DNA of 64,000 nucleotides from Candidatus Kryptoniota bacterium (GTDB lineage: Bacteria; Bacteroidota; Ignavibacteria; Kryptoniales; JAKASW01): positions 22,510 to 86,509 of the forward strand of contig DATCTN010000010.1 of NCBI GenBank assembly GCA_036567965.1. Reading direction: 5' to 3'. A model generated the notes under the pieces. That model was given only the letters and a program-made list of their open reading frames with translations, searched no databases and had not been told where the DNA came from. Below, piece by piece: positions 1 through 64,000 of this stretch (positions are counted from its first letter, which is position 1; every line of letters starts with the position of its first letter). The translations under genes were made by a program, and so were the position numbers.

Positions 1-2043
1 AAGAATAGCCTCTACTTAGTAGCGGCGGGCACACTTGCGCTTGTGCTCCTGGTCTACGATTGGATCAGGGTCACGATCAATCTCGATGCGCCCGTACTCA
101 ACACCCTCAGGAATTTATTTTCGGTTGTCATCTTTGTATTCGTGTATGCCGCTTTAAGTTCAATCAAGAGCCGGAAGCAGCTCGGTCCGCTGGAGATTTT
201 GACGAGGCTCGTCGGATACGGATTCATCACGGCCGCGGTAATCTCGGCGTGGGGGATATTCCTGGAGGAGAGGGGGACCGAGGCCGGAGTATTCGCGCCG
301 CAGAATTTCATCCAGCTCCTCGCGACCACTGTGTTTGCGCTCGGACTGGCCGCACTTATTTATCAGCTTCTCTACTTCGTGAGAACTCTGATCTACGTCA
401 AACCGGAAAAGAAGGTCAGGAGAAGATTCGAAATCTTTATGGGGCTCGCGATCGCGGTGGGAGTAATCAATATTTTCGGCTCGTCGGCATTTGTCAGGGT
501 GCTGTCGACTGCCGCATTCGTCCTCGCGGTCACGCTGGCGGTCCTTCACATAGTCAGCGTGAATTGGATCGTTTTTCTGTCGAGGAAAGAAAAGTACAAG
601 TCGCTCGGTCTGACATTCTTCCTGATGCTTCTATTCGGGTATTCCTACGCTTCCGTGGGTCCTGCCGATCTTGCAGGGGGAGTAATGCGGTTTTACAGTG
701 TGCCGCTCGAAGAATTCGCCAAAGTTATCTTCCTGTTCCTTACGATCTATTTCTCTCTCGCTTTCATAGTCACAGTTTTTCACATTCCTACAAGCGGAGT
801 CTTTGAGAAAAAGAAGCGTGAACTCGACTCTTACCAAAATCTCAGCAAGGTCATAACGAACGTGATGGACACGACGGAAGTGCTGAACAACACTGCAGCT
901 GTCGTGGGCACCGTTACACAGGCAAATAAAGTGTGGATCGAGCTCCGAAACGGAGGTCATTCCGATTCAGAGGGAAATTTCGTCGTAAGTGCGACTCATC
1001 GTACGAGTCAGTATGAGCTGTCCGCATTTAATTTCGGAAAAATCAGGGAGCAGGTGCAGGAAAAGAAGAAGGTGGTTGTCCAGGACTCGGCCGAATTCCA
1101 CAAATACGACCTGATCAATTTCCCTGCGAAGTCTCTTATTGCTGTGTCGCTTACCGCTCATGATGAGTTCATAGGCATACTTTACGCGGCTCACGACATG
1201 CCACTTGCTTTTGACCAGGATGAGATATCCACTGTCAGCGCCTTTGCGGATACAGCTGCGGTAGCTATTCAGAACTCTCTCCTATTTACCAAGTCGATAG
1301 AAAATGAAAGGCTCCAGCATGAGCTCCGCATCGCTCATGAAATGCAGATGAAACTTCTGCCTCTGTCGTTTCCTTCGTCCGAAAAATTTGACACCGATTT
1401 TCTGGCCTTTCCCGCTTTTGAAGTAGGTGGGGACTACATCGATTATTCGGTGCTTGACGACAGAAAATATGCGTTTGTCGTAGGAGACGTATCAGGAAAG
1501 GGAACCTCAGCCGCATTTTATATGGCATTCATGAAGGGTGTGTTCCAATCTCTCTCCGCGACGGCGAAATCACCGTCTGAATTCATGATGGCTGCCAACG
1601 AAGCGGTTGTGAATACTCTCCAGAAGAATTTCTTTATTACGTTAATTTACGCGATGCTCGACACGAAGAGCGGCGAGATTAATTTGCTTCGTGCCGGACA
1701 TACACCTGCAATCCTGATCAGAGACGGAAGCAGCAGACTTATCAAACCGTCCGGCGTCGGACTGGGGCTCGAGCAGTCAGTGGACTTCGGAAAGCACCTT
1801 GAGGAAGCGAAGATCTCGTTGAGATCCGGAGACACTCTTGTCCTTTATACGGATGGCGCGACCGACCAGCGAGATCCGAGCGGTGAAGAATTCGGCGAGC
1901 AGCGATTCTGCGAGCTCTTGACCAGGTTGAGCTGCGGCACTCCCACGGAGATTAAAGGAGGCATCATCCGGGCTCTTGCGGAACATTCGCAGGGAACGGA
2001 TGCCGTTGACGATACAACCGTTCTCGTTTTGAAATGGAAGTGA
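1..2043 (+). CDS. Membrane-anchored GAF + PP2C (SpoIIE/RsbU-type) serine phosphatase; probably 5'-truncated by the window edge
   Basis: ORF 43..2043, and the frame stays open back to nt 1 (KNSLYLVAAGTLALV...). The N-terminal ~250 aa are hydrophobic helices, the centre is GAF-like, and the C-terminus has PP2C motifs (GGDYIDY, VGDVSGKG, YTDGATD, DDTTVLVLK). Confidence 0.85.
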   Translation, partial: KNSLYLVAAGTLALVLLVYDWIRVTINLDAPVLNTLRNLFSVVIFVFVYAALSSIKSRKQLGPLEILTRLVGYGFITAAVISAWGIFLEERGTEAGVFAPQNFIQLLATTVFALGLAALIYQLLYFVRTLIYVKPEKKVRRRFEIFMGLAIAVGVINIFGSSAFVRVLSTAAFVLAVTLAVLHIVSVNWIVFLSRKEKYKSLGLTFFLMLLFGYSYASVGPADLAGGVMRFYSVPLEEFAKVIFLFLTIYFSLAFIVTVFHIPTSGVFEKKKRELDSYQNLSKVITNVMDTTEVLNNTAAVVGTVTQANKVWIELRNGGHSDSEGNFVVSATHRTSQYELSAFNFGKIREQVQEKKKVVVQDSAEFHKYDLINFPAKSLIAVSLTAHDEFIGILYAAHDMPLAFDQDEISTVSAFADTAAVAIQNSLLFTKSIENERLQHELRIAHEMQMKLLPLSFPSSEKFDTDFLAFPAFEVGGDYIDYSVLDDRKYAFVVGDVSGKGTSAAFYMAFMKGVFQSLSATAKSPSEFMMAANEAVVNTLQKNFFITLIYAMLDTKSGEINLLRAGHTPAILIRDGSSRLIKPSGVGLGLEQSVDFGKHLEEAKISLRSGDTLVLYTDGATDQRDPSGEEFGEQRFCELLTRLSCGTPTEIKGGIIRALAEHSQGTDAVDDTTVLVLKWK

Positions 2044-2086
2044 GGAATGAAGTGCTGAAAATTTTTTATGAAAGCCGGAGGAAGGT

Positions 2087-2437
2087 ATGAATGAGTTTAA
2101 AGTGCTGACTCGTGATTCGGGCAATGCTGTCGTTATGGAGCTTCACGGCTTCCTCGACGCGCATACGGCTCCGGAACTCGAAAAGACTTTTACAGAACTC
2201 ATAGGTAAGGGCAAATACAACATCGTGGTGAATTTCAACGAGCTCAGCTACATCTCAAGTGCGGGCCTCGGGGTATTCATGGCTTACATCGATGAAGTGC
2301 GAAACAACCACGGAGACATCAAGCTGACCAACATGCAGCAAAAGGTCTTCAATGTGTTCGATCTTCTCGGGTTTCCTTTCCTTTATGAGATTTACAGGGA
2401 CCAGACCGAAGCATTAAAGAAGTTCGGCGACCACTGA
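2087..2437 (+). CDS. STAS-domain anti-sigma-factor antagonist (RsbV/SpoIIAA-like)
   Basis: 116 aa. LHGFLDAHTAPELE...LSYISSAGLGVF contains the conserved phosphorylatable Ser context (SYISSAGLG). GGAGG SD upstream. Confidence 0.9.
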   Translation: MNEFKVLTRDSGNAVVMELHGFLDAHTAPELEKTFTELIGKGKYNIVVNFNELSYISSAGLGVFMAYIDEVRNNHGDIKLTNMQQKVFNVFDLLGFPFLYEIYRDQTEALKKFGDH

Positions 2438-2466
2438 CTCGTGTATCACCTTCAAGAGAACCTGAT

Positions 2467-2910
2467 TTGAAAAGAGCCGACAAAATAGACGATTCGAAAG
2501 TCTTCAAGAGTACGACGAACGCGCTGTCCGGCGTCAGAGCGTTTGTGAACGGGCACGCTTTCAATTTCGGATTCGGCGACAAGGAAATTTCTGAGATTAC
2601 GCTGGCTGTCGACGAGGCTTGCACGAATGTTATCAAGCACGCGTACAAGGGAAATCCGGAAGCACAGTTCGAGGTCAGGATTCTGGCCAGCGGGATCGAA
2701 TTTGAAATAGTGGTGCGCGACTGGGGAGCAAGTTTCAAACCCGAAGAAGTTCCGGTTCCGAATATCAAGGAGAAAGTCAAAAGGCATAAAGCGGGCGGGC
2801 TGGGCATATTCCTAATGCGGAAACTGATGGACACAGTCGAGTACCAGGAGAAGGGGAGTGTAAATGAAGTCAGGCTTGTCCGCTACCTCAAAAATGGGCC
2901 GAAGGCATAG
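2467..2910 (+). CDS. Anti-sigma regulatory factor / switch Ser-protein kinase (RsbW/SpoIIAB-like, HATPase_c)
   Basis: 147 aa, TTG start. N-box-like EACTNVIKHAY and G-box-like GGLGIFLMRKLMD. Lies directly after the STAS gene. Confidence 0.85.
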   Translation: MKRADKIDDSKVFKSTTNALSGVRAFVNGHAFNFGFGDKEISEITLAVDEACTNVIKHAYKGNPEAQFEVRILASGIEFEIVVRDWGASFKPEEVPVPNIKEKVKRHKAGGLGIFLMRKLMDTVEYQEKGSVNEVRLVRYLKNGPKA

Positions 2911-4615
2911 CGCTGGCGACGACCAGATCGTCGAGTTAACATCCATTATTGAGACCGCGAAGATTCTCAACTCTTCGTTGGATTATAAATTCATCCTTAA
3001 TCATATCCTTCTCGCATCCATGGGCAAGCTGGCCGTCTCCAAGACTGCTGCGGTCATTCGGCTTTCTCCCAATCTTGGAAAGAGCGAAGAGGGTTACCTG
3101 AAGATCTGCAAAGGAATACCAGTCACCGATGAGATGGCGGCCGGGCTCCTCTCGCTCGACCTTGAAGGATCCTCCGACGTCAGCGACATCAACGAAGAAC
3201 TTTCGCGCCAAGTGGCCGCCGCAGGTGCGAGGAAAATTTTCGCTCTGAGGAGCTCGCACCGGTTATTCGGCTACATGCTCATTGGAAAGAAACTGGTAAG
3301 TGAAGAATTTGCGCCGAGCGAAATCGAATTTGTGTCGAGTCTCTGCAACATCGCCGCCGCGGCCATTGAAAATGCGAACGTGTTCCAGCAATACAAGGAT
3401 TCCAACTTCGAGCTCCAGCGACGAGTGCAGGAACTGCAGACACTTTTCGAACTGAGCAAAGAGTTCAACCTCCTCATAGAAGAATCGAGGGCTATAAGGA
3501 CTCTCGAGTTCGCTGTGATGGGGCAGACCGGATCCAGAAACTACGCGATCTGTCTTTCAAATGACGCGGGTTCCCGCTTGGTAGTCAACAAAGGACTTCC
3601 TGGATTACCTGTGGACGAAATGAAAGCGGTATGTTCAGTTGAGCAGCCGACCAGGCTCTCGGAAATCGCGGAGACCATTCCCCTCGCAAAGGAATTCATC
3701 GTGAAGGGGGCCGAGGTGGTAATACCTTTCCAGCTCCAGGGGAATAACTCCGGAATGTTAATCCTTGGCGAGCGGCATAATCGATCGGCTTATTCGGATT
3801 CGGAAATAAGTTTCCTTTCTTCACTCTGCAATCTTGCGGCTATGGCAATCGACAATGCGCGCCTGTTTGAGGAATCCATGGCGAAGCAGCGGCTCGAGGA
3901 AGAACTGAATATAGCACACACTATCCAGGAGAAACTTCTTCCGAGAGAAATGCCGGCATTTGCCGGCTGCGAAATCGGCACGTTCCATATTCCTTCAAAA
4001 CAGGTCGGGGGCGATTACTTCGATGTGATAAAATCCGGAGAGGATTCGATCTGCGTCGCGATTGCGGACGTGTCGGGAAAAGGCTTTCCAGCAGCACTCC
4101 TTATGGCAAATCTCCAATCGGCCTTCAGAGCGCTGATTGCCGCCAGGCTTTCAATCGGTGAAATAGTGGTTCGACTGAACAATATTGTCTACGCCAACAC
4201 AGACTTCGACAGGTTCATCACTTTCTTTGGAGCTGTCTATGATTCCACTAAGAAAGTCATCACATATGTCAATGCGGGACACAACTACCCGTTTCTGATG
4301 AAGCGTAACGGGGACGTTGTCAGACTCGACAAGGGTGGATTAATGCTCGGAGTAATGCAGAACGTGAAATACGAAACGGGCCGCCAGATCGTTGATGCGG
4401 AAGACGTCCTTTACATGTTCACCGACGGGATAAACGAGGCGCTGAATTCTGAGGACGAACAGTTCTCTGAAGAAAGGTTAGAGGATGTTCTGACGTCCGT
4501 TCGCTCTTCTTCTGCTGAGCAAATACTGGAAAAGGTGAAGGAAGAAGTCGAAGCCTTTGTCGGTAACGCTCCCCAGAGCGATGACATCACTCAGCTTTGT
4601 GTGAAATTTAAATGA
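2864..4615 (+). CDS. Cytoplasmic tandem-GAF + PP2C (SpoIIE-type) phosphatase
   Basis: 583 aa. Two GAF-like halves each end in SSLCN(I/L)AA(A/M)AI(E/D)NA. PP2C motifs present: VGGDYFDV, IADVSGKG, FTDGINEA, DDITQLCVKF. Start is uncertain (2864 or ATG 2894), and either overlaps the kinase gene end. Confidence 0.85.
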   Translation: MKSGLSATSKMGRRHSAGDDQIVELTSIIETAKILNSSLDYKFILNHILLASMGKLAVSKTAAVIRLSPNLGKSEEGYLKICKGIPVTDEMAAGLLSLDLEGSSDVSDINEELSRQVAAAGARKIFALRSSHRLFGYMLIGKKLVSEEFAPSEIEFVSSLCNIAAAAIENANVFQQYKDSNFELQRRVQELQTLFELSKEFNLLIEESRAIRTLEFAVMGQTGSRNYAICLSNDAGSRLVVNKGLPGLPVDEMKAVCSVEQPTRLSEIAETIPLAKEFIVKGAEVVIPFQLQGNNSGMLILGERHNRSAYSDSEISFLSSLCNLAAMAIDNARLFEESMAKQRLEEELNIAHTIQEKLLPREMPAFAGCEIGTFHIPSKQVGGDYFDVIKSGEDSICVAIADVSGKGFPAALLMANLQSAFRALIAARLSIGEIVVRLNNIVYANTDFDRFITFFGAVYDSTKKVITYVNAGHNYPFLMKRNGDVVRLDKGGLMLGVMQNVKYETGRQIVDAEDVLYMFTDGINEALNSEDEQFSEERLEDVLTSVRSSSAEQILEKVKEEVEAFVGNAPQSDDITQLCVKFK

Positions 4616-5349
4616 TGCTCTGCGCAAAATTGAATGGGAAGAATCGGAGATGCTCGACGCTTCCTGAACCCGGATTTTATTTAGAGAGGCGTAAACATTA
4701 AATTGTAACGCAATAATTTCTATTCTTGTCTCAGGTATTGCGAAGCACGTAAGGGGAAAATTGATCGGAAAGATCTCGAATCCGCTCCAGTAAGCCCACT
4801 TACACATTTGGTAAAAGTATTTCGAAGAAGCGTCAAGCTTCTTGTATTCTAAAGGGGATAAAGTATTCTGCTGACTGATCGAGAAATCTTCACGAGCGAA
4901 TGCAGCTCACTGTTGGACTCGGCGAGTTCACCACACAATCTCTACGGAAGTCGGCTGCTGCGAGCCTGACGATGACTCATCGATATATGGAAAGTCCTCT
5001 TTGAGCGAATTAGCAGCTGCCCCGCCGCTGATATTCGAGAGAGAAAACGATTATGCATCCTATGTCTCAGGCAATATGACTTCGAAGTTGAGATTTTTTA
5101 ATTCAAACTTAATTTTTGCAATAACCTTGATCCGCATATTTGAGACAAACAGAGATGACTTAGCTTCTCGTCTTTCTATTGATGCAATTTCTTTTCCAAT
5201 GTCCCCGCGATCTCCACTTGGTCCGGAGCGAGGCGTTTCGGGCCATCTGACAAATTTCCCGCGGGGAAAACTGATGACCCCGGCGCGCTTGATGTGCTCG
5301 AGTGGTCGGGGATCAGAAGAATCACACTTGCCACCAATAAACTCCGATT

Positions 5350-6009
5350 ATGTTTAACGCGATGGATACGGTGCTGTTTTTGATAGTCACATATATACTT
5401 GGGTTCCTGACAGCGATGCCGGTGGGTGCAACGCAAATCGAGATTGCAAAGCGATCTCTAAACAATCATCTGCGGTCCGCCTACATGGTCGCGCTTGGAT
5501 CGGCAAGTTCCGACATCATGTACGGATTCATCGCGCTGTTCGGGGTAGCTCCGTTCATGAAAGACAAGATTGTGATCGCGATCTTCGATTTGGCTGCAAC
5601 GTTGATTTTGTGGATTCTTTCGTATTTCACCTTCAAGACGGGCATGAACGTAGATGTCACGGAGCTGGGTCATGCCACGCTGAGGAACAAACGGATCTCG
5701 TACATTACAGGATTTTCTCTGGCGGCCACGAATCCGATGATGATCATATGGTGGCTCATCGGGGTGAAGATCATCAAAGATCTCGGATTGGTATCGAGTT
5801 TTAGTGGCGACACCTCTCTGATTTTCGTGATTGTAGGCGGACTGGGGCTGGCATCTTACCTCTGCACCCTCGCAAACACTCTCCACTGGGCGAAGAAATT
5901 CATTTCAAACGAGAAGATGAAGAAGGTGAATTTTGCGCTCGGTGTGATTCTTGCCCTTCTTTCTTTTTATTTTCTTTTCGGCTCCCTGCGTATTCTCTTG
6001 CATGCATGA
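5350..6009 (+). CDS. LysE/RhtB-type small-molecule exporter (membrane protein)
   Basis: 219 aa, about 6 hydrophobic helices. The N-terminal pattern (ILGFLTAMPVGATQIEIA) is typical of LysE-family translocators. Family assignment is from memory. Confidence 0.6.
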   Translation: MFNAMDTVLFLIVTYILGFLTAMPVGATQIEIAKRSLNNHLRSAYMVALGSASSDIMYGFIALFGVAPFMKDKIVIAIFDLAATLILWILSYFTFKTGMNVDVTELGHATLRNKRISYITGFSLAATNPMMIIWWLIGVKIIKDLGLVSSFSGDTSLIFVIVGGLGLASYLCTLANTLHWAKKFISNEKMKKVNFALGVILALLSFYFLFGSLRILLHA

Positions 6010-6131
6010 TTCAATCCACCGGAGGAAGCGAGCCCCCTTCGGTACAGGATTGAGATTCACAATTGTTTTTATATTTGTGGACGAATACATTTCATTCGCG
6101 CCCATTTGCGGAAACATGAATCAACCTTGGC

Positions 6132-6470
6132 ATGGAGGAGAAGAAATTGGACTCACAAGGTAAGTCTTTAAAAGAGCTCACTCAAATTCCAGGCGTTGGT
6201 AGATCGATTGCGCGCGATCTTATCGGGATCGGAATCACTCGCGTGAACAATTTAAAAAACCGGGATCCGGAGAGTCTGTACGAGAAGTCCAACAGGAGAG
6301 CCGGACAAGTTCAAGACCGCTGTCTCCTTTATGTCTTGCGGTGCGCGGTGTATTTCGCTTCCACGAAAGAATGCGATCGGTCACCGGAAAAACTGAAATG
6401 GTGGAACTGGAAGGACGGCGCGTCCGCAAGCCGGCGCAAGATTGCCGTCAGGCGGAGGACGGGATCATGA
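6132..6470 (+). CDS. Helix-hairpin-helix domain protein (Cdd1 'pathogenicity locus'-like)
   Basis: 112 aa. LTQIPGVGRSIARDL is an HhH motif. DRCLLYVLRCAVYFAS...LKWWNWKD matches the remembered Cdd1/PF11731-type pattern. Confidence 0.7.
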   Translation: MEEKKLDSQGKSLKELTQIPGVGRSIARDLIGIGITRVNNLKNRDPESLYEKSNRRAGQVQDRCLLYVLRCAVYFASTKECDRSPEKLKWWNWKDGASASRRKIAVRRRTGS

Positions 6471-6850
6471 AGCTGGAACGAACATTCTCCGGCGCGAAGT
6501 GGGAATCGCGAATTGGATATTGCCGGGCTGTCAAGGCGGGCAATCACATTTTCGTAAGCGGCACCGCTCCTGTTGGAGAAGATGGAAAGACATATGCGCC
6601 GGGCGACGCATATGAACAGACGAAAAGATGCCTTGAGATAGTGTCGCGCGCATTGAAAGATCTTGGCGCCGAGATGTCTCAGGTGGTACGGACAAGAATG
6701 TTCGTGACTGACATCTCGCGGTGGGCCGAATACGGAAAGGCTCATCAGGAATACTTCGGTGAACATCCTCCCGCTACGTCGATGGTGGAAGTGAGGTCCT
6801 TGATAGACCCAGCAATGCTGATCGAAATCGAAGCAGAGGCGGTCTCCTAA
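6467..6850 (+). CDS. RidA/YjgF-family (Rid) protein
   Basis: The likely start is ATG 6467 inside ORF 6341..6850, giving an ATGA overlap with the upstream stop. MKLERTFSGAKWESRIGYCRAVKAGNHIFVSGT...PATSMVEV...IEIEAEA is typical of the Rid family. Confidence 0.85.
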   Translation: MKLERTFSGAKWESRIGYCRAVKAGNHIFVSGTAPVGEDGKTYAPGDAYEQTKRCLEIVSRALKDLGAEMSQVVRTRMFVTDISRWAEYGKAHQEYFGEHPPATSMVEVRSLIDPAMLIEIEAEAVS

Positions 6851-7049
6851 GGCATGCTTGGCGTTTTGACTGTTTAGCGCTTTGGTGGCGATTTCAGGCG
6901 TGATTCTACCTTTGATTTATTGGCGGTCAACGCCTATATTTTATGCCGCGACGCAGCGGGATTTGTCCGAATGGTCGCAAAACAGGTTTCTTGACAAGTT
7001 TGTGGTTCGGGGCGAATCCCGAAAGGTCGGGAAAGGCCGCCCGTTTAAT

Positions 7050-7121
<72 letters not shown>

Positions 7122-7261
7122 CACAAGTTTTGAGTTTCGTTAACACACAAGTCTGATTGCATCGTGTTTAAGTGACGGGGAGTCCCGATGAATTGATCGG
7201 GAAATCCGAATTCTCCGACTGCAGAGAATCCCCGTTGCAGACACAAAAATAATATATCGGC

Positions 7262-8194
7262 ATGGATGGCATAAAAATATTTTCAGGCAGAAGCAATCTT
7301 CCCCTTGCGGAAAAGATTGCCAAAGAGATCGGCGAGCCTCTTGGCGAGCGCGAAATTGTAAATTTCAGCGACGGCGAGATATGGGTGAAATACTCCGACA
7401 ATATCCGCGGTGCGGATGTGTTTATAATACAAAGCACATTTCCTCCGGCGGAGAATCTGATGGAGCTCCTGATAATGATCGACGCAGCGAAACGCGCGTC
7501 GGCGTCCAGAGTGTCCGCCGTGATTCCGTATTTCGGATATGCCCGACAGGATAGGAAGGACCAGCCGCGGGTAGCAATTTCCGCAAAACTCGTGGCGAAT
7601 CTCCTGACGAAAGCCGGCGCCGATCGTATACTGACGATGGATCTTCACGCCGCACAGATACAGGGATTCTTCGATATTCCGGTCGACCATCTTTATTCGT
7701 CCGCGGTCTTTGTGCGGCATATCAAAGAGTTGAAAATTCCGAACCTCGTGGTTGTCTCCCCCGATGTAGGAGGAATCAAATTCGCGCGAGCATATGCGAC
7801 CCGCCTCGAGGCCGATCTGGTGTTGATCGACAAGCGGCGGCCGAAGGTGAACGTTGCGGAGGTGGTGAATATCATCGGTGACGTTAAAGGGAAGAATGTC
7901 CTGATCGTCGATGACCTTATCGATACCGGTGGAACATTTACGGCGGGTGTGCACGCTCTAAAGGCGGCAGGAGTGAATGAAGTTTACGGCGCATGTACAC
8001 ATCCTGTGTTCAGCGCGAATGCAATTGAAAAAGTTGAGAAGAGCCCCATGAAGCGCTTGATCGTCAGCGATACCGTTCCGCTGAAGCGCGAGTCGGAAAA
8101 AATTGAAGTGCGTTCTGTCGCCAAGCTGTTTGCCGAGGCAATCAGGAGAACATACCAGAACGAATCGATAAGTTCATTGTTTGAAATAAAGTAA
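7262..8194 (+). CDS. prs: Ribose-phosphate pyrophosphokinase
   Basis: 310 aa. Motifs DLHAAQIQGFF, VVSPDVGG and the PRPP loop VDDLIDTGGT. Confidence 0.95.
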   Translation: MDGIKIFSGRSNLPLAEKIAKEIGEPLGEREIVNFSDGEIWVKYSDNIRGADVFIIQSTFPPAENLMELLIMIDAAKRASASRVSAVIPYFGYARQDRKDQPRVAISAKLVANLLTKAGADRILTMDLHAAQIQGFFDIPVDHLYSSAVFVRHIKELKIPNLVVVSPDVGGIKFARAYATRLEADLVLIDKRRPKVNVAEVVNIIGDVKGKNVLIVDDLIDTGGTFTAGVHALKAAGVNEVYGACTHPVFSANAIEKVEKSPMKRLIVSDTVPLKRESEKIEVRSVAKLFAEAIRRTYQNESISSLFEIK

Positions 8195-8195
8195 T

Positions 8196-8213
8196 CCGAA
8201 GGTTCGCCTTCGG
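8196..8213 (+). other. Perfect 7-bp hairpin with a UUCG tetraloop between prs and rplY
   Basis: CCGAAGG-TTCG-CCTTCGG lies directly after the prs stop and just before the rplY SD (GAGAGGA). There is no U-tract, so it is more likely a stabiliser or processing element than a terminator. Confidence 0.5.
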
Positions 8214-8224
8214 GAGAGGACAAA

Positions 8225-8977
8225 ATGGTAGAAGTTGTTTTGGATGTGGAGAAAAGGACATTACTGGGAAAGAAGGCGAAGAGGCTTCTAAACGAAAAGA
8301 AGGTTCCCGGAGTATTCTACATGGAAGCCGAGAATGTTTCAGTTCAGGCAGAAGAGTCGAGGGTTCGCTCGCTCGTAAGTTCGCACAGCACGCACATAAT
8401 AAAGGTGAAATTTAAAGATGGAACTGAGCGGCGGGCGATTATTAATGAAGTCCAGTTTGATCCTGTTGACGGAGAGATTCTCCACTTTGATCTTCACGGC
8501 GTGAAGCAGGGACAGAGGATCACGATCCAGGTTCCGGTGCAGCTCGTCGGGACTCCAAAGGGAGTGAAGGACGGCGGTATCGTGCAGCACTCGATGCACA
8601 GGATAAGAATCCAGTGCGATCCGGAAAGCGTACCCGAGCAGATCAGCGTGAACGTCGAGGAGCTTGGCATTACCGATTCCATCCACGTGAAGGATTTGAA
8701 AATAGAGGGAGTGAAAGTGCTAGACAACCCCGAGTCGGCGATCGTAACTGTGGTTCCGCCGCCTACAATCAAGGAGGAGACTCCGGAAGCTGTTGCTGCA
8801 GTTACTGAAGAGCCTACCGAGCCGGAAGTAATCGGTAAGACCAAGAAGGCCGAGGAAGAGGGCGAGGCGGAAGAAGCCGAAGCACCGAAGGAGAAAGAAA
8901 AGGGCAGAGACAAGGAGAAGGAGAAAGAGAAGGGCAGAGACAAGGAGAAGGAGAGGGAGAAAAAGAAGGGCGAGTGA
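8225..8977 (+). CDS. rplY: 50S ribosomal protein L25/Ctc with a long acidic/basic low-complexity C-terminal tail
   Basis: 250 aa. The N-terminal ~190 aa are colinear with the L25/Ctc family (GVFY..., two-domain Ctc form). Position prs-ctc-pth is canonical. The tail is ...EEEGEAEEAEAPKEKEKGRDKEKEKEKGRDKEKEREKKKGE. Confidence 0.9.
   Translation: MVEVVLDVEKRTLLGKKAKRLLNEKKVPGVFYMEAENVSVQAEESRVRSLVSSHSTHIIKVKFKDGTERRAIINEVQFDPVDGEILHFDLHGVKQGQRITIQVPVQLVGTPKGVKDGGIVQHSMHRIRIQCDPESVPEQISVNVEELGITDSIHVKDLKIEGVKVLDNPESAIVTVVPPPTIKEETPEAVAAVTEEPTEPEVIGKTKKAEEEGEAEEAEAPKEKEKGRDKEKEKEKGRDKEKEREKKKGE
8891..8974 (+). repeat. 30-nt tandem repeat (about 2.8 copies) encoding (E)KEKGRDKEK units inside the rplY tail
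   Basis: gagaaagaaaagggcagagacaaggagaag, then gagaaagagaagggcagagacaaggagaag, then a partial gagagggagaaaaagaagggcgag. Confidence 0.85.
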
Positions 8978-9013
8978 TTTCTTGCGTTGGGTTTTGATCC
9001 GGTGGCCAGGAAA

Positions 9014-9571
9014 ATGATAGTCGGTTTGGGAAATGTAGGCTCCGAATTCGAGGGGACAAGGCACAATCTCGGTTTCATGGTTGTAGACGAAGTCTCGTCG
9101 AAACTGAAGACGAAGTTCCGTCCGGGGAAGGGCGATTACTACTATTTCGAAGCGCATCATGCGGGAGAAGATCTGGTTTTCGTCAAACCAACCACGTTCA
9201 TGAACAACAGCGGCGTTGCTGTCGTGGAAGCTGCAGAACGATACGGCGTCGGCATCGCCGATTTGCTCGTTGCGTATGACGATTTCAATCTCCCGCTCGG
9301 CACTCTCCGCATTCGGCGAGGAGGAAGCGACGGCGGACATAACGGAGTATCTTCCATTATATATCAGTTGAACGATGACGGTTTCCCACGCCTCAGGTGC
9401 GGAATCGGAACAGAAGAAGTTGTGCCGGGGAGAGATATGGCCGAGTTCGTTCTTTCGAGGTTCGAGGGAAACGAAATCCCGGAAGTTGAGAAGATGATCG
9501 CCAGCGCGTCGGATGCTGTTTTCGTTTTCATCAACGAGGGAATCGTCCCCGCAATGAACAGGTTTAATTGA
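9014..9571 (+). CDS. pth: Peptidyl-tRNA hydrolase
   Basis: MIVGLGNVGSEFEGTRHNLGF... matches the canonical Pth N-terminus. ATG 9014 is preferred over the GTG/ATG at 8987. Confidence 0.93.
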   Translation: MIVGLGNVGSEFEGTRHNLGFMVVDEVSSKLKTKFRPGKGDYYYFEAHHAGEDLVFVKPTTFMNNSGVAVVEAAERYGVGIADLLVAYDDFNLPLGTLRIRRGGSDGGHNGVSSIIYQLNDDGFPRLRCGIGTEEVVPGRDMAEFVLSRFEGNEIPEVEKMIASASDAVFVFINEGIVPAMNRFN

Positions 9572-9601
9572 ACTCATTAGAAGTCGCGGACTCATACCGC
9601 G

Positions 9602-9630
9602 GCAGCGAAACTGCTGCTTGCTTTTCTTCT
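9602..9630 (+). terminator. Candidate rho-independent terminator after pth
   Basis: GCAGC-gaaact-GCTGC stem-loop followed by a T-rich tract, ttgcttttcttct. Confidence 0.5.
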
Positions 9631-9685
9631 GATCGTAATGAAATCACCGGCAGGCAGCCAAATTGACCGAAGGAGGTGAAGTAAA

Positions 9686-10093
9686 CTGAATACCATTCTG
9701 CGAGAATATGAAACGACTTTCATCGTGAATTCCAATCTTGAAGACAATCAGGTCGAATCGGTTATCACGAGATACCAGCAGTTTATAATCAAGAACAGCG
9801 GTGAGGTAGTGACCATCGATCGTTGGGGAAGAAGGAGACTCGCGTACACAATCAGGAAGAAGAATGCGGGATTTTACGTGCAGATATTCCACAAGTCTCC
9901 GACCGACATCGTCGCAAAGCTCGAGCAGATGTTCAAGCTGGACGAAGAGATTATCCGTCACCTTACAGTGGTGGTCGACAAGAACATGCAGAAGGCGCGG
10001 GCGGGCGTGAAAAAGCGAAGGCGCCAGCGCTTGACGAAGACGGAACAGGCCGATATCGCTACAGCGATGACGGAAAAAGAGCACGTTGAATAA
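9686..10093 (+). CDS. rpsF: 30S ribosomal protein S6, probably starting at a non-AUG (CTG) codon
   Basis: The frame opens after TAA 9683-9685. (M/L)NTILREYETTFIV aligns with the conserved S6 N-terminus (MRHYEIVFMV in E. coli). AGGAGG at 9671-9676 sits 9 nt before CTG 9686. The GTG at 9725 from the ORF track would remove the conserved first strand. Confidence 0.8.
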   Translation: MNTILREYETTFIVNSNLEDNQVESVITRYQQFIIKNSGEVVTIDRWGRRRLAYTIRKKNAGFYVQIFHKSPTDIVAKLEQMFKLDEEIIRHLTVVVDKNMQKARAGVKKRRRQRLTKTEQADIATAMTEKEHVE

Positions 10094-10132
10094 CAGGATG
10101 CTGAGCAAGGTTAACTCAATGATGGAGGATGT

Positions 10133-10615
10133 ATGGCTGACTTGAAAATGCCCGAGATGAACAGCGTCATCATAGCGGGAAACCTCACAAAGGATCCCAT
10201 CTTCCGGCAGACGACCAACGGCACACCGGTGGTCAACTTCACCGTCGCTTCAAACAGGAAATTCCGCGACAGTGGAAACCAATGGCAGGAAGACGTTTGC
10301 TACGTCGGTATTGTCGCATGGAACAAGTTGGCAGACAGCTGCCGCGACAGGCTAAAGAAAGGGAGCGCAGTTCTGATCGACGGTGAGCTTCAGAGCCGTA
10401 ACTGGAAAACGGACGACGGTCACAATCGATCTATCGTGGAGATCAAGGCAAGAAGAATACAGTTCCTCAACAAGCGCGGACGCATGGCGGAAATCGGACC
10501 GGATCAGGTCGCGGAAGAAGAGCCGACCACATTCGAAGACGATTCGTTCGACCGGTTTCTAACCCACGAAGAATCCGATTTATTGAAAAACAACGGTCAA
10601 AAAACCAGCGAGTAG
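10133..10615 (+). CDS. ssb: Single-stranded DNA-binding protein
   Basis: 160 aa. OB-fold N-terminus ([32 protein letters not shown]...W...V.AW). Position rpsF-ssb-rpsR is canonical. Confidence 0.9.
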
Positions 10616-10620
10616 AAGAA

Positions 10621-10857
10621 TTGGTACCAGTAAAGGAAATAAAAAAGAGAAAAGTCTGCAGGTTCTGTGAGAACGGCGACGTGTATGTCGATTACAAAGA
10701 CGATAAGCGGCTTATCAAGTTTACTTCGGAACAAGGGAAAATAATTCCCCGCCGTGTGACGGGAACCTGCGCAAAACATCAGCGGCAGCTCGCCCTGGCA
10801 ATAAAAAGGGCGCGCCACCTTGCGCTTCTTCCATTTGTCTCAGACATAATCCGCTGA
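10621..10857 (+). CDS. rpsR: 30S ribosomal protein S18
   Basis: 78 aa, TTG start. CRFC...VDYKD...[33 protein letters not shown]. Confidence 0.93.
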
Positions 10858-11048
10858 ACAGCGGAAAGAGAACGCAATCGGGTCCGGATACACGCGGAGA
10901 TATTCCCTGCAAGGGATTTATAGGCCGACTGAAGGACCGGTCGTCATATTTTGCGTAGAGTTTATTGTAAAGAAGAGACACACCGAGGGAGAATGTCCGT
11001 AAACCGAAATGGCAAGTCTCTCTTGAGGCAAACTCAACAGGAGTTAAA

Positions 11049-11498
11049 ATGAAGGTTATACTCAGAAAGAATTACGAAGGACTCGGCGAGATCGGAAAGA
11101 TCGTCGATGTAAAGGACGGGTACGCGAGGAATTTCCTGATCCCACAAAAGGTCGCCTACCCGTTTGCGCCTGGGTACATGAAGATGATCGAGAACGAGAA
11201 GAAGGCGTACCAGGCAAAACAAAACAAGGAAGTCCACGACGCGGAAGTTATGTCGCAGAAACTGACCGGAGTGGAAATAACAATAGAGGTCCAGGCCGGC
11301 GAAGAGGACAAGCTATTCGGATCGGTCACTTCACAGATGATCGCCGACAAACTGGCCACTAAAGGGATGGAGGTCGACCGCCGCCGTATCGACCTGGCGG
11401 AACCGATCAAGTCATTGGGAACTTACAAGGTTCCGGTGAAGCTTCATCAGCAGGTCTCAGCGGAGATCACCGTCAACGTCGTGAAGCAGCCTGAGTAA
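11049..11498 (+). CDS. rplI: 50S ribosomal protein L9
   Basis: 149 aa. MKVILRKNYEGLGEIGKIVDVKDGYARNFLIPQ is the canonical L9 N-terminus. Confidence 0.95.
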   Translation: MKVILRKNYEGLGEIGKIVDVKDGYARNFLIPQKVAYPFAPGYMKMIENEKKAYQAKQNKEVHDAEVMSQKLTGVEITIEVQAGEEDKLFGSVTSQMIADKLATKGMEVDRRRIDLAEPIKSLGTYKVPVKLHQQVSAEITVNVVKQPE

Positions 11499-11614
11499 TT
11501 TCGAGTCTGCGCGGCGGCGATCGCTGCGAACCTCACGAGTTTCAGAAGCATCTCATTAGTCGAAGGTTTCTTGACTGACCTTGAGTACAACATTATCTTA
11601 TTGAAGAGAAAAAC

Positions 11615-12343
11615 TTGGAAAATGTTAGTATCCTGACGGCGTTTGTGTTCGGGATAATTTCGTTCATATCGCCGTGCGTGTTGCCGATAGTACCTGGTTA
11701 CCTTTCGTTCATAAGCGGATACAGCTTTGACGAGATGGTGACCAGCTCGCGGAAGGCTCTCTTCAAGAAAGTAACAGTCAACTCGATTCTCTTCGTGGTC
11801 GGGTTCTCAATTGTTTTCATTGCGCTCGGTGCATCGGCCACCGCGCTGGGGAAATTTCTGCTCGCGAAACTTGATCTCTTTTCCAAGATTGCGGGGGTCA
11901 TTATCATAATATTCGGCCTTCACATGATCGGTGTGTTCAAGATAAATTTTCTCAACTATGAGAAGAAGTTTCACACGGACAAACGGATCGGCCCGGCCGG
12001 TTCGCTTGTCGCCGGACTTGCATTCGCGTTTGGATGGACACCATGCATCGGACCGGTCCTCGCCGCGATTCTGACAATTGCTGCACAACAGGACACGATC
12101 GGGAAAGGTATTTTCCTTCTCTCGGTTTATTCACTCGGACTTGGAATACCGTTCCTGGTGACAAGTCTCAGCATAAACGCCTTTCTCGCGTTCTTCAAAA
12201 GGTTCGGCAAGTATCTTAGGTGGGTGGAAATAACGGGCGGCGTTCTTCTGATCGCGGTCGGAGCTTTGATCATGACAAACAATCTGACCGTGCTTTCCGG
12301 ATATTTTGCGAAGTGGTTCCCGTTTCTTAACGAATTATCATGA
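11615..12343 (+). CDS. ccdA: Cytochrome c biogenesis / thiol-disulfide electron transporter CcdA (DsbD-family membrane core)
   Basis: 242 aa, multi-TM. Two conserved Cys-Pro contexts (SPCVLPIVPGY and TPCIGPVLAAIL). Confidence 0.88.
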   Translation: MENVSILTAFVFGIISFISPCVLPIVPGYLSFISGYSFDEMVTSSRKALFKKVTVNSILFVVGFSIVFIALGASATALGKFLLAKLDLFSKIAGVIIIIFGLHMIGVFKINFLNYEKKFHTDKRIGPAGSLVAGLAFAFGWTPCIGPVLAAILTIAAQQDTIGKGIFLLSVYSLGLGIPFLVTSLSINAFLAFFKRFGKYLRWVEITGGVLLIAVGALIMTNNLTVLSGYFAKWFPFLNELS

Positions 12344-12367
12344 AAGCGACCAACCAAAGGACAATAT

Positions 12368-14203
12368 ATGAATAAGACGACTGAGACATTGGAAGATGTT
12401 GTGATACGATTTGCGGGGGATTCCGGCGACGGCATGCAGCTGACCGGGACTCAATTCACGAATACAACGGCGCTTGTCGGTAACGACTTGAGCACGCTCC
12501 CCGATTATCCTGCGGAGATCAGAGCTCCTGCCGGCACACTGTTCGGAGTTTCGAGCTTTCAACTCCGTTTCTCAAGTTGGGACATACTCACACCAGGCGA
12601 TCAGCCGGACGTGCTTGTTGCGATGAACCCTGCTGCACTGAAGGTTCATTTGAAGGATCTCAAAAAGGGCGGATTGATCCTCGCGAACACGGACGCGTTT
12701 GACGACAAGAATCTCGACCTCGCAGGATTTTTGTCCAATCCGTTGACAGATGGCGAGCTTGATAATTATAGAGTGATCGAAGTCCCTGTTACGAAGTTGA
12801 CACTGAACGCGCTCCAGGGGCTCGGTCTTACCCAGAAGGAGTCGGTCCGCTGCAAGAACTTCTTTGCCCTGGGACTCATGTACTGGATGTACTCGCGTCC
12901 GATGGAGCCGACTGAAGATTGGATCAAGGACAAATTCTCAAAGGAGCCGAAGATAGCCGAAGCGAACGACAAAGCTTTGAAGGCGGGCTATTACTACGGT
13001 GAAACCACTGAAGCATTCGCTTCGCGATTTGACGTGAAGCCCGCGCAGCTCAAGCCCGGTCTCTACAGAAACATTACGGGAAACGAAGCTACTGCGCTCG
13101 GAGTGGTGGCGGCCGCTCAGAAAGCAGCCATACCACTTTATTACGCAAGTTATCCAATCACTCCCGCTAGCGACATACTTCACAATCTTTCGATGTACAA
13201 GAATTACGGAGTGAAGACGTTCCAGGCGGAGGATGAGATCGCTGCGGCCGGTGCCGCACTCGGCGCTTCTTACGCGGGAAATCTTGCAGTTACCGGAACG
13301 AGCGGTCCTGGAGCAGCTCTTAAATCGGAAACCATCAGCCTCGGCATCATGCTCGAGCTGCCGCTTGTGATCATCGACGTCCAACGCGGCGGTCCTTCCA
13401 CGGGATTGCCGACAAAAACCGAACAGGCCGATTTGCTGTTCGTCACTTACGGACGACACGGCGAAGCACCTGCGCCGGTCATTGCGGCCTCTACTCCAGC
13501 CGATTGTTTCAACATGGCGTACGAAGCAGCAAGGATAGCCGTGAAATACATGACACCGGTTTATCTTCTGACCGATGGTTACCTGGCGAACGGAAGCGAG
13601 CCATGGCTTGTCCCCGACGCGGGCAGCCTTTCTCCGATACCGGTGAAATTCAGAACTGATCCGGAAGGCTTTCAGCCTTACGCGAGAAATGAAAACAACG
13701 TGAGGCCCTGGGCAATTCCCGGTGTTCCCGGACTTGAGCACAGGGTCGGCGGCCTCGAAAAACAAAACATCACCGGGAATGTAAGCTATGATCCGGACAA
13801 TCATGACGAGATGGTCCGGCTGAGAGCCGAAAAAGTGAAGGGGATCGCTAAAGACATTCCCCTTCAGGAAGTGCACGGCGAACAAAGCGGAGAACTTCTC
13901 GTGATTAGCTGGGGCGGCACTTACGGCGCCGTCAGGTCTTCGGTGGAACATCTTCGCAAGAAAGGTGTCAAACTATCCCACGCTCATCTGAGATACCTGA
14001 ATCCCTTCCCGAGGAATCTCGGCGAAATTCTGAAAAACTTCAAAAAGATTCTTGTTCCGGAGATAAATCTCGGCCAACTCGCAAAATTGTTGAGGTCGGA
14101 ATACCTTGTGCCTGTAATCCAATTCAACAAGGTAAGGGGACTTCCCTTGAGATCGAACGAGCTTGAAGAAGCTATGAAAAATGCGTTAGGAGGTGCAAAG
14201 TAA
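12368..14203 (+). CDS. korA: 2-oxoacid (2-oxoglutarate):ferredoxin oxidoreductase, alpha subunit
   Basis: 611 aa. N-terminus [16 protein letters not shown] and an internal GNEA.ALG...YPITPAS pattern. Start/stop are coupled with the beta subunit (14203). Confidence 0.9.
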
Positions 14204-15246
14204 TGGCTACCATGAACGGAAACGATGATACAGCGGTAAAGAAATTTACGGCGAAGGATTTCGCGTCGGACCAGGATGTCCGATGGTGCCCGGGGTGCGG
14301 AGATTATTCGATTCTTGCGCAGGTCCAGAGAGTTCTCCCCGAGCTCGATGTGCCGAAGGAGAAACACGTTTTCATTTCAGGCATCGGATGTTCGAGCAGG
14401 TTCCCGTATTACATGAATGCATACGGGGTGCACGGCATACATGGACGCGCACCCGCGATTGCTACGGGCGTCAAGACGGCGAACCCGGATCTCACCGTCT
14501 GGGTCGCCACCGGCGACGGCGACGCGCTTTCGATAGGCGGAAACCACTTCATCCACGCACTTAGAAGGAACATCGGTCTGAAGATCATGCTCTTCAACAA
14601 CCGCATTTACGGCCTTACGAAGGGACAGTACTCGCCTACGTCGGAGCTCGGCAAAAAGACGAAGTCGACCCCATACGGCACCATCGACTACCCGTTCAAT
14701 CCTGTTCAACTCGCCCTCGGGGCCGAAGGAACATTTGTTGCGCGTTCGATGGACAGGGATCCGAAACACCTCCAGCAAACAATTCTGAGAGCGGCAAAAC
14801 ACAACGGCACCGCGTTTATCGAGATCTACCAAAACTGCAACGTGTTCAACGACGGCGCCTTCTTTCTTTATACCGAAAAGGAATCTAGACCGGACAACGT
14901 GCTGTACATGGAGCACGGCAAGCCGCTTGTCTTCGGAAAGGAAAACGACAAAGGCATTCGACTCAATGTCTTTACACCGGAAATCGTCTCGTTGAAGGAC
15001 GGGAAGTACAGCATCTCCGATCTGCTGGTCTACGACGAGACCTCGTTCGATCTGGCAATGCTTCTTGCTTCGTTCAGCGAGAGAGTGGGCTTCCCGACAC
15101 CTGTCGGACTGTTCTACCAACTCGAACGACCGAGCTACGAGAAAATGATGACAGAGCAAATCGAAAACGTCACCAAGAAGAGAGGTGCCGGCGACCTCGA
15201 CAAGCTTCTGAAGTCAGGCAACACCTGGGTCGTTTCCGCAAACTAG
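14203..15246 (+). CDS. korB: 2-oxoacid:ferredoxin oxidoreductase, beta (TPP-binding) subunit
   Basis: 347 aa. WCPGCGDYSIL and the TPP motif ATGDGDALSIGGNH. Confidence 0.92.
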   Translation: MATMNGNDDTAVKKFTAKDFASDQDVRWCPGCGDYSILAQVQRVLPELDVPKEKHVFISGIGCSSRFPYYMNAYGVHGIHGRAPAIATGVKTANPDLTVWVATGDGDALSIGGNHFIHALRRNIGLKIMLFNNRIYGLTKGQYSPTSELGKKTKSTPYGTIDYPFNPVQLALGAEGTFVARSMDRDPKHLQQTILRAAKHNGTAFIEIYQNCNVFNDGAFFLYTEKESRPDNVLYMEHGKPLVFGKENDKGIRLNVFTPEIVSLKDGKYSISDLLVYDETSFDLAMLLASFSERVGFPTPVGLFYQLERPSYEKMMTEQIENVTKKRGAGDLDKLLKSGNTWVVSAN

Positions 15247-15252
15247 CCTTTA

Positions 15253-15286
15253 GGGGCGGTCGAAAGACCGCCCTTTCGTTTTTTCC
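15253..15286 (+). terminator. Rho-independent terminator after korB
   Basis: GGGGCGGTC-gaaa-GACCGCCC followed by tttcgtttttt. Confidence 0.85.
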
Positions 15287-15307
15287 ATATCTTACTACGG
15301 AGATTGA

Positions 15308-16303
15308 ATGGACCAATCTGAGCGCGAGGAAATATTCCGGAAGCTCGTTGATGGAAACAAAAAGTTCGTCCTTACCACTCACGTAAATCCGGACGCCGAT
15401 GGTCTCGGGTCGGAGCTCGCGCTGAACAGATTCCTTCTGAAACTCGGCAAGGAATCCATAATACTCAATCACAGCGAAACGCCCTCAAATCATGTCTTTC
15501 TCGATCATGATAACCAGATTCTGAAATTTAATCCCGACAGGGATGGACAAAGAATTCTCGGTGCCGATGTCTTGATTGCTCTCGACATGAACAATTCAAA
15601 CAGGCTGAGGAGTTTGGAAGAGTTTTTCCTTGAGAGTAAGGCGAAGAAAATCATTATTGACCATCATCTTGACGCCCAGGATTTTGTCGATTATCAGTTG
15701 ATTGATCTAGACTCGCCTGCGACTGCGGAGATAGTTTACAAGCTGATGATGGCTTACGACAGCACTTTAATCGATCAGAGCATAGCTGAAGGAATCTATG
15801 CTGGAATCATGACAGACACAGGTTCGTTCAGGTTCCCGCGGACGGACGCGGAGATCCACAGGATAACATCGCATCTCCTAGAGCTGGGTGTCGACCCGAC
15901 ATACGTTTACAACAATTTGTTCGAGCAGAACTCGGCGGGCCGACAGAAGCTGCTGGGTGATGCCCTGGCTGGGCTGAAACTCGATTACGACGGGCGTGTT
16001 TCGTACTTCAAGGTCACCATCGAGGACCTGAAACGGAATCACGTGATGCCCGATGAGACGGACCAGTTTGTGAATCATGCCGGCGCGATCGCAGGTGTGG
16101 TAGTAACAATATTTTTCATGGAACTTCCGGACGGCGTCAAAATTAGTTTCAGGTCGAAGGGCGACGTTCCCGTAAACGAACTCGCCAAATTCTACGGCGG
16201 CGGCGGCCATAAGAACGCGGCGGGAGCACGAATACACAACGCAGGACTTGCAGAGACTATTTCAACCGTCCTCAAAGACGTTTCGAAGATCTTACCGCGT
16301 TGA
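15308..16303 (+). CDS. nrnA: DHH-family phosphoesterase (NrnA-type oligoribonuclease/pAp phosphatase)
   Basis: 331 aa. Motifs H.NPDADG, DHH (IIIDHHLD), GIMTDTG.FRF and GGGH (DHHA1). Confidence 0.85.
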   Translation: MDQSEREEIFRKLVDGNKKFVLTTHVNPDADGLGSELALNRFLLKLGKESIILNHSETPSNHVFLDHDNQILKFNPDRDGQRILGADVLIALDMNNSNRLRSLEEFFLESKAKKIIIDHHLDAQDFVDYQLIDLDSPATAEIVYKLMMAYDSTLIDQSIAEGIYAGIMTDTGSFRFPRTDAEIHRITSHLLELGVDPTYVYNNLFEQNSAGRQKLLGDALAGLKLDYDGRVSYFKVTIEDLKRNHVMPDETDQFVNHAGAIAGVVVTIFFMELPDGVKISFRSKGDVPVNELAKFYGGGGHKNAAGARIHNAGLAETISTVLKDVSKILPR

Positions 16304-16325
16304 CTATCCTTTCAAAGGAGGAAGA

Positions 16326-17834
16326 ATGAAGGTAGAATTCAAAGAGAAGAACTCCAACGAAGTAAACGGAGACGTCCTGATCTTAGTATTGACTAAGGAA
16401 GACGTCGTTCCTGAAAAGAGGAAAAAGGGCAAGCGAAGAATTTCTTCCCTCCTGGGAAAACACGAAGACATCCTCGAGAGCGCCATCAGCAGAAGCGAAT
16501 TTGAAGGCGACAAGGGACAGCAACTCACAATTCACACGACCGGGAATCGGCGTGCCATGATACTCTGCGGTTCGGGAGAGAGGTCGCAACTCTCGAACGA
16601 AAGCCTGAGACGTGCAGCTGCCGCAGGGCTGAAAGCCGGCCAGGCACTGAAAGCGAAATCGATCGTCATCTCCGCGCTCGAACCGACAGTTGAACAGTGT
16701 GGCGACTACGAGACCGTTCATTCTCTTCTTGAGGGGGCGAAACTTGCGGCGTATAAATTCGACAAGTATCTGACGGAGGATAAGAAATCTTCTAAAGTGG
16801 AACAGATTTTGGTAGCGATGGAGAATGTTAAGCCGGCAATAGGCGCGAAGGCGGCGAGAGACGTGCAGCTGATTTGTGACGCCGTGTTCCTTGCGCGGGA
16901 TCTTTCAAACGCGCCGGCGAGCGAGATCTACCCTGAAACACTTGCGCGCGCTGCCGCTGCAATGGGACGCGCATTCCGGGTAAGAGTAACGGTACTCGAC
17001 GAAAAGAAAATTCGATCCCTAAGGATGGGTGGATTGCTGGCAGTCAACTCGGGAAGCACAAAGCCACCTCGCTTTATCATCATGGAATATTATGGAAACA
17101 GAAAGAGCAGGGACATTTACGCGATAATCGGGAAGGGAATAACATTCGACAGCGGCGGTATATCACTTAAGCCCGCGGCCGGGATGGGAGAAATGAAGAT
17201 GGACATGTCGGGCGCAGCCGCAGTGATCGGGACGATTCAGGCAGTCGCCTCACTTAAGCTTCCTGTTAATGTTGTCGCACTAGCTCCTGCAACAGAGAAC
17301 CTTCCAGGCGGATCGGCATATAAGCCGGGGGACGTGGTCACAACTATGTCGGGGAAGACAATAGAGGTGGATAACACCGACGCGGAAGGACGGATCATTC
17401 TTTCTGACGCGCTGTTCTACGCGCAGAAATACAAGCCGAAGGCTATCATCGACCTGGCGACTTTGACCGGCGCAGTCGTCGTGGCGCTCGGTCATCATGC
17501 GACGGGAATGTTCGGCACCGCCGATGAGGTGATGTTGCAGTTAAAAGACGCCGGGGAAAAAACTTACGAACGTGTTTGGCAACTTCCGATTTTTGAGGAG
17601 TATGAAAAGCAAATCAAGAGTGACATAGCGGATGTGAAGAACACGGGCGGCCGATGGGGCGGGGCGATCACGGCGGCGCTGTTTCTGAAGAAATTCGTCG
17701 GCGATTACCCGTGGGTCCATCTCGATATCGCCGGCACCGCGATGCTTGAAGACGCGTCGGACTATTCGCCGCGCGGCGGCTCGGGAGTAGGCGTCAGACT
17801 ACTAACTCAGTTTTTCAAACAGATATCTGCCTGA
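16326..17834 (+). CDS. pepA: Leucyl aminopeptidase (peptidase M17)
   Basis: ATG 16326 with AAGGAGG directly upstream; the ORF-track start at 16248 overlaps nrnA. Motifs VGKGITFDSGG and NTDAEGR(I)ILSDAL. Confidence 0.92.
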   Translation: MKVEFKEKNSNEVNGDVLILVLTKEDVVPEKRKKGKRRISSLLGKHEDILESAISRSEFEGDKGQQLTIHTTGNRRAMILCGSGERSQLSNESLRRAAAAGLKAGQALKAKSIVISALEPTVEQCGDYETVHSLLEGAKLAAYKFDKYLTEDKKSSKVEQILVAMENVKPAIGAKAARDVQLICDAVFLARDLSNAPASEIYPETLARAAAAMGRAFRVRVTVLDEKKIRSLRMGGLLAVNSGSTKPPRFIIMEYYGNRKSRDIYAIIGKGITFDSGGISLKPAAGMGEMKMDMSGAAAVIGTIQAVASLKLPVNVVALAPATENLPGGSAYKPGDVVTTMSGKTIEVDNTDAEGRIILSDALFYAQKYKPKAIIDLATLTGAVVVALGHHATGMFGTADEVMLQLKDAGEKTYERVWQLPIFEEYEKQIKSDIADVKNTGGRWGGAITAALFLKKFVGDYPWVHLDIAGTAMLEDASDYSPRGGSGVGVRLLTQFFKQISA

Positions 17835-17925
17835 AGAAATTTCCACGGTCCGGCTTTCAGGCACCGGTAGATGAGGACGGCCTGGAACTTATCGCAGGAT
17901 AGGCCAGAAGGATTCAGACTGACAA

Positions 17926-18837
17926 TTACCTTTCTGTCGCGTATTCGTCTATCACCTTCAGGTTGTGCCCGGGTCGCGCATCCACCGTTTCAAGTTCGGC
18001 TTTGTTGCCTTTAATCGTAATGAAAGTAATGCAGGGGAAGGATTTCCCTGATGGAGTAAACGCAGTCTTCTCGCTAATCGGTGTAGGATCCTTGTAGCTC
18101 GCGCCACCTGTACCGTTTATGACGTGCACAATTCCGTTCTTCTTATCGACGCCGCCATCCGGTCTTAAAGGCTTTGTCCTGAGATAGATGTGCGCGTGGC
18201 CATTGAATATGAACTTGCATCCATGCTTGTACAAACTTTCCACCCAAGACATGCACGTGGATTCGTAACTTTCTTTGTATGATAAATCGCCGTAAGTCGG
18301 GTTATGCCAGACGCCGATGATCCAATCGGTACCTGGGATGGTAGAAAGGAGGCTGTCGAGCCAGCGCTGCATGACATTCTTAGGTGTCGCATAACCGTCA
18401 CAGAAGATCACGTCGACGTTAGAAACATGAACGGAATAGAAATGTGTTGATCCATTGGCTGAGTTTGTCGGCAATATCCCTGCGGTGTATTTATCGAAGT
18501 TCGTCTCACCGTCTTTGCTCTTGAATTCGTGGTTGCTTGTGCACATGAAGAATTTCCCTTTGACGAAAATGCTGTCCACTCCGGGATAATGGAGGCTCCG
18601 CTGCCAGGCCGCATCGGTTCCGTCATGCGTAAAATCTCCGCAGTGCACCTGGAAATCCCAATCAGTGATCTTATATAGAAGGATATGTGCGATGTCCGAG
18701 CAGGCATTTTCCGCATTTTCTCTTGAGTCGCCCCACAGTGCAATCTTGACGCGTTCCTGTGCAGAAAGCGGAACAATGCTCGTGAAAAATAAAAGGAACG
18801 CAGCAAGGGTGGACAAAATTCGGTTTCTATCTTTCAT
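17926..18837 (-). CDS. Secreted calcineurin-like metallophosphoesterase
   Basis: 303 aa. Signal peptide (LAAFLLFFTSIVPLSAQ). Motifs GDSRE, GDFTHDG, SNHEF and GHAH. Confidence 0.8.
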   Translation of the reverse strand: MKDRNRILSTLAAFLLFFTSIVPLSAQERVKIALWGDSRENAENACSDIAHILLYKITDWDFQVHCGDFTHDGTDAAWQRSLHYPGVDSIFVKGKFFMCTSNHEFKSKDGETNFDKYTAGILPTNSANGSTHFYSVHVSNVDVIFCDGYATPKNVMQRWLDSLLSTIPGTDWIIGVWHNPTYGDLSYKESYESTCMSWVESLYKHGCKFIFNGHAHIYLRTKPLRPDGGVDKKNGIVHVINGTGGASYKDPTPISEKTAFTPSGKSFPCITFITIKGNKAELETVDARPGHNLKVIDEYATER

Positions 18838-18922
18838 TTCAACTCCATTGTAGTTAAGCGAAATCCCGGTGCAGGGCGCTCTTGCCCCGCACCGGGGAAT
18901 ATGCTTCCGCCTCAGAAGGTAC

Positions 18923-20419
18923 TTACTTTAACAATAACATTTTATGAACAACAGAGAATCGCCCTGCTTCCATCCGCACAAAGTACACTCCGGACGGGAA
19001 ATTATCTGCGCTCCATGTCTGGGAGTAGCTCCCAGCCGTTCGAAATCCGTTGAAGAGTTCCGATATCTGCCTCCCGAGTATATCATAGACCGCAATTCGT
19101 ACATGACTTGCAGTTGGCAAATCATACACGATAGTGGTCATAGGATTGAAGGGATTTGGATAGTTCTGGTGAAGCGCAAAGCTGGAAGGCGTGGATGCGG
19201 TCGACGATTCCACGGCACTGAGAGTATATGCTCCGAGCGCACCGATGTTTGGATCGCCGGGCAGCTGGCCGGTTCCATTGCTGAAGTATGGATTAGACCA
19301 GTGATTTGAGCCGGATGGAGCTGGAGGAGTAAACCCCGCCCCGAGCGCAGGCGAGCCTCCTGTCAGCCTGTAATCGTTCGAGCCGTCAAGTGCAAGCCAA
19401 TCGTTGGTGAAGAATGGCTGGTAGCTTTCAAACAGAACGCTTGCCTGGATATCAACGATGTCATGAGGCGCTTGCCTGGCAACTCCGTCGGACGCAAAGT
19501 ATCTCGACGCACCCTTTAAGCTGTCGACCGAATAGAAATAAAGGTTGTTGTCATACACAGTTCTTAAAGTGTCGGCCGCCACAGTGATCTCAAGTTCTTC
19601 GTACATGTCGCCCATGATGTTGTTGTAGATCTGAGCGCGGGCACTTGCATCTACAAGAACAGCGTAACCCAGTTCGTCGACGCGGCGCCACCCCCCCGCG
19701 ACGATGGTGTTGTTGTGGATACACATGTTGGTCAAACGGGCAAGAGTCGGGTCGGCGTTCACCTTGATTCCATTTCCACCCGATGCCCAAATGACATTAT
19801 ATGCGATCTCGCCTATCGTGCCGGCTTTCACATTGATGTTGTCTCCGTCCGGCGCGCCGCACCACTTTATCGTGTTTCGGAGAACGCTCGCGTTTCCTCC
19901 ATGCAGACCGATGCAATCGTCGACGGTCCCAACGACCAGGTTGTCTGTAAAGACCGTCGTTGTCGTGTTTGCGAAATCAGAGTAAATGTCGAACGTTCGA
20001 TATGCGTGACCGGACACGTCATTGCCCCCGGCCCAATAAATGTCGGAGAATTTGACACTCACATATTGACAGGAATCTCCGACAATGCCGCCCCACATTC
20101 CCGGGCGCTTAGCAGAATCGACATCTGCTGTTGTAATCAAGATACGATTCGATGCTGTGCCTTCACAAATGAAAGTGCCGAGAATATGTATCCAGCATGC
20201 GGCGCCGGTTGAAAGATCGTTCTTCATCAAAAGTGTATCACCGGCGCTTATCGTGAGCGTGTCGCCGGCATTAATGGTTAGACTGTCTTTTACAACATAA
20301 GTGTGGTTGGCAACAGTTCTTCCCTCGACACTGCCTGTAAGCGTATCCGGCAGAGTTTGCGAAAGTGTTACTCCAGCTACTGAGAAGAGAAGCAACATGG
20401 TTGTTAGGAACTTCGACAT
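18923..20419 (-). CDS. Secreted right-handed beta-helix repeat protein with a T9SS C-terminal sorting domain
   Basis: 498 aa. Signal peptide. Repeated NN.I/GG.GI beta-helix-type turns. The C-terminal ~80 aa (LHQNYPNPFNPMTTIVYDLP...VYDILGRQI...SGVYFVRMEAG) match the Por/T9SS tail pattern. Confidence 0.8.
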   Translation of the reverse strand: MSKFLTTMLLLFSVAGVTLSQTLPDTLTGSVEGRTVANHTYVVKDSLTINAGDTLTISAGDTLLMKNDLSTGAACWIHILGTFICEGTASNRILITTADVDSAKRPGMWGGIVGDSCQYVSVKFSDIYWAGGNDVSGHAYRTFDIYSDFANTTTTVFTDNLVVGTVDDCIGLHGGNASVLRNTIKWCGAPDGDNINVKAGTIGEIAYNVIWASGGNGIKVNADPTLARLTNMCIHNNTIVAGGWRRVDELGYAVLVDASARAQIYNNIMGDMYEELEITVAADTLRTVYDNNLYFYSVDSLKGASRYFASDGVARQAPHDIVDIQASVLFESYQPFFTNDWLALDGSNDYRLTGGSPALGAGFTPPAPSGSNHWSNPYFSNGTGQLPGDPNIGALGAYTLSAVESSTASTPSSFALHQNYPNPFNPMTTIVYDLPTASHVRIAVYDILGRQISELFNGFRTAGSYSQTWSADNFPSGVYFVRMEAGRFSVVHKMLLLK

Positions 20420-20468
20420 ACTTCCTCCTTAATTTTATTAGCGATTTTGTGGCTGATGAATTGTTAGA

Positions 20469-23297
20469 TTAAAATTTATAGCTGATTCCTATTGACCCGC
20501 GCATCTTGTTCAGGTCGCGCTCAGTGACAATCGGGGCATGCTTTACATAATCGCCGGAAGGAACTTCTGTTACCTCCTGAGCATTGGTAAGATTGATCAG
20601 TTTCACGCTCAATCTCAGATTAAAGAAGAGTGCTTGTTCACCGGAAAAATCGAGTTCGCCGACTCCATCCTTGTAAACGTCGTATCCGTCCAAATTGCTA
20701 ACACTGACAAGGCTTCTCCCGGTATAATTGTAGGAAATTTCCGCTGATGTCCCCCAGCTCTTGCTGTCATATGAGAGAATAACATTAGCGATTTGCGGAG
20801 ACTGAGATTGAAGTGGTCGAGTCTCGTTGTAGTAAGTTTGCACCGGATCTCCGTTAGCATCAACCACTGTCACTTGTCTCAGGCTTGTAGTGCTGGAGAA
20901 GACATAAGTGTAATTGGCCGATACTCCCAATTCTCCAAAATGTTTTGAGACTACTGCTTCGAAACCGAATACTTTGGCGGGATCGCCGTTGACTTTTGAC
21001 GACGACCTTATCCCGCTGAGACTGATGAGTTGATCGTCTATTGGGTCTGTAATGTGCTTGTAATAGATACCCGCGGAATAAACATCGGATTGATTCGGAT
21101 AGTATTCATAACGGAGGTCTAGATTTGTTGATCTCGTTTGGCGCAGATTCGGATTTCCTGTCGACTCAGTCTCGTCTGACCGATCCACAGCCGGCACCAA
21201 ATCGAAATAACTGGGCCGGCTCATGCTTCGTGTTACCGAGAAATGAAAAATTTGCTGCGGGGTAAGTTCATACCTGAAATTTATTCCCGGAAGGAGATCC
21301 ACCATTTTAACGTCCGCCTGGGCCCCACCGACAGCAGGAGTTGCCATGGTAAAATAGGTGTCATGTGCCTCCTCCCACCTAACTCCGCCGAGTATCTGAA
21401 GTTGTCCCAGGACAATAGTGTATTCCATATACGATGCGAGAAGGACCTCGCTGGCTTTATAGTTTTGGTAACCGTAGACGGTTGTACCGGAGGTGGTGCC
21501 GTATCCGAATACAGTGACAGCCGCGCTATCAATCGTTGTAAATGGCTCGGTGTGCCCTTTGTAAGGACCGCTTTGAAAGACGTAAGGATTCAGTTTGTAA
21601 TCGTCCTCGTAATTTGCGCGCTTGAGTTGCTGTACCACCGCCCCGGCTTGCAGGGTTTGTGTTCCATCTGAAGTCACATGAATCGTTCCATCCAGCCTAC
21701 CGAGATACTGTCGGTCATCGTTTCTTCTCCAATCATGAGTTATGTCTGCTAAACCCAAGATGGGAGAGAGATTTCCCTGAGCGTCGTAATTCTGCAAGAC
21801 GGAGTACTCTGCCTCATCCGGTCGATCCTGCAAGGCATCGGTGTAGTTCAAAGTCCAGGTTAACGACAAAGGCGAGTCGGTGAAATGCTTCCCGCCAATG
21901 GAATAACTGGAAATGTCTTGAGTCCGTAAAGCAGATCTGTGTGAATAAGTAAGATCTGCCGCTCCACGGGTTCCGTCAATAGTGGTTTCGGTGCCGTGAC
22001 GGGTCTCGGCTTCTTGTTGATTGACATACATGTAGGTCGCTGAGAGCTCGTGACCTTCACTCGCGATGAAGTCTGCATTTACGACCGCACCGTCCCGGAT
22101 GGTATTCGTATAGTAATCGTGGCTGAAATATGTTGATGCATAAGGCGTTAGATGGTTATCACTGTCCACCTTGTTGATATTCGTGGTAACATTGGAATAG
22201 AACTGTACAGGAACATGATCGTATGTATTTTGAAAACTCCCGGCGGCCATAATTCCGAACCGATTATCGAAGAAGCGATTTCCGATAAGGCCGGAAAAGA
22301 GTTCGTCGGGAACTCCTGCTCTGTTCGAAAATTTTAGATTCGAAGAAGTAAAATCCGCGCTTGTTGGGTTATAACGAGGTTTGAGTTGATTGGTCGGATC
22401 ATCAGCGTTCACGGTCCCATGCATTCGCTCCGGATCGAGATCGTTGATGGTATTTCTGTCAAATGTGCTGAAGCTGCTGCCTAAAACACCCGAAGTCGTT
22501 CCGCTTGCCGCGTTGAAAAAAAAAGCGAGATCCTCAGGAGCCTTTCGCAAAATGAGGTCTGTCGATCCACCTATTGCATCTCCAGCGACGTCCGGTGTCA
22601 GGGTTTTTTCCACCTCGATTCGTTCAAATAGGGCCGATGGGAAAATATCCAGGGGAACGAATCGATCTTTCGCTTCAGGACTTGGTATCTTAATGCCGTC
22701 AACCAGGGTATTGTTGTACTGCTGCTCAAGCCCGCGCATGACGACATATTGTCCTTCACCTTGGTTGTTTCGAATCAGCGACATTCCGGAAACACGTTGG
22801 AGCGCATCGGCGGCTGTCCTGTCTGTGGATTCTTCAATTGCTTGTGCCGAAATAACATTGACAATATTTCCCGAATTCTTTTCTGTAGCCCGCGCCGTTG
22901 TTTCAAGTTCATTATTTGTTCTTCCCTCGATCACCGTCTCGCTAAGCGTGATCGGCTTTTCCTTTATCGAAAAATCTACGATCAGTACGGCCGTGTCATT
23001 TAGTATTTTTATTTCCTTCTCTGCACTATTGTACCCAATCGCGTAAATGGCGATCTTGTAAACCCCGGCAGGAACATTACTAATGACATAATCCCCGTTC
23101 GAATCCGTGACTTCGCCCAGACTCGTACCTTCTATAAAGACATCCGCACCGACAATTGCCGTATCGGTCTTCTTCTCCTTAATATGACCTTTGATTATCC
23201 CCGCCCATGATCCACTGAAAGCCAAAAAAGAAAACGAAAATAGAATTGCTAACGGTATTTTCGATGAGGCGGTCCTCACCTCACTCCTGTAACGCAT
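20469..23297 (-). CDS. TonB-dependent outer-membrane receptor with an N-terminal CarboxypepD_reg-like domain
   Basis: 942 aa. Signal peptide, GIIKGHI...D.NG.Y.I.NVPAG.Y, a plug region (VISAQAIEESTDRTAADALQRVSGM) and a C-terminal beta-barrel ending ...GISYKF. Confidence 0.88.
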   Translation of the reverse strand: MRYRSEVRTASSKIPLAILFSFSFLAFSGSWAGIIKGHIKEKKTDTAIVGADVFIEGTSLGEVTDSNGDYVISNVPAGVYKIAIYAIGYNSAEKEIKILNDTAVLIVDFSIKEKPITLSETVIEGRTNNELETTARATEKNSGNIVNVISAQAIEESTDRTAADALQRVSGMSLIRNNQGEGQYVVMRGLEQQYNNTLVDGIKIPSPEAKDRFVPLDIFPSALFERIEVEKTLTPDVAGDAIGGSTDLILRKAPEDLAFFFNAASGTTSGVLGSSFSTFDRNTINDLDPERMHGTVNADDPTNQLKPRYNPTSADFTSSNLKFSNRAGVPDELFSGLIGNRFFDNRFGIMAAGSFQNTYDHVPVQFYSNVTTNINKVDSDNHLTPYASTYFSHDYYTNTIRDGAVVNADFIASEGHELSATYMYVNQQEAETRHGTETTIDGTRGAADLTYSHRSALRTQDISSYSIGGKHFTDSPLSLTWTLNYTDALQDRPDEAEYSVLQNYDAQGNLSPILGLADITHDWRRNDDRQYLGRLDGTIHVTSDGTQTLQAGAVVQQLKRANYEDDYKLNPYVFQSGPYKGHTEPFTTIDSAAVTVFGYGTTSGTTVYGYQNYKASEVLLASYMEYTIVLGQLQILGGVRWEEAHDTYFTMATPAVGGAQADVKMVDLLPGINFRYELTPQQIFHFSVTRSMSRPSYFDLVPAVDRSDETESTGNPNLRQTRSTNLDLRYEYYPNQSDVYSAGIYYKHITDPIDDQLISLSGIRSSSKVNGDPAKVFGFEAVVSKHFGELGVSANYTYVFSSTTSLRQVTVVDANGDPVQTYYNETRPLQSQSPQIANVILSYDSKSWGTSAEISYNYTGRSLVSVSNLDGYDVYKDGVGELDFSGEQALFFNLRLSVKLINLTNAQEVTEVPSGDYVKHAPIVTERDLNKMRGSIGISYKF

Positions 23298-23912
23298 TTC
23301 TAAATTTAAACCTCTCGGCTATTACCAAAAGCTTGCGGTGGATAGATCATGCTGATCTACTGAATGAAAATACAGAGGGAGTGTTAACTGAAGATTACCA
23401 GAATACTCTTTTTGGTGAAACAAATTGTTAATGATCAAATGCCGTTGACATCAAAATCGCTAATGATTTCTTTGAATCGAGAAAGTGTGGTTGTGGGCAC
23501 CATAATGATAAAAATCGTTCACGCTGATCGATATACCTTCCACGATGGATCATATACATGAATGACAAAGGTAGAGCTCGAGTCACCAGCTCGATTGATT
23601 CAAAGAGCGGACTCTCATGCGCATTCGCTCTTGTATTGTTACTTAAATATTAAAATCTCTCTCATCTGTTAGTTACACCATATGAGAAGGCCGCATCGCT
23701 GGTCGTGCTCCCCAGAGGAAGAACTCGTTGGGAATCTCGTTGGCCTGACGAGTAGGCCGTCGATCGATGCGACTGTGAAGACTATGCCACCATCCGGGTC
23801 CGACAACAATTGGCATATCTGAAACAGCATCACCTGTTAGGGCTCCACTCTAAAGAAGATGGAAGCCGGTAACCTTTTCTGAATCCCATTCGTACCATTT
23901 AATGTCAGGCAA

Positions 23913-26216
23913 ATGAAAGTCAGGGATGAGAAGATGAAAAGAAGGCAGGGCAGCATAGGCGGGAAGAGGCTCTTCTGCAGGTCGTGCTTTATCGGATTCT
24001 CCTGGTTGTTAGTGACCACTTTTACGGCGTCAGCCTTCGCTTACGAGTCGATGAACCGGGACAAATTTCACGTTTCCGCGGTAAAAATTGAACGAAATAT
24101 CGATCTCACGGGGAAGTTATCTGATCCAGCATGGAAACTCGCACCACCTGTTGAAGTGGCCTATGAAATTCAGCCCGGTGAAAACATCCCTGCTCGTGAA
24201 AGAACCAACGTTTACGTCCTTTATAATTCAGAATATATTTATTTCGGATTCAGTTGTCAGGATTCGAGCGCTCACTTGATCAGGTCTCACGTAACCGACC
24301 GAGACAAAATGACGGATGATGACTTTGTCGGCGTCATTCTCGATACGTACGGACAGATGCAAAGCGGCTACGAGTTCTTCTCAAATCCCCAGAGCGTACA
24401 ATTCGACGCGATGAGGACCTCCAACAATGAGGACGCAAGCTTCGACGCCGTCTGGTATTCTATGGGCGCCATCAGCGATTCTGGCTACACCGTTGAGATT
24501 GCCGTACCATTTAAGAGTATGAGGTTCCCGTCTACTCCCGATCAACATTGGATGGTTGAATTCCTCCGTGTGTACCCGCGCGACAGCCGGTACCTTTTCA
24601 CTTGGACGCCGATAGACAGAAACAATCCTTGCATCCTGTGCCAGGGCGGTACAATCGACGGGGTAAACGGAATTGAGTCGTCAAACAATCTCGAAGTGCT
24701 GCCGTACGCGATGGGTGTCCAGACTGGATCGCTCAACGATACAGGCGATCCAAACTCCGAATACAGCAATGGTCCCGTGATAGGTAGGTTCGGAGTCGGG
24801 TTGAAATACGCGCCATCTTCATCTTTTATGCTTGGCGGCGTCTTCAACCCGGATTTCAGTCAAATAGAATCCGATGCGACTCAAATAAGTGTAAACAATA
24901 CGTTCGCGATATTTTATCCCGAAAAGCGCCCGTTTTTCCTGGAAGGTGCGGATCTTTTCAATACCGTGGTAAGCGCATTCTACTCCAGGATGATAAACGA
25001 CCCGGTCGCTTCCGCTAAGATGACTTCCAAAGCGGGTTCGTTCTCCGTCGCATATCTGGTCGCTGAGGACAGACAATCCCCATTTATCGTACCCGGCGAA
25101 GAGGGAAGTGATTTCGTGAGTACTTCCCTGAAGTCGCTGAGCAACGTTGTTCGCGCTAAATATGATTTTGGAAGTGAGTCTTTCATAGGGGTTCTCGGCA
25201 CTGCGAGGAATTTTACGAACGCCCATAACTACATGGGTGGAGCAGACTGGAATTTTCTGTTCGGGGGAAACTACTATCTAGTCGGTCAGGCACTCTATTC
25301 AAACACGAAGGAGATAAACGATCCTTCTCTCTTCACGAACGACAGGAAATTCGGCGCGACGCACTTCGATGCGACATTCAACGGCGAACAATACGACGGG
25401 AGCGGTGCGCAAATCGATCTCAAACGGAATGCCCGCGACTACAGCTTCGACCTGGGCGCTTCTACCTGCTCTCCGCTGTTCCAGGCGCAGGACGGTTTCG
25501 TCACCTCGACAAATCGAAAAGTTATCCAGTACTGGAACGGGTACACGGTTTATCCTTCGGAAACCATTGTGGAGAACGCATCTGTGCAGTCGAGCTCCGG
25601 CTTAGTATTCAATGACCTCGGCACACGCAAAGGCGTGTGGACGGAGCTTCAGGCTCAGGCTCAACTGAAAGGGCAAACGAGCATATGGATGGGTTACTAT
25701 CCGATCCTCGACGAAATCTTCCACGGCGTGTCGTTCACGAAGTTGTATCACACTGAGGTCAGTGTGAATTCCAGGCCGACAAGAGGACTCGAGTTCGATT
25801 TCTGGTGTTCGGTCGGCAGATTTATAAACCGCGCCGACAATCCAGAACTCGGGAGAGGAAACAACTTCTGGGCTGAATTGATCCTGAAACCGACCGATAA
25901 GTTCTCCGTCGACATGACATATGCCCGCTCGCGGCTCTGGGCGGCATCGAGTGAGGATTTATTCTACGATGGGTATATTGCACGGAGTGCCGTCGTCTAT
26001 CAATTCTCGCCCGAACTGTTCGTGAGATTGATCTGCCAGTACGACGAGTTCGCGAAGCAGATTCAGATAGACCCGATGATAAGCTACAAACTCAATCCAT
26101 TCACTGTCTTCTATGCGGGGTCGGATCACAACTTCACGGACTTCGGGTCGCCTTATGGAGTACAAAAGACCGTGCAGCAGTTCTTCGTGAAGCTTCAGTA
26201 CCTGTGGCAAAAGTAA
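23913..26216 (+). CDS. CBM9-like + DUF5916-type outer-membrane protein (copy 1)
   Basis: 767 aa. Signal peptide. The N-terminal domain has the pattern I.IDG.L.D..W (here ERNIDLTGKLSDPAWK). A long beta-rich C-terminus ends ...VKLQYLWQK. Family name is recalled from memory. Paralogous to 60816..63164. Confidence 0.7.
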   Translation: MKVRDEKMKRRQGSIGGKRLFCRSCFIGFSWLLVTTFTASAFAYESMNRDKFHVSAVKIERNIDLTGKLSDPAWKLAPPVEVAYEIQPGENIPARERTNVYVLYNSEYIYFGFSCQDSSAHLIRSHVTDRDKMTDDDFVGVILDTYGQMQSGYEFFSNPQSVQFDAMRTSNNEDASFDAVWYSMGAISDSGYTVEIAVPFKSMRFPSTPDQHWMVEFLRVYPRDSRYLFTWTPIDRNNPCILCQGGTIDGVNGIESSNNLEVLPYAMGVQTGSLNDTGDPNSEYSNGPVIGRFGVGLKYAPSSSFMLGGVFNPDFSQIESDATQISVNNTFAIFYPEKRPFFLEGADLFNTVVSAFYSRMINDPVASAKMTSKAGSFSVAYLVAEDRQSPFIVPGEEGSDFVSTSLKSLSNVVRAKYDFGSESFIGVLGTARNFTNAHNYMGGADWNFLFGGNYYLVGQALYSNTKEINDPSLFTNDRKFGATHFDATFNGEQYDGSGAQIDLKRNARDYSFDLGASTCSPLFQAQDGFVTSTNRKVIQYWNGYTVYPSETIVENASVQSSSGLVFNDLGTRKGVWTELQAQAQLKGQTSIWMGYYPILDEIFHGVSFTKLYHTEVSVNSRPTRGLEFDFWCSVGRFINRADNPELGRGNNFWAELILKPTDKFSVDMTYARSRLWAASSEDLFYDGYIARSAVVYQFSPELFVRLICQYDEFAKQIQIDPMISYKLNPFTVFYAGSDHNFTDFGSPYGVQKTVQQFFVKLQYLWQK

Positions 26217-26399
26217 AAGTCGGGGCGCCCGCAAGCCCGGACGCCCTGGTTTCTCCATATTTCTCCCGTTAGTCCCTTTGACCGCTTCAGCAAATCCCTT
26301 TCCGAAAACTAATACTTCGTCGCAAGTGTTATATTTCTGAATCCTCGCGAGGGATTTTTCATCAAATAATCTGAAAGCGAGCATAAGAAAGGAAAAGAA

Positions 26400-26732
26400 A
26401 TGGCAAACGTGAATGAAGCGACAACGGCAAGCTTCCAGGCGGAAATTCTCGATTCCAAAACTCCTGTCGTAGTAGATTTCTGGGCGCCGTGGTGCGGACC
26501 GTGTAGAATGGTCGCCCCGATAGTCGAAGAGATCGCCAAAGAGTATGAGGGAAAACTGAAGGTGTTCAAATTGAATACGGATGATAACATGGATATCGCC
26601 GTCAAATATAACATCATGAGCATTCCCACTCTCGGTTTCTTTCAAGACGGCAAAATGGTTGACAGAATAATCGGCGCGGTTCCAAAAAAAGTCATCGTTG
26701 AAAAGATTACTAGGACACTTCAATCGAATTGA
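26400..26732 (+). CDS. trxA: Thioredoxin
   Basis: 110 aa, with the active site WAPWCGPC. Confidence 0.95.
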   Translation: MANVNEATTASFQAEILDSKTPVVVDFWAPWCGPCRMVAPIVEEIAKEYEGKLKVFKLNTDDNMDIAVKYNIMSIPTLGFFQDGKMVDRIIGAVPKKVIVEKITRTLQSN

Positions 26733-26802
26733 ATTTATGTGTGCACGAAAGAATAATTCGTGAACCGGCGCTCCCACATCTATTGAAAGCTCATTAAACA
26801 TA

Positions 26803-27375
26803 ATGGATCACGGTCATCGGTTCGAAGCGAAGCACCACTCGCGCCTTGACTCGAGTTACAGGCGAAAGATCCTTCCGCCGACAGCGACGCTCAAATCGTT
26901 TGGATTGAAAAAGGGAATGACAGTGTCGGACATCGGGGCGGGAACCGGATACTTTCTCATCCCTGCTGCGAGGGTCGTCGGTCCCCCGGCCATGGCGTAC
27001 GGTGTCGATGTGTCCAGAGACATGCTGGCGTTGCTGAGCAGGAAGAGACTTCCCAAAAATGTATGCCTTGTCCATACAAAAGACGGGTACAAATTTGACG
27101 TGCCGGCATCGTCGGTGGATTTTACAATAGCGAGCGCAATACTTCACGAAAATGATGCGCAAAGACTCCTGTCGGAGATCCGAAGAACGATGAAAAAACG
27201 TGCCAGAATTCTTCTCATAGAATGGCGAAAGGAATATACGCGTCATGGACCTCCTGCCGGCGAAAGACTTACGCGGACACAAGTTGAGAGGCTGCTTGAC
27301 AAGTCTCGATTCAAGGTGATCCGGGGAGGGGACCTGAACTCGCGATATTATGCTGTACTGGCGGAGAAGCTGTGA
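26803..27375 (+). CDS. Class I SAM-dependent methyltransferase
   Basis: 190 aa. Motif I is VSDIGAGTGYF, with a post-I acidic residue. Confidence 0.75.
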   Translation: MDHGHRFEAKHHSRLDSSYRRKILPPTATLKSFGLKKGMTVSDIGAGTGYFLIPAARVVGPPAMAYGVDVSRDMLALLSRKRLPKNVCLVHTKDGYKFDVPASSVDFTIASAILHENDAQRLLSEIRRTMKKRARILLIEWRKEYTRHGPPAGERLTRTQVERLLDKSRFKVIRGGDLNSRYYAVLAEKL

Positions 27376-27534
27376 AGATCCCGATGGGTTTAAAGAAAAT
27401 TGTTTTCAGGATAAATTTTGTAATCACGATGTTTCCTACCATCATAAGCGAATTGTTCCCCGACGCCCACCTTGGCTCAGTCCCATTGGAAGTCGAGAAA
27501 ATCTTAGAGAAAATTGTAAACGAGGTGAAATAGA

Positions 27535-28125
27535 ATGACAAAGAAGATCAAGCAAAAGAGTCTCGTTGAGAGGAATCTCCATTTTATAGTTGTCGCAATC
27601 GTTACGTTGATCATAGGTGCCGTTTACGTCAACAAGACGAGAGCGTCTTCCGGGGCTCCTCAGATTGCTGCTGCTGCTGCGGATGCGGGGATGATGGCAG
27701 GCGAAAATGTGATGGCCCCGGACTTCGCGCTGACATCGACCGACGGGAAGTCAATCAGACTTTCTGACTTCCGCGGAAAGGTAGTGATCGTCGATTTCTG
27801 GGCCACCTGGTGCGGGCCATGCAAAGCTGAGATTCCGGACTTCATCAAACTTTATTCAAAGTACAAAGACGCGGGCTTGCAGATGATAGGAGTTTCTGTC
27901 GACGCGGGCGGACTAAAAGATGTGGTTCCTTTCATGAAACAATATGGTATCAACTATCCCGTTGTGCTCGCGACAGAAGAAGTTGTCGGCGCTTACGGTG
28001 GAATCAGAGGGATTCCTACAACGTTCATCGTTGACAAGAAAGGTTATGTGAGGGAAGCATTTGTCGGTTACAGGCCGGCATCAACTTTCGAGAGCGTCAT
28101 CTCAGAACTGGCATCAGAGAAATGA
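27535..28125 (+). CDS. Membrane-anchored TlpA/ResA-like thiol-disulfide oxidoreductase
   Basis: 196 aa. One N-terminal TM helix and the motif DFWATWCGPCKAEIP. Confidence 0.88.
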   Translation: MTKKIKQKSLVERNLHFIVVAIVTLIIGAVYVNKTRASSGAPQIAAAAADAGMMAGENVMAPDFALTSTDGKSIRLSDFRGKVVIVDFWATWCGPCKAEIPDFIKLYSKYKDAGLQMIGVSVDAGGLKDVVPFMKQYGINYPVVLATEEVVGAYGGIRGIPTTFIVDKKGYVREAFVGYRPASTFESVISELASEK

Positions 28126-28532
28126 AGATTGTTCTTAAGCAGGTAGAGGGTAATGCTTACGTCGGGAAGGGAGAATCGAATCATTGGGTTCCGGTCGACA
28201 CATCCCCGTCGGAAGGCGGAAGCGGCGCTGGCACCGGACCGATGGAGCTCGTATTGATCGCTCTCGCCGGCTGCACTGCCATCGATGTCGAACTCATTTT
28301 GAAAAAGAAACGCTCCGGCATGAAGCGGCTCGAAGTCGAAGTGTCAGGTGAGAGGGCGAAGAATCCTCCGCGAGTCTTCACCAACATCCACGTCAAGTAC
28401 ATCATTCATGGTGAAGTGAAAAGAGCAGATGCCGAACACGCTGTTTCTCTATCCCAGGATAAGTATTGCTCTGTAGCGGGAACGCTGAGACATGCAGTCA
28501 GCATGACACACGAAATCGAGATTGTAGAGTAA
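28122..28532 (+). CDS. OsmC-family peroxiredoxin-like protein
   Basis: 136 aa. Two conserved Cys contexts (LAGCTAIDV and DKYCSVAGTL). ATGA overlap with the upstream gene. Confidence 0.85.
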   Translation: MKIVLKQVEGNAYVGKGESNHWVPVDTSPSEGGSGAGTGPMELVLIALAGCTAIDVELILKKKRSGMKRLEVEVSGERAKNPPRVFTNIHVKYIIHGEVKRADAEHAVSLSQDKYCSVAGTLRHAVSMTHEIEIVE

Positions 28533-28571
28533 TTCAACGACGGAATTTTGCACGGGGTGCCTGAACGCCCG

Positions 28572-29351
28572 TCAGAGCCTGATTTTTCCTTCCCAGTCTC
28601 TCTTCATTTGGTCGAGAAACTCGTGATGTGTCAGATCGAAGTGGATCGGCGTAACGGAAACATATCCGGACTTAAGTGCGACTTGGTCTACGTCTGGATC
28701 ACGATCGAAGACGTGCATTTTGCCCGCGAGCCAAAAATAGTCGCGGTTCTTCGGATCCTTCCTCTGAAAGAATTCGTCATCCCATCTTGATCTGCCCTGG
28801 CGCGTAAATCTGATTCCTTTGATCCTACTCGCCGGGATCGCAGGGACATTGATATTCAGTATCGTATCTCTCGGCAATCCGCGTTTGATGACGAACTTCG
28901 CGAATTTCACCGCAACCTTCGCCGCAAACTCGAAATTTGGTTTGAGAGTATACTCGAGCGACACCGCGATAGAGGGGATTCCGAGTATCGTGCCTTCGGT
29001 TGCGGCACTTACGGTCCCCGAGTAAATGACGTTGACCGCTGTATTGAGTCCGTCATTTATTCCGGAGATGACGAGATCTAATTTTTGTTTAACGAGTCTC
29101 TTTATTGCCAGCTTCACACAGTCTGCAGGTGTGCCATCCACTGCGTAACCGAACATCTTGCCGTCGCGATGAAACTCGTGAGCCCTCAATGGAGTCCTCA
29201 TCGTGATCGCATGTCCAATCGCACTCTGTTGAATGCTCGGCGCCACGACTGAGACTTGTGCGAATCTTTTCAGAGCTTTCACAAGAGTCAGGAGTCCGGG
29301 TGAGTCGATTCCGTCGTCATTTGATACCAGGATATGTGGTTTTGTTTTCAT
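28572..29351 (-). CDS. surE: 5'/3'-nucleotidase SurE
   Basis: 259 aa. N-terminus ILVSNDDGIDSPGL, plus GINDG.N and YSGTV.AA.EG. Confidence 0.93.
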   Translation of the reverse strand: MKTKPHILVSNDDGIDSPGLLTLVKALKRFAQVSVVAPSIQQSAIGHAITMRTPLRAHEFHRDGKMFGYAVDGTPADCVKLAIKRLVKQKLDLVISGINDGLNTAVNVIYSGTVSAATEGTILGIPSIAVSLEYTLKPNFEFAAKVAVKFAKFVIKRGLPRDTILNINVPAIPASRIKGIRFTRQGRSRWDDEFFQRKDPKNRDYFWLAGKMHVFDRDPDVDQVALKSGYVSVTPIHFDLTHHEFLDQMKRDWEGKIRL

Positions 29352-29650
29352 CCCTGAAATTTAGGTGAATTGGGCGTGATTTCCAGTGCGTAAACGGGCC
29401 ACACCTGGCATATGTTCGTTTATTATGGATTTGTTCTTTATTCTCCGATTTATTATCATAACTCAAACGGTGGAAGATGAGATCAGTCGGAGAAGTTGGA
29501 TTCGAGGAAGGAAGCAGTACGAGCAAGGTCGTATCACACACGGGCCAGACTGATGACTGTTGGATCTCAACCCGTTGATACCTTGAAGACTCGTGCGTAG
29601 CACAGCATGGGACGGGTAATTTCAAATCCAATAACTTTTTAGGAGTAAAG

Positions 29651-29971
29651 ATGAACATTTATGTAGGCAACATCTCGAGAGAACTGAGCGAGGATGAGTT
29701 GCGCGAGGCCTTCGCTGCGTTTGGTCAGGTTTCGACAGTCAACATCATCAAAGACAAGTTCACCGGCGAGTATCGCGGATTCGCTTTTGTCGAAATGCCG
29801 GTGAAGGAAGAGGCCCAGGCGGCGATCAACGGATTGAACGGAAAGGATTTGAAAGGAAGAGCTCTCAACGTCAATGAAGCCCGTCCTCGTACTGACGACC
29901 GAAGAGGCGGCGGCGGCGGCGGTCGCGGGGGTCCGAGGAGAAACGACGGCGGCGGACGCCGTAGATTCTAA
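29651..29971 (+). CDS. RRM-type RNA-binding protein with an RGG-rich tail
   Basis: 106 aa. RNP2 is IYVGNI and RNP1 is RGFAFVEM. The tail is RRGGGGGGRGGPRRNDGGGRRRF. Confidence 0.92.
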   Translation: MNIYVGNISRELSEDELREAFAAFGQVSTVNIIKDKFTGEYRGFAFVEMPVKEEAQAAINGLNGKDLKGRALNVNEARPRTDDRRGGGGGGRGGPRRNDGGGRRRF

Positions 29972-30038
29972 ATTCAATTTGTGGAGTGTTGTTTCTGCGC
30001 GGCCCGCTGGAGCAACACTTCACTGACTTTTCTTCTTG

Positions 30039-30060
30039 AACCGAACTCTGAGTTCGGTTT
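30039..30060 (+). terminator. Candidate terminator hairpin downstream of the RRM gene
   Basis: AACCGAACT-ctg-AGTTCGGTT is a perfect 9-bp stem followed by tttctg. The U-tract is weak and other hairpins lie nearby. Confidence 0.45.
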
Positions 30061-30229
30061 CTGAAAGGCGCTTCGTAACAGGTAGATCGACGGAAAATTT
30101 AGGTGTTAGTTCAAAGTCGTCGGGTCTACCCAAAAAAATCTGTTGCTGAGGGATGAGTGTTCCACCTCATCCCGGTTGTTTCACCTTATCTTGCATATTT
30201 TTCCCGGCACACCTATTTTTTCTCATACA

Positions 30230-31258
30230 ATGGATCAGACTTCTAATCGCAAAGCAAATCATGTCGATATAGTCCTCAATCAGCAGGTTGATTATCAGAA
30301 ATCCACAGGGTTTGAGAAATTCGAATTTGTCCATAACGCCCTTCCAGAAATAGACTTTGATTCCATCGACACGGGATTGAAATTTTTCTCTCATAAGTTT
30401 TCCGCGCCCATTATGGTTTCTTCCATGACCGGCGGATTCAAGCGGGCGGAACAGATCAACGAAACGATCGCGGAATTCTGTAAGCAGAAAAATATCGGGA
30501 TGGGGGTCGGAAGCCAGCGGCAGGCTTTGTCGAATAGCGACTACCTGGAGTCTTTTAAGATCGTAAGGCGGACCGCCGACAAGATTTTCGTGATGGCAAA
30601 TATCGGAGCGGCTCAGATAACGGACGGTTCTGCGATGAGCGTGGCCTCGAGAATTATCGAAATGGTTGAGGCAAACGCGCTGGCAATTCACCTCAACGCT
30701 CTCCAGGAAATGATTCAACCAGAAGGCGACAGAAATTTCAAGGGCGTGCTGAGAGGGATTGCGCAGCTTGTCAGGAAACTGAAGATCCCGGTCATAGTGA
30801 AGGAAACCGGAGCAGGTATCGGCGCGGCTCCCGCGAAGAGACTGATTGATGCCGGTGTTTCGGCCATCGATGTTTCCGGTTCCGGCGGAACCAGCTGGGC
30901 TGCAATCGAAACTCTCCGGCGCGAAGAAGAAGGATTGGGCAGGAAATTCTGGAACTGGGGAATACCGACAGCAGATGCACTGGTCGGGGTAAATGCACTC
31001 CCCGGGAGAAAGAAGATTAAGCTGATTTCCTCCGGGGGAATACGTGACGGGATCGATGTCGCCAAATCGATTGCGCTTGGCGCAGACTTGTGCTCCGCGG
31101 CGCAACCATTCCTGAAAGCCCTGGACAGAAGTGGTGTCGACGGACTGACTAAAGAATTCGACCGCTGGGTCGACGAATTGAAAGGTGTAATGTTCCTTAC
31201 CGGTTGTAGCAGCATTGACAGGTTGAAGAAAGCGAAAATCGTGAAGGTCATGGCTTGA
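30230..31258 (+). CDS. fni: Type 2 (FMN-dependent) isopentenyl-diphosphate delta-isomerase
   Basis: The likely start is MDQTSNRKANHVDI at ATG 30230; the ORF-track start at 30143 adds a non-conserved leader. Motifs SSMTGG, KETGAG and SGSGGTSWA. Confidence 0.9.
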   Translation: MDQTSNRKANHVDIVLNQQVDYQKSTGFEKFEFVHNALPEIDFDSIDTGLKFFSHKFSAPIMVSSMTGGFKRAEQINETIAEFCKQKNIGMGVGSQRQALSNSDYLESFKIVRRTADKIFVMANIGAAQITDGSAMSVASRIIEMVEANALAIHLNALQEMIQPEGDRNFKGVLRGIAQLVRKLKIPVIVKETGAGIGAAPAKRLIDAGVSAIDVSGSGGTSWAAIETLRREEEGLGRKFWNWGIPTADALVGVNALPGRKKIKLISSGGIRDGIDVAKSIALGADLCSAAQPFLKALDRSGVDGLTKEFDRWVDELKGVMFLTGCSSIDRLKKAKIVKVMA

Positions 31259-32235
31259 AAGATTTCACGTCGTATTCTGAAAAGCACAGGATAACAATTG
31301 AGCGTGAACTTGAACGCTCACTTGAACTTGTCCCCGATTCTCCATTGAAGGACAAGATCGCGTATGTCATCTCCATGGGAGGAAAGAGAGTAAGACCGCT
31401 TGTGACGGTCTTTGCTGCCGAGGCTGTCGGAGAGGCAAACGATGATGTCCTGCGCGGGGCGGCGGCAATCGAGATTCTGCACAACTTCACCCTCGTCCAT
31501 GACGATATCATGGACAATGCTGACACGCGGCGGGGAAAGGAGACGGTCCACGTCAAAAACGGCGTCAACACGGCCATTTTGGTCGGCGACCTGATGATGG
31601 CTCTCGCATATGATTGTCTGGAGAAGTGCGGTGAGAAGAATCTGAGAGAGGCCTTAAAGATATTCAACCTGAGCGTGAAGAGAGTGTGCGACGGCCAGGC
31701 ACTCGATGAGCACCTGAGCAAGTGTACGGATACATCTCTTTCTCATTATCTTAACATGATAGCGAAGAAGACCGGTGCACTTCTTACTGCGGCTGGCGGA
31801 CTGGGCGCGCTACTCGGCGGCGGAACTCCAAACCACGTCCGGCTCCTCAGCGATTACGGACTAAATATCGGGATCGCGTTCCAGATTCTCGACGACGTAC
31901 TCGATCTGGAAGGCGATACGGAGCGATTCGGAAAACCGAGAGGCCTCGATATTATCGAGAAGAAAAAGAGTTTCATGTTCCTCAAGGCGCAGCAGATCAT
32001 GGACGACAACGTCTTTGAAATAGTAAATGTCGCGTACAGAAAACCGGTTGTAGCGGAAAAGGATATCGTGTCCGTCAGGGAAGCATATCGCTCTGCCGGG
32101 GTATTTGACGCTGCCATGCGCGAGGTGGAAAATTATACCGGCCGGGCACTGGAAACACTGAACACATTAAGGAAGTCCGAGGGAAAGGACGCACTTGTTG
32201 AACTCGCAAACTCGCTGGTGCAGAGAAAATTTTGA
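31255..32235 (+). CDS. Polyprenyl diphosphate synthase (FPP/GGPP synthase family)
   Basis: 326 aa. First DDxxD is LVHDDIMD and the second is QILDDVLD. 4-nt overlap with fni. Confidence 0.9.
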   Translation: MKDFTSYSEKHRITIERELERSLELVPDSPLKDKIAYVISMGGKRVRPLVTVFAAEAVGEANDDVLRGAAAIEILHNFTLVHDDIMDNADTRRGKETVHVKNGVNTAILVGDLMMALAYDCLEKCGEKNLREALKIFNLSVKRVCDGQALDEHLSKCTDTSLSHYLNMIAKKTGALLTAAGGLGALLGGGTPNHVRLLSDYGLNIGIAFQILDDVLDLEGDTERFGKPRGLDIIEKKKSFMFLKAQQIMDDNVFEIVNVAYRKPVVAEKDIVSVREAYRSAGVFDAAMREVENYTGRALETLNTLRKSEGKDALVELANSLVQRKF

Positions 32236-32501
32236 TGGTTCAACAGGAAGTGGTCGTGAAAAATCGACTCGGGCTCCATACGCGCCCAGCGGCGACGCTC
32301 GTCAAAATGGCCGCGAAGTTTAAGTCGGAGTTCTTCCTCGAACGGGAGGGATATCGTGTGAATGGGAAGAGTATTATCGGCGTGATGACGCTGGCTGCGG
32401 AGCAGGGAGCCAGGATACTTCTCATTTTTGACGGTGAAGACGAAAGAGAGGCGCTCGCAACACTCGTGGAATTCTTCGACAAAGGCTTCGATGAGCCCTG
32501 A
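32232..32501 (+). CDS. ptsH: HPr phosphocarrier protein
   Basis: 89 aa. GLHTRPA holds the His15 site and NGKSIIGVM the Ser46 context. Confidence 0.9.
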   Translation: MMVQQEVVVKNRLGLHTRPAATLVKMAAKFKSEFFLEREGYRVNGKSIIGVMTLAAEQGARILLIFDGEDEREALATLVEFFDKGFDEP

Positions 32502-34290
32502 CCCGATCAACAACATAAACCGGACTGACGAACTAGTCCTGCGCGGTATTCCCGCCTCTCCGGGGATCGCAATCGGGAAAGTTGTCGTGCTGAAGAAGGA
32601 CGGAGTCATTGTTCAGGAAAAAACAATCGAGGACCCCGCATCGGAGCTCGACAGGCTTCAGAAGTCGATAGAGCGGTCGAAGAACGAGCTGGAAAAAGTC
32701 TATAAGACCGCTTTCGAGAAGGTGGGCGGGGAGAAGGCGATGATCTTTGAGGCTCAGCTCTTGATGATTTCCGATCCGATTTTTGTCGAAGGCATCAAGA
32801 AAAGGATCACGAAAGAAAAAAAGAATTCGGAATATATTGTCGCCCAGGAATTTGCGAAACAGATCGCGCACCTCAAGAAAAGCAACAGCGAAGTCTTCAA
32901 GCAGCGTGCTCTCGAAATAGAGGATATCAAGAACAGGATACTCAGGAACCTCGTCGAGGCCAAACTGCGGTCGAGGTTTGAAGGGACTCCGATTGTCGTC
33001 ACGACCGAGTTGACCCCTGCTGACACGGTTCTTCTTAGCAGGAATGCAGTCATCGGTTATGTGAGCGACTTCGGCGGGGCGAGGTCGCATGCGTCCATTC
33101 TTTCCAGGTCTCTCGGGATCCCCGCCGTTGTAGGATTGAAGGAAGCAACGAAACACGTGTGCGACGGGATGGATATGGTGATAGACGGCTACCGCGGCGT
33201 CATAGTAGTTAATCCGCAGGAAGGCACCGTCAGGAAATATTCCGAAAGAAAAGAGTGGTGCGAGAGGCTCGACAGCGATCTGCTTTCAGAAGTTGCCGAA
33301 CCGGCGAGGACCACCGACGGACGACGGGTTCTTATCGAGGCCAATGTAGAGCTCCTCCAGGAAATCCCGCTTCTGAAGCCGCATGGAGCGGAGGGGATCG
33401 GTCTGTTCCGAACCGAACCGCTCATCCTCGATTCCGATTCGATTCCGGACGAAGAGGCGCAATTTGAGATTTTCAAAGAGGCGGTTGAAGGGATTAAACC
33501 GAACCCGGTCGTGTTCAGGACATACGACATCGGGGGCGACAAAATGTTCGTAGGCGATCACGCGGAGTCCAACCCTTTCCTCGGATGGAGGGGGATAAGG
33601 ATGATGCTGGACCGACCGGATCTTTTCAAAGATCAGTTCAGAGCGATCCTCCGTGCTAGCGCCTATGGCAAATGCAAGATAATGTATCCGATGGTCGCGA
33701 CCGTTGAAGAGGTCGCGAGAGCAAACGTACTCCTCGAGGAGTCAAAAAAATCCCTCGATTCCGAAGGAATAAAGTACGACAAGAATATAGAAGTAGGGGT
33801 GATGATCGAAATCCCCTCGGCCGCTATTATCAGCAGGGAACTTGCCGAACACGTAAAGTTTCTCAGTATCGGGACAAACGATCTAACACAATACCTTCTG
33901 GCAGTTGATCGCACGAATGATCTTGTCTCGAATGTTTATGAAGAGTTTCATCCGGCGGTATTGAGGACAATAAAACAGGTCATCGATTCCGGTCATGATG
34001 CCGGAGTGAAGGTGGCGATGTGCGGAGAAATGGCCGGCAACCCGCTCGCGACTGTAATGCTCCTCGGAATGGGCCTTGACGAGTTCAGTGCCGTCAGCGC
34101 CATCCTTCCAGTCCTCAGGAAAATTGTAAGAAGCACGAATTACAAAACTGCGAGAAAATTCGCCAGGCAAATTGTGAAGATAGATTCCGTCAATGAGATA
34201 AAAAAGAGTCTGCACGAATACCTGCGGACTTATTTTGAACGAATTTACTACGCAACTATAAGCGAGGAATATATTGATCACCACCTCTGA
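32491..34290 (+). CDS. ptsI: Phosphoenolpyruvate-protein phosphotransferase (PTS Enzyme I)
   Basis: ATG 32491 overlaps the ptsH end. Motifs GIPASPGIAIGK, the phospho-His region GGARSHASILSRSLGIPAVVG, and SIGTNDLTQY. Confidence 0.92.
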   Translation: MSPDPINNINRTDELVLRGIPASPGIAIGKVVVLKKDGVIVQEKTIEDPASELDRLQKSIERSKNELEKVYKTAFEKVGGEKAMIFEAQLLMISDPIFVEGIKKRITKEKKNSEYIVAQEFAKQIAHLKKSNSEVFKQRALEIEDIKNRILRNLVEAKLRSRFEGTPIVVTTELTPADTVLLSRNAVIGYVSDFGGARSHASILSRSLGIPAVVGLKEATKHVCDGMDMVIDGYRGVIVVNPQEGTVRKYSERKEWCERLDSDLLSEVAEPARTTDGRRVLIEANVELLQEIPLLKPHGAEGIGLFRTEPLILDSDSIPDEEAQFEIFKEAVEGIKPNPVVFRTYDIGGDKMFVGDHAESNPFLGWRGIRMMLDRPDLFKDQFRAILRASAYGKCKIMYPMVATVEEVARANVLLEESKKSLDSEGIKYDKNIEVGVMIEIPSAAIISRELAEHVKFLSIGTNDLTQYLLAVDRTNDLVSNVYEEFHPAVLRTIKQVIDSGHDAGVKVAMCGEMAGNPLATVMLLGMGLDEFSAVSAILPVLRKIVRSTNYKTARKFARQIVKIDSVNEIKKSLHEYLRTYFERIYYATISEEYIDHHL

Positions 34291-35326
34291 TATTGAAAGA
34301 GTCGACAACTCGAAAATGTACTCGCTGATAAAATCTTTCCCGGATCAAGCGGCCGAGGCAGTAAGTATCGCTAAGAAGGCGAAATTGAAAACAACAACCT
34401 CGAGAGTCAGAAATGTGGTGATAACGGGACTTGGAGGATCAGCCATAGGCGGAGATATTTTGAGAAGCTACGCCGCCGGACAAGTGAAGATACCCATCCA
34501 GGTCAACCGCGGCTACGATCTTCCGCAATTTGTCGACAGGAATTCGCTCGTTGTGGTGTCGAGCTACTCCGGCGGTACCGAGGAAACCATTTCGGCTTAT
34601 TCGAATGCCAGAAAGAAAGGCGCTCAAATTATTGTCATTTCCTCCGGCGGAAAGATCGGAGAGAGTGCGGCCAAATTGAAACATGACTGGATAAAGATAC
34701 CCGGTGGGCTCCCTCCGCGCGCTGCGCTCGGTTATTCGTTCTTCACGCTGTTCATCGAGTTTCAGAAAATAGGAATTCTGAAGTCGAAACCTGCAGAGAC
34801 AAAGGAGGTTATCGATCTCTTAGGAAAGCTCAGCGCGGAATATTCGGATTATGAGAGAAGTCCGCTCCCGCTACAGCTTGCAGAAAAAATAGGGGAGTCT
34901 CTTCCGATTGTCTATTCTGCGGCCGACAGATTTGACGCTGTCAATCTCAGGTGGAGAGGACAGATTTCGGAAAACGCCAAGACAGTTGCGTATGGAAACC
35001 TCTTCCCGGAAATGAACCACAATGAAATCGTCGGCTATTCGACTCTGCCCGATCTGCTCAAGCGATTTTTCGTTATTTACCTGAAGGACAGGGATGATCA
35101 TCCGCGCGTGAAAGCGCGATTCGATTTCGTGAAGGAGATAATCAGACCTTATGCTGCCGATGTTATCGAAGTTGAATCTCAGGGAAAAAGTCTTCTCGCG
35201 AGAATCTTCAGCTTGATACATTTGGGAGATTGGACGAGTTTCTACCTGGCGGTGAAGAAGGGCGTAGATCCTACTCCAGTAAGAAACATCGATACACTCA
35301 AAAGACGGTTGAGTGAATTACACTAA
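34274..35326 (+). CDS. Bifunctional phosphoglucose/phosphomannose isomerase (SIS domain)
   Basis: 350 aa, TTG start overlapping the ptsI end. Motifs GLGGSAIGGDIL, SYSGGTEET and ...NHNEIVG. Confidence 0.85.
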   Translation: MITTSDIERVDNSKMYSLIKSFPDQAAEAVSIAKKAKLKTTTSRVRNVVITGLGGSAIGGDILRSYAAGQVKIPIQVNRGYDLPQFVDRNSLVVVSSYSGGTEETISAYSNARKKGAQIIVISSGGKIGESAAKLKHDWIKIPGGLPPRAALGYSFFTLFIEFQKIGILKSKPAETKEVIDLLGKLSAEYSDYERSPLPLQLAEKIGESLPIVYSAADRFDAVNLRWRGQISENAKTVAYGNLFPEMNHNEIVGYSTLPDLLKRFFVIYLKDRDDHPRVKARFDFVKEIIRPYAADVIEVESQGKSLLARIFSLIHLGDWTSFYLAVKKGVDPTPVRNIDTLKRRLSELH

Positions 35327-35439
35327 CGACTTGAGCTGACAACCTAACTTCAGTCAGGCAGGGTGCTCTCCCACTGAATTGCCCTTCGCATGAACCCGGT
35401 ATTGCGAATGACTTTCGGTTTCCCCAACTTACGGATGCC

Positions 35440-38256
35440 TTGAAAAAAATACTCCCGTTCTGCCTCGTCCTCCTCCTCCCGTCCATCGGTCTCCCGCAGT
35501 TTTATTACTTCGGCGAGAATAAAGTTCAGTACACAGATTTTCGATGGCAGACGCTGCGGACTCCGCATTTCGAAATATATTTTTATCCTGAGATGACCGA
35601 GCTCGCGAACAAGAGCGCGGAAATAGCGGAAGAGGGATACATATATCTTGAGAACAAGTTCGATATCAATATCACATCCCGCATTCCACTTATTCTCTAC
35701 TCCTCCCACCTCTACTTCGAACAAACAAATACAATTCCTGGATTCATACCCGAAGGGGTCGGAGGATTCTTTGAGTACATGAAAGGGCGTGTGGTAATCC
35801 CATACGAGGGATCGCTCTTTCAATTGAAGCATGTCATCCGTCATGAGCTCATTCACGTATTCACGGCTGCCAAGATTTACAGGGTGCTGCACGATCATCG
35901 CATCCCGACCGACCGGGACGTCCCGCTCTGGTTCTCCGAAGGTCTCGCCGAGTTCTGGTCAACGAACTGGGACGACCAGGCGGAGATGGTGATGCGCGAC
36001 GCGGTGCTCAGCGGATACCTGGTTCCATTGTCACGAATGGAAGATATCTACGGAACGTTTCTGATGTACAAAGAGGGGCAAAACATTCTGAAATATATTT
36101 CAGAAAATTACGGCGACGACAAGATTCTCATGTTGATGGAAAACTTCTGGAAGGCCTCAAGCTTTTCGGAAGACATGAAGATCACAATCGGGCTTAACTA
36201 CGCCGAATTTGACAAGAGTTGGATTTACGGCCTTCAAAAGAAATATTACCCGCTTCTCTCCACGCACGATCTTCCCTCCAGGGTAAGCCGTAATATTTTC
36301 TCGGAGGGTTTCAACGACTCACCGGTATTCTATAGGACACAAGACGGTCAAAGGCTCGTGTTCTATATTGGTAACCACGACGGTTACACAGACGTTTACC
36401 GCCAGCCGCTCGACAGCACCACGAAACCGGAAATTGTGATAAAAGGGGAGCGTACCACAGAGTTCGAGTCGTTCCAGCTCCCGTCCGATAGAATGGCCGT
36501 ATCACACAATGGGCTCCTGGCATTTGTTTCGAAGAGCGGGGAGACGGATGTCCTGCATCTATATGACATCGAAAATAATTCTATCGTCGCGGACAAGAGG
36601 CTCGAGAACATAGTACGAATCGGTTCGGTTTCGTTTTCCCCGAACGGCGACCGGATAGTCTTGTCCGGCGCGACGATAGCGGGCTTTTATAACCTGTATT
36701 CGTATGATCTTCAATCAGGACTTATAAGACAACTCACTCATGGTTACTACGACGACCGCGATCCTGCGTGGTCACCGGACGGAAACTGCGTCGTGTTCTC
36801 GTCAGACAGGACGATATTCGGCGCCGAGGGATACTATAATCTGTTTCTGATTGATCTGAAGGACGGTGAAATCCGTTATCTGACTAAAGGCCGGGAGTCC
36901 GATTACGCGCCGGCGTGGTCAGGCGACGGGAAGGAGATTGTCTACGTCGGAAACAGCGGAGGCGGTCAGAATATATTTGTAATGCCGGCCTTCGACTTGC
37001 TCGCGATCGACTCGACAGTGTCCTACAGGATCACGAATTTTGCGACGGCAGCTTTCAATCCGAATTTTGCGCAACAAGGCTCGACCGCGATTATCTTCTC
37101 AACATTTGAGAACTACAGCTTTCAGATAAGAATGATCGATAGCGTCGACGAGAAAGTCAGGAACGCGGAAGGAAGAGTCGTTTTTGCCACCGGGATTTAC
37201 GACACGTCGTGGAACGCGGCCGCGTACTCTCCTAACGGCGTAGTCCCGGCACAACCGTATGTGCCGAGGTACAGCATCGACATAGCTGAGAGTCAGATCT
37301 CAACCGATCCGGTCTTCGGCACTTCCGGCGGTGCGGCAATGGCACTCAGCGACATGCTGGGTAACGAGCAGTATTACTTCCTCCTCTTCAATACTGCCGA
37401 ATCCCAGGACGAGATTCTCAAAAGTTTCAACATCGCGGTTTCCAGAATATCTCTCGCGCAAAGAATGAATTACGCGTACGGCATCTTCAATTTTGCAGGA
37501 AGGGAGTACGACCTTACCGATCCCGATGTGTATTTTTATGAAAGATCATTCGGCGGGTATTTCTCATTGAGTTATCCTCTCTCGAGATTCGATCGGATCG
37601 AGGCGACCACCAGCCTTTCGAACACTTACAAGGAATTGTTTTACGGATTCGGCGAAAGGAATTCACTTCTGTTTTCGAATTCAGTGGCCTTCGTCGAAGA
37701 TAATTCTTTGTGGGGGCCGACGGGACCACTCGACGGCCATAGACTTCTGGGAAGTCTGGCGTATACCACCGACGTTGAATACGGCTCGGTAAATTATTTC
37801 ACTCTGATGCTTGATTACCGGCGGTACTTCAGGATCAGCGGGATGGTTGCATTTGCCACGCGGGAGGCAATTCTCTATAATCAGGGTCCACAGTCTCGCC
37901 GTTTTTTTATGGGCGGGAGCTGGGATCTTCGAGGATGGCCGCTGTGGGGAATAAGGGGTGAAAAAATCTGGATTGCCAGCCAGGAGCTGCGCTTTCCGCT
38001 TATCGATGAGCTCAACATCAAATTCCCGATCGGAGGAGTTCTGTTTACCTCCATACGCGGCGCAGCCTTCTTCGATGCAGGGGCAGCGTGGGACGATTCC
38101 TATGACGGAACACTCGGAGATTTCGGAGTGGGAATACGATTCAATCTCGGAGGTGTTCTCGTCCTGAGGTACGATATGGGAAAGCGAATAGAAAGTAATT
38201 TCCAGAAATTGCAGACAGGCCTGTTCTCGCAATTTTTCTTTGGATGGGATTTCTGA
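35440..38256 (+). CDS. Large outer-membrane protein: MA-type peptidase-like HExxH domain + PD40/TolB-like beta-propeller repeats + C-terminal Omp85 (bacterial surface antigen) barrel
   Basis: 938 aa, TTG start, signal peptide. HELIHV...WFSEGLAEFW is a gluzincin-like motif. PD40-like repeats are SFSPNGDRIV, DPAWSPDGNCVVFSSDR and YAPAWSGDGKEIVY. The C-terminus ELRFPL...GAAFFDAGAAWD...GVGIRFNL...LRYDMG is typical of Omp85 barrels. Confidence 0.8.
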   Translation: MKKILPFCLVLLLPSIGLPQFYYFGENKVQYTDFRWQTLRTPHFEIYFYPEMTELANKSAEIAEEGYIYLENKFDINITSRIPLILYSSHLYFEQTNTIPGFIPEGVGGFFEYMKGRVVIPYEGSLFQLKHVIRHELIHVFTAAKIYRVLHDHRIPTDRDVPLWFSEGLAEFWSTNWDDQAEMVMRDAVLSGYLVPLSRMEDIYGTFLMYKEGQNILKYISENYGDDKILMLMENFWKASSFSEDMKITIGLNYAEFDKSWIYGLQKKYYPLLSTHDLPSRVSRNIFSEGFNDSPVFYRTQDGQRLVFYIGNHDGYTDVYRQPLDSTTKPEIVIKGERTTEFESFQLPSDRMAVSHNGLLAFVSKSGETDVLHLYDIENNSIVADKRLENIVRIGSVSFSPNGDRIVLSGATIAGFYNLYSYDLQSGLIRQLTHGYYDDRDPAWSPDGNCVVFSSDRTIFGAEGYYNLFLIDLKDGEIRYLTKGRESDYAPAWSGDGKEIVYVGNSGGGQNIFVMPAFDLLAIDSTVSYRITNFATAAFNPNFAQQGSTAIIFSTFENYSFQIRMIDSVDEKVRNAEGRVVFATGIYDTSWNAAAYSPNGVVPAQPYVPRYSIDIAESQISTDPVFGTSGGAAMALSDMLGNEQYYFLLFNTAESQDEILKSFNIAVSRISLAQRMNYAYGIFNFAGREYDLTDPDVYFYERSFGGYFSLSYPLSRFDRIEATTSLSNTYKELFYGFGERNSLLFSNSVAFVEDNSLWGPTGPLDGHRLLGSLAYTTDVEYGSVNYFTLMLDYRRYFRISGMVAFATREAILYNQGPQSRRFFMGGSWDLRGWPLWGIRGEKIWIASQELRFPLIDELNIKFPIGGVLFTSIRGAAFFDAGAAWDDSYDGTLGDFGVGIRFNLGGVLVLRYDMGKRIESNFQKLQTGLFSQFFFGWDF

Positions 38257-38331
38257 CGGCGAACACGATCCTGTATTGGGTTCGAATTGGTAACCCTGAT
38301 AGGGCGCCTCAGGTAAAATCCTCTTGAGTAC

Positions 38332-38680
38332 TCATCAACAATGCATCCGCGGAGGTTTGCGGAAAGTTCTTCGCTTCACACGGAATAACTGACAAGACAT
38401 GGTTGTCACTCCAAGAAGTCATCTGAGCATTAGCTTGGTGACGAGGAGGAATATTCCAGAGCACTTTCAATCATACATTCGTGGATAGTTACACAAGATT
38501 CCTCACTTCGTTCCGAATGACAGTTAAAGCTTCTTTATTATTTCGAGGGGTCGGAAAGATACTGGCTTTGTGACAATGAAAAGACTTCTTCAATATTCAT
38601 CAATGATACATCCGCGGAGACCTATAGAAGGTTCCTTCGTCTTTCAAATGAAGACTCGGAGGAACTCGGAATGACAATCG
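38332..38680 (+). repeat. Three degenerate direct copies of an intergenic element with roughly 130-135 bp periodicity
   Basis: Copy heads are tcatcaacaatgcatccgcggag (38332), tcaatcatacattcgtggatag (38467) and tcatcaatgatacatccgcggag (38597). Each is followed 20-50 nt later by a ...ttc(c)tcgcttc...cggaat(n)gaca-type tail: cggaataactgacaag, ccgaatgacag and cggaatgacaatcg. Confidence 0.75.
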
Positions 38681-38792
38681 ATTTGTTTTCTGTTATACTT
38701 AAAGGAATACTGATGTGACTTTGCAGTACCACCCAAACGAAAATAGCGGCTCGATTGATCTCTGGACACAAACGGAAAAGGAGTGAAATCAA

Positions 38793-38984
38793 ATGGAAAA
38801 CGGCACATTGGAAATAGCTGCAAGCAATCTAACGGTCGCGTATTGTTTTGCTATCAATCGTCAAGCTGGGCCAGGCACAAACATAACGACGACAACCGAA
38901 CCTGAACTCAACCAGGAGAAAATCCTGCACATCTATCATGAGTTTCTAAAAAGACTCGAAGAGATGAAGATGGTTGACCGTTAA
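38793..38984 (+). CDS. Small hypothetical protein (63 aa)
   Basis: ATG is preceded by AAGGAG with a 9-nt spacing. No recognisable domain. It lies in an otherwise non-coding 900-bp stretch. Confidence 0.35.
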   Translation: MENGTLEIAASNLTVAYCFAINRQAGPGTNITTTTEPELNQEKILHIYHEFLKRLEEMKMVDR

Positions 38985-39152
38985 CCAGGGACAATTAAAC
39001 AGATCCACTCAAAGGCCAAGTAAGTCGACACTCCTCAGTTTGATTCTTGGTAAAGAGGCTCATAAATTTCAATCAGATGAATTCTGCAGGTCTGTCCCCC
39101 TCGGACGGACAAACTTCACGGAGAGTATTCAACGCTTCATCGCTGGCAAGGT

Positions 39153-39845
39153 TTGAAAGGAATGGAGAAGAACAGCTCACTGCACGACGTCCCGATTTTC
39201 GAAAAACTCTCTCAGAGTGAAGTAAGACTTATCACGCATATCTCTAAAACCAGGAAGTTCAGAAGGAACCAGATTATTTTTTTGGAAGGCGAATCATTTT
39301 CCGGGTTTTACATAGTGATGAGCGGTTCGGTGAAGGTCTATAAGCTCAACGGCGAGGGTGAGGAAATCGTTCTGAATAAGCTGAGACCGTATAGAAGTTT
39401 TGCTGAATCGTTTCTTTTTTCGGGCTCAAGATTTTATTCTTCGTGCGCGCAGGCTCTTGAAGATTCCACACTTCTCTTCGTTCCGAAGGACGAGTTCGCT
39501 TCTCTGCTCGGGAAGAATCCAGCGCTTGCCATAAGGATTTCAGAAAGCTTTGCCGGTAGATTGGCGGAATTGAATCAGCGATTCGACCTTCTCGCGGAAA
39601 GCGCGGAAGGGAGAGTCGCACGATACCTCCTCAATGAAATCCAGCTCAACAACTCGGTGAAAATGCCGGAGCCGTTCTTCAGTCTCGCGATATCAAAGAA
39701 GAATCTGGCGGAACATCTCGGCATAGCAAGCGCGACCCTGTCGAGGATTCTAAAGAAATTGAAAGAGGACAAAATCATACGGGAGGTCTCCCGGAAAATT
39801 TTTGTCACGAATGTCAAGAAGCTCCGCGACTCGTCCCAGAATTGA
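39153..39845 (+). CDS. Crp/Fnr-family transcriptional regulator
   Basis: 230 aa (TTG 39153 or ATG 39162). The cNMP-binding fold begins PIFEKLS...FLEGE...FYIV.SG.VKV, and the C-terminal HTH is ISKKNLAEHLGIASATLSRILKKL. No N-terminal Cys cluster, so it is not a classical O2-sensing FNR. Confidence 0.88.
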   Translation: MKGMEKNSSLHDVPIFEKLSQSEVRLITHISKTRKFRRNQIIFLEGESFSGFYIVMSGSVKVYKLNGEGEEIVLNKLRPYRSFAESFLFSGSRFYSSCAQALEDSTLLFVPKDEFASLLGKNPALAIRISESFAGRLAELNQRFDLLAESAEGRVARYLLNEIQLNNSVKMPEPFFSLAISKKNLAEHLGIASATLSRILKKLKEDKIIREVSRKIFVTNVKKLRDSSQN

Positions 39846-39988
39846 CGGGGCTTGAACTCGATCAGGTCGTTGACCGCAGTCCATCATCCTCTTGGTTTTC
39901 TTTTCGGATTGATTACCCCGACTCGCCGGAAAAAATTAAGAGACGGGCGGCTTCGCGGATCCGAGAAGGCCCGTCAGGCATTCGGGTC

Positions 39989-41452
39989 TTAGAAGGGAAT
40001 TTTCTCTTCCGGTTCGGGTCCGCCCTGGCGGAATCCCGATCCGGGAAACTTCGCGAGATCCTCGAACCTAGCGTATTCTTTGATAAATGTGAGCTTAATA
40101 TCACCCGTAGGTCCATTGCGCTGTTTGCTTATCATTATTTCGGCCATCCCTTTGACTGAATTATTGTCAGTGTCGTTCTCTAATCCGTATAACTCAGGTC
40201 TATGGATAAAAATCACGACATCTGCATCTTGTTCAAGAGCGCCGGACTCTCTCAGGTCAGATAGGATCGGACGCTTGTCTCCTCGCTCTTCGACAGAGCG
40301 ACGGAGCTGAGATAACGCGATCACAGGTATGTCAAGCTCCTTCGCGAGAACCTTGAAATTTCGCGATATCATTGAGATTTCCCTTTCGCGGCTCTCAACT
40401 TTTGCAGGACCTTGCATCAACTGCAGATAGTCCACCATGATCAACCCGATGTCATGTTCCGCTTTAAGCCTTCTTGATCGAGCGCGAAGTTCGAGGATTG
40501 ATAAAGCAGGTGTATCATCGATAAATATCGGAGCAGGGACAAGCTTGTGTATACGCATCGATATATTCTGCCATTGATCCTCGGGCAATCTTCCGGTTCT
40601 AAGTTCATGAGCGTTTACCTTCGCCTCGGCAGCTAGTAAGCGGATGAGCAATTGCTGCTGAGACATTTCCAGACTGTATATCGCTGTTGGGATACCGTAT
40701 TTCACTGCGGCGTTACGTGCAATTGACAAAGCTAAAGCGGTCTTACCTACACTCGGCCTCGCGGCGATGATAATGAAGTCCGATTTTTGAAAACCGCCTG
40801 TCATGTAGTCGAGGTCAGCAAATCCGGACGGTACTCCTGTAATTCCTCCTTTGGATCCGTGGATTTTTTCAAGGGTCTCCATTGTCTTGATTAGTCCTTG
40901 CTGGAGTGGGACGACAGACTTTTTCAGCCGTGCTTCCGAGACCTTGAATACGTCGCGCTCTACCTCATCGATGAGTGCGAATGCGTCCTCACGGTTGTCA
41001 TAGCATCTCTGCACGTTCGACGACATCGTGGCGATCAAACTGCGGAGCATGAATTTCTCGGCGACAATTTGTGCGTGAGCTTCGACGTTTGCTGAAGACG
41101 CGACCGAAGATACCAGCTCATTTATATACGCAGTCCCGCCAATGTTTTCCAGCTGACCGCTCCTGCGAAGTTCTTCTCTCACTGTTATCACATCGATTTC
41201 GGTGTTCTTCGTGTACAACTCGAGCATGGCCGCAAATATCTTTTCGTTGGCGGTGGAATAAAAGAAATCCGGCTGAAGGAGCTCTATCGCGGGTGACACC
41301 GCGTGCTTGTCAAGAAGCATCGCTCCAAGCACGGACTTCTCCGCCTCGACGTCCTGCGGCGGGATCCTTCCTGACGCGATGTCTTCGGGTAAACTCCCGA
41401 AGCCCTTTCTTGTATCAAAATTAGTTGCCATCTCTCTCGAATTGCTGACCAC
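39989..41452 (-). CDS. dnaB: Replicative DNA helicase DnaB
   Basis: 487 aa. PPQDVEAEKSVLGAMLL, Walker A ARPSVGKTALAL and LSQLRRSVE. No intein. Confidence 0.95.
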   Translation of the reverse strand: MVSNSREMATNFDTRKGFGSLPEDIASGRIPPQDVEAEKSVLGAMLLDKHAVSPAIELLQPDFFYSTANEKIFAAMLELYTKNTEIDVITVREELRRSGQLENIGGTAYINELVSSVASSANVEAHAQIVAEKFMLRSLIATMSSNVQRCYDNREDAFALIDEVERDVFKVSEARLKKSVVPLQQGLIKTMETLEKIHGSKGGITGVPSGFADLDYMTGGFQKSDFIIIAARPSVGKTALALSIARNAAVKYGIPTAIYSLEMSQQQLLIRLLAAEAKVNAHELRTGRLPEDQWQNISMRIHKLVPAPIFIDDTPALSILELRARSRRLKAEHDIGLIMVDYLQLMQGPAKVESREREISMISRNFKVLAKELDIPVIALSQLRRSVEERGDKRPILSDLRESGALEQDADVVIFIHRPELYGLENDTDNNSVKGMAEIMISKQRNGPTGDIKLTFIKEYARFEDLAKFPGSGFRQGGPEPEEKIPF

Positions 41453-41532
41453 TGTTGCTAATAGCTAATTTCTAAAAGCTAACCGCTAATAGTCAAATGT
41501 GAATAGTGTAATTTCCTGTCGATGTCATCGAC

Positions 41533-42366
41533 TCACAGCTCATCGTACAATTTGCGCATTTTCTGGACATCTTCCCAGGCGGGCCTTTTCCAATTCGGGT
41601 TCCTGAGAAGTGCGGCGGGGTGGTAGGTTACCATGACCTTAATACCCTGGTATTCATACATATTGTTCCGGAATTCGGCAAGACTCGTATTCATCCTGAG
41701 GAGCGCCTGGCCCGCTACTCTCCCGAGGCAAAGGATTAATTTCGGTTTTATAATATCGAGCTGTTTCTTGAGATACGGCTCGCACGATTCGATTTCGGTG
41801 GGAAGCGGCTCTCGGTTGTTCGGGGGACGGCATTTCAGGATGTTGCAGATGTAAACGTCCTCGCGTCTCAGTTGAACTGCCGCAAGTATTTTGGTTAGGA
41901 GTTGACCCGCGCGACCGACAAACGGCTCACCCTGCTCGTCTTCGTCCGCGCCCGGTGCTTCACCGATGAGTACAAGTTTCGCTTTTGGATTACCGACTCC
42001 GAAAACAAAACTCTTGCGCGTGTTTCCGAGAGGACATTTCTTACACCCGGAAGTCCTGGAATTCAGCACTTCGAGCGAATCGCTGTCGTGCCACTTAGGA
42101 TCGATTTTCCATTCCGAGTTCAGGACTGCGCCTTCAAAAAGTCCTTCGTCCTCGGAGATTTTAATTACTTTCGGTTTCAAGTCCGTCTCTGATTCTGTTT
42201 TATTTTCCGGCCTGAGCTCCGATGCGGTCGAAATGAAAGATCCGGACGGATCTTTGTTCGTGCCCTCCGGGATCAAATATATATCGTCTCCATAAAGTTC
42301 AGCCTGCTGCTTGAGAAAAAGCGCTGCGTCACTCAGCACTTTTTCCGCAGGGTTTTCATTCAACAT
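41533..42366 (-). CDS. Family 4 uracil-DNA glycosylase with an N-terminal extension
   Basis: 277 aa. [27 protein letters not shown] and HPAALLRNP. Confidence 0.88.
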
Positions 42367-42439
42367 GTGTGTACGAATTTATCCGTGTCTATCATCAAAA
42401 ACAAATTGTGCCCCCGAACTACCTGCAGAGCTTACAATA

Positions 42440-44227
42440 TCAACTTTTCGGCATATGAGAATCAGTCTGGGGAATAAATGAATTGAATTTGATTGACACG
42501 ACAGTCCCTTTTCCGACTTCACTCTCGATTTGGATGCTTCCCTTGTGTTCTTCGATTATGCGCCTCGTAACGGCGAGCCCGAGTCCTGTTCCCTTCCCCG
42601 GTTCCTTCGTGGTGAAAAATGGCGTGAACAGCTTTCTGAGGTTTTCGGGAAGGATTCCGTATCCGGTATCCTTAATTGTCACGATGACTCTCGTCTCGCC
42701 GTCAGATTCTTTTTCCTCGAGGGTTGCTACTTCCAGTTTTCCACCTTTGGCCATGGCATGGAGCGCATTCATAATTGTGTTCAGGAAAACCTGGTAGAGC
42801 TGTGCGGGATCGCCGTAAATCTTCAGTGATCGTGCGTCAAGCCGGGTCGAGATCTCCATGCCGCTCTTCTTGAATTGCGGTCGAACGAAATCTAGGACGT
42901 CATTCAAGATGGCATTCACATCTGCGGCCTGGAGAGAAAGGAGTTTCGGCTTGGCGTAATCAAGAAGCTGGCGCATCAGCTTCGTAATACGCCTGGTCTG
43001 CGCGATGATCGTGGAAAGTTCCTGGTAGCCTTTATCTCCCGACTTCATGTCGAGAAGCATGAATTCCGCGTTTCCGGAGATAATGTTGAGGGGAGTTCCG
43101 ATCTCATGTGCCATTCCTGCTGCAAGCTGGCCGATTGTCGAAAGCTTCTCGGTCTGGATAATCTGCTGCTCCAGATTCTTCCTTTCGCTTAAGTCGGATT
43201 CGATTCCCATGTAGCCGATCTTCTCGCCATCGTGGAATATGGGTGTAATACTTAACCAGATAGGTATTTCGACTCCGTCTTTTCGGTGGTTTATGATTTC
43301 ACCCTTCCAGTTGCTGAACTTTTCCAGCGAATTCCAGAGTTCCTTATAAAAATCGTGAGAAGAGTGCTTCGACTGAATCAAAGCTGTAGTTTTACCGAGC
43401 GTCTCTTCCCGGGAGTACCCGTAGATTTTAGTGAACGCGTCGTTAACTTCAATTATTGTCCCATCGACGCGGGTTATGATTATGGCGTCGGTAGCCTGCT
43501 CGAAAGCGCTCCGGAATAATTGAAGTCTCTCCCTGAGCAGTTTCTCGTCGGTGATATCGCGGTTTAACCCGATAACGCCGCCGAATGTATTTCCCGGCCC
43601 GATAAGCGAGTACCACGATTTCATTACATGAATGATATCACCGTTCTTCTTTACGATCCGGTGCTCAGAGCCCTCGACGCTCCTGTGATTCACAAATATC
43701 TGATCGAATTCCCTTTTCAATTTCGCCTTGTCGTCGGGATGGACGATGTCGAGAGGATGTATCCTTCCTGTAAGAAAGTCCTCCTTCGTGTAGCCGGTCA
43801 TCTTTTCGGCATTGTCGTTGACATAGTATACGCGTGTTTCCGAATCGAACTGGAATACCAGGTCGGTGCTGGCGTATACCACGTGCGGAAGGATAGAAAC
43901 CTGGCTGCCAGCTTGATTGTCCTTTTCATTGAACACAATCACCGACAAGCCGTCAAAATTCTCGAGATGTTTTCCTGTCAGGATAGTGCCTGTTGCCCTC
44001 AGCGTAAATGGGATTTCATCGTTCCCATCGGCGATCGGGAGAGTTGGGAAAGTTCTGAAAATTTCGGAAAGTGGGGCAGGAGTCTTTTTGACACCTGTCA
44101 GTTGTTCGAACTTCGGAGTGAAAGCGACGAGATTTCCCTTCGAGTCGATCACCGCGCCGCATAAACCGGCATACGACATTAACGAGATAATTCCACGAGT
44201 CCGGAGAATGTCATTCCCTGACGACAT
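42440..44227 (-). CDS. Multi-PAS sensor histidine kinase
   Basis: 595 aa. At least two PAS modules. H-box is AHEIGTPLN. HATPase boxes are NALHAM, KDTGYGI and GTGLGLAV. Confidence 0.9.
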   Translation of the reverse strand: MSSGNDILRTRGIISLMSYAGLCGAVIDSKGNLVAFTPKFEQLTGVKKTPAPLSEIFRTFPTLPIADGNDEIPFTLRATGTILTGKHLENFDGLSVIVFNEKDNQAGSQVSILPHVVYASTDLVFQFDSETRVYYVNDNAEKMTGYTKEDFLTGRIHPLDIVHPDDKAKLKREFDQIFVNHRSVEGSEHRIVKKNGDIIHVMKSWYSLIGPGNTFGGVIGLNRDITDEKLLRERLQLFRSAFEQATDAIIITRVDGTIIEVNDAFTKIYGYSREETLGKTTALIQSKHSSHDFYKELWNSLEKFSNWKGEIINHRKDGVEIPIWLSITPIFHDGEKIGYMGIESDLSERKNLEQQIIQTEKLSTIGQLAAGMAHEIGTPLNIISGNAEFMLLDMKSGDKGYQELSTIIAQTRRITKLMRQLLDYAKPKLLSLQAADVNAILNDVLDFVRPQFKKSGMEISTRLDARSLKIYGDPAQLYQVFLNTIMNALHAMAKGGKLEVATLEEKESDGETRVIVTIKDTGYGILPENLRKLFTPFFTTKEPGKGTGLGLAVTRRIIEEHKGSIQIESEVGKGTVVSIKFNSFIPQTDSHMPKS

Positions 44228-44274
44228 TTATGACTTGTAACTGCTCTCTGTTGTTTGAGTTCTGTCGAAAATTA

Positions 44275-45663
44275 TTAGACGGTACGGGAGAAGATCGGTT
44301 TTTCCTTCATCATCTTCTCAAGGTAGGCATCGAATGCCATGGCAATATTTCTGATGACCATTCTTCCCATGCCTTTGACGACAATTCTAGAGTCTGTCAA
44401 TTCAAGGAGATCGTCTTGCACGAACTCATCGAGTTTAGGCAGAGCGTTCGCAAAATATTCATCGAAGTCCAAATCAAATTTCTTTTCTACGGCGCGCTTG
44501 TCGAGTTCGAAGTCGCACATAAGCCGCATGATCACGTGCTGTCTCACGACATCATCCCTGGACATCCTGTAACCAAGTACGATAGGAAATCGTCCTGCGT
44601 TTATCGCCCTGTAATAGTCCTGGAGCGATTTGTAATTCTGTGAATAGACATTATTGAACTGGCTGATTGCCGAGTTGCCGAATGCGTAAAGATCGGCGCC
44701 CGCATGGGTGGAATAGCCTTGAAAATTCCTGTAAAGAGTCTTTTCGCGTTGAGCCACTGCAAGCTCATCATCAGGTTTCGCAAAGTGGTCCATCCCTATA
44801 TAGATGTATCCTGCGCCTGTCAGGAGCTCAATCGTCATCTTGAGTATATCCAGTTTGACCGCCGGGAGTGGAAGCGTGCTCTTGTCGATGAGTTTTTGAT
44901 GAGATTTCAGCCACGGTACATGGGCGAAATTGAAAACCGCGATTCTCTCGGGTGAAATATTTATGATCTTCCTTAGACTCTGCTCGAACGACTCGAGTGT
45001 CTGGTAGGGAAGGCCATAGATCATGTCGAGGTTTATGCTTTTGAATCCCAGTTTCCTTGACCACTCCACGGCGTCGCGCGTAATTTTCTCGGGTTGAATT
45101 CGGTTTATCGCTTCCTGCACCTGCGGCTCGAAATCCTGAACTCCCATGCTGACACGGTTGAAGCCCGATTCGCGGAACGCCTGCATGTGCTCGAAAGTGA
45201 GCCCGCGGGGATCTATTTCAACTCCCGCTTCGATGTCGTCCGAGAAATTGAAATGTTCCCGGATGTATCCGGCCAGCATTGATATTTCCGCTGGGCTGAG
45301 ATAGGAAGGAGTGCCGCCCCCCCAGTGAAGTTGGCCGACTTTCCTCGCCTTGTTGAAATAGGGTGCCGAAAGTAGCATTTCCTTCTTCAGATACTCGAGA
45401 TATTCCGATATCCGCTCCTTGCTATGTGTTATGAGCATATTACAACCGCAGAAGTAGCAGAGCGTATCGCAAAACGGAATGTGGTAGTAAAGAGATATCT
45501 CGGAATTTGCGGAGGAAGAGTTGTTGGCTTTCAGCGAATTGAAATAATCGTCCGGAGTGAAACCCGAACTGAACGTGGGAGCAGGCGGGTAGCTCGTGTA
45601 CCGAGGTCCCGGCCTGTCGTACTTCTTTATGAGATCTATATTAATGTTCTTAATGGTGCTCAT
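44275..45663 (-). CDS. hemN: Oxygen-independent coproporphyrinogen III oxidase (radical SAM)
   Basis: The start is taken at MSTIKNINIDLIKKYDRPGPRYTSYPPA (ATG 45663). Radical-SAM motif is HIPFCDTLCYFCGCN. The 654-aa ORF-track version adds about 190 non-conserved residues. Confidence 0.9.
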   Translation of the reverse strand: MSTIKNINIDLIKKYDRPGPRYTSYPPAPTFSSGFTPDDYFNSLKANNSSSANSEISLYYHIPFCDTLCYFCGCNMLITHSKERISEYLEYLKKEMLLSAPYFNKARKVGQLHWGGGTPSYLSPAEISMLAGYIREHFNFSDDIEAGVEIDPRGLTFEHMQAFRESGFNRVSMGVQDFEPQVQEAINRIQPEKITRDAVEWSRKLGFKSINLDMIYGLPYQTLESFEQSLRKIINISPERIAVFNFAHVPWLKSHQKLIDKSTLPLPAVKLDILKMTIELLTGAGYIYIGMDHFAKPDDELAVAQREKTLYRNFQGYSTHAGADLYAFGNSAISQFNNVYSQNYKSLQDYYRAINAGRFPIVLGYRMSRDDVVRQHVIMRLMCDFELDKRAVEKKFDLDFDEYFANALPKLDEFVQDDLLELTDSRIVVKGMGRMVIRNIAMAFDAYLEKMMKEKPIFSRTV

Positions 45664-46048
45664 GATAAATTCTCCACAAAGCCGGCCGTGCTTCAACACC
45701 GCCGCCTGATCGTACAATAAAAATTTAACCGAAGACGTGCCCAAGTTCAAGACGGCCGGCAGTGTCTCACTTTCAAAGGCCCCTGTCACCCCGAACACTG
45801 GATAGGAGTATTCCAGTGCAGGCTCGTTTCGGGGTCTAGAACTAAATGCTGAAAAAAGTTCAGTCCGAAGGACTCCTTTCCGAAGGAATCCTCTGGATCG
45901 GAGCATGATGGCGGAATGTAAGTTGAAACACTGCCAGACGGTCCGTCTTCTTGCGCGACCCCAGTGTTTTTGAATTAGCGTGCATTTCAATATCTTTATT
46001 ATGTCGCCGGGATCGGCGGTGTAGATCAGTCTGGATAACGGAGTGAAT

Positions 46049-46306
46049 ATGCACTTGCACCATGCGAAGATGCTCGTAAGCGGGAGCGTCATGATGATGA
46101 TGGGCATGTATATGATCATCGGTTCGCTCTGGATAATTTTCGGAGTCGCGTTCGAGTCAGCGGCGGTCACGACATTACCATCATACACGACAGTTATAAC
46201 TTCTGCATCCATCGTCTGGTCCGCGATAAGTTTAATCATATCGATTTATTTCATTCACCAGGTTCGGGAAATTTCAAAAAGACTCAGGCATGAGAGAAAG
46301 ACTTGA
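46049..46306 (+). CDS. Possible small Met/His-rich two-TM membrane protein
   Basis: MHLHHAKMLVSGSVMMMMGMYMIIGSLWIIFGVAF...IVWSAISLIISIYFI. GGAG sits 6 nt before ATG 46049. The end overlaps the prfA start by 17 nt. No family recognised. Confidence 0.3.
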   Translation: MHLHHAKMLVSGSVMMMMGMYMIIGSLWIIFGVAFESAAVTTLPSYTTVITSASIVWSAISLIISIYFIHQVREISKRLRHERKT

Positions 46307-47360
46307 AAAGATAAAGGCAAGGTACGATGAACTTACGGACCTCCTTTCAGATTCGACGGTAATTTCAAACCAGGATAGATACAGGGAGTTCAGTAAAGAG
46401 TTAAGCGACATTACTCCGATCGTAAAGGCGTACGAGGAGTTGCTCACGCTGGAAAAGGGTCTGAAGGAGACTAGCGGGATGGTGGACTCGGGGGACGATG
46501 TCGAGCTACGTCAGCTTGCGCGGGAAGAGGCAGTCGATTTTGAAAAAAGAATTGCGGCAAAGGAAGAAGATCTGAAGTCCCTCCTGATTCCCCGCGATCC
46601 TAACGACAGTAAAGATGTCATACTTGAGATCCGTTCAGGCACCGGCGGGGAGGAAGCTGCGCTTTTCGCCGCAGATCTCTCGAGGATGTACACGCGTCTC
46701 GCAGACAGGCGGGGATGGAAAGTCGAGACTCTCGATTTCAACGAGACAGGCATCGGCGGATTCAAGGAAATCGTGCTGGGAGTAACGGGGCACGACGTAT
46801 ATGCCGATTTGAAATACGAAAGCGGCGTCCACAGGGTCCAGAGAGTTCCGGCGACAGAGTCAAGCGGGCGGATCCACACGTCTGCTGCAAGTGTGGTCGT
46901 GATGCCCGAAGCAGAAGAAGTGGAAGTAGAGATAGATCCGGACGAATTGAGGATCGACGTTTACAGGGCGGGCGGTCACGGCGGCCAGAACGTGAACAAG
47001 GTCGAAACGGCGATAAGGATAACGCATCTTCCGACAGGCATCGTGGTACAATGCCAGGATGAACGAAGCCAGTACAAGAACCGGCAGAAAGCCATGAAGA
47101 TACTCCGTGCCCGTCTGTTCGACGTCATGGTACAGCAAAGGGATTCGGAAATCGCCGCGAAAAGAAAAACAATGGTCAGAAGCGGTGACCGGAGCGACAA
47201 GATCCGGACATACAATTTCCCTCAGAACAGGGTCACCGATCACCGGATAAATTTTACTCTCTACGATCTGCAATCCGTTCTCGACGGCAACCTGGACGAG
47301 TTGATCGAGCAGCTCCGTTTGGCAGAACGCGTACAACAGTTGGAGGCTTCACAAAAGTGA
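46290..47360 (+). CDS. prfA: Peptide chain release factor 1
   Basis: 356 aa. The PAT tripeptide (RVPATES) marks RF1, and the GGQ motif is GGHGGQNVNKVETA. Confidence 0.95.
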   Translation: MRERLEKIKARYDELTDLLSDSTVISNQDRYREFSKELSDITPIVKAYEELLTLEKGLKETSGMVDSGDDVELRQLAREEAVDFEKRIAAKEEDLKSLLIPRDPNDSKDVILEIRSGTGGEEAALFAADLSRMYTRLADRRGWKVETLDFNETGIGGFKEIVLGVTGHDVYADLKYESGVHRVQRVPATESSGRIHTSAASVVVMPEAEEVEVEIDPDELRIDVYRAGGHGGQNVNKVETAIRITHLPTGIVVQCQDERSQYKNRQKAMKILRARLFDVMVQQRDSEIAAKRKTMVRSGDRSDKIRTYNFPQNRVTDHRINFTLYDLQSVLDGNLDELIEQLRLAERVQQLEASQK

Positions 47361-47746
47361 GCAGGACGTTCGGGAGCGCGAAATTCTATGGCGCGGCAGG
47401 GGCAGCCGGACTATTTCTTGCGGTAGCTTTAGGTGCATTTGCGGCTCACTCGCTTAGGGGGCGTATGGATAAGGAGATGCTTGAAGTATTTGAGACGGGC
47501 GTTCGTTATCAAGTGTATCACTCAATCGCACTTCTGGTTGTCGCGGGTCTTGCAGATCGAGGAGGTTTGTTTCGGTGGGCAGGGTTATTCTATGTTCTAG
47601 GAATAATTCTATTCTCCGGAAGTCTCTATTCGATCGCGTTCGGTGCTCCTGACAGCCTTGGATTTATCACGCCAATTGGCGGATTGAGTTTTCTGATCGG
47701 ACATGCGAGTCTCCTGGTTGCGTTCCTCAAACACAGCAAGGTGTAA
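47357..47746 (+). CDS. DUF423-family small membrane protein
   Basis: 129 aa, 4 TM. LGAFAAHSL...YQ.YH pattern. ATGA-type 4-nt overlap with prfA. Confidence 0.75.
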   Translation: MSRTFGSAKFYGAAGAAGLFLAVALGAFAAHSLRGRMDKEMLEVFETGVRYQVYHSIALLVVAGLADRGGLFRWAGLFYVLGIILFSGSLYSIAFGAPDSLGFITPIGGLSFLIGHASLLVAFLKHSKV

Positions 47747-47833
47747 TCCGATTCGACTGAGATTCTCTCAATAATGGCTTTGATTTTCTGAGTCGAGGCC
47801 GATATATTTAGATATAGCCTTTTGAATTAACAT

Positions 47834-47896
47834 TCCTCGGTAGCTCAATCGGCAGAGTCCGTCCGAGAATCATGGACGGATTAAGCGATGGGTTGC
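47834..47896 (+). pseudogene. tRNA-Asn 5' fragment / tRNA-like remnant
   Basis: The first 24 nt (tcctcggtagctcaatcggcagag), plus 5 upstream nt (acatt), are identical to the intact tRNA-Asn 97 nt downstream. The 5' side of the anticodon arm is replaced by the hairpin tccgtcc-gagaatcat-ggacgga. ttaaGcgatgggttgc matches ttaaCcgatgggttgc. There is no T arm and no 3' acceptor. Confidence 0.7.
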
Positions 47897-47930
47897 GGGG
47901 AGGAAGAAGTTCTTTGAAGCAATACGACAT

Positions 47931-48003
47931 TCCTCGGTAGCTCAATCGGCAGAGCAATCGGCTGTTAACCGATGGGTTGCAGGTTCGAGTCCTGCCCGAG
48001 GAG
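47931..48003 (+). tRNA. tRNA-Asn (anticodon GUU)
   Basis: Hand-folded: acceptor TCCTCGG/CCGAGGA, D arm GCTC-aatcggca-GAGC, anticodon arm ATCGG-CTGTTAA-CCGAT, T arm GCAGG-TTCGAGT-CCTGC, 73 nt. Confidence 0.92.
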
Positions 48004-48037
48004 CAACGATAAGTTGAGGGGCCTCCCAGATAAATCG

Positions 48038-49753
48038 TTATATTCCTAACTTTTTCATCTTTCGCCAAAGTGTCGAAGGATGCATGCCGAGTTCAGCGGC
48101 CGCTTTCACTCTGCTCCCGCCATGCTTGTTCAGGGTGCTTACGATTACGGAAGCCTCTGCCTCTTTGATAGACGAGGGATTTGTGAAGTGTACTCCTCGA
48201 TCTGCCTTCTTGATTCGTTCAGGCAGACACTCTGATCCGATAACGTCCTTTCCGCAAAGCACAAATGAATGCTCGATCACGTTCTCCAGTTCCCTCACGT
48301 TTCCAGGCCAGTCATATTTGCTGAGTACATCGTAAGCATCTGGGGAAAAGCGAACGACTTTCCTTGAGAATCTCTCGTTAAAATGAGTTATAAAGTGGGT
48401 TACTAACAGAGGGAGATCGTCCATCCTTTCTCTGAGCGGAGGGAGATGAACGTTTACGACATTAATTCTGTAGAAAAGATCCTTTCTGAATTTGCCGAGC
48501 TCTATTTGATCTTGCAGCGACTTGTTCGTAGCTGCGATGATTCTCGCGTTCATCTTTATGGTCCTATTGCCCCCGACCCGCTCAAACTGGCGAGTCTCGA
48601 GCACGCGCAAGAGTTTTGTTTGCACAGGCAGTGAGATGTCTCCGATTTCGTCCAGGAAAAGTGTGCCATCTTGCGCGAGCTCGAATTTTCCGATCTTTGT
48701 CTTGATCGCACCAGTGAATGCACCCTTCTCATGTCCGAACAATTCGCTTTCGATGAGCGATTCCGCGAATGCGCTGCAGTTCAGTGCGCCGAACGGCCCG
48801 TTGTGTCTTGCGCTATTGAGATGGATTGCCCTGGCAACAAGCTCCTTCCCTGTACCACTCTCGCCCGTGATCAGTACAGTTGAGTCCGTTTGGGAAACGC
48901 TGTCCAATAGCGTGAAGACCCGTCCCAACTCTTTGTTCTTGCCAATGATGTTCTCATATCTGAACTTCTCTTTCAAATGGTCCGAGAGATTCTTGATCTC
49001 GGAAATGTCGATGAAGGTCTCTACCGCACCGATTCTCTCTTGCTTGTTGTTCAGAAGGATCGCGGAGTTTACCCTTATTGGTACAGGCATCCCATCCTTA
49101 TTCGTTATTTCGAGCTCATTTCCTATCGTCGGCTTTCCTTTCATTATCGTCTGTTCCATGTGGCATCCGTTTCGACACAGAGGTGACTTAAATATCTCCC
49201 AGCATTTCCTTCCGACAGCTTCCCCTTTTCTATAGCCCGTTATCTTCTCGGCGGAATTATTGAACGAAGTCACGTTCCAGTCATTATCTATCGTAAATGT
49301 CCCTTCGATATTGCTGTTGAATATTGCGTCGAGTCTGTTTCTCTGGTCGATGAGTTCCAGTGTTTTGGTTTCGAGGTCTTCATGCAGCCTAAGCATCTCC
49401 TTCGTATCGCGGAAAACAAAAACAACACTGGTAACTTCTTCCGATTTCCCAATCGGAGTGATCGATGCCAGCACATTCTTGATCTGCCCGTTCTTGTCGA
49501 TGATATTGATCGACAGGTTGGACAGTCCTGTACCATCCGAGAGAGAATGGGAAACGTGTTCCACTTCCTGCTCGCTGCCTCGGAAAAGAATGTCGTAATG
49601 TTTGCCCACGATTTCGTCTTCACCATACCCCGTGATCCTCGAAGCTGCCTCGTTGAACACCATTATCTTGCAGTCCCGCCCGATGATGACTATCCCATCG
49701 GGGATGACCATGTTCTCCCTGCTCTCGTCGATGATGTTGATGACTTCTTTCAT
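48038..49753 (-). CDS. Sigma-54-dependent transcriptional activator (PAS-PAS-AAA+-Fis HTH)
   Basis: 571 aa. Two PAS modules. Walker A is GESGTGKE. The sigma-54 contact loop is ESELFGHEKGAFTGA. C-terminal HTH is AAAELGMHPSTLWRKMKKLGI. Confidence 0.93.
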   Translation of the reverse strand: MKEVINIIDESRENMVIPDGIVIIGRDCKIMVFNEAASRITGYGEDEIVGKHYDILFRGSEQEVEHVSHSLSDGTGLSNLSINIIDKNGQIKNVLASITPIGKSEEVTSVVFVFRDTKEMLRLHEDLETKTLELIDQRNRLDAIFNSNIEGTFTIDNDWNVTSFNNSAEKITGYRKGEAVGRKCWEIFKSPLCRNGCHMEQTIMKGKPTIGNELEITNKDGMPVPIRVNSAILLNNKQERIGAVETFIDISEIKNLSDHLKEKFRYENIIGKNKELGRVFTLLDSVSQTDSTVLITGESGTGKELVARAIHLNSARHNGPFGALNCSAFAESLIESELFGHEKGAFTGAIKTKIGKFELAQDGTLFLDEIGDISLPVQTKLLRVLETRQFERVGGNRTIKMNARIIAATNKSLQDQIELGKFRKDLFYRINVVNVHLPPLRERMDDLPLLVTHFITHFNERFSRKVVRFSPDAYDVLSKYDWPGNVRELENVIEHSFVLCGKDVIGSECLPERIKKADRGVHFTNPSSIKEAEASVIVSTLNKHGGSRVKAAAELGMHPSTLWRKMKKLGI

Positions 49754-49815
49754 ATTAGTTCCCCCTGCATCTCGTTTATGTTTGCTTGCCGCTGCTCAGG
49801 TTGACATTTCAATGT

Positions 49816-49853
49816 AATTGCAGTTGCGCAATCATTGCAATGGCCATTGCAAT
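49816..49853. promoter_or_regulatory. Cluster of TTGCAAT-type palindromes (candidate enhancer/UAS for the adjacent sigma-54 activator)
   Basis: ATTGCAATGGCCATTGCAAT is a perfect 20-bp palindrome (49834-49853). It is preceded by TTGCGCAA (49824-49831) and aATTGCAg. The cluster lies in the divergent intergenic region, 60-100 bp upstream of the -24/-12-like sequences. Confidence 0.55.
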
Positions 49854-49909
49854 ACCGCAAAGTATGTAAGCTTGTATCGCTTATTCCAAACGAAAAGCAA
49901 GGAAAATCG

Positions 49910-49936
49910 CGGCATGAGGATTGGCTTTATATCGCC
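49910..49936 (+). promoter_or_regulatory. Weak or ambiguous sigma-54 promoter-like sequences upstream of the NifX-like gene
   Basis: cGGCATGaggaTTGGc has correct GG-to-G spacing but GG instead of GC at -12. The overlapping TTGGCtttatatCGCc has its GC one nt too close. Neither is a clean match. Confidence 0.25.
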
Positions 49937-49959
49937 GTAAATAACAAAAGGAAGTGAAA

Positions 49960-50334
49960 ATGAATCGAAGATTAGCGGTGGCAATTGAAGAATCGAGCTC
50001 CGAAGAGCGGGTAGCTCAGCACTTCGGACATTGCGCCAAGTTCAATATCTGTGAGCTGGACTCAGAGAACAAAATTGTGAAGCAGGAATCCTATTTCAAT
50101 CCTTTGAACGGCGAGCATGGCGGTGCGTGCCAGCTCCCTGCTTATGTCAAGCAATTCAACGTCGACACGATCATCGCAGGGGGAATGGGGCGCAAAGCTG
50201 TCATGGGCTTTCAGCAAGCAGGCATCGAAGTCATTACGGCGCCCGGACTTCTCTTCAGTGAGGCGTTGAAACTATTCACCGAAGGCAAGTTGAGCGGCTA
50301 CGAGGAATGCGCAGGCCATGAGCATCATTCCTAA
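49960..50334 (+). CDS. NifB/NifX-family (dinitrogenase FeMo-cofactor-binding-like) small protein
   Basis: MNRRLAVAIEE...VAQHFGHCAKFNICELD...VDTIIAGGMGRKA...AGIEV is the typical PF02579-like pattern (from memory). ATG 49960 is preferred over GTG 49954. Confidence 0.8.
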   Translation: MNRRLAVAIEESSSEERVAQHFGHCAKFNICELDSENKIVKQESYFNPLNGEHGGACQLPAYVKQFNVDTIIAGGMGRKAVMGFQQAGIEVITAPGLLFSEALKLFTEGKLSGYEECAGHEHHS

Positions 50335-50356
50335 AAGTCAAGTAGAGTGACAGACC

Positions 50357-50947
50357 ATGATAATGCCAATATATCTCTATGGGACGAGGGTCTGGGATGG
50401 TACAGTTCGTAAGATCGATACGTTCGATGAAAAACTCGTTGGTATAATTCGGAATATGTTCGAGACATTACGAAGCGCGGACGGCGTCGGCCTGTCCGCA
50501 ACGCAGGTCGGGTTTCGGATATCTCTCTTCGTGATGGACATCTCGGAGATGGAAGGATATGCAGACGAACAACCGCTTGTCGTCATCAATCCAGAGATTC
50601 TTTCGTCGAGCGAAGAAACCAAGACGCTGGAGGAAGGATGTCTGAGTGTTCCGGGAATTTGTCTGGAGGTCACTCGCCCCGAATCCATCATTGTTCGATT
50701 TACTGATGGCAATTTTCAAACTGTCGAATGTGAATACAGTGTGGCCCTGGCCCGCGTGTTCCAGCATGAGTTTGATCACCTGCATCAGAAGTTCATCACA
50801 GATCGAGTATCAGCACTCAAGCGTCATATTCTCAAACCGAACCTGTCCAAAATCAAGCGAGGAGAGATTATTACGCGCTATCCAGTTATATCTCCGCCCG
50901 ATGAAAAAGTCATGAGACGTCCCGAAGTTTTCGATTATGCGAAATGA
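50357..50947 (+). CDS. def: Peptide deformylase (with a C-terminal extension)
   Basis: 196 aa. The three Def motifs are GVGLSATQVG, EGCLSVPG and QHEFDHL. Confidence 0.9.
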   Translation: MIMPIYLYGTRVWDGTVRKIDTFDEKLVGIIRNMFETLRSADGVGLSATQVGFRISLFVMDISEMEGYADEQPLVVINPEILSSSEETKTLEEGCLSVPGICLEVTRPESIIVRFTDGNFQTVECEYSVALARVFQHEFDHLHQKFITDRVSALKRHILKPNLSKIKRGEIITRYPVISPPDEKVMRRPEVFDYAK

Positions 50948-51030
50948 AAGGAATTGGCTACGCGTTAAAAATTATCACTGCACGATTGTACAAAGCTGTT
51001 GTTAACAAACTCAAACAAAAGGAGATATAA

Positions 51031-51285
51031 ATGTTTGGATATTATAACGACTTCGGTTACGGAAGAGGAATGGGTCATGGCTTTGGACACAGACACTGCC
51101 ATGGCGACGTCTTTGGTCCTAACTACGGAATGGGAAGAGGCTTTGGTCGATTTGGAGGAGCTTTCTTTGGCGAAAGCGATGTCGATGTGCTGAAGCGCTA
51201 TCGAGACCGTCTGGAACTTCATAAGAAATACATCGAAGCTGAACTCAAATACGTGGACGAGAGAATAACGTCGTTCGAAAAGTGA
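51031..51285 (+). CDS. DUF5320-like Gly/aromatic-rich protein with a C-terminal coiled coil
   Basis: 84 aa. GYGRGMGHGFGHRHCHG...GMGRGFGRFGG is followed by LKRYRDRLELHKKYIEAELKYVDERI. Strong SD (AAAGGAG). Family name is from memory. Confidence 0.65.
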   Translation: MFGYYNDFGYGRGMGHGFGHRHCHGDVFGPNYGMGRGFGRFGGAFFGESDVDVLKRYRDRLELHKKYIEAELKYVDERITSFEK

Positions 51286-51347
51286 TAAACATCGTGGCCG
51301 TGGTCTATGCACCACGACCACATCAAACTTGCTGAGGAGCTACAAAT

Positions 51348-51536
51348 ATGAGCAAAGGTCATGGCGGTGGCATGGGCGCAGGCGGATATTGTGTCTGCCT
51401 GAAGTGCGGGTACAAAAAACCTCACGAGCGAGGAGCGCCGTGTATGGAAGAGAGATGCCCTAACTGCGGGAAAGCCCTCATGCGTGAGGGATCTGAACAC
51501 TACAATCTGGCATTAGCAAAGAAAGAGAAGAAGTAG
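51348..51536 (+). CDS. Small 4-Cys zinc-ribbon-like protein
   Basis: 62 aa. G-rich N-terminus, then C.C.KCG...(14)...CPNCG. SD is GAGGAG. It is recalled as co-occurring with DUF5320/NifX-like genes. Confidence 0.6.
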
Positions 51537-51540
51537 GCTC

Positions 51541-52086
51541 ATGTTCGTGCTATCGAGAATATTTTTTACAAAAGGGGTCGGAAAACACAAGGATTATCTA
51601 AGTTCATTTGAGCTTGCCCTTAGAGATGCGGGTATCGAGAAGTGCAACCTTATCTCAGTCAGCAGCATTTTCCCTCCGTGCTGTAAAAAAATCAGTTTGG
51701 CTGAAGGGCTGAAGGAAATACAAAGCGGGCAGATCACCTTCACCGTGATGGCGCGGAGCGCTACCAACGAGCCGAACCGCCTTGTCGCCGCATCCATAGG
51801 AGCTGCGATTCCAGCCGAATCGAATCAATACGGTTACCTTTCTGAACACCATGCTTTCGGCGTCAACGAAAAATCGGCAGGCGATTACGCAGAGGATCTC
51901 GCCGCGCAAATGCTCGCGACCACTCTCGGAGTGGAATTTGATCCGAACACAGACTGGAACGAGCGTGAGCAGGTGTTCAGGATGTCTGAGAAAATAGTCC
52001 GCACGTTCAACCTAACTCAGACAGCTGAGGGAGACAAAAACGGGTTATGGACGACAGTTGTGGCAGCTGCCATTCTATTGCCATGA
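51541..52086 (+). CDS. pdaD: Pyruvoyl-dependent arginine decarboxylase
   Basis: 181 aa. [39 protein letters not shown] matches the PdaD N-terminus, including the self-cleaving SS site. Confidence 0.85.
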
Positions 52087-52099
52087 ACCAAGGAGCACC

Positions 52100-52486
52100 A
52101 TGCCGCTGTTTAGAACCGAAATAGAGTTTGAGGTCAGCACTTACGACATCGACGCAGCACACCACGTAAACAATATAGTTTATGTCAGATGGCTCGAAGA
52201 CCTGCGATGCAAGTTATTGGCTTCCCGCTATCCAGTCGAAGAGCTATTGAAGAGAAATCTGTACCCCGTTGTTGCGCTGACCAAGATTCGTTATCGAAAC
52301 CAATTGAGGTTGGCCGACAAGCTCGAAGGGATTATTTGGGTTGAATCGATTGAGCACGGTCTGATGCGACTGAAAGCGATATTTCAAAAGGCGGATTTAG
52401 TTATTGTCACAGCCGAACAGGAATGTGTATTGATGGATTTGCAAACCGGTAAGATGGATAAGAAGGCGATGGAAATTTACTTGTGA
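52100..52486 (+). CDS. Hotdog-fold acyl-CoA thioesterase (4HBT/YbgC-like)
   Basis: The start is ATG 52100 with AAGGAG upstream. V.TYDIDAAHHVNNIVYVRWLED has the catalytic Asp context. Confidence 0.78.
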   Translation: MPLFRTEIEFEVSTYDIDAAHHVNNIVYVRWLEDLRCKLLASRYPVEELLKRNLYPVVALTKIRYRNQLRLADKLEGIIWVESIEHGLMRLKAIFQKADLVIVTAEQECVLMDLQTGKMDKKAMEIYL

Positions 52487-52495
52487 GGGGAGGGG

Positions 52496-53212
52496 ATGAA
52501 TTCTATGGAAGAAAATAAGAGTCGTTGGTACGACGGTCTTTTTTACGATTTGTTTATCGCCCCGCACCAGGACAAAGTCTTTGCACAGGTGAAAGAAATC
52601 CTGTCCAAGGACTCGACACTTCTCGATGTTGGCTGCGGTACTGGCAGGCTTGCCTCTCAAATCCTGGACAAATGTGAGAGAATTGAAATCATAGACCCTT
52701 CGGAGAAGAATATCAGTATCGCGAAGCGCAAATTTGCAGAAGTTCCTCCCGACAAACTCTTTATCCGGCATACAGATGGATTGACGTTCCTTCGGAATGG
52801 CGGAGTTCATTATGATTTTGTGGTTATGTCTTACGTGCTCCACGAAATTGCGGAAGAGGAAAGAGATGTGCTCTTATGGGGACTCTCGAGAGTTGCGGAC
52901 AAGATTATTATCGTAGATTACCTTGTCCCCGAACCGAGAAATTATTGTGCCATCCTCAATCGCCTTGTCGAATGGGCTGCGGGTTCAATCCACTATAGGA
53001 ATTTAAAATCATTCATGAAGGCTGGGGGGATCTTGGGTCTTCTGGAGAAAGTCCCATTGAACGTTCTAAGCGAGGTGAAAAACCGACCCTGCTCAAGCCA
53101 CATTGCTGTACTTGAGGGAAAAACCGGAAGAAACGGCAAATCTCAACTTCATGGTCCAGTACCCGACAGAACTGAAATAAGAGTGAAGATATACGAACCG
53201 AATCGATCGTGA
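52496..53212 (+). CDS. Class I SAM-dependent methyltransferase
   Basis: 238 aa. Motif I is LLDVGCGTGRL, followed by the downstream segment FVVMSYVLHEI. Confidence 0.75.
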   Translation: MNSMEENKSRWYDGLFYDLFIAPHQDKVFAQVKEILSKDSTLLDVGCGTGRLASQILDKCERIEIIDPSEKNISIAKRKFAEVPPDKLFIRHTDGLTFLRNGGVHYDFVVMSYVLHEIAEEERDVLLWGLSRVADKIIIVDYLVPEPRNYCAILNRLVEWAAGSIHYRNLKSFMKAGGILGLLEKVPLNVLSEVKNRPCSSHIAVLEGKTGRNGKSQLHGPVPDRTEIRVKIYEPNRS

Positions 53213-53231
53213 AAAAGATCCCAAATTATCT

Positions 53232-53247
53232 TGGCATGGTAATAGCG
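53232..53247 (+). promoter_or_regulatory. Candidate sigma-54 (-24/-12) promoter upstream of the DsrE-like gene
   Basis: TGGCATGgtaaTAGCG compared with the consensus TGGCACG-N4-TTGCW. GG (53233-34) and GC (53245-46) have the canonical 12-nt register. It lies about 70 bp upstream of ATG 53318. Confidence 0.55.
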
Positions 53248-53317
53248 CATCCGGTCGGGTTCATCACTAATGTAGTATTTAGCCACTTAACACAATTGGA
53301 CAACCCAAGGAGACTGG

Positions 53318-53670
53318 ATGAACATTCTTATACCGATTAATGATGCTCCTGTCGAACGGAAAAAGCTTACAACGCCTTCAGGCTGGCGATGGCGATTCAA
53401 AAAGATCATTCAACTGTACAGGTCAACGTATTTTTAATGGCGGATGCAGTCAGTTGTGGAATTTCGAATCAAAACACAGCGCAGGGTTATTACAACATCG
53501 AAAGGATGATCAAGGCTGTTGTTCAAAAGGGCGGGAAGATCAAAGCCTGCGGCACATGCGCTGATGCCAGAGGGGTCAAGAGCCTCCCACTCATCGAGGG
53601 AATCGAGGCAAGCAACATGGCAGAACTTGCCATGTGGACGGTCGAGGCAGACACGATCTTAACTTTTTGA
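53318..53670 (+). pseudogene. DsrE-family sulfur-relay protein interrupted by an apparent 1-nt deletion (frameshift)
   Basis: Frame 1 from ATG 53318 reads MNILIPINDAP, then nonsense until a stop at about 53437. The +2 frame reads ...TEKAYNAFRLAMAIQKDHSTVQVNVFLMADAV...YYNIERMIKAVVQKGGKIKACGTCADARGV... to 53670. Adding one nt near 53351-53356 (gtcgaacg to gtcGgaacg) restores a 117-aa DsrE-like protein. The SD is AAGGAG. Confidence 0.7.
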
Positions 53671-53806
53671 CACCTAGAGCACGCGATCTACGATTGGCTC
53701 AGTTACCTATTGCTCGCATTTTGATATTGCAATGCAGCCGCTGAGTAATTCATCACATTGAAGCCACTTAGGGCATAAATTCCTTAAGCTTCCGCAATAT
53801 TTGTCC

Positions 53807-53822
53807 AGGTACAATAGTTGCC
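53807..53822 (+). promoter_or_regulatory. Candidate sigma-54 (-24/-12) promoter upstream of the marR-tusA-hdr-like operon
   Basis: AGGTACAatagTTGCC has GG 53808-09 and GC 53820-21 in the canonical register, about 28 bp before ATG 53850. An ATTGCAAT palindrome identical to the 49.8-kb half-site sits at 53726-53733, about 80 bp upstream. Confidence 0.5.
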
Positions 53823-53849
53823 AATCCTGTCAGCGATGGAAGGACAAGG

Positions 53850-54281
53850 ATGACGAAAGACTATGCATCCGGGACAAGTATGCTCCGGTTAGCTCTTGCA
53901 TGCCGAAGGTTTCAAAAGAGACTTGCCAGCGGGACCGGCTTGTCCACAAATGAAATCATCTGCTTGTTAATCCTGCACATGCAGGAGTTGAAATCCGTAA
54001 GTGAATTAAGCTCCATTGTGGATCTCTCCTGCACCTCCACCTCCAAGATTCTTTCCAAGCTCCAGAAAAAGAGGTGCATTGAAATTGCCTTGCATTCTTC
54101 CGACAGGCGCAAGGAGCAAGTCGTACTCACCGACTTCGGACGCGGAATGTCAGAGAGGTTGTTGTCCAGTTCGAAAGACCTTGCAATGGATGTGCTTGCC
54201 AGTCTGCCTGAGAACATGAAGATGGAATTCGCGAATTGGATACAATGGCATTCGGTCGACAACAGCAGCGAATCAACTTAA
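53850..54281 (+). CDS. MarR-family winged-helix transcriptional regulator
   Basis: 143 aa. LSTNEIICLLILH...SVSELSSIVDLSCTSTSKILSKLQKKRCIE...DRRKEQVVLTDFG is the MarR wHTH pattern. Confidence 0.75.
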   Translation: MTKDYASGTSMLRLALACRRFQKRLASGTGLSTNEIICLLILHMQELKSVSELSSIVDLSCTSTSKILSKLQKKRCIEIALHSSDRRKEQVVLTDFGRGMSERLLSSSKDLAMDVLASLPENMKMEFANWIQWHSVDNSSEST

Positions 54282-54308
54282 CCAAATTTTCTATAGAGGA
54301 GAATTTGT

Positions 54309-54566
54309 ATGTCTACAACTATCGATCTTAACACGATGAAAGCCGCGAAAGTAGCGGACGCACGTGCCATGGCGTGTCCAGGTCCGCTGCTGGAAGCGAA
54401 GAAGAGTATCGGTACCGTCAAAGTGGGCGAAGTACTAGAAATATGGTCCGGAGATCCGAATACGAAGAAAGATATGCCAGCTTGGTGCCAGAAAGTCGGC
54501 CATGAATTTCTCGGAGTCATCCCAGCCGACGGTTACGACCGACTCTTCATTCGCAGGAAAAAATAA
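54309..54566 (+). CDS. tusA: TusA-family sulfurtransferase / sulfur carrier
   Basis: 85 aa. DARAMACPGPLLEAKK contains the CPxP active-site motif. The context G.VLEIWSGDP.....M.AWC...GHEF is typical. Confidence 0.88.
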   Translation: MSTTIDLNTMKAAKVADARAMACPGPLLEAKKSIGTVKVGEVLEIWSGDPNTKKDMPAWCQKVGHEFLGVIPADGYDRLFIRRKK

Positions 54567-54616
54567 CAGGTACAAGAGGGGCTGACTTATTAATGAAAGA
54601 AACTCTGTAGTTTCGA

Positions 54617-55060
54617 ATGGCTAATAGTCTACCAGGAAATAATTGCAAGATCCTATTGCTCGCAACTCTGTCCGGCGGCTATCGTGGTGCAGACTCGGCA
54701 GGGCAATCTCACATTGATTATTCGCCGAACACATTCATACTTCCAGTCCGGACTTCCGCTATTTTTCCGCCGCAGTTCTACTTGAATTCGTTGGAGCATG
54801 GCTTCGATGCGATCATTGTGATGTACAGCGGGACCGACAGCCCTTACAAAGGCGAGTCGGAGCGGACGGCGGAGATTATTAATATGACTTACGCGATAAT
54901 GAAGGAAAAAGGGATCGATACTCGCAGGTTGCGGCTGGCCGCAATTTGCACCGTCTGTGTGAAACCCTTTCTCAATGAGATTCAAAAGATGAATGCACTC
55001 CTTGATGAGATTGGACCAGTTGCACGTCCGATTCAAGTGGTGAGTCTGCAGATAAAATAA
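54617..55060 (+). CDS. MvhD/FlpD-like protein lacking the canonical cluster-binding cysteines
   Basis: 147 aa. It is colinear with the remembered MvhD pattern (KIV.F.CNWCSYAGADLAG...YP.N.RII.V.CSGR....F.L.A...GADGV.V.GCH.GDCHY..G......R......L.E.GI...R.R). Here it reads KILLLATLSGGYRGADSAG...YSPNTFILPVRTSAI...GFDAIIVMYSGTDSPYKGE...GIDTRRLRL. Confidence 0.7.
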   Translation: MANSLPGNNCKILLLATLSGGYRGADSAGQSHIDYSPNTFILPVRTSAIFPPQFYLNSLEHGFDAIIVMYSGTDSPYKGESERTAEIINMTYAIMKEKGIDTRRLRLAAICTVCVKPFLNEIQKMNALLDEIGPVARPIQVVSLQIK

Positions 55061-55063
55061 ACG

Positions 55064-56401
55064 GTGAATTTTCAAATGGCAGCAGAGAAATTTCAAGTCG
55101 ATAGTCTCATAGTCGGAGGCGGAATCGCAGGTATGCAGTCGGCACTCGATCTCGCAGACCATGGCTATAAAGTTGCACTGGTGGAAAAGAATCCGAGTGT
55201 CGGCGGAAAAATGATCGGCTTAAGCAAAGTCTTTCCGACTCTCGACTGCTGCAGCTGCATTACTACTCCCAAGATGTCGGCAGTTGCTCACCATGACAAC
55301 ATTGAACTCTTGACATACTGCGAGGTAGATTCAGTGTTTCGCAACCACGGTGCCTTCGAAGTGCGGGTAACGAAAAAACCGCGCTACGTGAAGGAGAACG
55401 ATTGCACAGGCTGCAGAGCCTGTGAGCTGGTTTGTCCGATCGAATTGCCCGACGAAGAGAACGAGTTCGGCCGCATTGGCCGGCGCGTCATTTATGTCCC
55501 ATTCGCAACTGCCGTTCCGCAAAAAGCGGTCATCGATATTGAGCATTGTGTGTTTTGCGGGAAGTGCATTCCTGTCTGCGCGCCGAACGTCATCGATTTT
55601 CACCAAGCACCTGAAGAGATAGAAATTGAAGCGAAGACAATCATACTCGCCACGGGCTATGAGGTAACTCCGCGAAGTGCCAAAAAGGAATACGGCTCGG
55701 GAAAACTCAGAAACGTAATCGATGGACTCATGATGGAACGCCTCCTAGCTCCGACGGGACCTTACGGACATGTGCTGCGTCCCTCTGATGGTAAGCAGCC
55801 TTCCTCAATCGCCTACGTGCAATGTGCCGGGTCACGGGATCAGACACTAGGCGTGCCGTATTGCTCACGCGTCTGCTGTATGTACGCAATCAAGCAAGCA
55901 ATGCTCCTTTCCGGGACGCTTCCGATGGCGGACATCACGATCTATTACATGGATATCCGTACGTTCGGAAAGGGATACGAGCAATTCTATCAGAGCGCGA
56001 AGGCTATGGGAATTGAATTTGTGAAGGGAAAGGTCGCCAGGATCTCCGAAGACTCTGACCAGAATCCCGTCGTCCGAGTAGAGATGATCGATGACAATTC
56101 GCGCGTGATCGAACGAAAGCACGACCTTGTCGTTCTTTCAGTTGGCATGCTGCCGGGTTGGAATACGGAAAAAGACTTCGGCGTCGCCACGGCCGATGAC
56201 GGTTTCGTTGAAATCCCCGATTGCAATATCGCGCCGACTGTTACCGCACAGCCCGGCATTTTCGCTGCTGGAACAGCGACTGGCCCGATGGATATCGTTG
56301 ACAGCATCATGACAGCTGGTGCCGCAGCGGCAGAAGCCGCCGGATATATCGAGGCCAACTTCTCGGAAAAGGTAATCTCGGGGACTTTTGCCCATGTCTG
56401 A
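55064..56401 (+). CDS. HdrA-like FAD/FeS oxidoreductase, short form (QmoA-like) with an inserted 2x[4Fe-4S] ferredoxin motif
   Basis: 445 aa (GTG 55064 or ATG 55076). FAD fold is VGGGIAGMQSALDLA. Cys motifs are CTGCRACELVCP and CVFCGKCIPVCAP. HdrA signature is CAGSRD...YCSRVCCMYA. Confidence 0.85.
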   Translation: MNFQMAAEKFQVDSLIVGGGIAGMQSALDLADHGYKVALVEKNPSVGGKMIGLSKVFPTLDCCSCITTPKMSAVAHHDNIELLTYCEVDSVFRNHGAFEVRVTKKPRYVKENDCTGCRACELVCPIELPDEENEFGRIGRRVIYVPFATAVPQKAVIDIEHCVFCGKCIPVCAPNVIDFHQAPEEIEIEAKTIILATGYEVTPRSAKKEYGSGKLRNVIDGLMMERLLAPTGPYGHVLRPSDGKQPSSIAYVQCAGSRDQTLGVPYCSRVCCMYAIKQAMLLSGTLPMADITIYYMDIRTFGKGYEQFYQSAKAMGIEFVKGKVARISEDSDQNPVVRVEMIDDNSRVIERKHDLVVLSVGMLPGWNTEKDFGVATADDGFVEIPDCNIAPTVTAQPGIFAAGTATGPMDIVDSIMTAGAAAAEAAGYIEANFSEKVISGTFAHV

Positions 56402-58220
56402 CAATCCTGAGAAGAGAGAAATGGAGAGACAGGAGCCGAAGATTGGCGTTTACATTTGTGATTGCGGTGGAAACATCAGCGATACGGTGAACTGTCAGAG
56501 AGTTGCAGAAGCTCTGGCAAAACTTCCGAACGTTGCTGTGTCACGGCGCTGCCAGTTCATGTGCTCCGATGCCGGTCAGAAGCTTGTCACAGACGACATT
56601 AGCGAGAACGGTGTCAATCGTGTCGTCGTGGGAGCGTGCTCCATTTTCCTTCACGAGCAGACTTTTCGAAGAACCGTCCAGCGTGCGGGGTTGAATCCCT
56701 ACTTCTATTATCACATCGGGTTGCGTGAACAGGACAGTTGGGTGCACCACGCTTGTCCGCCTGAAGCAACGGAGAAAGCCGTGAGGATGATGTCTGCGGG
56801 AGTTGCGAAAGCACGCAAGCTGCGACCACTCGAGTCGATTCATCTAGAAGCAGAAAAGCATGTCCTGGTTATTGGCGGCGGCGTAGCGGGACTGCGTGCC
56901 GCGCTATCGATTGCCCGCACCGAATTGAGAGTGACGCTCATCGAGAAAAGCAACTCTCTCGGCGGACACGTCATGCAGTGGAATCGGCTTTTCCCGACAG
57001 ATGAAGATGCCCGCAAAGTTGTCAACCGCCTCATCGCCGATGTGATGGCAGAGAACAAAATCGAAGTGATGACAGAAACGGAAGTGATATCCTCGAAAGG
57101 ATATGTCGGAAATTTCGATGTAAGAATTCGAAAACAATCCACCGAGACCGACATAAGAATTGGCGCAATCGTCATCGCGACTGGTTTCGAACCGTACGAT
57201 CCATTTCAGGGCGAGCTCGGCTATGGAACATATCCTGAGGTCATTACCCTTCCTCAATTGGAAAGTCTTCTCTCAGATCTGGCCGAACACGAGCTAAGAT
57301 GGAACAGCCATCCTGTACGCAGCGTCGCGATGATCCATTGCGTAGGGAGCCGACAGGTCGAAGGTGTGCACAAGCCCCAGCTCGACGGCAAAGTGAATGA
57401 CTATTGCTCTCGGGTGTGCTGCACCGCAACCCTGGCAGCTGCGAATGAAATCCGTGAGAGATTCCCCGATGTAAATGTGTACGATGTCTATCAGGACATC
57501 CGCGCTTACGGCCGCGGCCATGAAGATTATTATCTAAGAGCCTCGAAGAACCGTGTCACGTTCATTCGCTACTTTGCCGAGGAAGCGCCCGAGGTTCTCC
57601 ATGCTGAAGAAGGCGACCAATTTCCCCTCCTGGTGAAAGTGAAAGATCATCTGACATGGGGAGAAGAGATCGAACTGCCGGTGGACTTGGTTGTCCTTTC
57701 CGTTGGTATGATGCCGAGTCCCATTCAGGATTTGATGAGCATGTTCAAGGTTGCTCCGGGGAGCGATCGGTTTCTTCTCGAAGTGCATCCCAAACTAAGG
57801 CCCGTCGAGACGGCGGTTCCGGGCATTGTATTGGCAGGTACGGCGCAGGCACCCATGAACGTTCTGGAGAGTTGCGCAGCTGCAGAGGCTGCGGCTTCAA
57901 AAGTCAGCATTCTCCTGTGTCGCGGCGAAGTTGAACTTGAGCCTTACGTAGCGCAAGTGGATCCGGATCTTTGCAAGGGTAGCGGAGAGTGCGTTCGATT
58001 ATGTCCACAGGAAGGCGCCATCCACCTCGAGACGATCAACGTTGATGGCAAATCAACTCAGCGAGCTGTAGTGACAGAAGCGAACTGCAACGGTTGTGGA
58101 GTATGTGTGAGTGCTTGTCCTAATAGGGCAATTGACGTTCAGGGCTGGCAGCTCGACGAGTATGAGGCTATGGTACAGGCTATCGTTGCCGACATGCCTG
58201 CATTGGAGGACATTCCATGA
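56394..58220 (+). CDS. HdrA-like FAD/FeS oxidoreductase, long form (QmoB/HdrA-like)
   Basis: HdrA N-terminal domain is IGVYICDCGGNIS...FMCSDAGQ...VVVGACS..LHEQTFRR...GLNPY......LREQDSWVH. FAD fold is IGGGVAGLRAAL. CVGSRQ...YCSRVCC is present. C-terminal motifs are CKGSGECVRLCP and CNGCGVCVSACP. The start ATG 56394 overlaps the upstream stop (ATGTCTGA). Confidence 0.88.
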   Translation: MSDNPEKREMERQEPKIGVYICDCGGNISDTVNCQRVAEALAKLPNVAVSRRCQFMCSDAGQKLVTDDISENGVNRVVVGACSIFLHEQTFRRTVQRAGLNPYFYYHIGLREQDSWVHHACPPEATEKAVRMMSAGVAKARKLRPLESIHLEAEKHVLVIGGGVAGLRAALSIARTELRVTLIEKSNSLGGHVMQWNRLFPTDEDARKVVNRLIADVMAENKIEVMTETEVISSKGYVGNFDVRIRKQSTETDIRIGAIVIATGFEPYDPFQGELGYGTYPEVITLPQLESLLSDLAEHELRWNSHPVRSVAMIHCVGSRQVEGVHKPQLDGKVNDYCSRVCCTATLAAANEIRERFPDVNVYDVYQDIRAYGRGHEDYYLRASKNRVTFIRYFAEEAPEVLHAEEGDQFPLLVKVKDHLTWGEEIELPVDLVVLSVGMMPSPIQDLMSMFKVAPGSDRFLLEVHPKLRPVETAVPGIVLAGTAQAPMNVLESCAAAEAAASKVSILLCRGEVELEPYVAQVDPDLCKGSGECVRLCPQEGAIHLETINVDGKSTQRAVVTEANCNGCGVCVSACPNRAIDVQGWQLDEYEAMVQAIVADMPALEDIP

Positions 58221-58531
58221 CTGTGGACAAGAAGCAGGAAGCGCGAGAGCGAACGCGGATGCTCCTGGAGCTCCGGAAGGAATACTCCGTCACGGTGGAG
58301 AATGCGCAGGAATTGTTAAAGAAACAGCAAGCGGCGCGCAAGCTTCTCGAGAAAGCTATGCTCGACGGCCCTCACTCGATACCACACTTAGCTCAACAGA
58401 CCGGCATTCCCGCCGATGAGGTCTTATGGCATGTTGCTTCGATGAAGAAATATGGAATCGTTGTGGAAGTGGGGACTGACGAATCGGGGGATTACTTCGT
58501 CTACTCGTTAAGCAAGGAGGGGAAATCGTGA
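58217..58531 (+). CDS. Small protein with an N-terminal helical segment and a C-terminal winged-helix-like fold, inserted between the HdrA-like and QmoC-like genes
   Basis: 104 aa. ATGA overlap upstream and GTGA overlap downstream, with SD GGAGGA. The C-terminal segment SIPHLAQQTGIPADEVLWHVASMKKYGIVVEVG...YFVYSL resembles a wHTH. No family recognised. Confidence 0.65.
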   Translation: MTVDKKQEARERTRMLLELRKEYSVTVENAQELLKKQQAARKLLEKAMLDGPHSIPHLAQQTGIPADEVLWHVASMKKYGIVVEVGTDESGDYFVYSLSKEGKS

Positions 58532-59697
58532 GTTATCGAGCGGATCCGAGCTTCATTTCCCAGCTTCGAAAATATGGAGCGGTGAATATCGAGTCATGCT
58601 TTAACTGCGGCAACTGTACCGCTGTGTGTCCTCTCTCTTCGGACGAAGACAACTTCCCGCGTCGGATGATCCGTTATGGACAACTTGGAATGAAAGATAA
58701 ACTTCTCGGAAGCAAGGAGCTTTGGCTGTGCTATTCCTGCGGTGAATGCACGGCGACATGTCCGCGGCAGGCTGACCCGGGAGAATTCATGGCAGCCGCA
58801 AGAAGATATGCAATTGCCCGGTACGACAGGGTCCGACTTGCAAGCTTGATGTACACGTCATCCATATTTAACCTTCTATTTCTGCTCTTCCTGGCAGTGG
58901 TGCTGGGCACTTTCATTTACTCTTTCCATGGTTCAATGCCCACCCAATCGCTCCGCCTATTCGACTTCATTCCTTCCGAAGTGATCCATGATGCCGGAAT
59001 CATCGCGGGTCTCGTCGTTATTTTAATCGCTATGTTGGGGTCCTTCAGCATGATCTCCAACATCAGAAGAAACATTGCTATTCCTGAGGATATTCGCTTC
59101 GATCACAAGTCGGCAATGACTGAAACAATCGCCGAAGTCTTCACCCAGCGGAGATATCGGCGCGATTGCAAGACTTCTTTGAAAACTCAGCCGTGGTATT
59201 TCCAGAAATGGTTTCTTCACGCGTCGATGCTCTGGGGATTCATGGGATTGTTCCTTGCGACTGCCCTTGACTTTTTCCTTGCCTTGACTGGAACGAAGCC
59301 GACAGGAACATGGGTGCCTATCTGGTATCCTGTCCGCCTGCTTGGAACGCTCGCAGGACTCATGCTCATGTATGGCACTACGGGTGCGATTGTTAAACGG
59401 TTGCTCAAGGGAGATGATTCATATCGACATTCTACCTCTACCGATTGGTCTTTCCTTGTGATCTTATGGCTATCGGGTCTGACGGGGTTTGTCTTGGAAG
59501 TTGCAGTTTATCTTCCGGAGCCGCACGCTTGGAGTTACTGGATGCTTCTCGCCCATTTGATCATTGTGGGAGAGCTGCTCATACTTCTGCCTTTCACAAA
59601 GTTTGCACATGTCATTTATAGAACAATGGCTCTTTACGTTCACGCTCTCAAGCCCCTACCGGAAACGGAACCTGCCGTGACTGAAGTAAAGGAATGA
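58528..59697 (+). CDS. QmoC-like membrane subunit: HdrC-type 2x[4Fe-4S] domain fused to an HdrE/NarI-type multi-TM (putative di-haem b) domain
   Basis: 389 aa. Motifs CFNCGNCTAVCP and CYSCGECTATCP are followed by about 6 hydrophobic helices with conserved His (e.g. FLHASMLWG, LLAHLIIVGE, FTKFAHVIYR). Confidence 0.82.
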   Translation: MSYRADPSFISQLRKYGAVNIESCFNCGNCTAVCPLSSDEDNFPRRMIRYGQLGMKDKLLGSKELWLCYSCGECTATCPRQADPGEFMAAARRYAIARYDRVRLASLMYTSSIFNLLFLLFLAVVLGTFIYSFHGSMPTQSLRLFDFIPSEVIHDAGIIAGLVVILIAMLGSFSMISNIRRNIAIPEDIRFDHKSAMTETIAEVFTQRRYRRDCKTSLKTQPWYFQKWFLHASMLWGFMGLFLATALDFFLALTGTKPTGTWVPIWYPVRLLGTLAGLMLMYGTTGAIVKRLLKGDDSYRHSTSTDWSFLVILWLSGLTGFVLEVAVYLPEPHAWSYWMLLAHLIIVGELLILLPFTKFAHVIYRTMALYVHALKPLPETEPAVTEVKE

Positions 59698-59762
59698 ATG
59701 TCGATGGTTGAGAATGTGAAATCGAATCAAATCTGAATCACAAAATCAAAGGAGATCTTAAA

Positions 59763-60125
59763 ATGGCTGAGAAAATGATGGTCGTATGCAACGGTTCAGC
59801 GCCAAGCAATATCATGCCGGCGTTGATTTTCGCTTCATCCGGCATTGCACTCGATTATGAGGTGCACATGTTTTTTTGTCCGGCTGGTGCACAAATGCTC
59901 GTAAAAGGTGAATTGGAGAAACTCGGGACACCTAAGGGGATGCCTAACCCAGTGAATCTGTTCAACACGATAATGGACCAGAAGGGCAAAGTCGTGTTCT
60001 GCGAGCTTGCAATTGAAAACAAAGGGATCAAGCCCGAGGACCTACGCGACAAGCGTATCGTCATTGAGAAAGTACCACCGTTCCTCATGGGTGCGAGCGG
60101 AGCGGGAATGACCTTCGTGTTCTAA
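59763..60125 (+). CDS. DsrE/DsrF/DrsH-like (DsrE2-type) small protein
   Basis: 120 aa. MMVVCNGSAPSNIMPALIFASSGIALDYEVHMFFCPAGAQML...VFCELA resembles the PF13686-type pattern (from memory). Strong SD. Confidence 0.7.
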   Translation: MAEKMMVVCNGSAPSNIMPALIFASSGIALDYEVHMFFCPAGAQMLVKGELEKLGTPKGMPNPVNLFNTIMDQKGKVVFCELAIENKGIKPEDLRDKRIVIEKVPPFLMGASGAGMTFVF

Positions 60126-60137
60126 AAACACTTTATA

Positions 60138-60176
60138 GAGAGCGGCGAGTACCTCCTCTCCCTCGCCGTTCTCTTT
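60138..60176. terminator. Hairpin between convergent genes (candidate bidirectional terminator)
   Basis: GAGAGCGGCGAG-(12 nt)-CTCGCCGTTCTC forms a 12-bp stem with one mismatch, followed by ttt. Confidence 0.55.
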
Positions 60177-60447
60177 AATATCCTGGCATGTCGGCTAATC
60201 GGCCGGCGTTGGTTATGTTTGTGTAGCCGCTGATCCTGAGAATCTTCGGATCGTAAGTATTTCTTGCACCGGATTTACAGTAAACAATCACAAGTTTTGT
60301 TTTTTCGCCGATCTCCAATATTCTCAACTGCAATTGATCCGCCGGGATGTTGATGGCATCGGGATGGTGACCATCTTCGTGTTCATATTATGATCGGACG
60401 TCGATGATGAGTCCGCCCGATTTTAGCTTATCTATTAATGAAGGCAT
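60175..60447 (-). pseudogene. Single-domain rhodanese sulfurtransferase with an in-frame TAA at codon 20
   Basis: The minus-strand translation is MPSLIDKLKSGGLIIDVRS*YEHEDGHHPDAINIPADQL...KLVIVYCKSGARNTYDPKILRISGYTNITNAGRLADMPGY*. It has the rhodanese signature DVR..(x)E...GH.P.AINIP and the active-site loop CKSGAR. The TAA is at 60388-60390. It is absent from the ORF track because of this stop. Confidence 0.75.
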
Positions 60448-60601
60448 GTTTTCATTTCTCGCTTATTAATTTTCATTTTAAAATTTCTATCTATTGACCT
60501 GCCCCCCAATTAGCGATCCAGTCTTGAGTCAGCAGTCTCGACCAAGGAATACCTTGCCTGGGCCCATTTTCCGGGCAACGACTGGGATTTCGATATCTAA
60601 A

Positions 60602-60633
60602 AAGTTCGAGTCATCGTTCCGATCGGGGAGCAA
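60602..60633 (+). repeat. 32-nt exact direct repeat, copy A (partner at 63303-63334)
   Basis: aagttcgagtcatcgttccgatcggggagcaa is identical at both sites, with weaker similarity in the flanks. On the minus strand both copies encode LLPDRNDDSN(F/L). Confidence 0.85.
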
Positions 60634-60815
60634 CGAGGCCAGCGTCCTTCACTCTGTCGCCGCGATAATCTCGCCGTAAAGTCCCTCTCGCCCGGAATCG
60701 CAATATCCTCATCACGTTGCCAATACTTGGCAGGAACACCACCTTATCACCATTAAATCAAATGGGCGGGTCAGCGGGATTATGAGACACTAAAGTCCTT
60801 GGGGCAAAGCCCATC

Positions 60816-63164
60816 TCAGTTTTGCCACAAATATTGCACTTTCAAGAAGAACTGTTGGACTGTCCTTTCCATTCCGTAAGGCTGATCAAATTTTGTGAAG
60901 TTGTGATCTGAGCCAGCATAGAAAACGGTGAAGGGATTGAGCTTGTAACTGATGAGCGGATCGACCTGAAGTTGCTTCGCAAACTGATCGTACTGAGGTA
61001 TCAATCTCACGAACAACTCCGGCGAGAATTGATAGACAACAGCCGCGCGCACAATATAACCATCGAAGAAAAGCTGTTGCGCGTAATACGACCACGCCCG
61101 TGACCGCGCATAAGTGAAATCAAGTGAAAGTCTGTCGGTCGGTTTCAAGACGATTTCGGCCGATAGATTGTATCCTCTTCCAAGCTCGGGCGTGTCTGTG
61201 CGATAGATAAGCCTTCCAACCTGGGCCCATAAACTTATATAGAAACTGCTTATGGGATTTGTGTTTAGGTAAGCTTCTGTCCGGTAAAGTTTGTGGAACT
61301 GAACTCCGTGGAACATTTCTTCTTGCACGGGATAGTAATAAACATAAGCATATGTCTGACCCTTCAGGGTTGCTTGAGCCTGGATTGAGCCGCCTGCGAA
61401 TTTCCGTGTGCCATCATAGTTGAACTTCACACCGGAATTTGTCTGCAGAGAGGCGTTCTCGACGAACGAGTTGTTGAAATAAACAGTGTAGCCCTGCCAG
61501 AAAGTTATCTGGCGAAAATCATTTGAAGTGATGAATCCGTCTTGTGCTTGGAAAGTTGGAGACACACTGGCCCCGCCAAGGTCAAAGCTGTAATCGCGAG
61601 CGTTGCGTATAATATCGACTTGATAGCCTCCACCTGAGTAGCTCTGTCCGTCAAATGTTGCGGTGTACGGAGTTGAGCCGAAATATCGGTCGCTGGAAAA
61701 GAGAGAAGTGTCGTTTATTTCTTTAGTGTCCGATAAACCTGCCTGTCCAGTAAAATAGTAATTGCCCGCGAAAAGGAGGTTCCAATCAACCGTGCCAACA
61801 TAGTTATGAGCATCCGTGAAATTTCTGCTCGTCAGTAATCCGCCCACGAACGATTCGTTGCCGATATTATATCTACCTCTGAGAACGTTGCTCCACGATT
61901 TCAACGAAGAGGATACAAAATCGCTTCCTTCCTCCCCCGGAATAATGAACGGAGATTGCCTGTCTTCGGCTCCTAAGTACGCAAGCGAAAACAAGCCTGC
62001 TTTGTCAGTCAATTTCACAGACGCTAGTGGATCGTTTATCATGCGGGAATAGAATACGCTCGCTTCAGTATTGAAAAGGCTGGCACCTTCCAGAAAGAAT
62101 GGTCGCTTCTCAGGATAGAAAATGGCAAATGTGTTGTTGACACTGATTTGAGTCGCATCAGATTCTACTTCGCCAAAATCGGGATTCAAAACGCCAGCCA
62201 GCACGAAGGACGATGATGGAGCATACTTCACTCCTGTTCCGACTCTTCCTGTGACCGGACCGTTTGCAAAGCCGGACGTAGGATCCCCGGCGTCATTCAG
62301 CGATCCGGACTGAACTCCCATTACATAGGGCAAAAGCTCCAAATTATTTGATGATTCTATCCCTTCTATGCTATCTATTGTACCACTCTGGCAAAAGATA
62401 CAGGGATTATTGCGGTCTATCGTTGTCCATGTCATCTGGTAGCGGCTGTCACGCGGCATGTTCCGGACAAATTCCGCTATCCAATGCTGCTCGTGAAACG
62501 AAGGAAAGCGAAGACTCTTGAATGGGATTGCCATTTCTGCCGTCCAGCCAGAATCACTTATGTGAGCCGCTGAGTACCATACGCAATCGAAGCTCATGTC
62601 CTCGTTATTGCCTGTTCTCATACCATCACCCTGTATGGCGTAAGGGTTCACAAACAACTCGTACCCATCTTGCATTGTTCCATAAGTATCTAGAAGTATT
62701 CCGACATAATCATCGCTGAACATGTTATCACGGTCGCAGATGTTTGCCCTGATAAGTTTAGCTGAGGAATCGAGGCAGTTGAACCCGAAATATACGTAAT
62801 CGGAATTGTAGAGTACATAGACGAGAGTTTTCTGACGGGCAGGAGTATTCTCGCCGGGTTGAATCTCGTAATCTATTCCAATCGGCGTAACTAGCTTCCA
62901 GAGCGGGTCGGACAATTTGCCAGTGAGATCGATGTCCCTGTTTATCTTAACCGCTTTCAAATGATATTTGTCCGGGTTTGCGGAATTGTAAGCGAGTGAG
63001 ATGGACGAAAGAGTTAATGAAAGAACGAACAATGAATAACAAATACCAGAAAATAAAAGGTGATTTCTACTTTCTTTTCGAATGTGCCGTTTTACGTTCA
63101 GCATTGCTTCAACTGTTCTTAATGATAATAAGTGATACGGGAGGAGTGCGGATAATGTTTCCAA
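60816..63164 (-). CDS. CBM9-like + DUF5916-type outer-membrane protein (copy 2)
   Basis: 782 aa. It aligns end-to-end with 23913..26216 (e.g. IDLTGKLSDP.WKL, YEIQPGEN.PAR, RDSRY..TWT.IDRNNPC..CQ.GTID, ATQISVNNTFAIFYPEKRPFFLEGA, ending QFF.K.QYLWQ). Confidence 0.72.
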   Translation of the reverse strand: METLSALLPYHLLSLRTVEAMLNVKRHIRKESRNHLLFSGICYSLFVLSLTLSSISLAYNSANPDKYHLKAVKINRDIDLTGKLSDPLWKLVTPIGIDYEIQPGENTPARQKTLVYVLYNSDYVYFGFNCLDSSAKLIRANICDRDNMFSDDYVGILLDTYGTMQDGYELFVNPYAIQGDGMRTGNNEDMSFDCVWYSAAHISDSGWTAEMAIPFKSLRFPSFHEQHWIAEFVRNMPRDSRYQMTWTTIDRNNPCIFCQSGTIDSIEGIESSNNLELLPYVMGVQSGSLNDAGDPTSGFANGPVTGRVGTGVKYAPSSSFVLAGVLNPDFGEVESDATQISVNNTFAIFYPEKRPFFLEGASLFNTEASVFYSRMINDPLASVKLTDKAGLFSLAYLGAEDRQSPFIIPGEEGSDFVSSSLKSWSNVLRGRYNIGNESFVGGLLTSRNFTDAHNYVGTVDWNLLFAGNYYFTGQAGLSDTKEINDTSLFSSDRYFGSTPYTATFDGQSYSGGGYQVDIIRNARDYSFDLGGASVSPTFQAQDGFITSNDFRQITFWQGYTVYFNNSFVENASLQTNSGVKFNYDGTRKFAGGSIQAQATLKGQTYAYVYYYPVQEEMFHGVQFHKLYRTEAYLNTNPISSFYISLWAQVGRLIYRTDTPELGRGYNLSAEIVLKPTDRLSLDFTYARSRAWSYYAQQLFFDGYIVRAAVVYQFSPELFVRLIPQYDQFAKQLQVDPLISYKLNPFTVFYAGSDHNFTKFDQPYGMERTVQQFFLKVQYLWQN

Positions 63165-63196
63165 AGCTATCTCATTAGATAAAGCTCATAAGTCGG

Positions 63197-63505
63197 CTAC
63201 ACCAACTCGGTCGGAGAATACTCTTCATGATGTTGTCTCACCGCCAATCGAATCTCTCCCCTCGCCAGTTTCTGCAAAATCACCTCGATCATGACTCTTA
63301 CCAAGTTCGAGTCATCGTTCCGATCGGGGAGCAAAGCGGTCGGATCTACCAACTCCAGAACGTTCTCCAAGAGCCCTTCGATGGACAAGCCTTCTCGCTT
63401 AGGTTCCGTTTTCGTCTGCTCAAAGGCGTCTTCTGTATTCCTACCTTGTACTCCCTCGGAAGTTATGATCACGAACAATTCTTCATTGTTGCTTATCCGG
63501 GGCAA
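63197..63505 (-). CDS. Hypothetical protein (about 102 aa, TTG start) carrying repeat copy B
   Basis: The ORF has no recognised domain. It contains ...LVDPTALLPDRNDDSNLVRVMIEVILQKLARGEI.... A stop-interrupted fragment of a related sequence lies at about 60500-60650 on the minus strand. Confidence 0.35.
   Translation of the reverse strand: MPRISNNEELFVIITSEGVQGRNTEDAFEQTKTEPKREGLSIEGLLENVLELVDPTALLPDRNDDSNLVRVMIEVILQKLARGEIRLAVRQHHEEYSPTELV
63303..63334 (+). repeat. 32-nt exact direct repeat, copy B (partner at 60602-60633)
   Basis: See copy A. The two copies bracket the DUF5916 copy-2 gene in direct orientation. Confidence 0.85.
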
Positions 63506-63787
63506 TGCAGATTCCGGGAATTGTCAAAGATGCCAGAGCTCCGTTCGCAAAGTAAGATCCCAAGGGGTGGCCTTGTCGCGACCACGCGCACTTGACAATG
63601 AGGTTCATGTTCGGTAACGTCAGGTGTCGGGACTGTCAAGTATTCGGGACGTTGTGATTTGAAAGGGGACAACCGTATGCATCAAATGAAAAGCCCTAAA
63701 GGTCCGAGAAGAACTCTGTTTATCGCTTATCTTCCAGGCGTCCCGACGAGTGTATGTAGTACTGCGGGCACTGCCAGACCTTCGGGG

Positions 63788-64000
63788 ATGATGTTCGGGA
63801 AGAAGATCGTGGCGATAATACCACTTGTAATTCTTATTGCAGGTATGGCATATGGCTCAGGATACAAAGTCCCAACAAAACCTGCATCGGTTGCCGTTGC
63901 AGATATTAACTTAGACGGACATCCGGATATTATTCTGGGGCATGAAGTAGAGGGTGTCGGGGGACTTCTATCGATCCTCACGAACGATGGGAAGGGGAAT
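63788..64000 (+). CDS. FG-GAP/VCBS-repeat protein, 5' part only (runs off the window)
   Basis: The frame is open from ATG 63788 (alternatively ATG 63677) to the window end. MMFGKKIVAIIPLVILIAG is a signal/TM segment, followed by VAVADINLDGHPDIILG, a classic FG-GAP/VCBS Ca-binding repeat. It is not in the ORF track because it has no stop. Confidence 0.65.
   Translation, partial: MMFGKKIVAIIPLVILIAGMAYGSGYKVPTKPASVAVADINLDGHPDIILGHEVEGVGGLLSILTNDGKGN

Follow-up and report, generated by a model that had tools for sequence, protein, structure and literature searches.

QmoABC connects quinone with a sulfur enzyme of the cytoplasm, and a confurcation mechanism has been proposed for it (PMC3333476). 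For an MvhAGD-2xHdrA-QmoC cluster, bifurcation of electrons from H2 to menaquinone and ferredoxin has been proposed (PMC10945360). The sHdr complex is fed by TusA and DsrE proteins (PMC11094781). Here we analyzed a 64-kb stretch (the window) of the 4.57-Mb genome of a Candidatus Kryptoniota bacterium, in which we identify, with moderate confidence, a self-contained module found in many phyla that joins a sulfur relay to a Qmo-like quinone-interacting complex (Table 1). We describe the module by its observed gene content, cofactor-binding motifs, conservation and genomic context.

The module extends from about 53318 to 60125 and encodes a DsrE-family protein, a MarR-like regulator, TusA, an MvhD-like protein, two HdrA-like flavoproteins, a 104-aa winged-helix (wH) protein, a QmoC-like subunit and a short DsrE2-like protein. 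The original prediction had set a wider span, 48038-60447; all of its genes are present in the predicted order, positions and strands, but the real unit is smaller. The upstream genes, namely Nitro_FeMo-Co (NifX-like), def, an 84-aa ORF, a 62-aa ORF, PvlArgDC, a 4HBT thioesterase and a methyltransferase, represent local synteny and are not conserved with the module, and the label "DUF5320-like" for one of them has no Pfam support. Profile searches matched FlpD, TusA, DsrE, DsrE2-like and Rhodanese (PF00581) as anticipated. As predicted, the five core genes are tightly coupled: FlpD and the short HdrA gene are separated by 3 nt, the two HdrA genes overlap, and the long HdrA/wH and wH/QmoC junctions overlap by 4 nt each. 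Databases probably mislabel this gene set.

Table 1. Positions of the module genes, neighboring genes and promoter candidates in the window.
Feature	Position	Strand	Remarks
PAS-PAS sigma-54 activator	48038-49753	-	outside module
Second weak -24/-12 candidate	53232-53246		2-mismatch match
DsrE-family sulfurtransferase gene	53318..53670	+	PF02635; disrupted by 1-nt deletion near 53351-53365
Sigma-70-like promoter candidate, TTGACA-16-TACGAT	53667..53694	+	consensus scan 10/12, pattern match only
Weak -24/-12 candidate AGGTACAATAGTTGC	53807..53821	+	2-mismatch match
MarR-like winged-helix regulator	53850..54281	+	MarR_2 25.4 bits, MarR 22.4 bits, both just below cutoff
TusA sulfur carrier	54309..54566	+	PF01206 68.7 bits; active-site Cys23, CPGP motif
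MvhD-like (FlpD) subunit	54617..55060	+	PF02662 57 bits; without [2Fe-2S] ligands
Short HdrA-like flavoprotein (QmoA-like), 445 aa	55064..56401	+	thioredoxin-reductase core + inserted 2x[4Fe-4S] ferredoxin domain
Long HdrA-like flavoprotein (QmoB-like without MvhD), 610 aa	56388..58220	+	HdrA alignment
104-aa cysteine-free wH protein	58217..58531	+	long N-terminal helix + winged helix
QmoC-like membrane subunit	58528..59697	+	HdrC-like 2x[4Fe-4S] domain + about six hydrophobic segments (hydropathy)
DsrE2-like sulfurtransferase, 120 aa	59763..60125	+	PF13686 33.4 bits (cutoff 25)
Single-domain rhodanese gene	60175..60447	-	CKSGAR active-site loop; peripheral to module

We compared the locus with 80 related genome loci, drawn from about ten phyla. 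Conservation as a unit in relatives had been set in advance as one of the tests of the original prediction, and it came out in favor: the order TusA-MvhD-HdrA-HdrA-wH-QmoC is kept in 51 of the 58 loci with enough flanking sequence, which include Ignavibacteria/Kryptonia, Chloroflexota, NC10, Acidobacteriota, Actinomycetota, Gemmatimonadota, Bacillota and Spirochaetia; the core starts with TusA in 56 of the 58. A DsrE-family gene lies inside the module on the same strand in every complete locus (52/52). The sister genome retains everything from DsrE through DsrE2, with different flanks. No apr, sat, dsr, sox, hdrB (CCG) or lipoate-binding genes were found in the window, where the annotation covered each ORF of 220 aa or more in positions 1-14000 and, beyond about 14000, every called gene; this agrees with the predicted lack of aprBA, sat and dsr. 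Nor does any Apr, Sat or Dsr family recur among neighboring ORFs within +/-10 kb of the 80 related loci, so that the module is not routinely located beside aprBA/sat, and this second refuting case named in advance also turned out in favor of the original prediction.

The predicted flanking by persulfide carriers held for TusA, the near-universal first core gene, and for the DsrE-family gene, but not for the rhodanese, which is interrupted and unconserved. The link to such carriers is stronger than could have been known from the sequence alone. Cys23 of TusA is conserved in all 64 aligned sequences (window and 63 related loci), and Cys80 of the DsrE2-like protein in 24/24; the latter protein scores only 25 bits against the NCBIfam DsrE2 equivalog (cutoff 210). 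Many relatives carry DsrE-type genes upstream of tusA. The deletion in our DsrE gene is evident against an intact 117-aa orthologue in the sister genome (L002:4780-5133) and leaves open only a 93-aa ORF (53389-53670), which scores 60.6 bits against PF02635; frame repair yields 69 bits over the full profile. The rhodanese gene is interrupted by an in-frame TAA (TTA on the + strand, 60388-60390), and the 70-aa fragment past the stop, the sole part scanned, scores 27.7 bits. The region 60175-60447 has no called gene in the deposited record, and the comparison of related loci showed that the rhodanese is missing from the sister genome and nearly all relatives. As assembled, this genome thus has disrupted copies of both the DsrE and the rhodanese relay genes, which speaks against the sulfur-relay reading given below.

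The MvhD-like protein is separate and upstream, as predicted, but it is not cysteine-less: it contains C10, C111 and C114, and only the canonical cluster cysteines are gone, each of them being replaced in alignments to MvhD (5odc_D, 9sw2_D). The C111-x-x-C114 motif is present in 63/65 sequences and invariant in alignment A3, as is His32 in the family. The AF2 model (pLDDT 79) matches MvhD chains with TM 0.70-0.84, and alignment and model together indicate that the MvhD fold is kept and the [2Fe-2S] cysteines are lost. The CxxC falls where a helix begins, in the loop that follows strand 4; its placement relative to the old cluster site comes from secondary-structure topology only.

The two HdrA-like proteins are complementary: between them, the N-terminal domain, the inserted ferredoxin domain and the C-terminal ferredoxin domain each occur exactly once. 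Residues 7-426 of the short paralogue align with residues 134-558 of HdrA (8rvv_A, E 3e-122), and 61-72 of 73 sequences retain its cluster cysteines. The long paralogue consists of the N-terminal domain, a thioredoxin-reductase core and the C-terminal ferredoxin domain, and is missing the inserted ferredoxin domain: its residues 8-251 match 4-246 of HdrA (8rvu_a) and 249-601 match 320-654, with target residues 247-319 skipped. For its Cys pattern, conservation extends to 69-71 of 74 sequences. In actinobacterial and some chloroflexal variants the short HdrA carries an inserted Fer4_20 + Pyr_redox_2 (GltD/NfnB-like) module.

The wH gene is translationally coupled to both of its neighbors. Most relatives also have it between hdrA and qmoC, and its family comprises 147 representative clusters at E<=1e-10. 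The protein has no Pfam or NCBIfam match above cutoff; its AF2 model (pLDDT 90.6) gave only weak Foldseek matches to MarR/ArsR folds (TM about 0.55), making it a candidate subunit or embedded regulator. The QmoC-like subunit scores 221 bits against NCBIfam qmoC NF038018 (cutoff 300), and its relatives form a coherent group at 192-221 bits, all tested members falling below the cutoff. All eight Fe-S cysteines are conserved in 81-82 of 82 sequences, His231, His343 and His361 in 82/82 and His154 in 81/82. These four histidines lie in the hydrophobic segments and are consistent with two haems b.

The description of the locus as a "sigma-54-associated island" was not borne out, since the activator is divergent to a different operon and missing from the sister genome and most relatives. 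It sits 4 kb upstream of the module. The two proposed -24/-12 sites fared no better: matches across the window are at chance level (47 against 44 expected), the -12 GC of the 53807 site is lost in the sister genome, and such sites are not enriched upstream of tusA (2/61 loci against about 0.095 expected per 360 nt). A sigma-70-like promoter candidate lies upstream of the MarR-like gene. MarR control of the module, which had also been proposed, is lineage-specific: the MarR-like gene is conserved only in the sister genome, and relatives have ArsR, LysR or XRE-cupin regulators in or near its position. Regulators are also the only recurrent flank families (LysR 9, ArsR 4 and XRE-cupin 4 of 130 ORFs). 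The operon described here is probably controlled by the adjacent MarR-like gene.

On balance, and with the three systems named at the outset as precedents, we favor an uncharacterized complex of the Qmo/Hdr type through which electrons pass between carrier-bound sulfur and quinone. The relay would consist of TusA and one or two DsrE-family proteins, and the complex of the cluster-less MvhD-like protein, the HdrA-like pair, the wH protein and the QmoC-like subunit, which would hold two [4Fe-4S] clusters and two haems b. Where canonical QmoABC has APS reductase, the cytoplasmic head would here have as its redox partner the sulfane sulfur carried by TusA, which hands it to DsrE2/DsrE or receives it from them. 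Two electrons would be exchanged between carrier-bound sulfur and an HdrA flavin, a step in which the MvhD-like CxxC may serve as a dithiol/disulfide relay, and would then pass along the Fe-S chain to the haems of QmoC and on to menaquinone. Through the ferredoxin domains, a second branch probably reaches a soluble carrier, presumably ferredoxin in this module type and NAD(P)H in the actinobacterial and some chloroflexal variants because of the module inserted in their short HdrA; this would permit flavin-based bifurcation or confurcation. Which way the complex runs, whether persulfide is reduced to sulfide or sulfide/thiol is oxidized to load TusA, is inferred, as are the substrate and any bifurcation. 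Speaking against this reading, the module lacks subunits whose sulfur chemistry is known, be it HdrB (non-cubane clusters), a molybdopterin or sirohaem protein or LbpA, and the catalytic step is therefore a conjecture.

This missing catalytic sulfur subunit would also fit a flavin-based ferredoxin or NAD(P)H:quinone oxidoreductase with Fix/EtfABCX-like logic, in which sulfur compounds are not energy substrates and TusA/DsrE have accessory roles only, e.g., in cofactor sulfur supply, repair or regulation. The built-in NAD(P)H module of the variant form and an HdrA architecture like that of known bifurcating enzymes point the same way, as does the Archaeoglobi Mvh-HdrA2-QmoC proposal, a scaffold usable by non-sulfur donors (PMC10945360). 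We nevertheless consider this unlikely, since it leaves unexplained the leading position of TusA in 56 of 58 loci, the DsrE-family gene inside all 52 complete modules and the CxxC that replaces the electron-input cluster of MvhD; ArsR-type regulators, from the family of the sulfide/persulfide sensors SqrR and BigR, also speak against it, although they are only suggestive. [quoted passage not shown] The module is small and self-contained, has thiol-sensor-type regulator families nearby and occurs in aerobic and heterotrophic lineages as well as anaerobes, but a membrane dihaem quinone module with two Fe-S flavoproteins is costly given that soluble persulfide reductases exist, and the mechanism overlaps the sulfur-quinone complex we favor, differing in physiological role only.

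The third alternative, an ordinary QmoABC-type complex, perhaps "type II", serving an APS reductase encoded elsewhere in the genome with TusA/DsrE2 as neighbors from the same dissimilatory sulfate/sulfite pathway, could draw on the shared subunit logic, on type II Qmo proteins in the sulfate reducers V. moutnovskia and A. degensii, whose genes are closer to hdrA (PMC10504309), and on dsrAB, dsrMK and aprB in some other Kryptonia MAGs (supplement of PMC10504309). We judge it similarly unlikely, given the lack of aprBA or sat in the window and, as recurrent neighbors, within +/-10 kb of the 80 related loci, the sub-cutoff QmoC scores of all members tested, carriers not known for dissimilatory sulfate metabolism (Nanopelagicales, Propionibacteriaceae, Granulicella), and TusA and DsrE-family genes that are near-universal in the module but have not been reported as part of the sat-aprBA-qmoABC clusters of PMC3333476.

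Compared with known systems, the electron-transferring complex we favor resembles QmoABC, which serves sulfate reduction, in having two HdrA-like proteins and QmoC. Its predicted differences from canonical QmoABC are real and family-wide: MvhD is a protein of its own, a wH gene is added, and HdrB and LbpA are missing. The module may correspond to the "type II Qmo" of comparative genomics (PMC10504309), for which it is a candidate; if the two families are the same, an Apr-linked role in some hosts is possible.

Gene content was established by combining an ORF listing with Pfam and NCBIfam scans, which bore out the gene list and gene order originally read from the sequence alone. The window comes from a Candidatus Kryptonia MAG, in which it lies on a contig of 4.57 Mb. 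Divergent to the PAS-PAS sigma-54 activator lie genes for a Nitro_FeMo-Co (NifX-like) protein, def, two small ORFs, PvlArgDC, a 4HBT thioesterase and a methyltransferase. The five core genes, from the MvhD-like to the QmoC-like gene, are as tightly coupled as predicted, each junction consisting of a 3-nt gap or an overlap of stop and start codons. For QmoC, the deposited record chose a start codon further in, giving a protein shorter than the window ORF. Annotation covered every called gene between approximately 14 and 64 kb and, in the first 14 kb or so, all ORFs of 220 aa or longer; none of the annotated window genes was apr, sat, dsr, sox, hdrB or lbpA, in agreement with the earlier statement that aprBA, sat and dsr are missing from the window.

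Features of the sulfur-carrier and Qmo/Hdr-like gene set (window positions)
Feature	Position	Strand	Basis or remark
PAS-PAS sigma-54 activator	48038-49753	-	ORF listing and Pfam/NCBIfam
DsrE	53318-53670	+	Pfam DsrE; frameshifted as assembled
MarR-like gene	between DsrE and TusA	+	
TusA	54309-54566	+	PF01206
FlpD/MvhD-like	54617-55060	+	
HdrA-like, 445 aa (HdrA-short)	55064-56401	+	
HdrA-like, 610 aa (HdrA-long)	56388-58220	+	
104-aa winged-helix ORF (wH)	58217-58531	+	
QmoC-like	58528-59697	+	
DsrE2-like	59763-60125	+	
Rhodanese	60175-60447	- (convergent)	in-frame TAA

Several further features of the window were recorded. A 37-nt direct repeat (95% identical; 60602-60638 and 63303-63339) stands on either side of a DUF5916/CBM9 gene (60816-63164, minus strand), whose DUF5916 paralogue is found at 23913-26216, and the short fragments of ORFs found near 60494-60680 are similar to portions of ORFs at 63197-63617. 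Two neighbouring genes encode GAF-SpoIIE proteins (PP2C-type phosphatases; 43-2043 and 2864-4615). A PAS histidine kinase gene (42440-44227, minus strand) adjoins a HemN-like radical SAM ORF (44275-46239, minus strand) with a long N-terminal extension.

More than 2,000 clusters were obtained with each of the QmoC-like (90% identity, E<=1e-10) and MvhD-like (E<=1e-5) proteins. A scan of one genome per GTDB species yielded 80 loci from Ignavibacteria, Chloroflexota, NC10, Acidobacteriota, Actinomycetota, Gemmatimonadota, Bacillota, Planctomycetota and Spirochaetia and from one Heimdallarchaeota MAG; the genome matches span approximately ten phyla and include abundant soil and freshwater lineages. 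A plasmid tblastn search found no cultured, annotated carrier. Gene order was counted in the 58 loci with at least 6.5 kb of upstream sequence. TusA, the MvhD-like protein, both HdrA proteins and wH were co-linear with QmoC in 51 of them, and in five of the remaining seven only wH, which is short and divergent, went undetected; TusA was present in 56 of 58. HMMs from three DsrE subtypes showed that all 52 complete loci have a same-strand DsrE-family gene within the module; it is placed ahead of tusA, between mvhD and hdrA, or behind qmoC.

The gene set is therefore conserved as a unit in relatives, and neither aprBA nor sat recurs in the flanks of the 80 relatives, so that two of the outcomes named beforehand as speaking against a distinct module were not observed. 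All-against-all clustering of the neighbouring ORFs revealed no further recurrent family. A Pfam scan of the first 130 of 356 neighbour ORFs gave LysR (nine), ArsR, an XRE-type HTH plus cupin set and radical SAM (four each) as the families hit at least four times, and Apr-, Sat- or Dsr-like families were absent from the 25 most frequent. A sister Kryptonia genome keeps the order DsrE-MarR-TusA-MvhD-HdrA-HdrA-wH-QmoC-DsrE2 within different flanks, and its locus has neither a sigma-54 activator nor a rhodanese gene. Conservation of the module does not extend to the activator or to the NifX-to-methyltransferase genes. The proposal that 48038-60447 forms one island thus holds for the reality of its gene set, whereas the conserved unit is smaller.

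A variant found in Actinomycetota and part of the Chloroflexota has a GltD/NfnB-like NAD(P)H module (Fer4_20 plus Pyr_redox_2) inserted into its short HdrA. At one such locus (L064:5243-7963), and in similar genes of approximately 22 loci, the NAD(P)H module sits within the ferredoxin domain of the short HdrA, and the gene order of the variant is tusA-mvhD-dsrE2(long)-hdrA(Nfn)-hdrA-wH-qmoC. A Chloroflexota locus (L005:10025-12240) retains only QmoC and DsrE2, separated by a 192-aa ORF, and has a 1381-aa ORF upstream in the usual place of the tusA-to-wH genes; it looks like a rearranged or decayed copy.

The original prediction described the island as sigma-54-associated, which is unsupported as a property of the module. 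A sigma-54 promoter would show GG-N10-GC within a TGGCAC-N5-TTGC context. The two -24/-12 candidates in the window carry two mismatches each, at a window-wide count (47 found, 44 expected) that corresponds to chance level, and the site is absent from the sister genome. Among the relatives, -24/-12 sites occur upstream of tusA in only 2 of 61, which does not exceed background (approximately 0.095 expected per 360 nt). A sigma-54 activator is nearby in a few Acidobacteriota and NC10 loci, and a Bryobacterales locus (L072:5357-5371) combines an activator with a 1-mismatch -24/-12 site, TGGAACGGTGCTTGC, directly upstream of dsrE-tusA. These cases suggest that sigma-54 control may operate in some lineages without defining the system. 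At an Acidobacteriota locus (L077:2309-2323), a perfect site, TGGCACTGGAGTTGC, stands ahead of another gene between activator and module. In the window, a sigma-70-like sequence with a perfect -35 element (TTGACA-16-TACGAT, 53667-53694) precedes the MarR-like gene, overlapping the stop codon of DsrE, and is at least as good a promoter candidate as the proposed -24/-12 site. A search for inverted repeats in the DsrE-MarR intergenic region gave nothing robust.

Among the sulfur carriers, TusA scores 68.7 bits against PF01206, and all 64 of 64 sequences keep its active-site cysteine, in C23-P-G-P. The start of the DsrE gene, at 53318, is preceded by a good Shine-Dalgarno sequence, and comparison with the intact 117-aa orthologue of the sister genome reveals a 1-nt deletion near 53351-53365; after repair of the frame, the whole Pfam DsrE profile is covered. 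The rhodanese frame is interrupted by an in-frame TAA (DVRS*YEHEDGH; TTA on the plus strand at 60388-60390), and the deposited record calls no gene at this position. Both genes had been listed as relay members and both are present, but as assembled both are disrupted, leaving two of the four "relay" genes broken. Because the assembly looks long-read, these defects may be errors, or they may represent genuine decay. The rhodanese is not conserved alongside the module, being essentially confined to this window and missing from the sister genome. The DsrE2-like protein passes the Pfam DrsE_2 profile (33.4 vs 25 bits) and reaches only 25 bits against the NCBIfam DsrE2 equivalog NF047629, below the cutoff of 210; it is a short (120-aa), soluble and divergent member of the DsrE family.

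As originally proposed, the MvhD module is a separate upstream protein and not a C-terminal domain of QmoB. It had also been described as cysteine-less, which is incorrect: the protein carries C111-x-x-C114. Alignment to the MvhD-type chains 5odc_D and 9sw2_D showed that every canonical [2Fe-2S] cysteine is replaced (CCNWC by TLSGG, MCSG by RTSA, GCHxGDCH by YSGTDSPY). This ligand loss is family-wide, while the CxxC and His32 are invariant across the family. The AF2 model (pLDDT 79) adopts the MvhD fold and superimposes on the MvhD chains of Hdr complexes (5odh_D, 5odc_D, 8rvu_F and 7bkb_F) with TM scores of 0.70-0.84. Judged from the topology of this model, the CxxC would sit at the N-terminal end of a helix, within the loop following strand 4; this is the classic position of a redox-active dithiol. 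NCBI names the window protein "hydrogenase iron-sulfur subunit", and its relatives bear the JGI name "F420-non-reducing hydrogenase iron-sulfur subunit". Since the family lacks the Fe-S ligands and no hydrogenase adjoins it, this label is a systematic misannotation.

The two HdrA-like proteins both match HdrA structures at E ~1e-120, contain the GxGxxG FAD motif and have cluster cysteines that are kept across the family. HdrA-short aligns with residues 134-558 of methanogen HdrA (E 3e-122), that is, the thioredoxin-reductase core with the inserted 2x[4Fe-4S] ferredoxin domain; its match to sHdrA (6tjr) is far weaker (E 4e-37). HdrA-long aligns with residues 4-246 and 320-654 and consists of the N-terminal domain, the core and the C-terminal ferredoxin domain, precisely without the inserted domain. 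It ends after the C-terminal ferredoxin domain, and a fused MvhD domain of the QmoB type is absent. Because the pair holds one copy of each accessory HdrA domain between them, we infer an asymmetric heterodimer, the counterpart of the HdrA homodimer and like QmoA/QmoB.

In the QmoC-like protein, two CxxCxxCxxxCP motifs are kept in 81-82 of 82 sequences, as are His231, His343 and His361 (82/82 each) and His154 (81/82), and there are approximately six hydrophobic segments. This pattern fits two putative [4Fe-4S] clusters and two putative haems b. Against NCBIfam NF038018 (cutoff 300), the window protein scores 221 bits and nine relatives score 192-211. Since all tested members fall within 192-221 bits, the QmoC-like proteins are, as judged by these scores, a coherent sister group and not degraded QmoC. 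For wH, the AF2 model (pLDDT 90.6) consists of a 45-residue helix followed by a winged helix. The protein has neither a cysteine nor a family assignment, and a fold search returned generic winged-helix matches, weakly MarR/ArsR-like and including SqrR, BigR and YodB (TM ~0.55). A role as an SqrR-like persulfide sensor was rejected, as the protein has no cysteine, and wH may be either a subunit or a regulator.

The core of the original prediction, an uncharacterised complex tied to persulfide carriers and the quinone pool, survives, since the module is conserved and lacks Apr adjacency. We thus interpret it as an uncharacterised Qmo/Hdr-type complex that is Apr-independent in the window and flanks and connects with both a sulfur relay and quinone. 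By analogy with QmoABC, electrons would pass between QmoC and menaquinone, and the HdrA pair would hold two flavins and an Fe-S wire. Because the conserved genetic partner is TusA together with a DsrE-family transferase, and not AprAB, the cytoplasmic redox partner would be carrier-bound sulfane sulfur, as persulfide or possibly thiosulfonate. The replacement of the electron-input cluster of MvhD by an invariant CxxC leads to the most specific testable idea, namely that this motif may undergo dithiol/disulfide (or persulfide) exchange with TusA Cys23. A second soluble partner is suggested by the ferredoxin domains and, in the variant, by the NAD(P)H module, and would make flavin-based bifurcation or confurcation possible. 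The module contains no HdrB-type catalytic subunit. The redox potentials of sulfide/persulfide (approximately -270 mV), menaquinone (approximately -75 mV) and ferredoxin (approximately -450 mV) would fit such a scheme in either direction, and the physiological role may be respiration, detoxification or assimilation.

A bolder reading, which we consider unlikely, is that the module represents a widespread third major cytoplasmic sulfur-trafficking redox system beside Dsr and sHdr, with sulfane exchange between TusA and the CxxC dithiol of the cofactor-less MvhD-like subunit, and bifurcation by the asymmetric HdrA heterodimer. One electron from sulfide/persulfide would pass via QmoC to menaquinone, the other to ferredoxin, or to NAD(P)+ in the NfnB-like variant. 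If this were true, Chloroflexota, Actinomycetota, Acidobacteriota and the FCB group would possess a cryptic route by which reduced sulfur serves energy conservation or the production of low-potential reductant.

For the Apr-independent complex itself, public annotations name its parts "QmoC", "ferredoxin" and "hydrogenase iron-sulfur subunit", and the module is widespread and probably mis-annotated. With such labels, metagenomes can easily be credited wrongly with sulfate reduction, sulfite oxidation or hydrogen metabolism; recognizing the module as a unit in its own right, Apr-independent and associated with TusA and DsrE, corrects this. The module is compact and testable, with seven genes, an invariant CxxC and a natural NAD(P)H-module variant. 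It offers a means of studying how protein-bound sulfur and the quinone pool are coupled by Hdr/Qmo scaffolds, and whether such scaffolds carry out electron bifurcation, a question that also stands for QmoABC.

A full-text literature search returned no description of a tusA-mvhD-hdrA-hdrA-wH-qmoC module; the nearest statements are a remark on type II Qmo (PMC10504309) and the Archaeoglobi Mvh-HdrA2-QmoC cluster (PMC10945360). Like the module, QmoABC (type I) has two HdrA-like FAD/Fe-S subunits, a QmoC in which an HdrC-like 2x[4Fe-4S] domain is fused to an HdrE-like dihaem cytochrome b, and an MvhD-like module, and both presumably connect menaquinone by electron transfer to a sulfur-related partner in the cytoplasm. 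The haems b of QmoABC can be reduced by quinol, its QmoA subunit contacts AprAB, and confurcation or bifurcation has been proposed (PMC3333476). In contrast, the MvhD-like protein described here is separate and upstream, has lost the cluster cysteines and gained a CxxC; the wH gene lies between the B-like and C-like genes; no aprBA/sat is present in the window or recurs in the flanks of the 80 relatives; and the operon includes TusA and DsrE-family genes as integral parts. The module would work like a Qmo complex but falls outside canonical QmoABC on three counts: the equivalog score (221 vs 300 bits), the fused MvhD domain and, in the window and flanks, the Apr association.

"Type II" Qmo proteins, among them those of V. 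moutnovskia and A. degensii, are described by Neukirchen et al. (2023; PMC10504309) as closer to typical HdrA than to bacterial QmoAB. The matches of our HdrA-like proteins to methanogen HdrA (E ~1e-120) are consistent with this description, and the module family may be type II Qmo or part of it. Type II Qmo is reportedly also to be attributed to Chernyh et al. in 2020. The passages and supplement searched of PMC10504309 make no mention of an association with TusA, MvhD-like, wH or DsrE proteins, and the supplement records apr and dsr genes in some Kryptonia MAGs.

The sHdr system (types I and II), which works with TusA, DsrE3 and LbpA, shares with the module an Hdr-derived flavo-Fe-S complex, a genetic tie to TusA and DsrE-family sulfurtransferases, and frequent ArsR-type regulators nearby (PMC11094781, PMC6776052). 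Its catalytic subunits are HdrB1/B2, accompanied by HdrC and by lipoate-binding proteins, and it has no QmoC (PMC11094781), whereas the module has a QmoC membrane subunit and neither HdrB nor LbpA; no CCG or lipoyl-binding family was detected in the called window genes or the module. The T. roseum tusA/hdr cluster was rejected as kin, as it is a type II sHdr with HdrB, LbpA and Etf.

The MvhAGD-HdrA-HdrA-QmoC cluster of methanogenic Archaeoglobi, for which bifurcation to menaquinone and ferredoxin has been proposed, also combines two HdrA, MvhD and a QmoC-type membrane subunit (PMC10945360). There, however, the donor is an MvhAG hydrogenase and MvhD presumably bears its cluster, whereas our module has no hydrogenase, an MvhD without cluster ligands, and encoded sulfur carriers. 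With the rhd-tusA-dsrE2 relay of sulfur oxidisers, finally, the module shares TusA with its CPxP cysteine and a DsrE2-family protein, the rhodanese remnant being found in the window only. Its DsrE2-like protein differs in being short and soluble (120 aa) and in scoring below the equivalog cutoff (25 vs 210 bits), and the relay is here wired to a Qmo-like complex instead of DsrEFH, DsrC and rDsr.

Follow-up and report, generated by a model that had tools for sequence, protein, structure and literature searches.

The segment at 49817-49924 probably controls a divergent gene pair, composed of an OrpR-like sigma-54 activator gene on the minus strand and a NifX/ORP-like operon on the plus strand, and its action is likely redox-responsive; we put the probability of this reading at roughly three in four. 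The features concerned, all of which lie in the 64-kb stretch of DNA analysed here (the window), are compiled in Table 1. The system would be an ordinary local switch of a known kind.

Table 1. Features of the activator/NifX-like control region and of the genes and elements around it.
Feature	Position	Strand	Remarks
Sigma-54 activator (bEBP) gene	48038-49753	-	571 aa; PAS1-PAS2-AAA+-HTH_8; Pfam domains
Putative enhancer (UAS) array, five TGCAAT-type boxes	49819-49861	+	Conserved positions
Box 1, TGCAGT	49819-49824		
Box 2, CGCAAT	49827-49832		
Box 3, TGCAAT	49836-49841		
Box 4, TGCAAT	49848-49853		
Box 5, CGCAAA	49856-49861		
20-bp palindrome ATTGCAATGGCCATTGCAAT	49834-49853	.	Boxes 3 and 4 plus flanks
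Predicted sigma-54-type promoter of the NifX-like operon, CGGCAT-GAGGA-TTGG	49910-49924	+	From conservation and geometry
NifX-like target operon	49960-53212	+	Seven genes; Pfam and NCBIfam
NifX/ORP-like	49960-50334	+	First gene of target operon
Peptide deformylase	50357-50947	+	Target operon
DUF5320-like, weak	51031-51285	+	Target operon
Zn-ribbon-like, 62 aa	51348-51536	+	Target operon
Pyruvoyl arginine decarboxylase	51541-52086	+	Target operon
Thioesterase	52100-52486	+	Target operon
Methyltransferase	52496-53212	+	Target operon
TGGCATGgtaaTAGCG, candidate sigma-54-like element 5' of DsrE-like gene	53232-53247	+	Promoter-matrix match
DsrE-like gene, frameshift-interrupted	53318-53670	+	Intact homologues 117 aa
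Isolated ATTGCAAT	53726-53733	.	Most likely chance, or confined to closest relatives
Imperfect palindrome TGAGTAATTCATCA, 5' of MarR-like gene	53742-53755	.	Conserved
MarR-like gene control region	53794-53822	+	Tandem 11-mers overlapping GGTAC-N5-TTGC and TACAAT
Tandem 11-mers GCAATATTTGT and ACAATAGTTGC	53794-53804, 53811-53821	+	17 bp apart
GGTAC-N5-TTGC	GG 53808-53809, GC 53820-53821	+	Overlaps tandem 11-mers
TACAAT hexamer	53810-53815	+	Overlaps tandem 11-mers
MarR-family regulator	53850-54281	+	Pfam; homologues 143 aa

The repeats next to the activator gene form a genuine enhancer-type element that is phylogenetically conserved. Counted from the leading G of the -24 GG, the GCAA cores of boxes 1-5 are located 91, 83, 74, 62, and 54 bp 5'; they are spaced 8-9-12-8 bp apart and mostly share one orientation, and the array extends from about -117 to -75 relative to the predicted start, with its center at about -92. 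The cluster at 49817-49861, alone among the proposed sites, exceeds chance: nowhere else in the window do at least three GCAAT fall on the same strand inside 70 bp, while 0.2 such sites are expected per shuffled window. TGCAAT-type boxes, in four to six copies, are found in all 16 orthologous upstream regions, which derive from Kryptonia-like bacteria, Ignavibacteria, and Melioribacteraceae (58-89% protein identity, 31-54% GC). The positions of the boxes are identical or shifted by at most 2 bp in the Kryptonia-like clade, where L081, L082, and L086 have exactly the distances of the window, and agree within ~4 bp in Ignavibacteria, for example, -95/-87/-76/-64/-56 from GG in I. album. The frequency of TGCAA is 43.9 per kb in the box zone, a 25-fold enrichment over the loci, where each strand has 1.77 per kb. 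No second array was found in the 64-kb window or in 15 orthologous loci; the array is unique in the former and essentially unique in each of the latter, and the module of array and promoter is retained despite differences in the first downstream gene (NifX-like, radical SAM, DUF5320, or Mrp-like). The initial annotation had attributed the enhancer next to the activator gene to the 20-bp palindrome. The coordinates and perfect 10 + 10 palindromy of ATTGCAATGGCCATTGCAAT are borne out, and a conserved repeat cluster does exist 5' of a -24/-12-type promoter, but the conserved unit is the TGCAAT box and not the palindrome, which is perfect in the window genome only; in the relatives, boxes 3 and 4 are still 12 bp apart, while the symmetry is lost.

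It is very unlikely that the array is bound by another transcription factor, such as a repressor of the activator gene, instead of the adjacent bEBP, whose binding is itself a prediction. Such a role would fit the overlap of the array with the probable promoter or leader of the activator gene, and also the sixth box present in Ignavibacteria ~25 nt from the activator start codon. The distance of the array is, however, fixed to the -24/-12 element and not to that start codon, which varies between 118 and 165 bp from GG. In addition, the array accompanies the activator gene in 16/16 loci whatever the neighbor gene is, and 71 loci with other bEBPs lack it, showing at most chance clusters unrelated to it.

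The promoter of the NifX-like operon had been regarded as unclear because the elements nearest the activator looked imperfect, but the one at 49910-49924, from which transcription is predicted to start near 49936, is in fact the conserved one. An element of the form GGnAY-N5-T[TAG]G exists in 16/16 orthologous regions, and in 14 of them its distance to the proximal box is 54-57 bp, as aligned with an anchoring pattern derived from these very sequences. The GG, A, Y, T, and G are retained throughout the family. As in the canonical sigma-54 promoter (TGGCAC-N5-TTGCW), the GG and the -12 T-N-G are in register, and T or C is preferred before GG and A-Y after it. Unlike in the canonical promoter, C is missing at the -12 position, which is occupied by G in the window; the canonical -12 GC exists in merely 2/16 orthologous promoters, and the other 14 have TTGG, TTGA, TTGT, TGGT, TAGT, or TGGA. 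In a leave-one-out scan with the promoter matrix, the element ranks third in the window with a score of 13.8, which is matched somewhere in 57% of shuffled windows; what supports the element is therefore its conservation and geometry rather than its sequence score. The rarity of the -12 C, the nonsignificance of the matrix score by itself, and the fact that rpoN was not found among the genes of the 64-kb window would be compatible with transcription of the operon by a housekeeping sigma factor, with GG...T-N-G being no sigma-54 promoter. We consider this hardly likely at all, because the pattern occurs in all 16 regions against ~0.08 expected per region (an estimate from base frequencies) and at a fixed distance to the array, and because its flanks, which were not imposed by the pattern, resemble TGGCACG, with T/C before GG and G/A after Y. 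Moreover, no sigma-70-like plus-strand promoter was detected at 49754-49960, and the neighbor gene encodes an obligate partner of sigma-54 with an intact GAFTGA loop.

That partner, described in the initial annotation as a PAS-bEBP adjoining the palindrome, proved to be a complete bEBP on the basis of its Pfam matches (Sigma54_activat with 231 bits, AAA_lid, HTH_8, and two PAS) and its motifs (GAFTGA at 344, Walker A at 297, and ESELFGH). Its PAS2 domain contains a cysteine triad, C184-x8-C193-x3-C197, with the acidic residue E186 at +2. Both the triad with E/D at +2 and the recognition helix of the HTH, NPSTLWRKMKK, are essentially invariant among the 16 activator orthologues. The same triad is found in a single-PAS deltaproteobacterial relative (L028), which shows 42% identity to the activator over PAS2-AAA+-HTH; its gene adjoins a Nitro_FeMo-Co gene, and the locus contains a canonical TGGCAT-N5-TTGCT.

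From sequence features, conservation, geometry, and protein motifs, we infer DNA binding, sigma-54 dependence, the signal, and autoregulation as follows. The activator would bind the five boxes via its C-terminal HTH, assemble as an AAA+ ring, and contact the sigma-54 holoenzyme in the closed complex at CGGCAT-N5-TTGG, and its ATP hydrolysis would open the promoter for transcription from near 49936. The array also lies 64-108 bp 5' of the activator's own start codon, which suggests that the activator gene is probably autoregulated. In Desulfovibrio vulgaris Hildenborough OrpR (DVU2106), the C52/C61/C65 triad with D/E54 belongs to a PAS domain with a redox-sensing [4Fe-4S] cluster (PMC8359166), and because the PAS2 triad corresponds to this ligand set, the signal is likely to be the redox potential; the NifX-like operon might be on under reducing conditions and off under oxidizing ones.

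The resemblance to OrpR extends beyond the triad, whose spacing and acidic +2 residue were matched to the published residue positions (PMC8359166). Both proteins are one-component PAS-AAA+-HTH sigma-54 activators, and, likewise, the activator gene adjoins, and is divergent from, a sigma-54-type promoter of genes for Nitro_FeMo-Co (ORP/NifX-like) domains. The center of the enhancer ~90 bp 5' of the predicted start resembles the position of the orp2 site of OrpR, -88 (PMC3897727), and the operon of Ignavibacteria, like the orp operons, also has Mrp-like, DUF5320, and radical SAM genes. There are also differences: an extra N-terminal PAS domain, a GAFTGA loop in place of GAFTDA (PMC4641369), one divergent operon instead of two flanking ones, and a host of the FCB group (Kryptonia/Ignavibacteria) instead of Desulfovibrionales. 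Five to six TGCAAT boxes exist here, whereas each orp promoter has one 17-bp palindrome, GGGCGYRTTTTGCGCCC, which is absent from the activator/NifX-like control region. The operon also differs from orp in the addition of peptide deformylase, pyruvoyl arginine decarboxylase, thioesterase, and methyltransferase genes. Its gene order is kept in L081 and L082, related gene sets exist in L083-L087, and no convincing plus-strand terminator was found within 49960-53212. In NCBIfam, the NifX-like protein has a match to the C-terminal domain of MrpORP, while a comparison with solved orange proteins gave no match at E <= 0.01.

The arrangement is also similar to NtrC-type enhancers (glnAp2) and other bEBP UASs, in which multiple sites lie ~80-120 bp 5' of a -24/-12 promoter, and the overlap of the array with the regulator's own control region is a further likeness to the NtrC type. 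The NtrC site is TGCACC-N5-GGTGCA, and the boxes share its TGCA core, but they are mostly in one orientation at 8-9-12-8 bp instead of forming two clear dyads, and the sensor is a PAS domain instead of a phosphorylated receiver domain.

Most likely, the array and promoter drive only the adjacent NifX-like operon. The initial annotation had proposed that the activator controls three sigma-54 promoters, those of the NifX-like operon, the DsrE-like gene, and the MarR-like gene, joined by ATTGCAAT sites. The elements themselves are where it placed them: ATTGCAAT at 53726-53733, and TGGCATGgtaaTAGCG and AGGTACAatagTTGCC (53807-53822), both with the 12-nt G-to-G sigma-54 register. The link between them did not hold, and such a regulon is unlikely. 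ATTGCAAT has four copies in the window against 1.46 expected, and at least four occur in 8/100 shuffles; two of the copies are the 20-bp palindrome itself and one lies at 56220 inside an HdrA-like ORF, and by these counts the copy at 53726 is at background. Although TGCAAT at 53728 is retained in the four closest genomes, ATTGCAAT is lost in L089, L090, and L093; in relatives with 72-76% identity of the MarR protein, the site reads TCTCAAC or TTTCAAC. Its distance of 79 bp to GG also does not fit the register of the conserved array. The suggested consensus scan, TGGCAC-N5-TTGC with up to two mismatches, gave 47 matches in the window against 44 expected, an outcome of chance. TGGCATGgtaaTAGCG might seem to favor the wider regulon, because it is the top match in the window with the matrix from the orthologous promoters (16.0, a score reached anywhere in 10.5% of shuffled windows) and its TAGC -12 form is also found in L003 and L004; the conservation of GG-N10-G[C/T] 5' of the MarR-like gene in seven relatives might likewise seem to favor it. 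TGGCATGgtaaTAGCG is, however, unconserved: the DsrE start overlaps the end of the preceding gene in L095, the gene is operon-internal in L096-L101, and the DsrE-like gene of the window is frameshifted. Neither the DsrE nor the MarR site is preceded by boxes at -91 to -54, as the orthologous promoters are in 16/16 cases. The ChIP-seq regulon of OrpR consists of the adjacent orp operons only (PMC8359166), and by this analogy the regulon of the activator is probably local as well, comprising the divergent operon and the regulator's own gene. The -24/-12-like elements upstream of DsrE and MarR are probably outside its targets.

The region 5' of the MarR-like gene, which heads a cluster with TusA, MvhD/FlpD, and HdrA-like genes, has conserved elements of its own. 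TGAGTAATTCATCA is conserved in the window, L081, L082, L095, L089, and L093, and so are both tandem 11-mers with their 17-bp distance. MarR-family proteins typically bind to paired palindromic sites across their own promoters. The repeats at 53794-53822, and only these, resemble such autoregulated operators in being tandem, pseudo-palindromic (RCAATAGTTGY), and directly 5' of a gene for a MarR-family regulator, and TACAAT would be a good -10 hexamer. We regard it as possible, if somewhat short of an even chance, that this region is a MarR autoregulatory operator over a sigma-70-type promoter and not a sigma-54 promoter; the rank of the element in the sigma-54 matrix scan is just 67. No good -35 hexamer lies 17 bp away, however, and, unlike in MarR-family operators, the repeats coincide with a conserved GG-N10-GC register; of the bases separating the two 11-mers, GG alone never varies. 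Seven relatives all keep GG-N10-G[C/T], including L090 with differing intervening bases, where neither the second 11-mer nor TACAAT is preserved (GGAATGTTATTTGC) yet GG and GC are exactly 10 nt apart. A sigma-54 promoter thus remains a candidate here, and the two readings of 53794-53822 are mutually compatible.

The comparative data point to an OrpR-like sigma-54 activator whose gene adjoins a conserved enhancer of several boxes and a -24/-12 promoter that departs from consensus; the three together appear to form an ordinary, well-defined regulatory module. The minus-strand ORF at 48038-49753 is a complete enhancer-binding protein (bEBP). Two PAS domains were found by the domain search, and Pfam matched the AAA+ sigma-54 interaction domain (PF00158, 230.7 bits) together with AAA_lid_14. 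Inspection of motifs placed Walker A (GESGTGK) at residue 297 and Walker B (DEIGD) at 368, ESELFGH being also present, and the sigma-54-contacting loop GAFTGA lies at residue 344. The C-terminal Fis-type HTH (PF02954, residues 529-569) has a helix conserved across 16 orthologues, whose identity is 76-89% in the close relatives and 58-68% in Ignavibacteria/Melioribacteraceae (58-89% overall). In the second PAS domain, PAS2, residues C184, C193 and C197 as well as E186 are invariant in all 16. No sigma-54 (rpoN) domains were detected among the scanned ORFs of the 64-kb window. The activator gene is followed, 34 nt past its stop and on the opposite strand, by tRNA-Asn (GTT; 47931-48004), one of two tRNA genes, the other being at 7050-7121. 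A PAS-PAS histidine kinase with no adjoining response regulator is encoded at 42440-44227, 3.8 kb from the activator gene, and HemN-like radical SAM, prfA and DUF423 genes lie between the two.

The first gene of the operon divergent from the activator carries PF02579, and its NifX-like product matches the C-terminal domain of the NCBIfam model MrpORP, a match that drew attention to the orp (orange-protein) system in Desulfovibrio vulgaris. No solved orange protein matched the product, and the likeness to ORP therefore holds at the domain-family level only. OrpR (DVU2106) is a PAS-AAA+-HTH bEBP whose PAS domain carries a [4Fe-4S] cluster, redox-sensitive and dependent on C52, C61 and C65, with Asp/Glu conserved at position 54; when oxidised it loses activation while retaining DNA binding, and its ChIP-seq targets are two adjacent orp operons only (PMC8359166). 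Its sites are at -88 and -131, and IHF binds between site and promoter (PMC3897727). The C184-x8-C193-x3-C197 triad of the activator, with E186, reproduces the spacing of the OrpR cysteines and their D/E54 (PMC8359166), and the activator similarly adjoins a putatively sigma-54-dependent operon for ORP-type proteins (Nitro_FeMo-Co, Mrp-like), as judged from domain families. The activator thus probably senses redox. Set beside the published features of OrpR, however, it has an extra PAS domain, GAFTGA instead of GAFTDA (PMC4641369), one divergent operon instead of two flanking orp operons, and a wholly unlike DNA motif, TGCAAT-type boxes in place of the 17-bp palindrome GGGCGYRTTTTGCGCCC. That palindrome has no match in the activator control region and none in L028, a locus from the metagenome-assembled genome of a deltaproteobacterial relative; the only 3-mismatch match that the window offers, at 32271, is no more than chance would give. 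No NCBIfam OrpR model matched the activator. The bEBP of L028 has a single PAS domain, is 42% identical over PAS2-AAA+-HTH and has the same Cys triad with its glutamate, and its gene adjoins a Nitro_FeMo-Co gene, with a canonical TGGCATTGTATTTGCT at 1981-1996 of the locus. It provides a bridge to the OrpR system, and is probably another OrpR-like module with a motif of its own. An 8-bp-arm palindrome, ACCGTTTC-N7-GAAACGGT, occupies L028 1868-1895, about 95 bp upstream of TGGCATTGTATTTGCT and before the Nitro_FeMo-Co gene.

Footprinting covered 16 regions with a genomic GC of 31-54%, namely the window, seven close loci (L081-L087; 76-89% identity, plus Ignavibacterium album, L087) and eight Ignavibacteria/Melioribacteraceae loci (L001-L007 and L009). 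A genome scan with the activator identified 9 true orthologues among 80 loci, and the generic bEBPs that made up the remainder served as negative controls. Four to six TGCAAT-type boxes adjoin the activator gene in every one of the 16 regions, with one array per orthologous locus. Taking the first G of the promoter GG as zero, the GCAA cores are found at -91/-83/-74/-62/-54 in the window, L081, L082 and L086, from -93 to -56 in L083, and from -92 to -55 in L084; in I. album they occupy -95/-87/-76/-64/-56, with a further core at -115. In 14/16 regions the box nearest the promoter is at -54 to -57. The consensus drawn from 72 boxes, window excluded, is (T)GCAA(T), with T at -1 in 82%, A at +3 in 94% and T at +4 in 68%. 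The density of TGCAA is 43.9 per kb in the array zone versus 1.77 per kb per strand across the loci, and at least three GCAAT on the same strand within 70 bp occur in the window only at 49817-49861, against 0.2 such clusters expected. Save for a few unrelated clusters, the array was not found in 744 kb around the 71 other bEBP genes. The TTGCAA cluster that follows a Syntrophomonas bEBP gene (L062) was rejected, the activator being unrelated and its HTH different. In that metagenome-assembled genome the TTGCAA-rich cluster (1714-1789) and a canonical TGGTATGGTAATTGCA (2029-2044) come after the bEBP gene and precede duplicated small Zn-ribbon genes.

The orientation of the boxes is biased but not exclusive (GCAAT versus ATTGC, 50 versus 29), and direct and inverted recognition are inseparable from sequence alone because the TGCA core is self-complementary. 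Composite units of 15 nt were also picked out by the repeat finder, ATTGCAGTTGCGCAA and ATTGCAATACCGCAA, with 29 bp between the two. The palindrome ATTGCAATGGCCATTGCAAT is perfect in the window genome only; in the relatives the two boxes are still 12 bp apart, while the symmetry is gone. The spaced pair TGCAAT-N6-TGCAAT (up to 2 mismatches) is over-represented, at 15 against 5.9 expected, and was nonetheless rejected as evidence for a regulon because, the array apart, every copy either falls within an ORF or coincides with a sigma-54-like word. An IHF-like site between array and promoter is likewise unsupported. On inspection ATCGCTTATT at 49875-49884 fits WATCARNNNNTTR poorly; ATCGCTTATT is common to L081 and, in part, to L083.

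The candidate that the initial annotation set aside as imperfect proved to be the conserved element, a putative sigma-54 promoter of the NifX-like operon. It has GG at 49911-12 and a G at 49923 in register, but 49924 is G rather than C. A GGnAY-N5-T[TAG]G element lies downstream of the array, on the same strand as the divergent gene, in 16/16 regions, whereas chance would provide about 0.08 per region by our estimate from base frequencies. The invariance of its columns is partly circular because these same sequences supplied the pattern used for anchoring; its presence in all regions, its constant distance from the array and its flanks, which resemble TGGCACG, were not imposed by that pattern and support the promoter. 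Counted from the predicted start, the array spans about -117 to -75, and these boxes with the conserved GG/T-N-G element, kept at 16/16 loci, have the arrangement of an upstream activating sequence in a purely comparative view. The canonical -12 GC is retained in 2/16 orthologous promoters, the rest having TTGG, TTGA, TTGT, TGGT, TAGT or TGGA. Since a canonical TGGCAT-N5-TTGCA exists elsewhere in an Ignavibacteriaceae locus (L041), the -12 deviation may characterise this promoter family rather than the phylum. The radical-SAM operon of I. album is predicted to start about 12 nt after the TAGT of ATGGTACATAAATAGT. Scanning the minus strand of 49754-49900 for sigma-70 promoters turned up none that would serve the activator gene, and no Rfam family was present in the intergenic regions searched. 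Most likely, the array and the promoter control both the divergent operon and the activator's own gene. We infer binding by the activator, sigma-54 dependence and the signal.

Coordinates of candidate control elements and the first divergent gene in the window
Feature	Position	Remarks
20-bp palindrome ATTGCAATGGCCATTGCAAT	49834-49853	perfect 10+10 by repeat finder
Conserved putative promoter CGGCAT-GAGGA-TTGG	49910-49924	predicted start near 49936, 24 nt before ATG 49960
Nitro_FeMo-Co (NifX-like) gene	49960-50334	divergent from activator
DsrE-upstream element TGGCATGgtaaTAGCG	53232-53247	12 nt, GG first G to GC G
ATTGCAAT	53726-53733	
Imperfect palindrome TGAGTAATTCATCA	53742-53755	~53-66 bp upstream of MarR GG; conserved in six relatives
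MarR-upstream element AGGTACAatagTTGCC	53807-53822	12 nt, GG first G to GC G

It had been proposed that the activator governs three sigma-54 promoters, those of the NifX-like operon, the DsrE-like gene and the MarR-like gene, through a shared ATTGCAAT. The coordinates then assigned to ATTGCAATGGCCATTGCAAT, ATTGCAAT, AGGTACAatagTTGCC and TGGCATGgtaaTAGCG are all correct, and the latter two elements are indeed in sigma-54 register. The three-promoter regulon, in contrast, is unsupported, as neither the MarR- nor the DsrE-upstream element has a box array. Word counts lend ATTGCAAT no support as a shared motif: the 64 kb hold 4 copies where 1.46 are expected, a number reached in 8/100 shuffles, and of these copies the palindrome itself accounts for two and a third (56220) is inside an HdrA-like ORF. 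Scanning the window for TGGCAC-N5-TTGC (up to 2 mismatches) gave 47 matches, close to the 44 expected. Consensus matching alone is misleading here, in that the best-looking -24/-12 matches are not the conserved promoter.

For the element upstream of the MarR-like gene, an alignment of seven relatives with MarR-like proteins 66-92% identical shows GG (53808-9) and G[C/T] (53820-1) 10 nt apart in 7/7, and the retention of this spacing in L090 despite differing bases in between (GGAATGTTATTTGC) speaks for a genuine -24/-12 element. The TGCAAT at 53728 is kept in the four closest genomes only and replaced by TCTCAAC, TTTCAAC or CTCAAT in L089, L093 and L090; no box array exists at -91 to -54 of the GG, and the site ranks 67th by the family promoter matrix. 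Two 11-mers, GCAATATTTGT and ACAATAGTTGC, 17 bp apart within 53794-53822 and conserved in 6/7 relatives, resemble a MarR operator, include a TACAAT hexamer and overlap the conserved GG-N10-GC. The odds of a sigma-54 promoter at this place seem about even, and control of the MarR-like gene by the PAS activator is unlikely. When metagenomes were scanned with the MarR-like protein, the L081 contig alone came up. The gene (53850-54281) has a 100-aa product (P0129) in the source collection; as all homologues are of 143 aa, the start annotated there is probably too far downstream.

Upstream of the DsrE-like gene, TTGGCATGGTAATAGCGCAT has the top score of the window by a leave-one-out promoter matrix, 16.0, which 10.5% of dinucleotide shuffles reach anywhere, and this intergenic, correctly oriented match is therefore mildly significant. 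There is no box array upstream of it, however, and conservation is lacking: in L095 the start of DsrE and the end of a methyltransferase gene overlap, and the counterpart there, TCGGTGGTAATAGCA, belongs to coding sequence and is out of register. In L096-L101 DsrE sits inside another operon, L081 has no DsrE gene, and that of L086, of a different, secreted type, was unusable as an orthologue. The window gene (53318-53670) is itself split by a frameshift near 53350, and the source annotates only a 93-aa C-terminal part, whereas all 120 listed homologues with full query coverage have 117-126 aa, nearly all 117; the frameshift could mark a genuine pseudogene or stem from faulty assembly of long reads. 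Immediately past the DsrE stop codon, a strong sigma-70-like match (TTGACA, 16 nt, TACGAT; 10/12) is located at 53667-53694, of which L095 keeps TTGACA only.

In the window the NifX-like gene is followed by those for peptide deformylase, a weakly DUF5320-like protein, a 62-aa Zn-ribbon-like protein, pyruvoyl arginine decarboxylase, a thioesterase and a methyltransferase, and then by the frameshifted DsrE-like gene and the MarR-like gene that heads the TusA, MvhD and HdrA-like cluster. The first divergent gene varies among the loci, being NifX-like, radical SAM, DUF5320 or Mrp-like (the last in L003), and the module is nonetheless kept; Nitro_FeMo-Co genes occur in L083-L087. The divergent operons of L083, L085 and L086 add genes for peroxiredoxin (AhpC/Prx), MamS/MamX-like, ARMT1-like and CGGC-domain proteins and a multihaem cytochrome, which fit a redox or oxidative-stress theme.

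What appears mildly novel is the fixed geometry of five to six boxes and the absence of the -12 C across the family, a small but useful data point on the drift of sigma-54 promoters from consensus. A bolder proposal would be that Kryptonia and Ignavibacteria use a distinct design, combining five to six fixed, mostly same-orientation boxes (about one per DNA-binding domain of an activator hexamer, so that the DNA could template assembly of the ring), a class of sigma-54 promoters without the -12 C, and OrpR-type redox control beyond Deltaproteobacteria; we regard it as improbable. If it were true, the missing cytosine could make the lock on the closed complex tighter or looser, and Fe-S-PAS control would reach peptide deformylase and arginine decarboxylase. 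The more ordinary reading, an OrpR-like activator with its enhancer and promoter, already offers a testable operator/promoter model across 16 Kryptonia-like, Ignavibacteria and Melioribacteraceae loci (58-89% identity), including the named and sequenced strain I. album JCM 16511. It also suggests that the OrpR-type Fe-S PAS switch, so far characterised in Desulfovibrio only, operates outside Deltaproteobacteria with a different DNA motif. Our literature search found no study of sigma-54 regulation in Ignavibacteria.

Several minor features were also observed. The DUF5320-like gene is absent from L081 and L082, and just 3' of it in the window is a GC-rich hairpin (51293-51322) with a 12-bp stem and no T-run on the plus strand. 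The left end of the window (43-4615) holds two successive GAF-SpoIIE (PP2C-type) phosphatase genes, and the following 730 bp or so (4616-5349), without a convincing ORF or Rfam match, contain the sigma-54-like word TTGGAAAAGAAATTGCA on the minus strand at 5199-5183.

Follow-up and report, generated by a model that had tools for sequence, protein, structure and literature searches.

An MvhD-like protein without the canonical [2Fe-2S] cysteines but with an invariant CxxC pair, encoded between TusA and a type II Qmo-like complex

In the Vhu-Hdr complex the cluster of VhuD is the direct connection to the flavin of HdrA (PMC13518236). What, then, might a relative of this small subunit do that has lost the cysteines binding the cluster? 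The question is raised by one ORF in a stretch of 64,000 nucleotides from a Candidatus Kryptoniota bacterium (contig DATCTN010000010.1; referred to below as the window). The ORF (54617..55060, + strand) is open, starts with ATG and encodes 147 amino acids. An earlier note, made from the sequence, had described its product as colinear with MvhD/FlpD and devoid of the canonical cysteines, and had proposed a structural or docking role.

54617..55060, + strand: protein of the MvhD/FlpD fold that lacks the canonical cluster cysteines (Pfam FlpD, AlphaFold2, Foldseek)

The Pfam model PF02662 (FlpD) covers residues 12-133 at its full length (model positions 1-123 of 123; E 2.4e-15) and scores 57.1 bits at a cutoff of 22.3 bits. 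The closest solved relatives in sequence are MvhD chains: 5odc_D (E 4e-6), followed by 9sw2_D, 8rvu_F and 7bkb_F. The AlphaFold2 model (pLDDT 87.4) has the alpha/beta fold of MvhD, in which four parallel strands and four helices alternate. Foldseek superimposed it on 5odc_D with TM-scores of 0.79/0.84 and an rmsd of 1.6 A; taken together, 5odc_D, 8rvu_F and 7bkb_F were matched with E-values of 1e-9 to 1e-10, TM-scores of 0.78-0.90 and rmsd values of 1.6-1.7 A. Only MvhD chains were significant in this search, with no match to the thioredoxin fold, and the next hits were lumazine synthases (TM about 0.4). The colinearity with MvhD/FlpD is thus borne out by both the full-length profile match and the modeled fold.

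Residue-by-residue alignments show that none of the five conserved MvhD cysteines is left (0/5), as the note had read from the letters. The replaced ligand loops and the CxxC motif are as follows.

54665..54676, + strand: T17-L-S-G20 in place of the CNWC ligand loop, after strand 1 (alignments)
54752..54754, + strand: T46 at the strand-2 cysteine position, where VMCSGR has become V44-R-T46-S-A-I (alignments)
54824..54847, + strand: Y70-S-G-T-D-S75-P-Y77 in place of GCHxGDCHY, after strand 3 (alignments)
54947..54958, + strand: C111-T-V-C114 at the turn from strand 4 (105-109) into helix 4 (115-132) (alignments, AlphaFold2)

Genomes were scanned with an alignment of the close clade, and 81 loci of the clade to which the window belongs (the window clade) were compared with one another and with about 82 loci of a sister clade. 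The strand-1 and strand-3 cysteines are missing throughout the window clade. T17 is found in 78/81 loci and G20 in all of them; Y70, S71, G72 and D74 are likewise present in 81/81, and S75 in 79/81. Position 46 is occupied by cysteine in 34 loci, serine in 35 and threonine in 12.

Two candidate replacement cysteines had been numbered C121 and C124 in the earlier note; the checked translation places the cysteines at C10, C111 and C114. The possibility that such residues take over from the lost ligands, named there as an argument against its own reading, has gained substance, as the CxxC is real and both C111 and C114 are kept in 81/81 window-clade loci. Their columns are invariant in alignments A2, A3 and A5; the motif is retained in all 120 close homologs (bacteria and archaea being included in the wider set), and all 116 newly listed proteins of the sister family carry [IV]CSVC. 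C111 and C114 are the only cysteines that are invariant across the window clade, the intermediate members and the sister family. Two further residues were considered as ligands and rejected: C10, since 57/81 relatives have proline at this position, and His32, which is nearly invariant in the CxxC branch and which the model places after helix 1, on the far (bottom) side of the sheet.

AlphaFold2 puts the CxxC where helix 4 begins, on the edge and face of the sheet that held the former cluster ligands. Three of the four loops on this edge, those of strands 1, 3 and 4, are the best conserved segments of the protein (0.23-0.31 bits), whereas among the four the strand-2 loop shows the lowest conservation (1.18 bits). 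Position 46 drifts between cysteine, serine and threonine and position 75 is fixed as serine; therefore, the CxxC is selected independently of the other former ligands. As modeled, the strand-CxxC-helix layout has the geometry of redox-active dithiols. Thioredoxin-type proteins offer an analogy, as they too have a CxxC where a helix begins after a strand, but the flavodoxin-like fold of the MvhD-like protein is different; judged by its hydrophobic flanks, C-T-V-C also looks more buried than the usual thioredoxin-type motifs.

A survey of MvhD homologs without the canonical cysteines, suggested earlier, thus recovers a clade (81 loci) whose neighbors are TusA and HdrA/Qmo-like genes. This type of sequence recurs, at 60-100% identity and always with one order of seven genes, in no fewer than 148 species-level genomes and roughly 2000 database proteins; between phyla the identity is 60-88%, and all clade members come from uncultured organisms. 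By sequence comparison, the CxxC marks a larger branch of the MvhD family that includes the sister group (among them Vulcanisaeta). Proteins of the sister family have five invariant cysteines at shifted positions, one at strand 2, two in the strand-3 loop and the CxxC pair. Compared at this level, MvhD proteins form a series from the canonical [2Fe-2S] form through five shifted cysteines to the CxxC only. Our literature search found nothing on cysteine-less or CxxC-type MvhD or on a link between TusA and MvhD.

The genomic context of the gene, throughout the CxxC branch, is a widespread cassette with the order TusA, MvhD-like protein, two HdrA/Qmo-like proteins, a small winged-helix protein, a QmoC-like protein (or HdrCB) and DsrE. 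In the window, it is represented by the following genes and preceded by two others.

53318..53670, + strand: DsrE-like sulfurtransferase gene with a 1-nt frameshift in the window (Pfam DsrE, E 2e-16)
53850..54281, + strand: MarR-type regulator, directly 5' of the cassette (MarR_2/MarR matches below the Pfam cutoffs)
54309..54566, + strand: TusA sulfur carrier with active-site Cys23 (ACPGP) and a second cysteine, Cys60 (Pfam TusA, E 4e-19)
55064..56401, + strand: QmoA-like HdrA paralog (NCBIfam HdrA2, 477 bits, model positions 138-559)
55244..55258, + strand: D61-C-C-S-C65 of the QmoA-like protein, aligned to HdrA D193-C194-S-I-C197, with C63 as an extra cysteine (alignment)
56388..58220, + strand: QmoB-like HdrA paralog (NCBIfam HdrA2, 519 bits; PDB HdrA chains, E 1e-125)
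58217..58531, + strand: 104-aa cysteine-free winged-helix-like protein, p104 (HTH_20, E 0.007; YgaV (3cuo), E 0.055)
58528..59697, + strand: QmoC-like subunit with an HdrC-type 2x[4Fe-4S] domain and a membrane domain (NCBIfam qmoC NF038018, Pfam Fer4_8)
59763..60125, + strand: DsrE2/DsrE3-like sulfurtransferase with conserved C9, C39 and C80 (Pfam DrsE_2/DsrE; 69 loci)

TusA directly precedes the MvhD-like gene in 79/81 window-clade and 79/82 sister loci, and this pairing spans Chloroflexota, the Bacteroidota/Ignavibacteria/Kryptonia group, NC10, Bacillota and Thermoproteales archaea. An apparent TusA-MvhD fusion (P0230) was not used as evidence, because its low-complexity linker reads like a frameshifted translation. 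On the other side, the MvhD-like gene stands directly 5' of the two HdrA-like genes, as noted earlier, and it does so in every locus that is long enough. The QmoA-like protein (the public gene call begins at 55076) consists of a FAD domain with an inserted 2x[4Fe-4S] ferredoxin domain and a CxGSRD..YCSxxCC motif; the QmoB-like protein has an N-terminal cluster domain, a FAD domain and a C-terminal 2x[4Fe-4S] ferredoxin domain, and Pfam finds no fused MvhD/FlpD domain in it. The best NCBIfam and PDB matches of both are HdrA2 and HdrA, respectively, and NCBIfam has no matching QmoA/B model. The gene of p104, a protein with a weak, ArsR/YgaV-like family signal, overlaps the adjoining genes with its start and stop codons and is present in 70/81 loci as well as in the archaeal and Bacillota versions of the cassette. 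The QmoC-like protein matches NF038018 with 221 bits, which is below the cutoff of 300, and has all eight cluster cysteines conserved. Upstream of the cassette, the MarR-type regulator is kept only in the closest relative (locus L005), its position being taken by ArsR-type or HTH-cupin regulators in other clades. In the frameshifted DsrE-like gene, only a 93-aa part (53389-53670) is open and covers Pfam model positions 32-116 only, while the N-terminal MNILIPINDAP sits in another frame; the L005 ortholog is intact (115 aa). Within 10 kb on either side of the MvhD-like gene and in the related loci inspected we found no hydrogenase (MvhAG/VhuAG) or formate dehydrogenase genes, and within 10 kb there are no aprBA or sat genes.

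The [2Fe-2S] subunits MvhD/VhuD of the F420-non-reducing hydrogenase-heterodisulfide reductase complexes (PDB 5ODC, 7BKB, 8RVU, 9SW2) share with the window protein the Pfam family, the fold and the status of a small stand-alone subunit beside HdrA-type flavoproteins. They differ from it in having ISAxEG, instead of CxxC, after strand 4, in keeping the canonical cysteines, and in having a hydrogenase or formate dehydrogenase as a partner, whereas TusA is the fixed neighbor here. In type I QmoABC, which combines an HdrA-like flavoprotein and MvhD module with a QmoC-type membrane subunit (PMC3333476), the MvhD domain is fused to the C-terminus of QmoB and the genes are linked to aprBA. The departure from the QmoB fusion that the note had pointed out therefore stands: the MvhD-like protein is encoded by a separate gene adjoining the two HdrA-like genes on their 5' side. 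Four fused HdrA-MvhD proteins (P0261, P0262, P0233 and P0268), none of them a bona fide type I QmoB, retain at least four canonical cysteines. The MvhD-like domain of HdrL-type proteins (GltD-HdrA-MvhD) has also lost the canonical cysteines, its GDCHY having become SSPY or SPF in a way convergent with TDSPY here; however, it is fused to HdrA, has EFITVML without CxxC after strand 4 and forms a separate branch of the tree.

The cassette as a whole has been noticed before, under the name type II Qmo (PMC10504309), and its MvhD-like protein is among the closest known counterparts; the QmoAB(C) part is discussed by Neukirchen et al. 2023 (PMC10504309) and in DiSCo 2021 (PMC8477390), both citing Chernyh et al. 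2020; its function is stated to be unknown (PMC10504309). Type II loci of Vulcanisaeta, Caldivirga, Peptococcaceae and many MAGs have the order (DsrE)-TusA-MvhD-HdrA-HdrA-small protein-QmoC-like, as in the window. The Vulcanisaeta locus L085 is syntenic with the window cassette, and the MvhD-like proteins of both have the CxxC. Between the two, the QmoA-like proteins are 54% identical, QmoB-like 44-50%, QmoC-like 33% and TusA 50%; identity of the MvhD component is only 36%, compared with 44-54% for its partners QmoA-like, QmoB-like and TusA. The sister type II MvhD has five invariant cysteines (PCSS, DGTDCPYxxDC, ICSVC), whereas the window clade has the CxxC only, with or without C46; conversely, the sister clade has DCASC in the QmoA-like protein and a TusA mostly lacking the second cysteine, while the window clade has DCCSC and C60.

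These gains in the partners were quantified. DCCSC, at the flavin-proximal motif of HdrA, is found in 76/81 window-clade loci and in 2 of about 82 sister loci, and in an unbiased column scan QmoA-like position 63 showed the largest cysteine difference between the clades (90% of the window clade, 0% of the sister clade). TusA has both C23 and C60 in 79/79 window-clade loci, C60 being present in 100% of the window clade and 17% of the sister-clade TusA proteins. Both gains may have arisen just once or twice in evolution, and the loci counted are then not independent of one another. For a Cys/Sec197 pair in the HdrA motif that contains Cys194 and Cys197, a role as thiol-based relay has been put forward (PMC13518236, section 10). 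The C-terminal ferredoxin motif of the QmoB-like protein is short of one cysteine; we did not tie this to the cysteine loss in the MvhD-like protein, as Vulcanisaeta, with its five-cysteine MvhD, has the same serine.

An MvhD fold without cluster cysteines, an invariant cysteine pair and a place between TusA and a Qmo/Hdr-like complex suggest that the protein probably links sulfur trafficking to electron transfer. We take it to be the small subunit of a conserved, membrane-linked type II Qmo complex with a redox function, and tentatively propose, as the best reading but one that may well prove wrong, that a thiol-based redox and sulfur-transfer port has replaced the [2Fe-2S] wire there. The complex would comprise the QmoA-like/QmoB-like pair of HdrA-type flavoproteins, the quinone-linked QmoC-like subunit and the small winged-helix protein; its genes stand beside those of the sulfur carriers TusA and DsrE. 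By analogy with the Mvh/Vhu-Hdr structures, the MvhD-like protein most likely docks at the MvhD site on HdrA, beside the flavin entry. It would no longer carry the electron-wire cluster of MvhD, and presumably no cluster at all; its working part would be C111-x-x-C114. This dithiol could take a persulfide or disulfide from TusA, the presumed partner, or from DsrE-type carriers, and pass two electrons to or from the flavoprotein with the aid of the QmoA-like Cys63. In this way sulfane sulfur bound to protein might be coupled by the complex to the quinone pool, and probably also to ferredoxin, whether sulfur is reduced to sulfide or oxidized. This arrangement resembles the flavin-dithiol relay of thioredoxin reductase, in that the MvhD-like protein stands next to a thioredoxin-reductase-like HdrA flavoprotein, as an analogy of mechanism only. 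A more specific version, which we regard as unlikely in its details, is a relay from TusA C23/C60 through C111/C114 and QmoA-like C62/C63/C65 to FAD, replacing the Fe-S wire of an HdrA-type, potentially electron-bifurcating flavoprotein.

The CxxC may, however, still serve a metal site. It is possible, if somewhat unlikely, that an Fe-S cluster or mononuclear metal is kept on C111 and C114 as a re-sited inter-subunit wire, with non-canonical or shared ligands such as C46 where present, Ser75 or Asp74, residues from another copy of the protein, or partner cysteines such as QmoA-like C63. In the sister family the CxxC is most simply explained as two Fe-S ligands, and its five shifted cysteines indicate that the shift of the ligand set toward strand 4 predates the window clade. 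The retention of cysteine 46 as a third cysteine in 42% of the clade, a serine 75 that took the place of a cysteine and was then fixed without drift (79/81), the cysteine gained by a partner in a motif at the HdrA subunit interface, and the lowest core pLDDT values in two blocks of the pocket loops (83 and 86), as expected of loops that need a cofactor, all fit such a center. Yet only two cysteines are invariant, 5/81 clade loci lack the extra QmoA-like cysteine, and close relatives differ at position 46 (C, S or T) while their other loops stay unchanged, which is unlike an essential ligand; moreover, natural ligation of Fe-S clusters by serine or threonine is rare. That the protein is a structural or docking module without a cofactor, positioning the HdrA-like pair or recruiting a partner, with a structural CxxC, is the reading of the earlier note, and it survives in part. 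The canonical ligands are indeed gone, and the conserved loops could be a docking interface with the HdrA-like subunits; in addition, the HdrL-type HdrA fusions P0259, P0234, P0210 and P0219 independently have cysteine-poor MvhD domains with no CxxC, and therefore a cluster-free MvhD fold can persist. But packing alone hardly explains a CxxC present in 81/81 loci, 120 homologs and 116 sister proteins, an adaptor would not usually be kept at 60-88% identity between phyla, and the obligatory TusA pairing together with the cysteine gains in partners points to chemistry, so a purely structural role seems unlikely. The frameshift in the adjoining DsrE-like gene and the missing cysteine in the QmoB-like ferredoxin motif might suggest that the MvhD gene of this genome is decaying toward loss of function, but the ORF is intact, and conservation of the sequence type and gene order across the 148 or more species-level genomes and some 2000 proteins effectively refutes this explanation.

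About 2000 proteins of the clade are annotated as "hydrogenase iron-sulfur subunit" or "F420-non-reducing hydrogenase subunit"; given the lack of cluster ligands and of a hydrogenase partner, these annotations are misleading. The pairing of TusA with the MvhD-like protein, along with the shift of cysteines from the latter to its partners, provides a testable hypothesis for the function of type II Qmo complexes. The thiol-port reading would locate a junction between sulfur trafficking and electron transfer in Anaerolineae, Ignavibacteria and Kryptonia, which are not usually counted as sulfur cyclers, and the MvhD series can be used to study the remodeling of a cofactor site. If the relay were true, sulfane sulfur or a dithiol would be a two-electron substrate fed directly to a quinone- and ferredoxin-linked flavin, giving a Qmo/Hdr-type machine an input that is driven by thiols and free of clusters. 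The relay would then represent a previously unrecognized system of sulfur respiration or persulfide detoxification, widespread in uncultured Anaerolineae and the Bacteroidota/Ignavibacteria/Kryptonia group.

The 147-aa protein encoded at 54617-55060, here called the window MvhD, covers the entire Pfam model PF02662 (FlpD/MvhD; E 2.4e-15, 57 bits, cutoff 22.3), and the only solved structures matching it by sequence are MvhD chains (5odc_D with E 4e-6, then 9sw2_D, 8rvu_F and 7bkb_F). An AlphaFold2 model built with 89 homologs as input (pLDDT 87.4, pTM 0.82) alternates strands (12-17, 39-44, 65-70, 105-109) and helices (21-30, 52-60, 80-97, 115-132). It superimposes on MvhD of three Hdr complexes with rmsd of 1.6-1.7 Å and TM of 0.78-0.90; lumazine synthases, the folds ranked next, have TM values of only about 0.4. 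Its profile match, its fold and its association with HdrA make the protein a member of the MvhD/FlpD family, as the earlier note had proposed. An identical sequence occurs in a "Candidatus Kryptonia" MAG, and the best 120 of 2030 database matches have lengths of 134-169 aa and identities of 68-100%.

All five cysteines conserved in MvhD are gone. Pairwise and multiple alignments reproduced the three substitutions described in the earlier note: CNWC is replaced by T17-L-S-G20, VMCSGR by V-R-T46-S-A-I, and GCHxGDCHY by Y70-S-G-T-D-S75-P-Y. Of the cysteines named there as possible substitutes, C10 is where it was placed, and the other two, given as C121 and C124, are in fact C111 and C114, the numbering being off by ten. 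In 81 loci of the window clade (close relatives having only the CxxC, with or without C46), C111 and C114 are invariant, position 10 is mostly Pro, position 46 (the old strand-2 cysteine) is Cys in 34, Ser in 35 and Thr in 12, and position 75 (the old strand-3 cysteine) is Ser in 79 and Cys in two. The most conserved regions are the loops following strands 1, 3 and 4 (entropy 0.23-0.31 bits), while the strand-2 loop (1.18 bits) varies as much as the helices do. The model puts the CxxC where strand 4 leads into the first turn of helix 4, and all former ligand positions along one edge, the C-terminal one, of the parallel sheet; judging from this topology, they and the CxxC would be close in space.

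One representative search, alignments and a rough neighbor-joining tree separated three nested groups from canonical MvhD, HdrA-MvhD fusions and HdrL-type domains: the window clade, a few intermediates with variable cysteine content (P0127, P0130, P0134, P0139), and a sister family (7425 matches, including Vulcanisaeta, Caldivirga and Peptococcaceae). The sister family has five invariant cysteines, in PC(S/T)S (strand 2), DGxxC(P/A)YxxDC (strand 3) and ICSVC (strand 4), and none following strand 1. Only the CxxC following strand 4 is invariant in all three groups, whereas canonical MvhD has I-S-A-x-E there. These cysteine counts indicate that the lineage is a distinct MvhD branch defined by the CxxC, that the canonical ligand set had already been replaced in the ancestor of this branch, and that the window clade later lost three of the five replacement cysteines and retained the CxxC under absolute constraint.

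The gene belongs to a cassette, listed here with its upstream neighbors.

Genes of the cassette and its upstream flank in the window
53318-53670, +, DsrE-like gene preceding the cassette, disrupted by a 1-nt frameshift
53850-54281, +, MarR-type regulator in front of tusA
54309-54566, +, TusA, directly upstream of the window MvhD
54617-55060, +, window MvhD, 147 aa, ATG start
55064-56401, +, QmoA-like HdrA paralog, FAD domain and inserted 2x[4Fe-4S] domain
56388-58220, +, QmoB-like HdrA paralog, N-terminal cluster, FAD and C-terminal 2x[4Fe-4S] domains, no MvhD domain
58217-58531, +, p104, 104 aa, cysteine-free, start and stop codons overlapping the QmoB-like and QmoC-like genes
58528-59697, +, QmoC-like subunit (NCBIfam qmoC 221 bits, under the cutoff of 300)
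59763-60125, +, DsrE2-like protein, last cassette gene

When one genome was scanned per species, this MvhD type turned up in 148 genomes; the best 80 were mostly Anaerolineae/Chloroflexota MAGs, with some Bacteroidota, Ignavibacteriales and NC10 and one deltaproteobacterial MAG, and no isolates were among them. The order TusA, MvhD, QmoA-like, QmoB-like, p104, QmoC-like, DsrE2-like was found in every locus long enough. The same cassette surrounds the five-cysteine protein of Vulcanisaeta and an intermediate member, and is present on three metagenomic contigs; in 79 of 82 metagenome loci of the sister family, tusA directly precedes the MvhD-like gene. A Peptococcaceae MAG (locus L086) carries separate HdrC and HdrB (CCG-domain) genes instead of the QmoC-like gene. 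In the window, window-clade, sister and intermediate loci inspected, the neighbors of the cassette include no apr, sat, dsr or hydrogenase genes.

Several further features of these loci were observed. The DsrE-like gene reads MNILIPINDAP in one frame and ...TEKAYNAFRLAMAIQ... in another, and its ortholog in a Bacteroidota MAG (L005) is unbroken at 115 aa; the gene is either truly a pseudogene or was broken by an error in long-read assembly. p104 has weak ArsR/YgaV-like winged-helix similarity (E 0.055) and is kept in bacterial, archaeal (97 aa) and Bacillota (81 aa) cassettes; it looks more like a subunit than a regulator. Regulators preceding tusA vary by lineage: MarR-type in the window, ArsR-type in L087 (3705-4073) and L089 (8463-8837), HTH-cupin in Chloroflexota (L003, 8449-9084). 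Some known persulfide sensors belong to the ArsR family, so sulfane sulfur may control the cassette. In L086 and L089 the first HdrA-like protein has 905 aa and an extra pyridine-nucleotide oxidoreductase domain. On an archaeal-type contig (L090, 15291-20036), a Psr/Phs/Ttr-like molybdoenzyme operon (Tat-exported molybdopterin oxidoreductase, four-cluster ferredoxin subunit, cytochrome b, chaperone) directly follows a sister-type cassette. A small NifX/NifB-type gene (PF02579, Nitro_FeMo-Co; window 49954-50334) recurs a few kb from the cassette in five loci of unrelated genomes (L003, L004, L030, L037, L070), adjoining two MinD/ParA-ferredoxin ATPases, a radical SAM gene and a VKOR gene in L004. 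The genes for peptide deformylase and arginine decarboxylase in the window flank two short ORFs (51031-51285 and 51348-51536), one encoding 84 Gly/His-rich aa and the other 62 aa with a zinc-ribbon-like CxxC...CxxC (four cysteines); neither has a Pfam match, and the public record annotates both as genes.

Identity between the window and Vulcanisaeta proteins is 54% for QmoA-like, 44-50% for QmoB-like, 50% for TusA and 36% for the MvhD-like protein, by which the small subunit appears to be the most diverged cassette member compared. In an unbiased scan, the cysteine frequencies of the window and sister clades lay 0.5 or more apart in few columns: QmoA-like C63 (90% vs 0%), C86 (58% vs 4%) and position 425 (0% vs 50%), and TusA C60 (100% vs 17%). 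C63 is within FPTLD-C62-C63-S-C65, which aligns to P190-T-N-D-C194-S-I-C197 of HdrA; DCCSC is found in 76 window-clade loci, and all but two of about 82 sister loci have DCASC, DCSSC or DCAAC. According to section 10 of PMC13518236, the HdrA flavin of Vhu-Hdr is, in one state, connected primarily through the VhuD [2Fe-2S] cluster, and a thiol/selenol relay is proposed for the Cys/Sec197 pair of the same HdrA motif. The scan and the motif position suggest that cysteine loss in the small subunit is matched by gains in TusA and in the motif close to the flavin in the protein on which the subunit presumably docks. As these gains may represent only one or two evolutionary events, the locus counts are not independent.

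In the QmoB-like protein, the first [4Fe-4S] motif of the C-terminal ferredoxin domain (residues 529-540, window 57972-58007) reads CKGSGECVRLCP, its second cysteine being Ser. Related loci have C here in 50 cases, S in 15, T in eight and A in three; all loci with both Cys46 and a recovered QmoB-like motif (29 of 34) retain the cysteine. Specificity of this loss to the cysteine-poor clade was rejected because Vulcanisaeta also has Ser.

We tentatively propose, as a reading that falls somewhat short of probable, that the window MvhD is a thiol-based persulfide/disulfide and electron port. It would still dock at the MvhD site of the HdrA-like heterodimer, lacking the [2Fe-2S] wire and presenting a CxxC dithiol instead. 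TusA or DsrE-type carriers could swap persulfide or disulfide with this dithiol, and electrons could pass between it and the flavoprotein, possibly via the DCCSC cysteines. Protein-bound sulfane sulfur would thereby be linked to quinone via the QmoC-like subunit, with a probable further link to ferredoxin via the inserted ferredoxin domain of the QmoA-like protein. This reading draws on selection of the CxxC independently of all other former ligands, on its strand-CxxC-helix geometry, on TusA as obligatory neighbor in bacteria and archaea, and on the cysteines gained by the partners. Against it, the simplest role for the sister-family CxxC is to supply two cluster ligands, and the motif in the window MvhD looks rather hydrophobic. 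A metal or Fe-S site, re-sited or shared, in which C111 and C114 act with a partner or with non-cysteine ligands, is the less likely possibility. The earlier note saw a cofactor-less docking module, which we consider unlikely; it has a precedent in HdrL-type MvhD domains, also cysteine-poor with a convergent SSPY/SPF replacement, but these have no CxxC at all. A decaying relic is extremely improbable, being excluded by the conservation of this MvhD type.

Cluster-binding cysteines are the functional hallmark of canonical MvhD/FlpD; as both these and a hydrogenase partner are missing here, the present database name, "hydrogenase iron-sulfur subunit", should not be used. The protein is not a canonical QmoB-type fusion either. 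HdrL/HdrA-fused MvhD-like domains (P0259, P0234, P0210, P0219) lost the canonical cysteines independently (IRVPSSSR, GESEEKSSPY, EFITVML), with the same Cys-to-Ser replacement at the GDCHY position. By synteny and orthology with Vulcanisaeta, the locus belongs to the cassette whose QmoAB(C) part is termed "type II Qmo" in PMC10504309. The cassette and the fold are already known. The available literature gave no account of the MvhD-like member, the pattern of its cysteines or its TusA pairing; the CxxC-only subunit, the strict TusA pairing and the partner cysteine gains appear undescribed there. The proposed port, a mechanism read from sequence, would provide a testable hypothesis for a widespread complex without known function.
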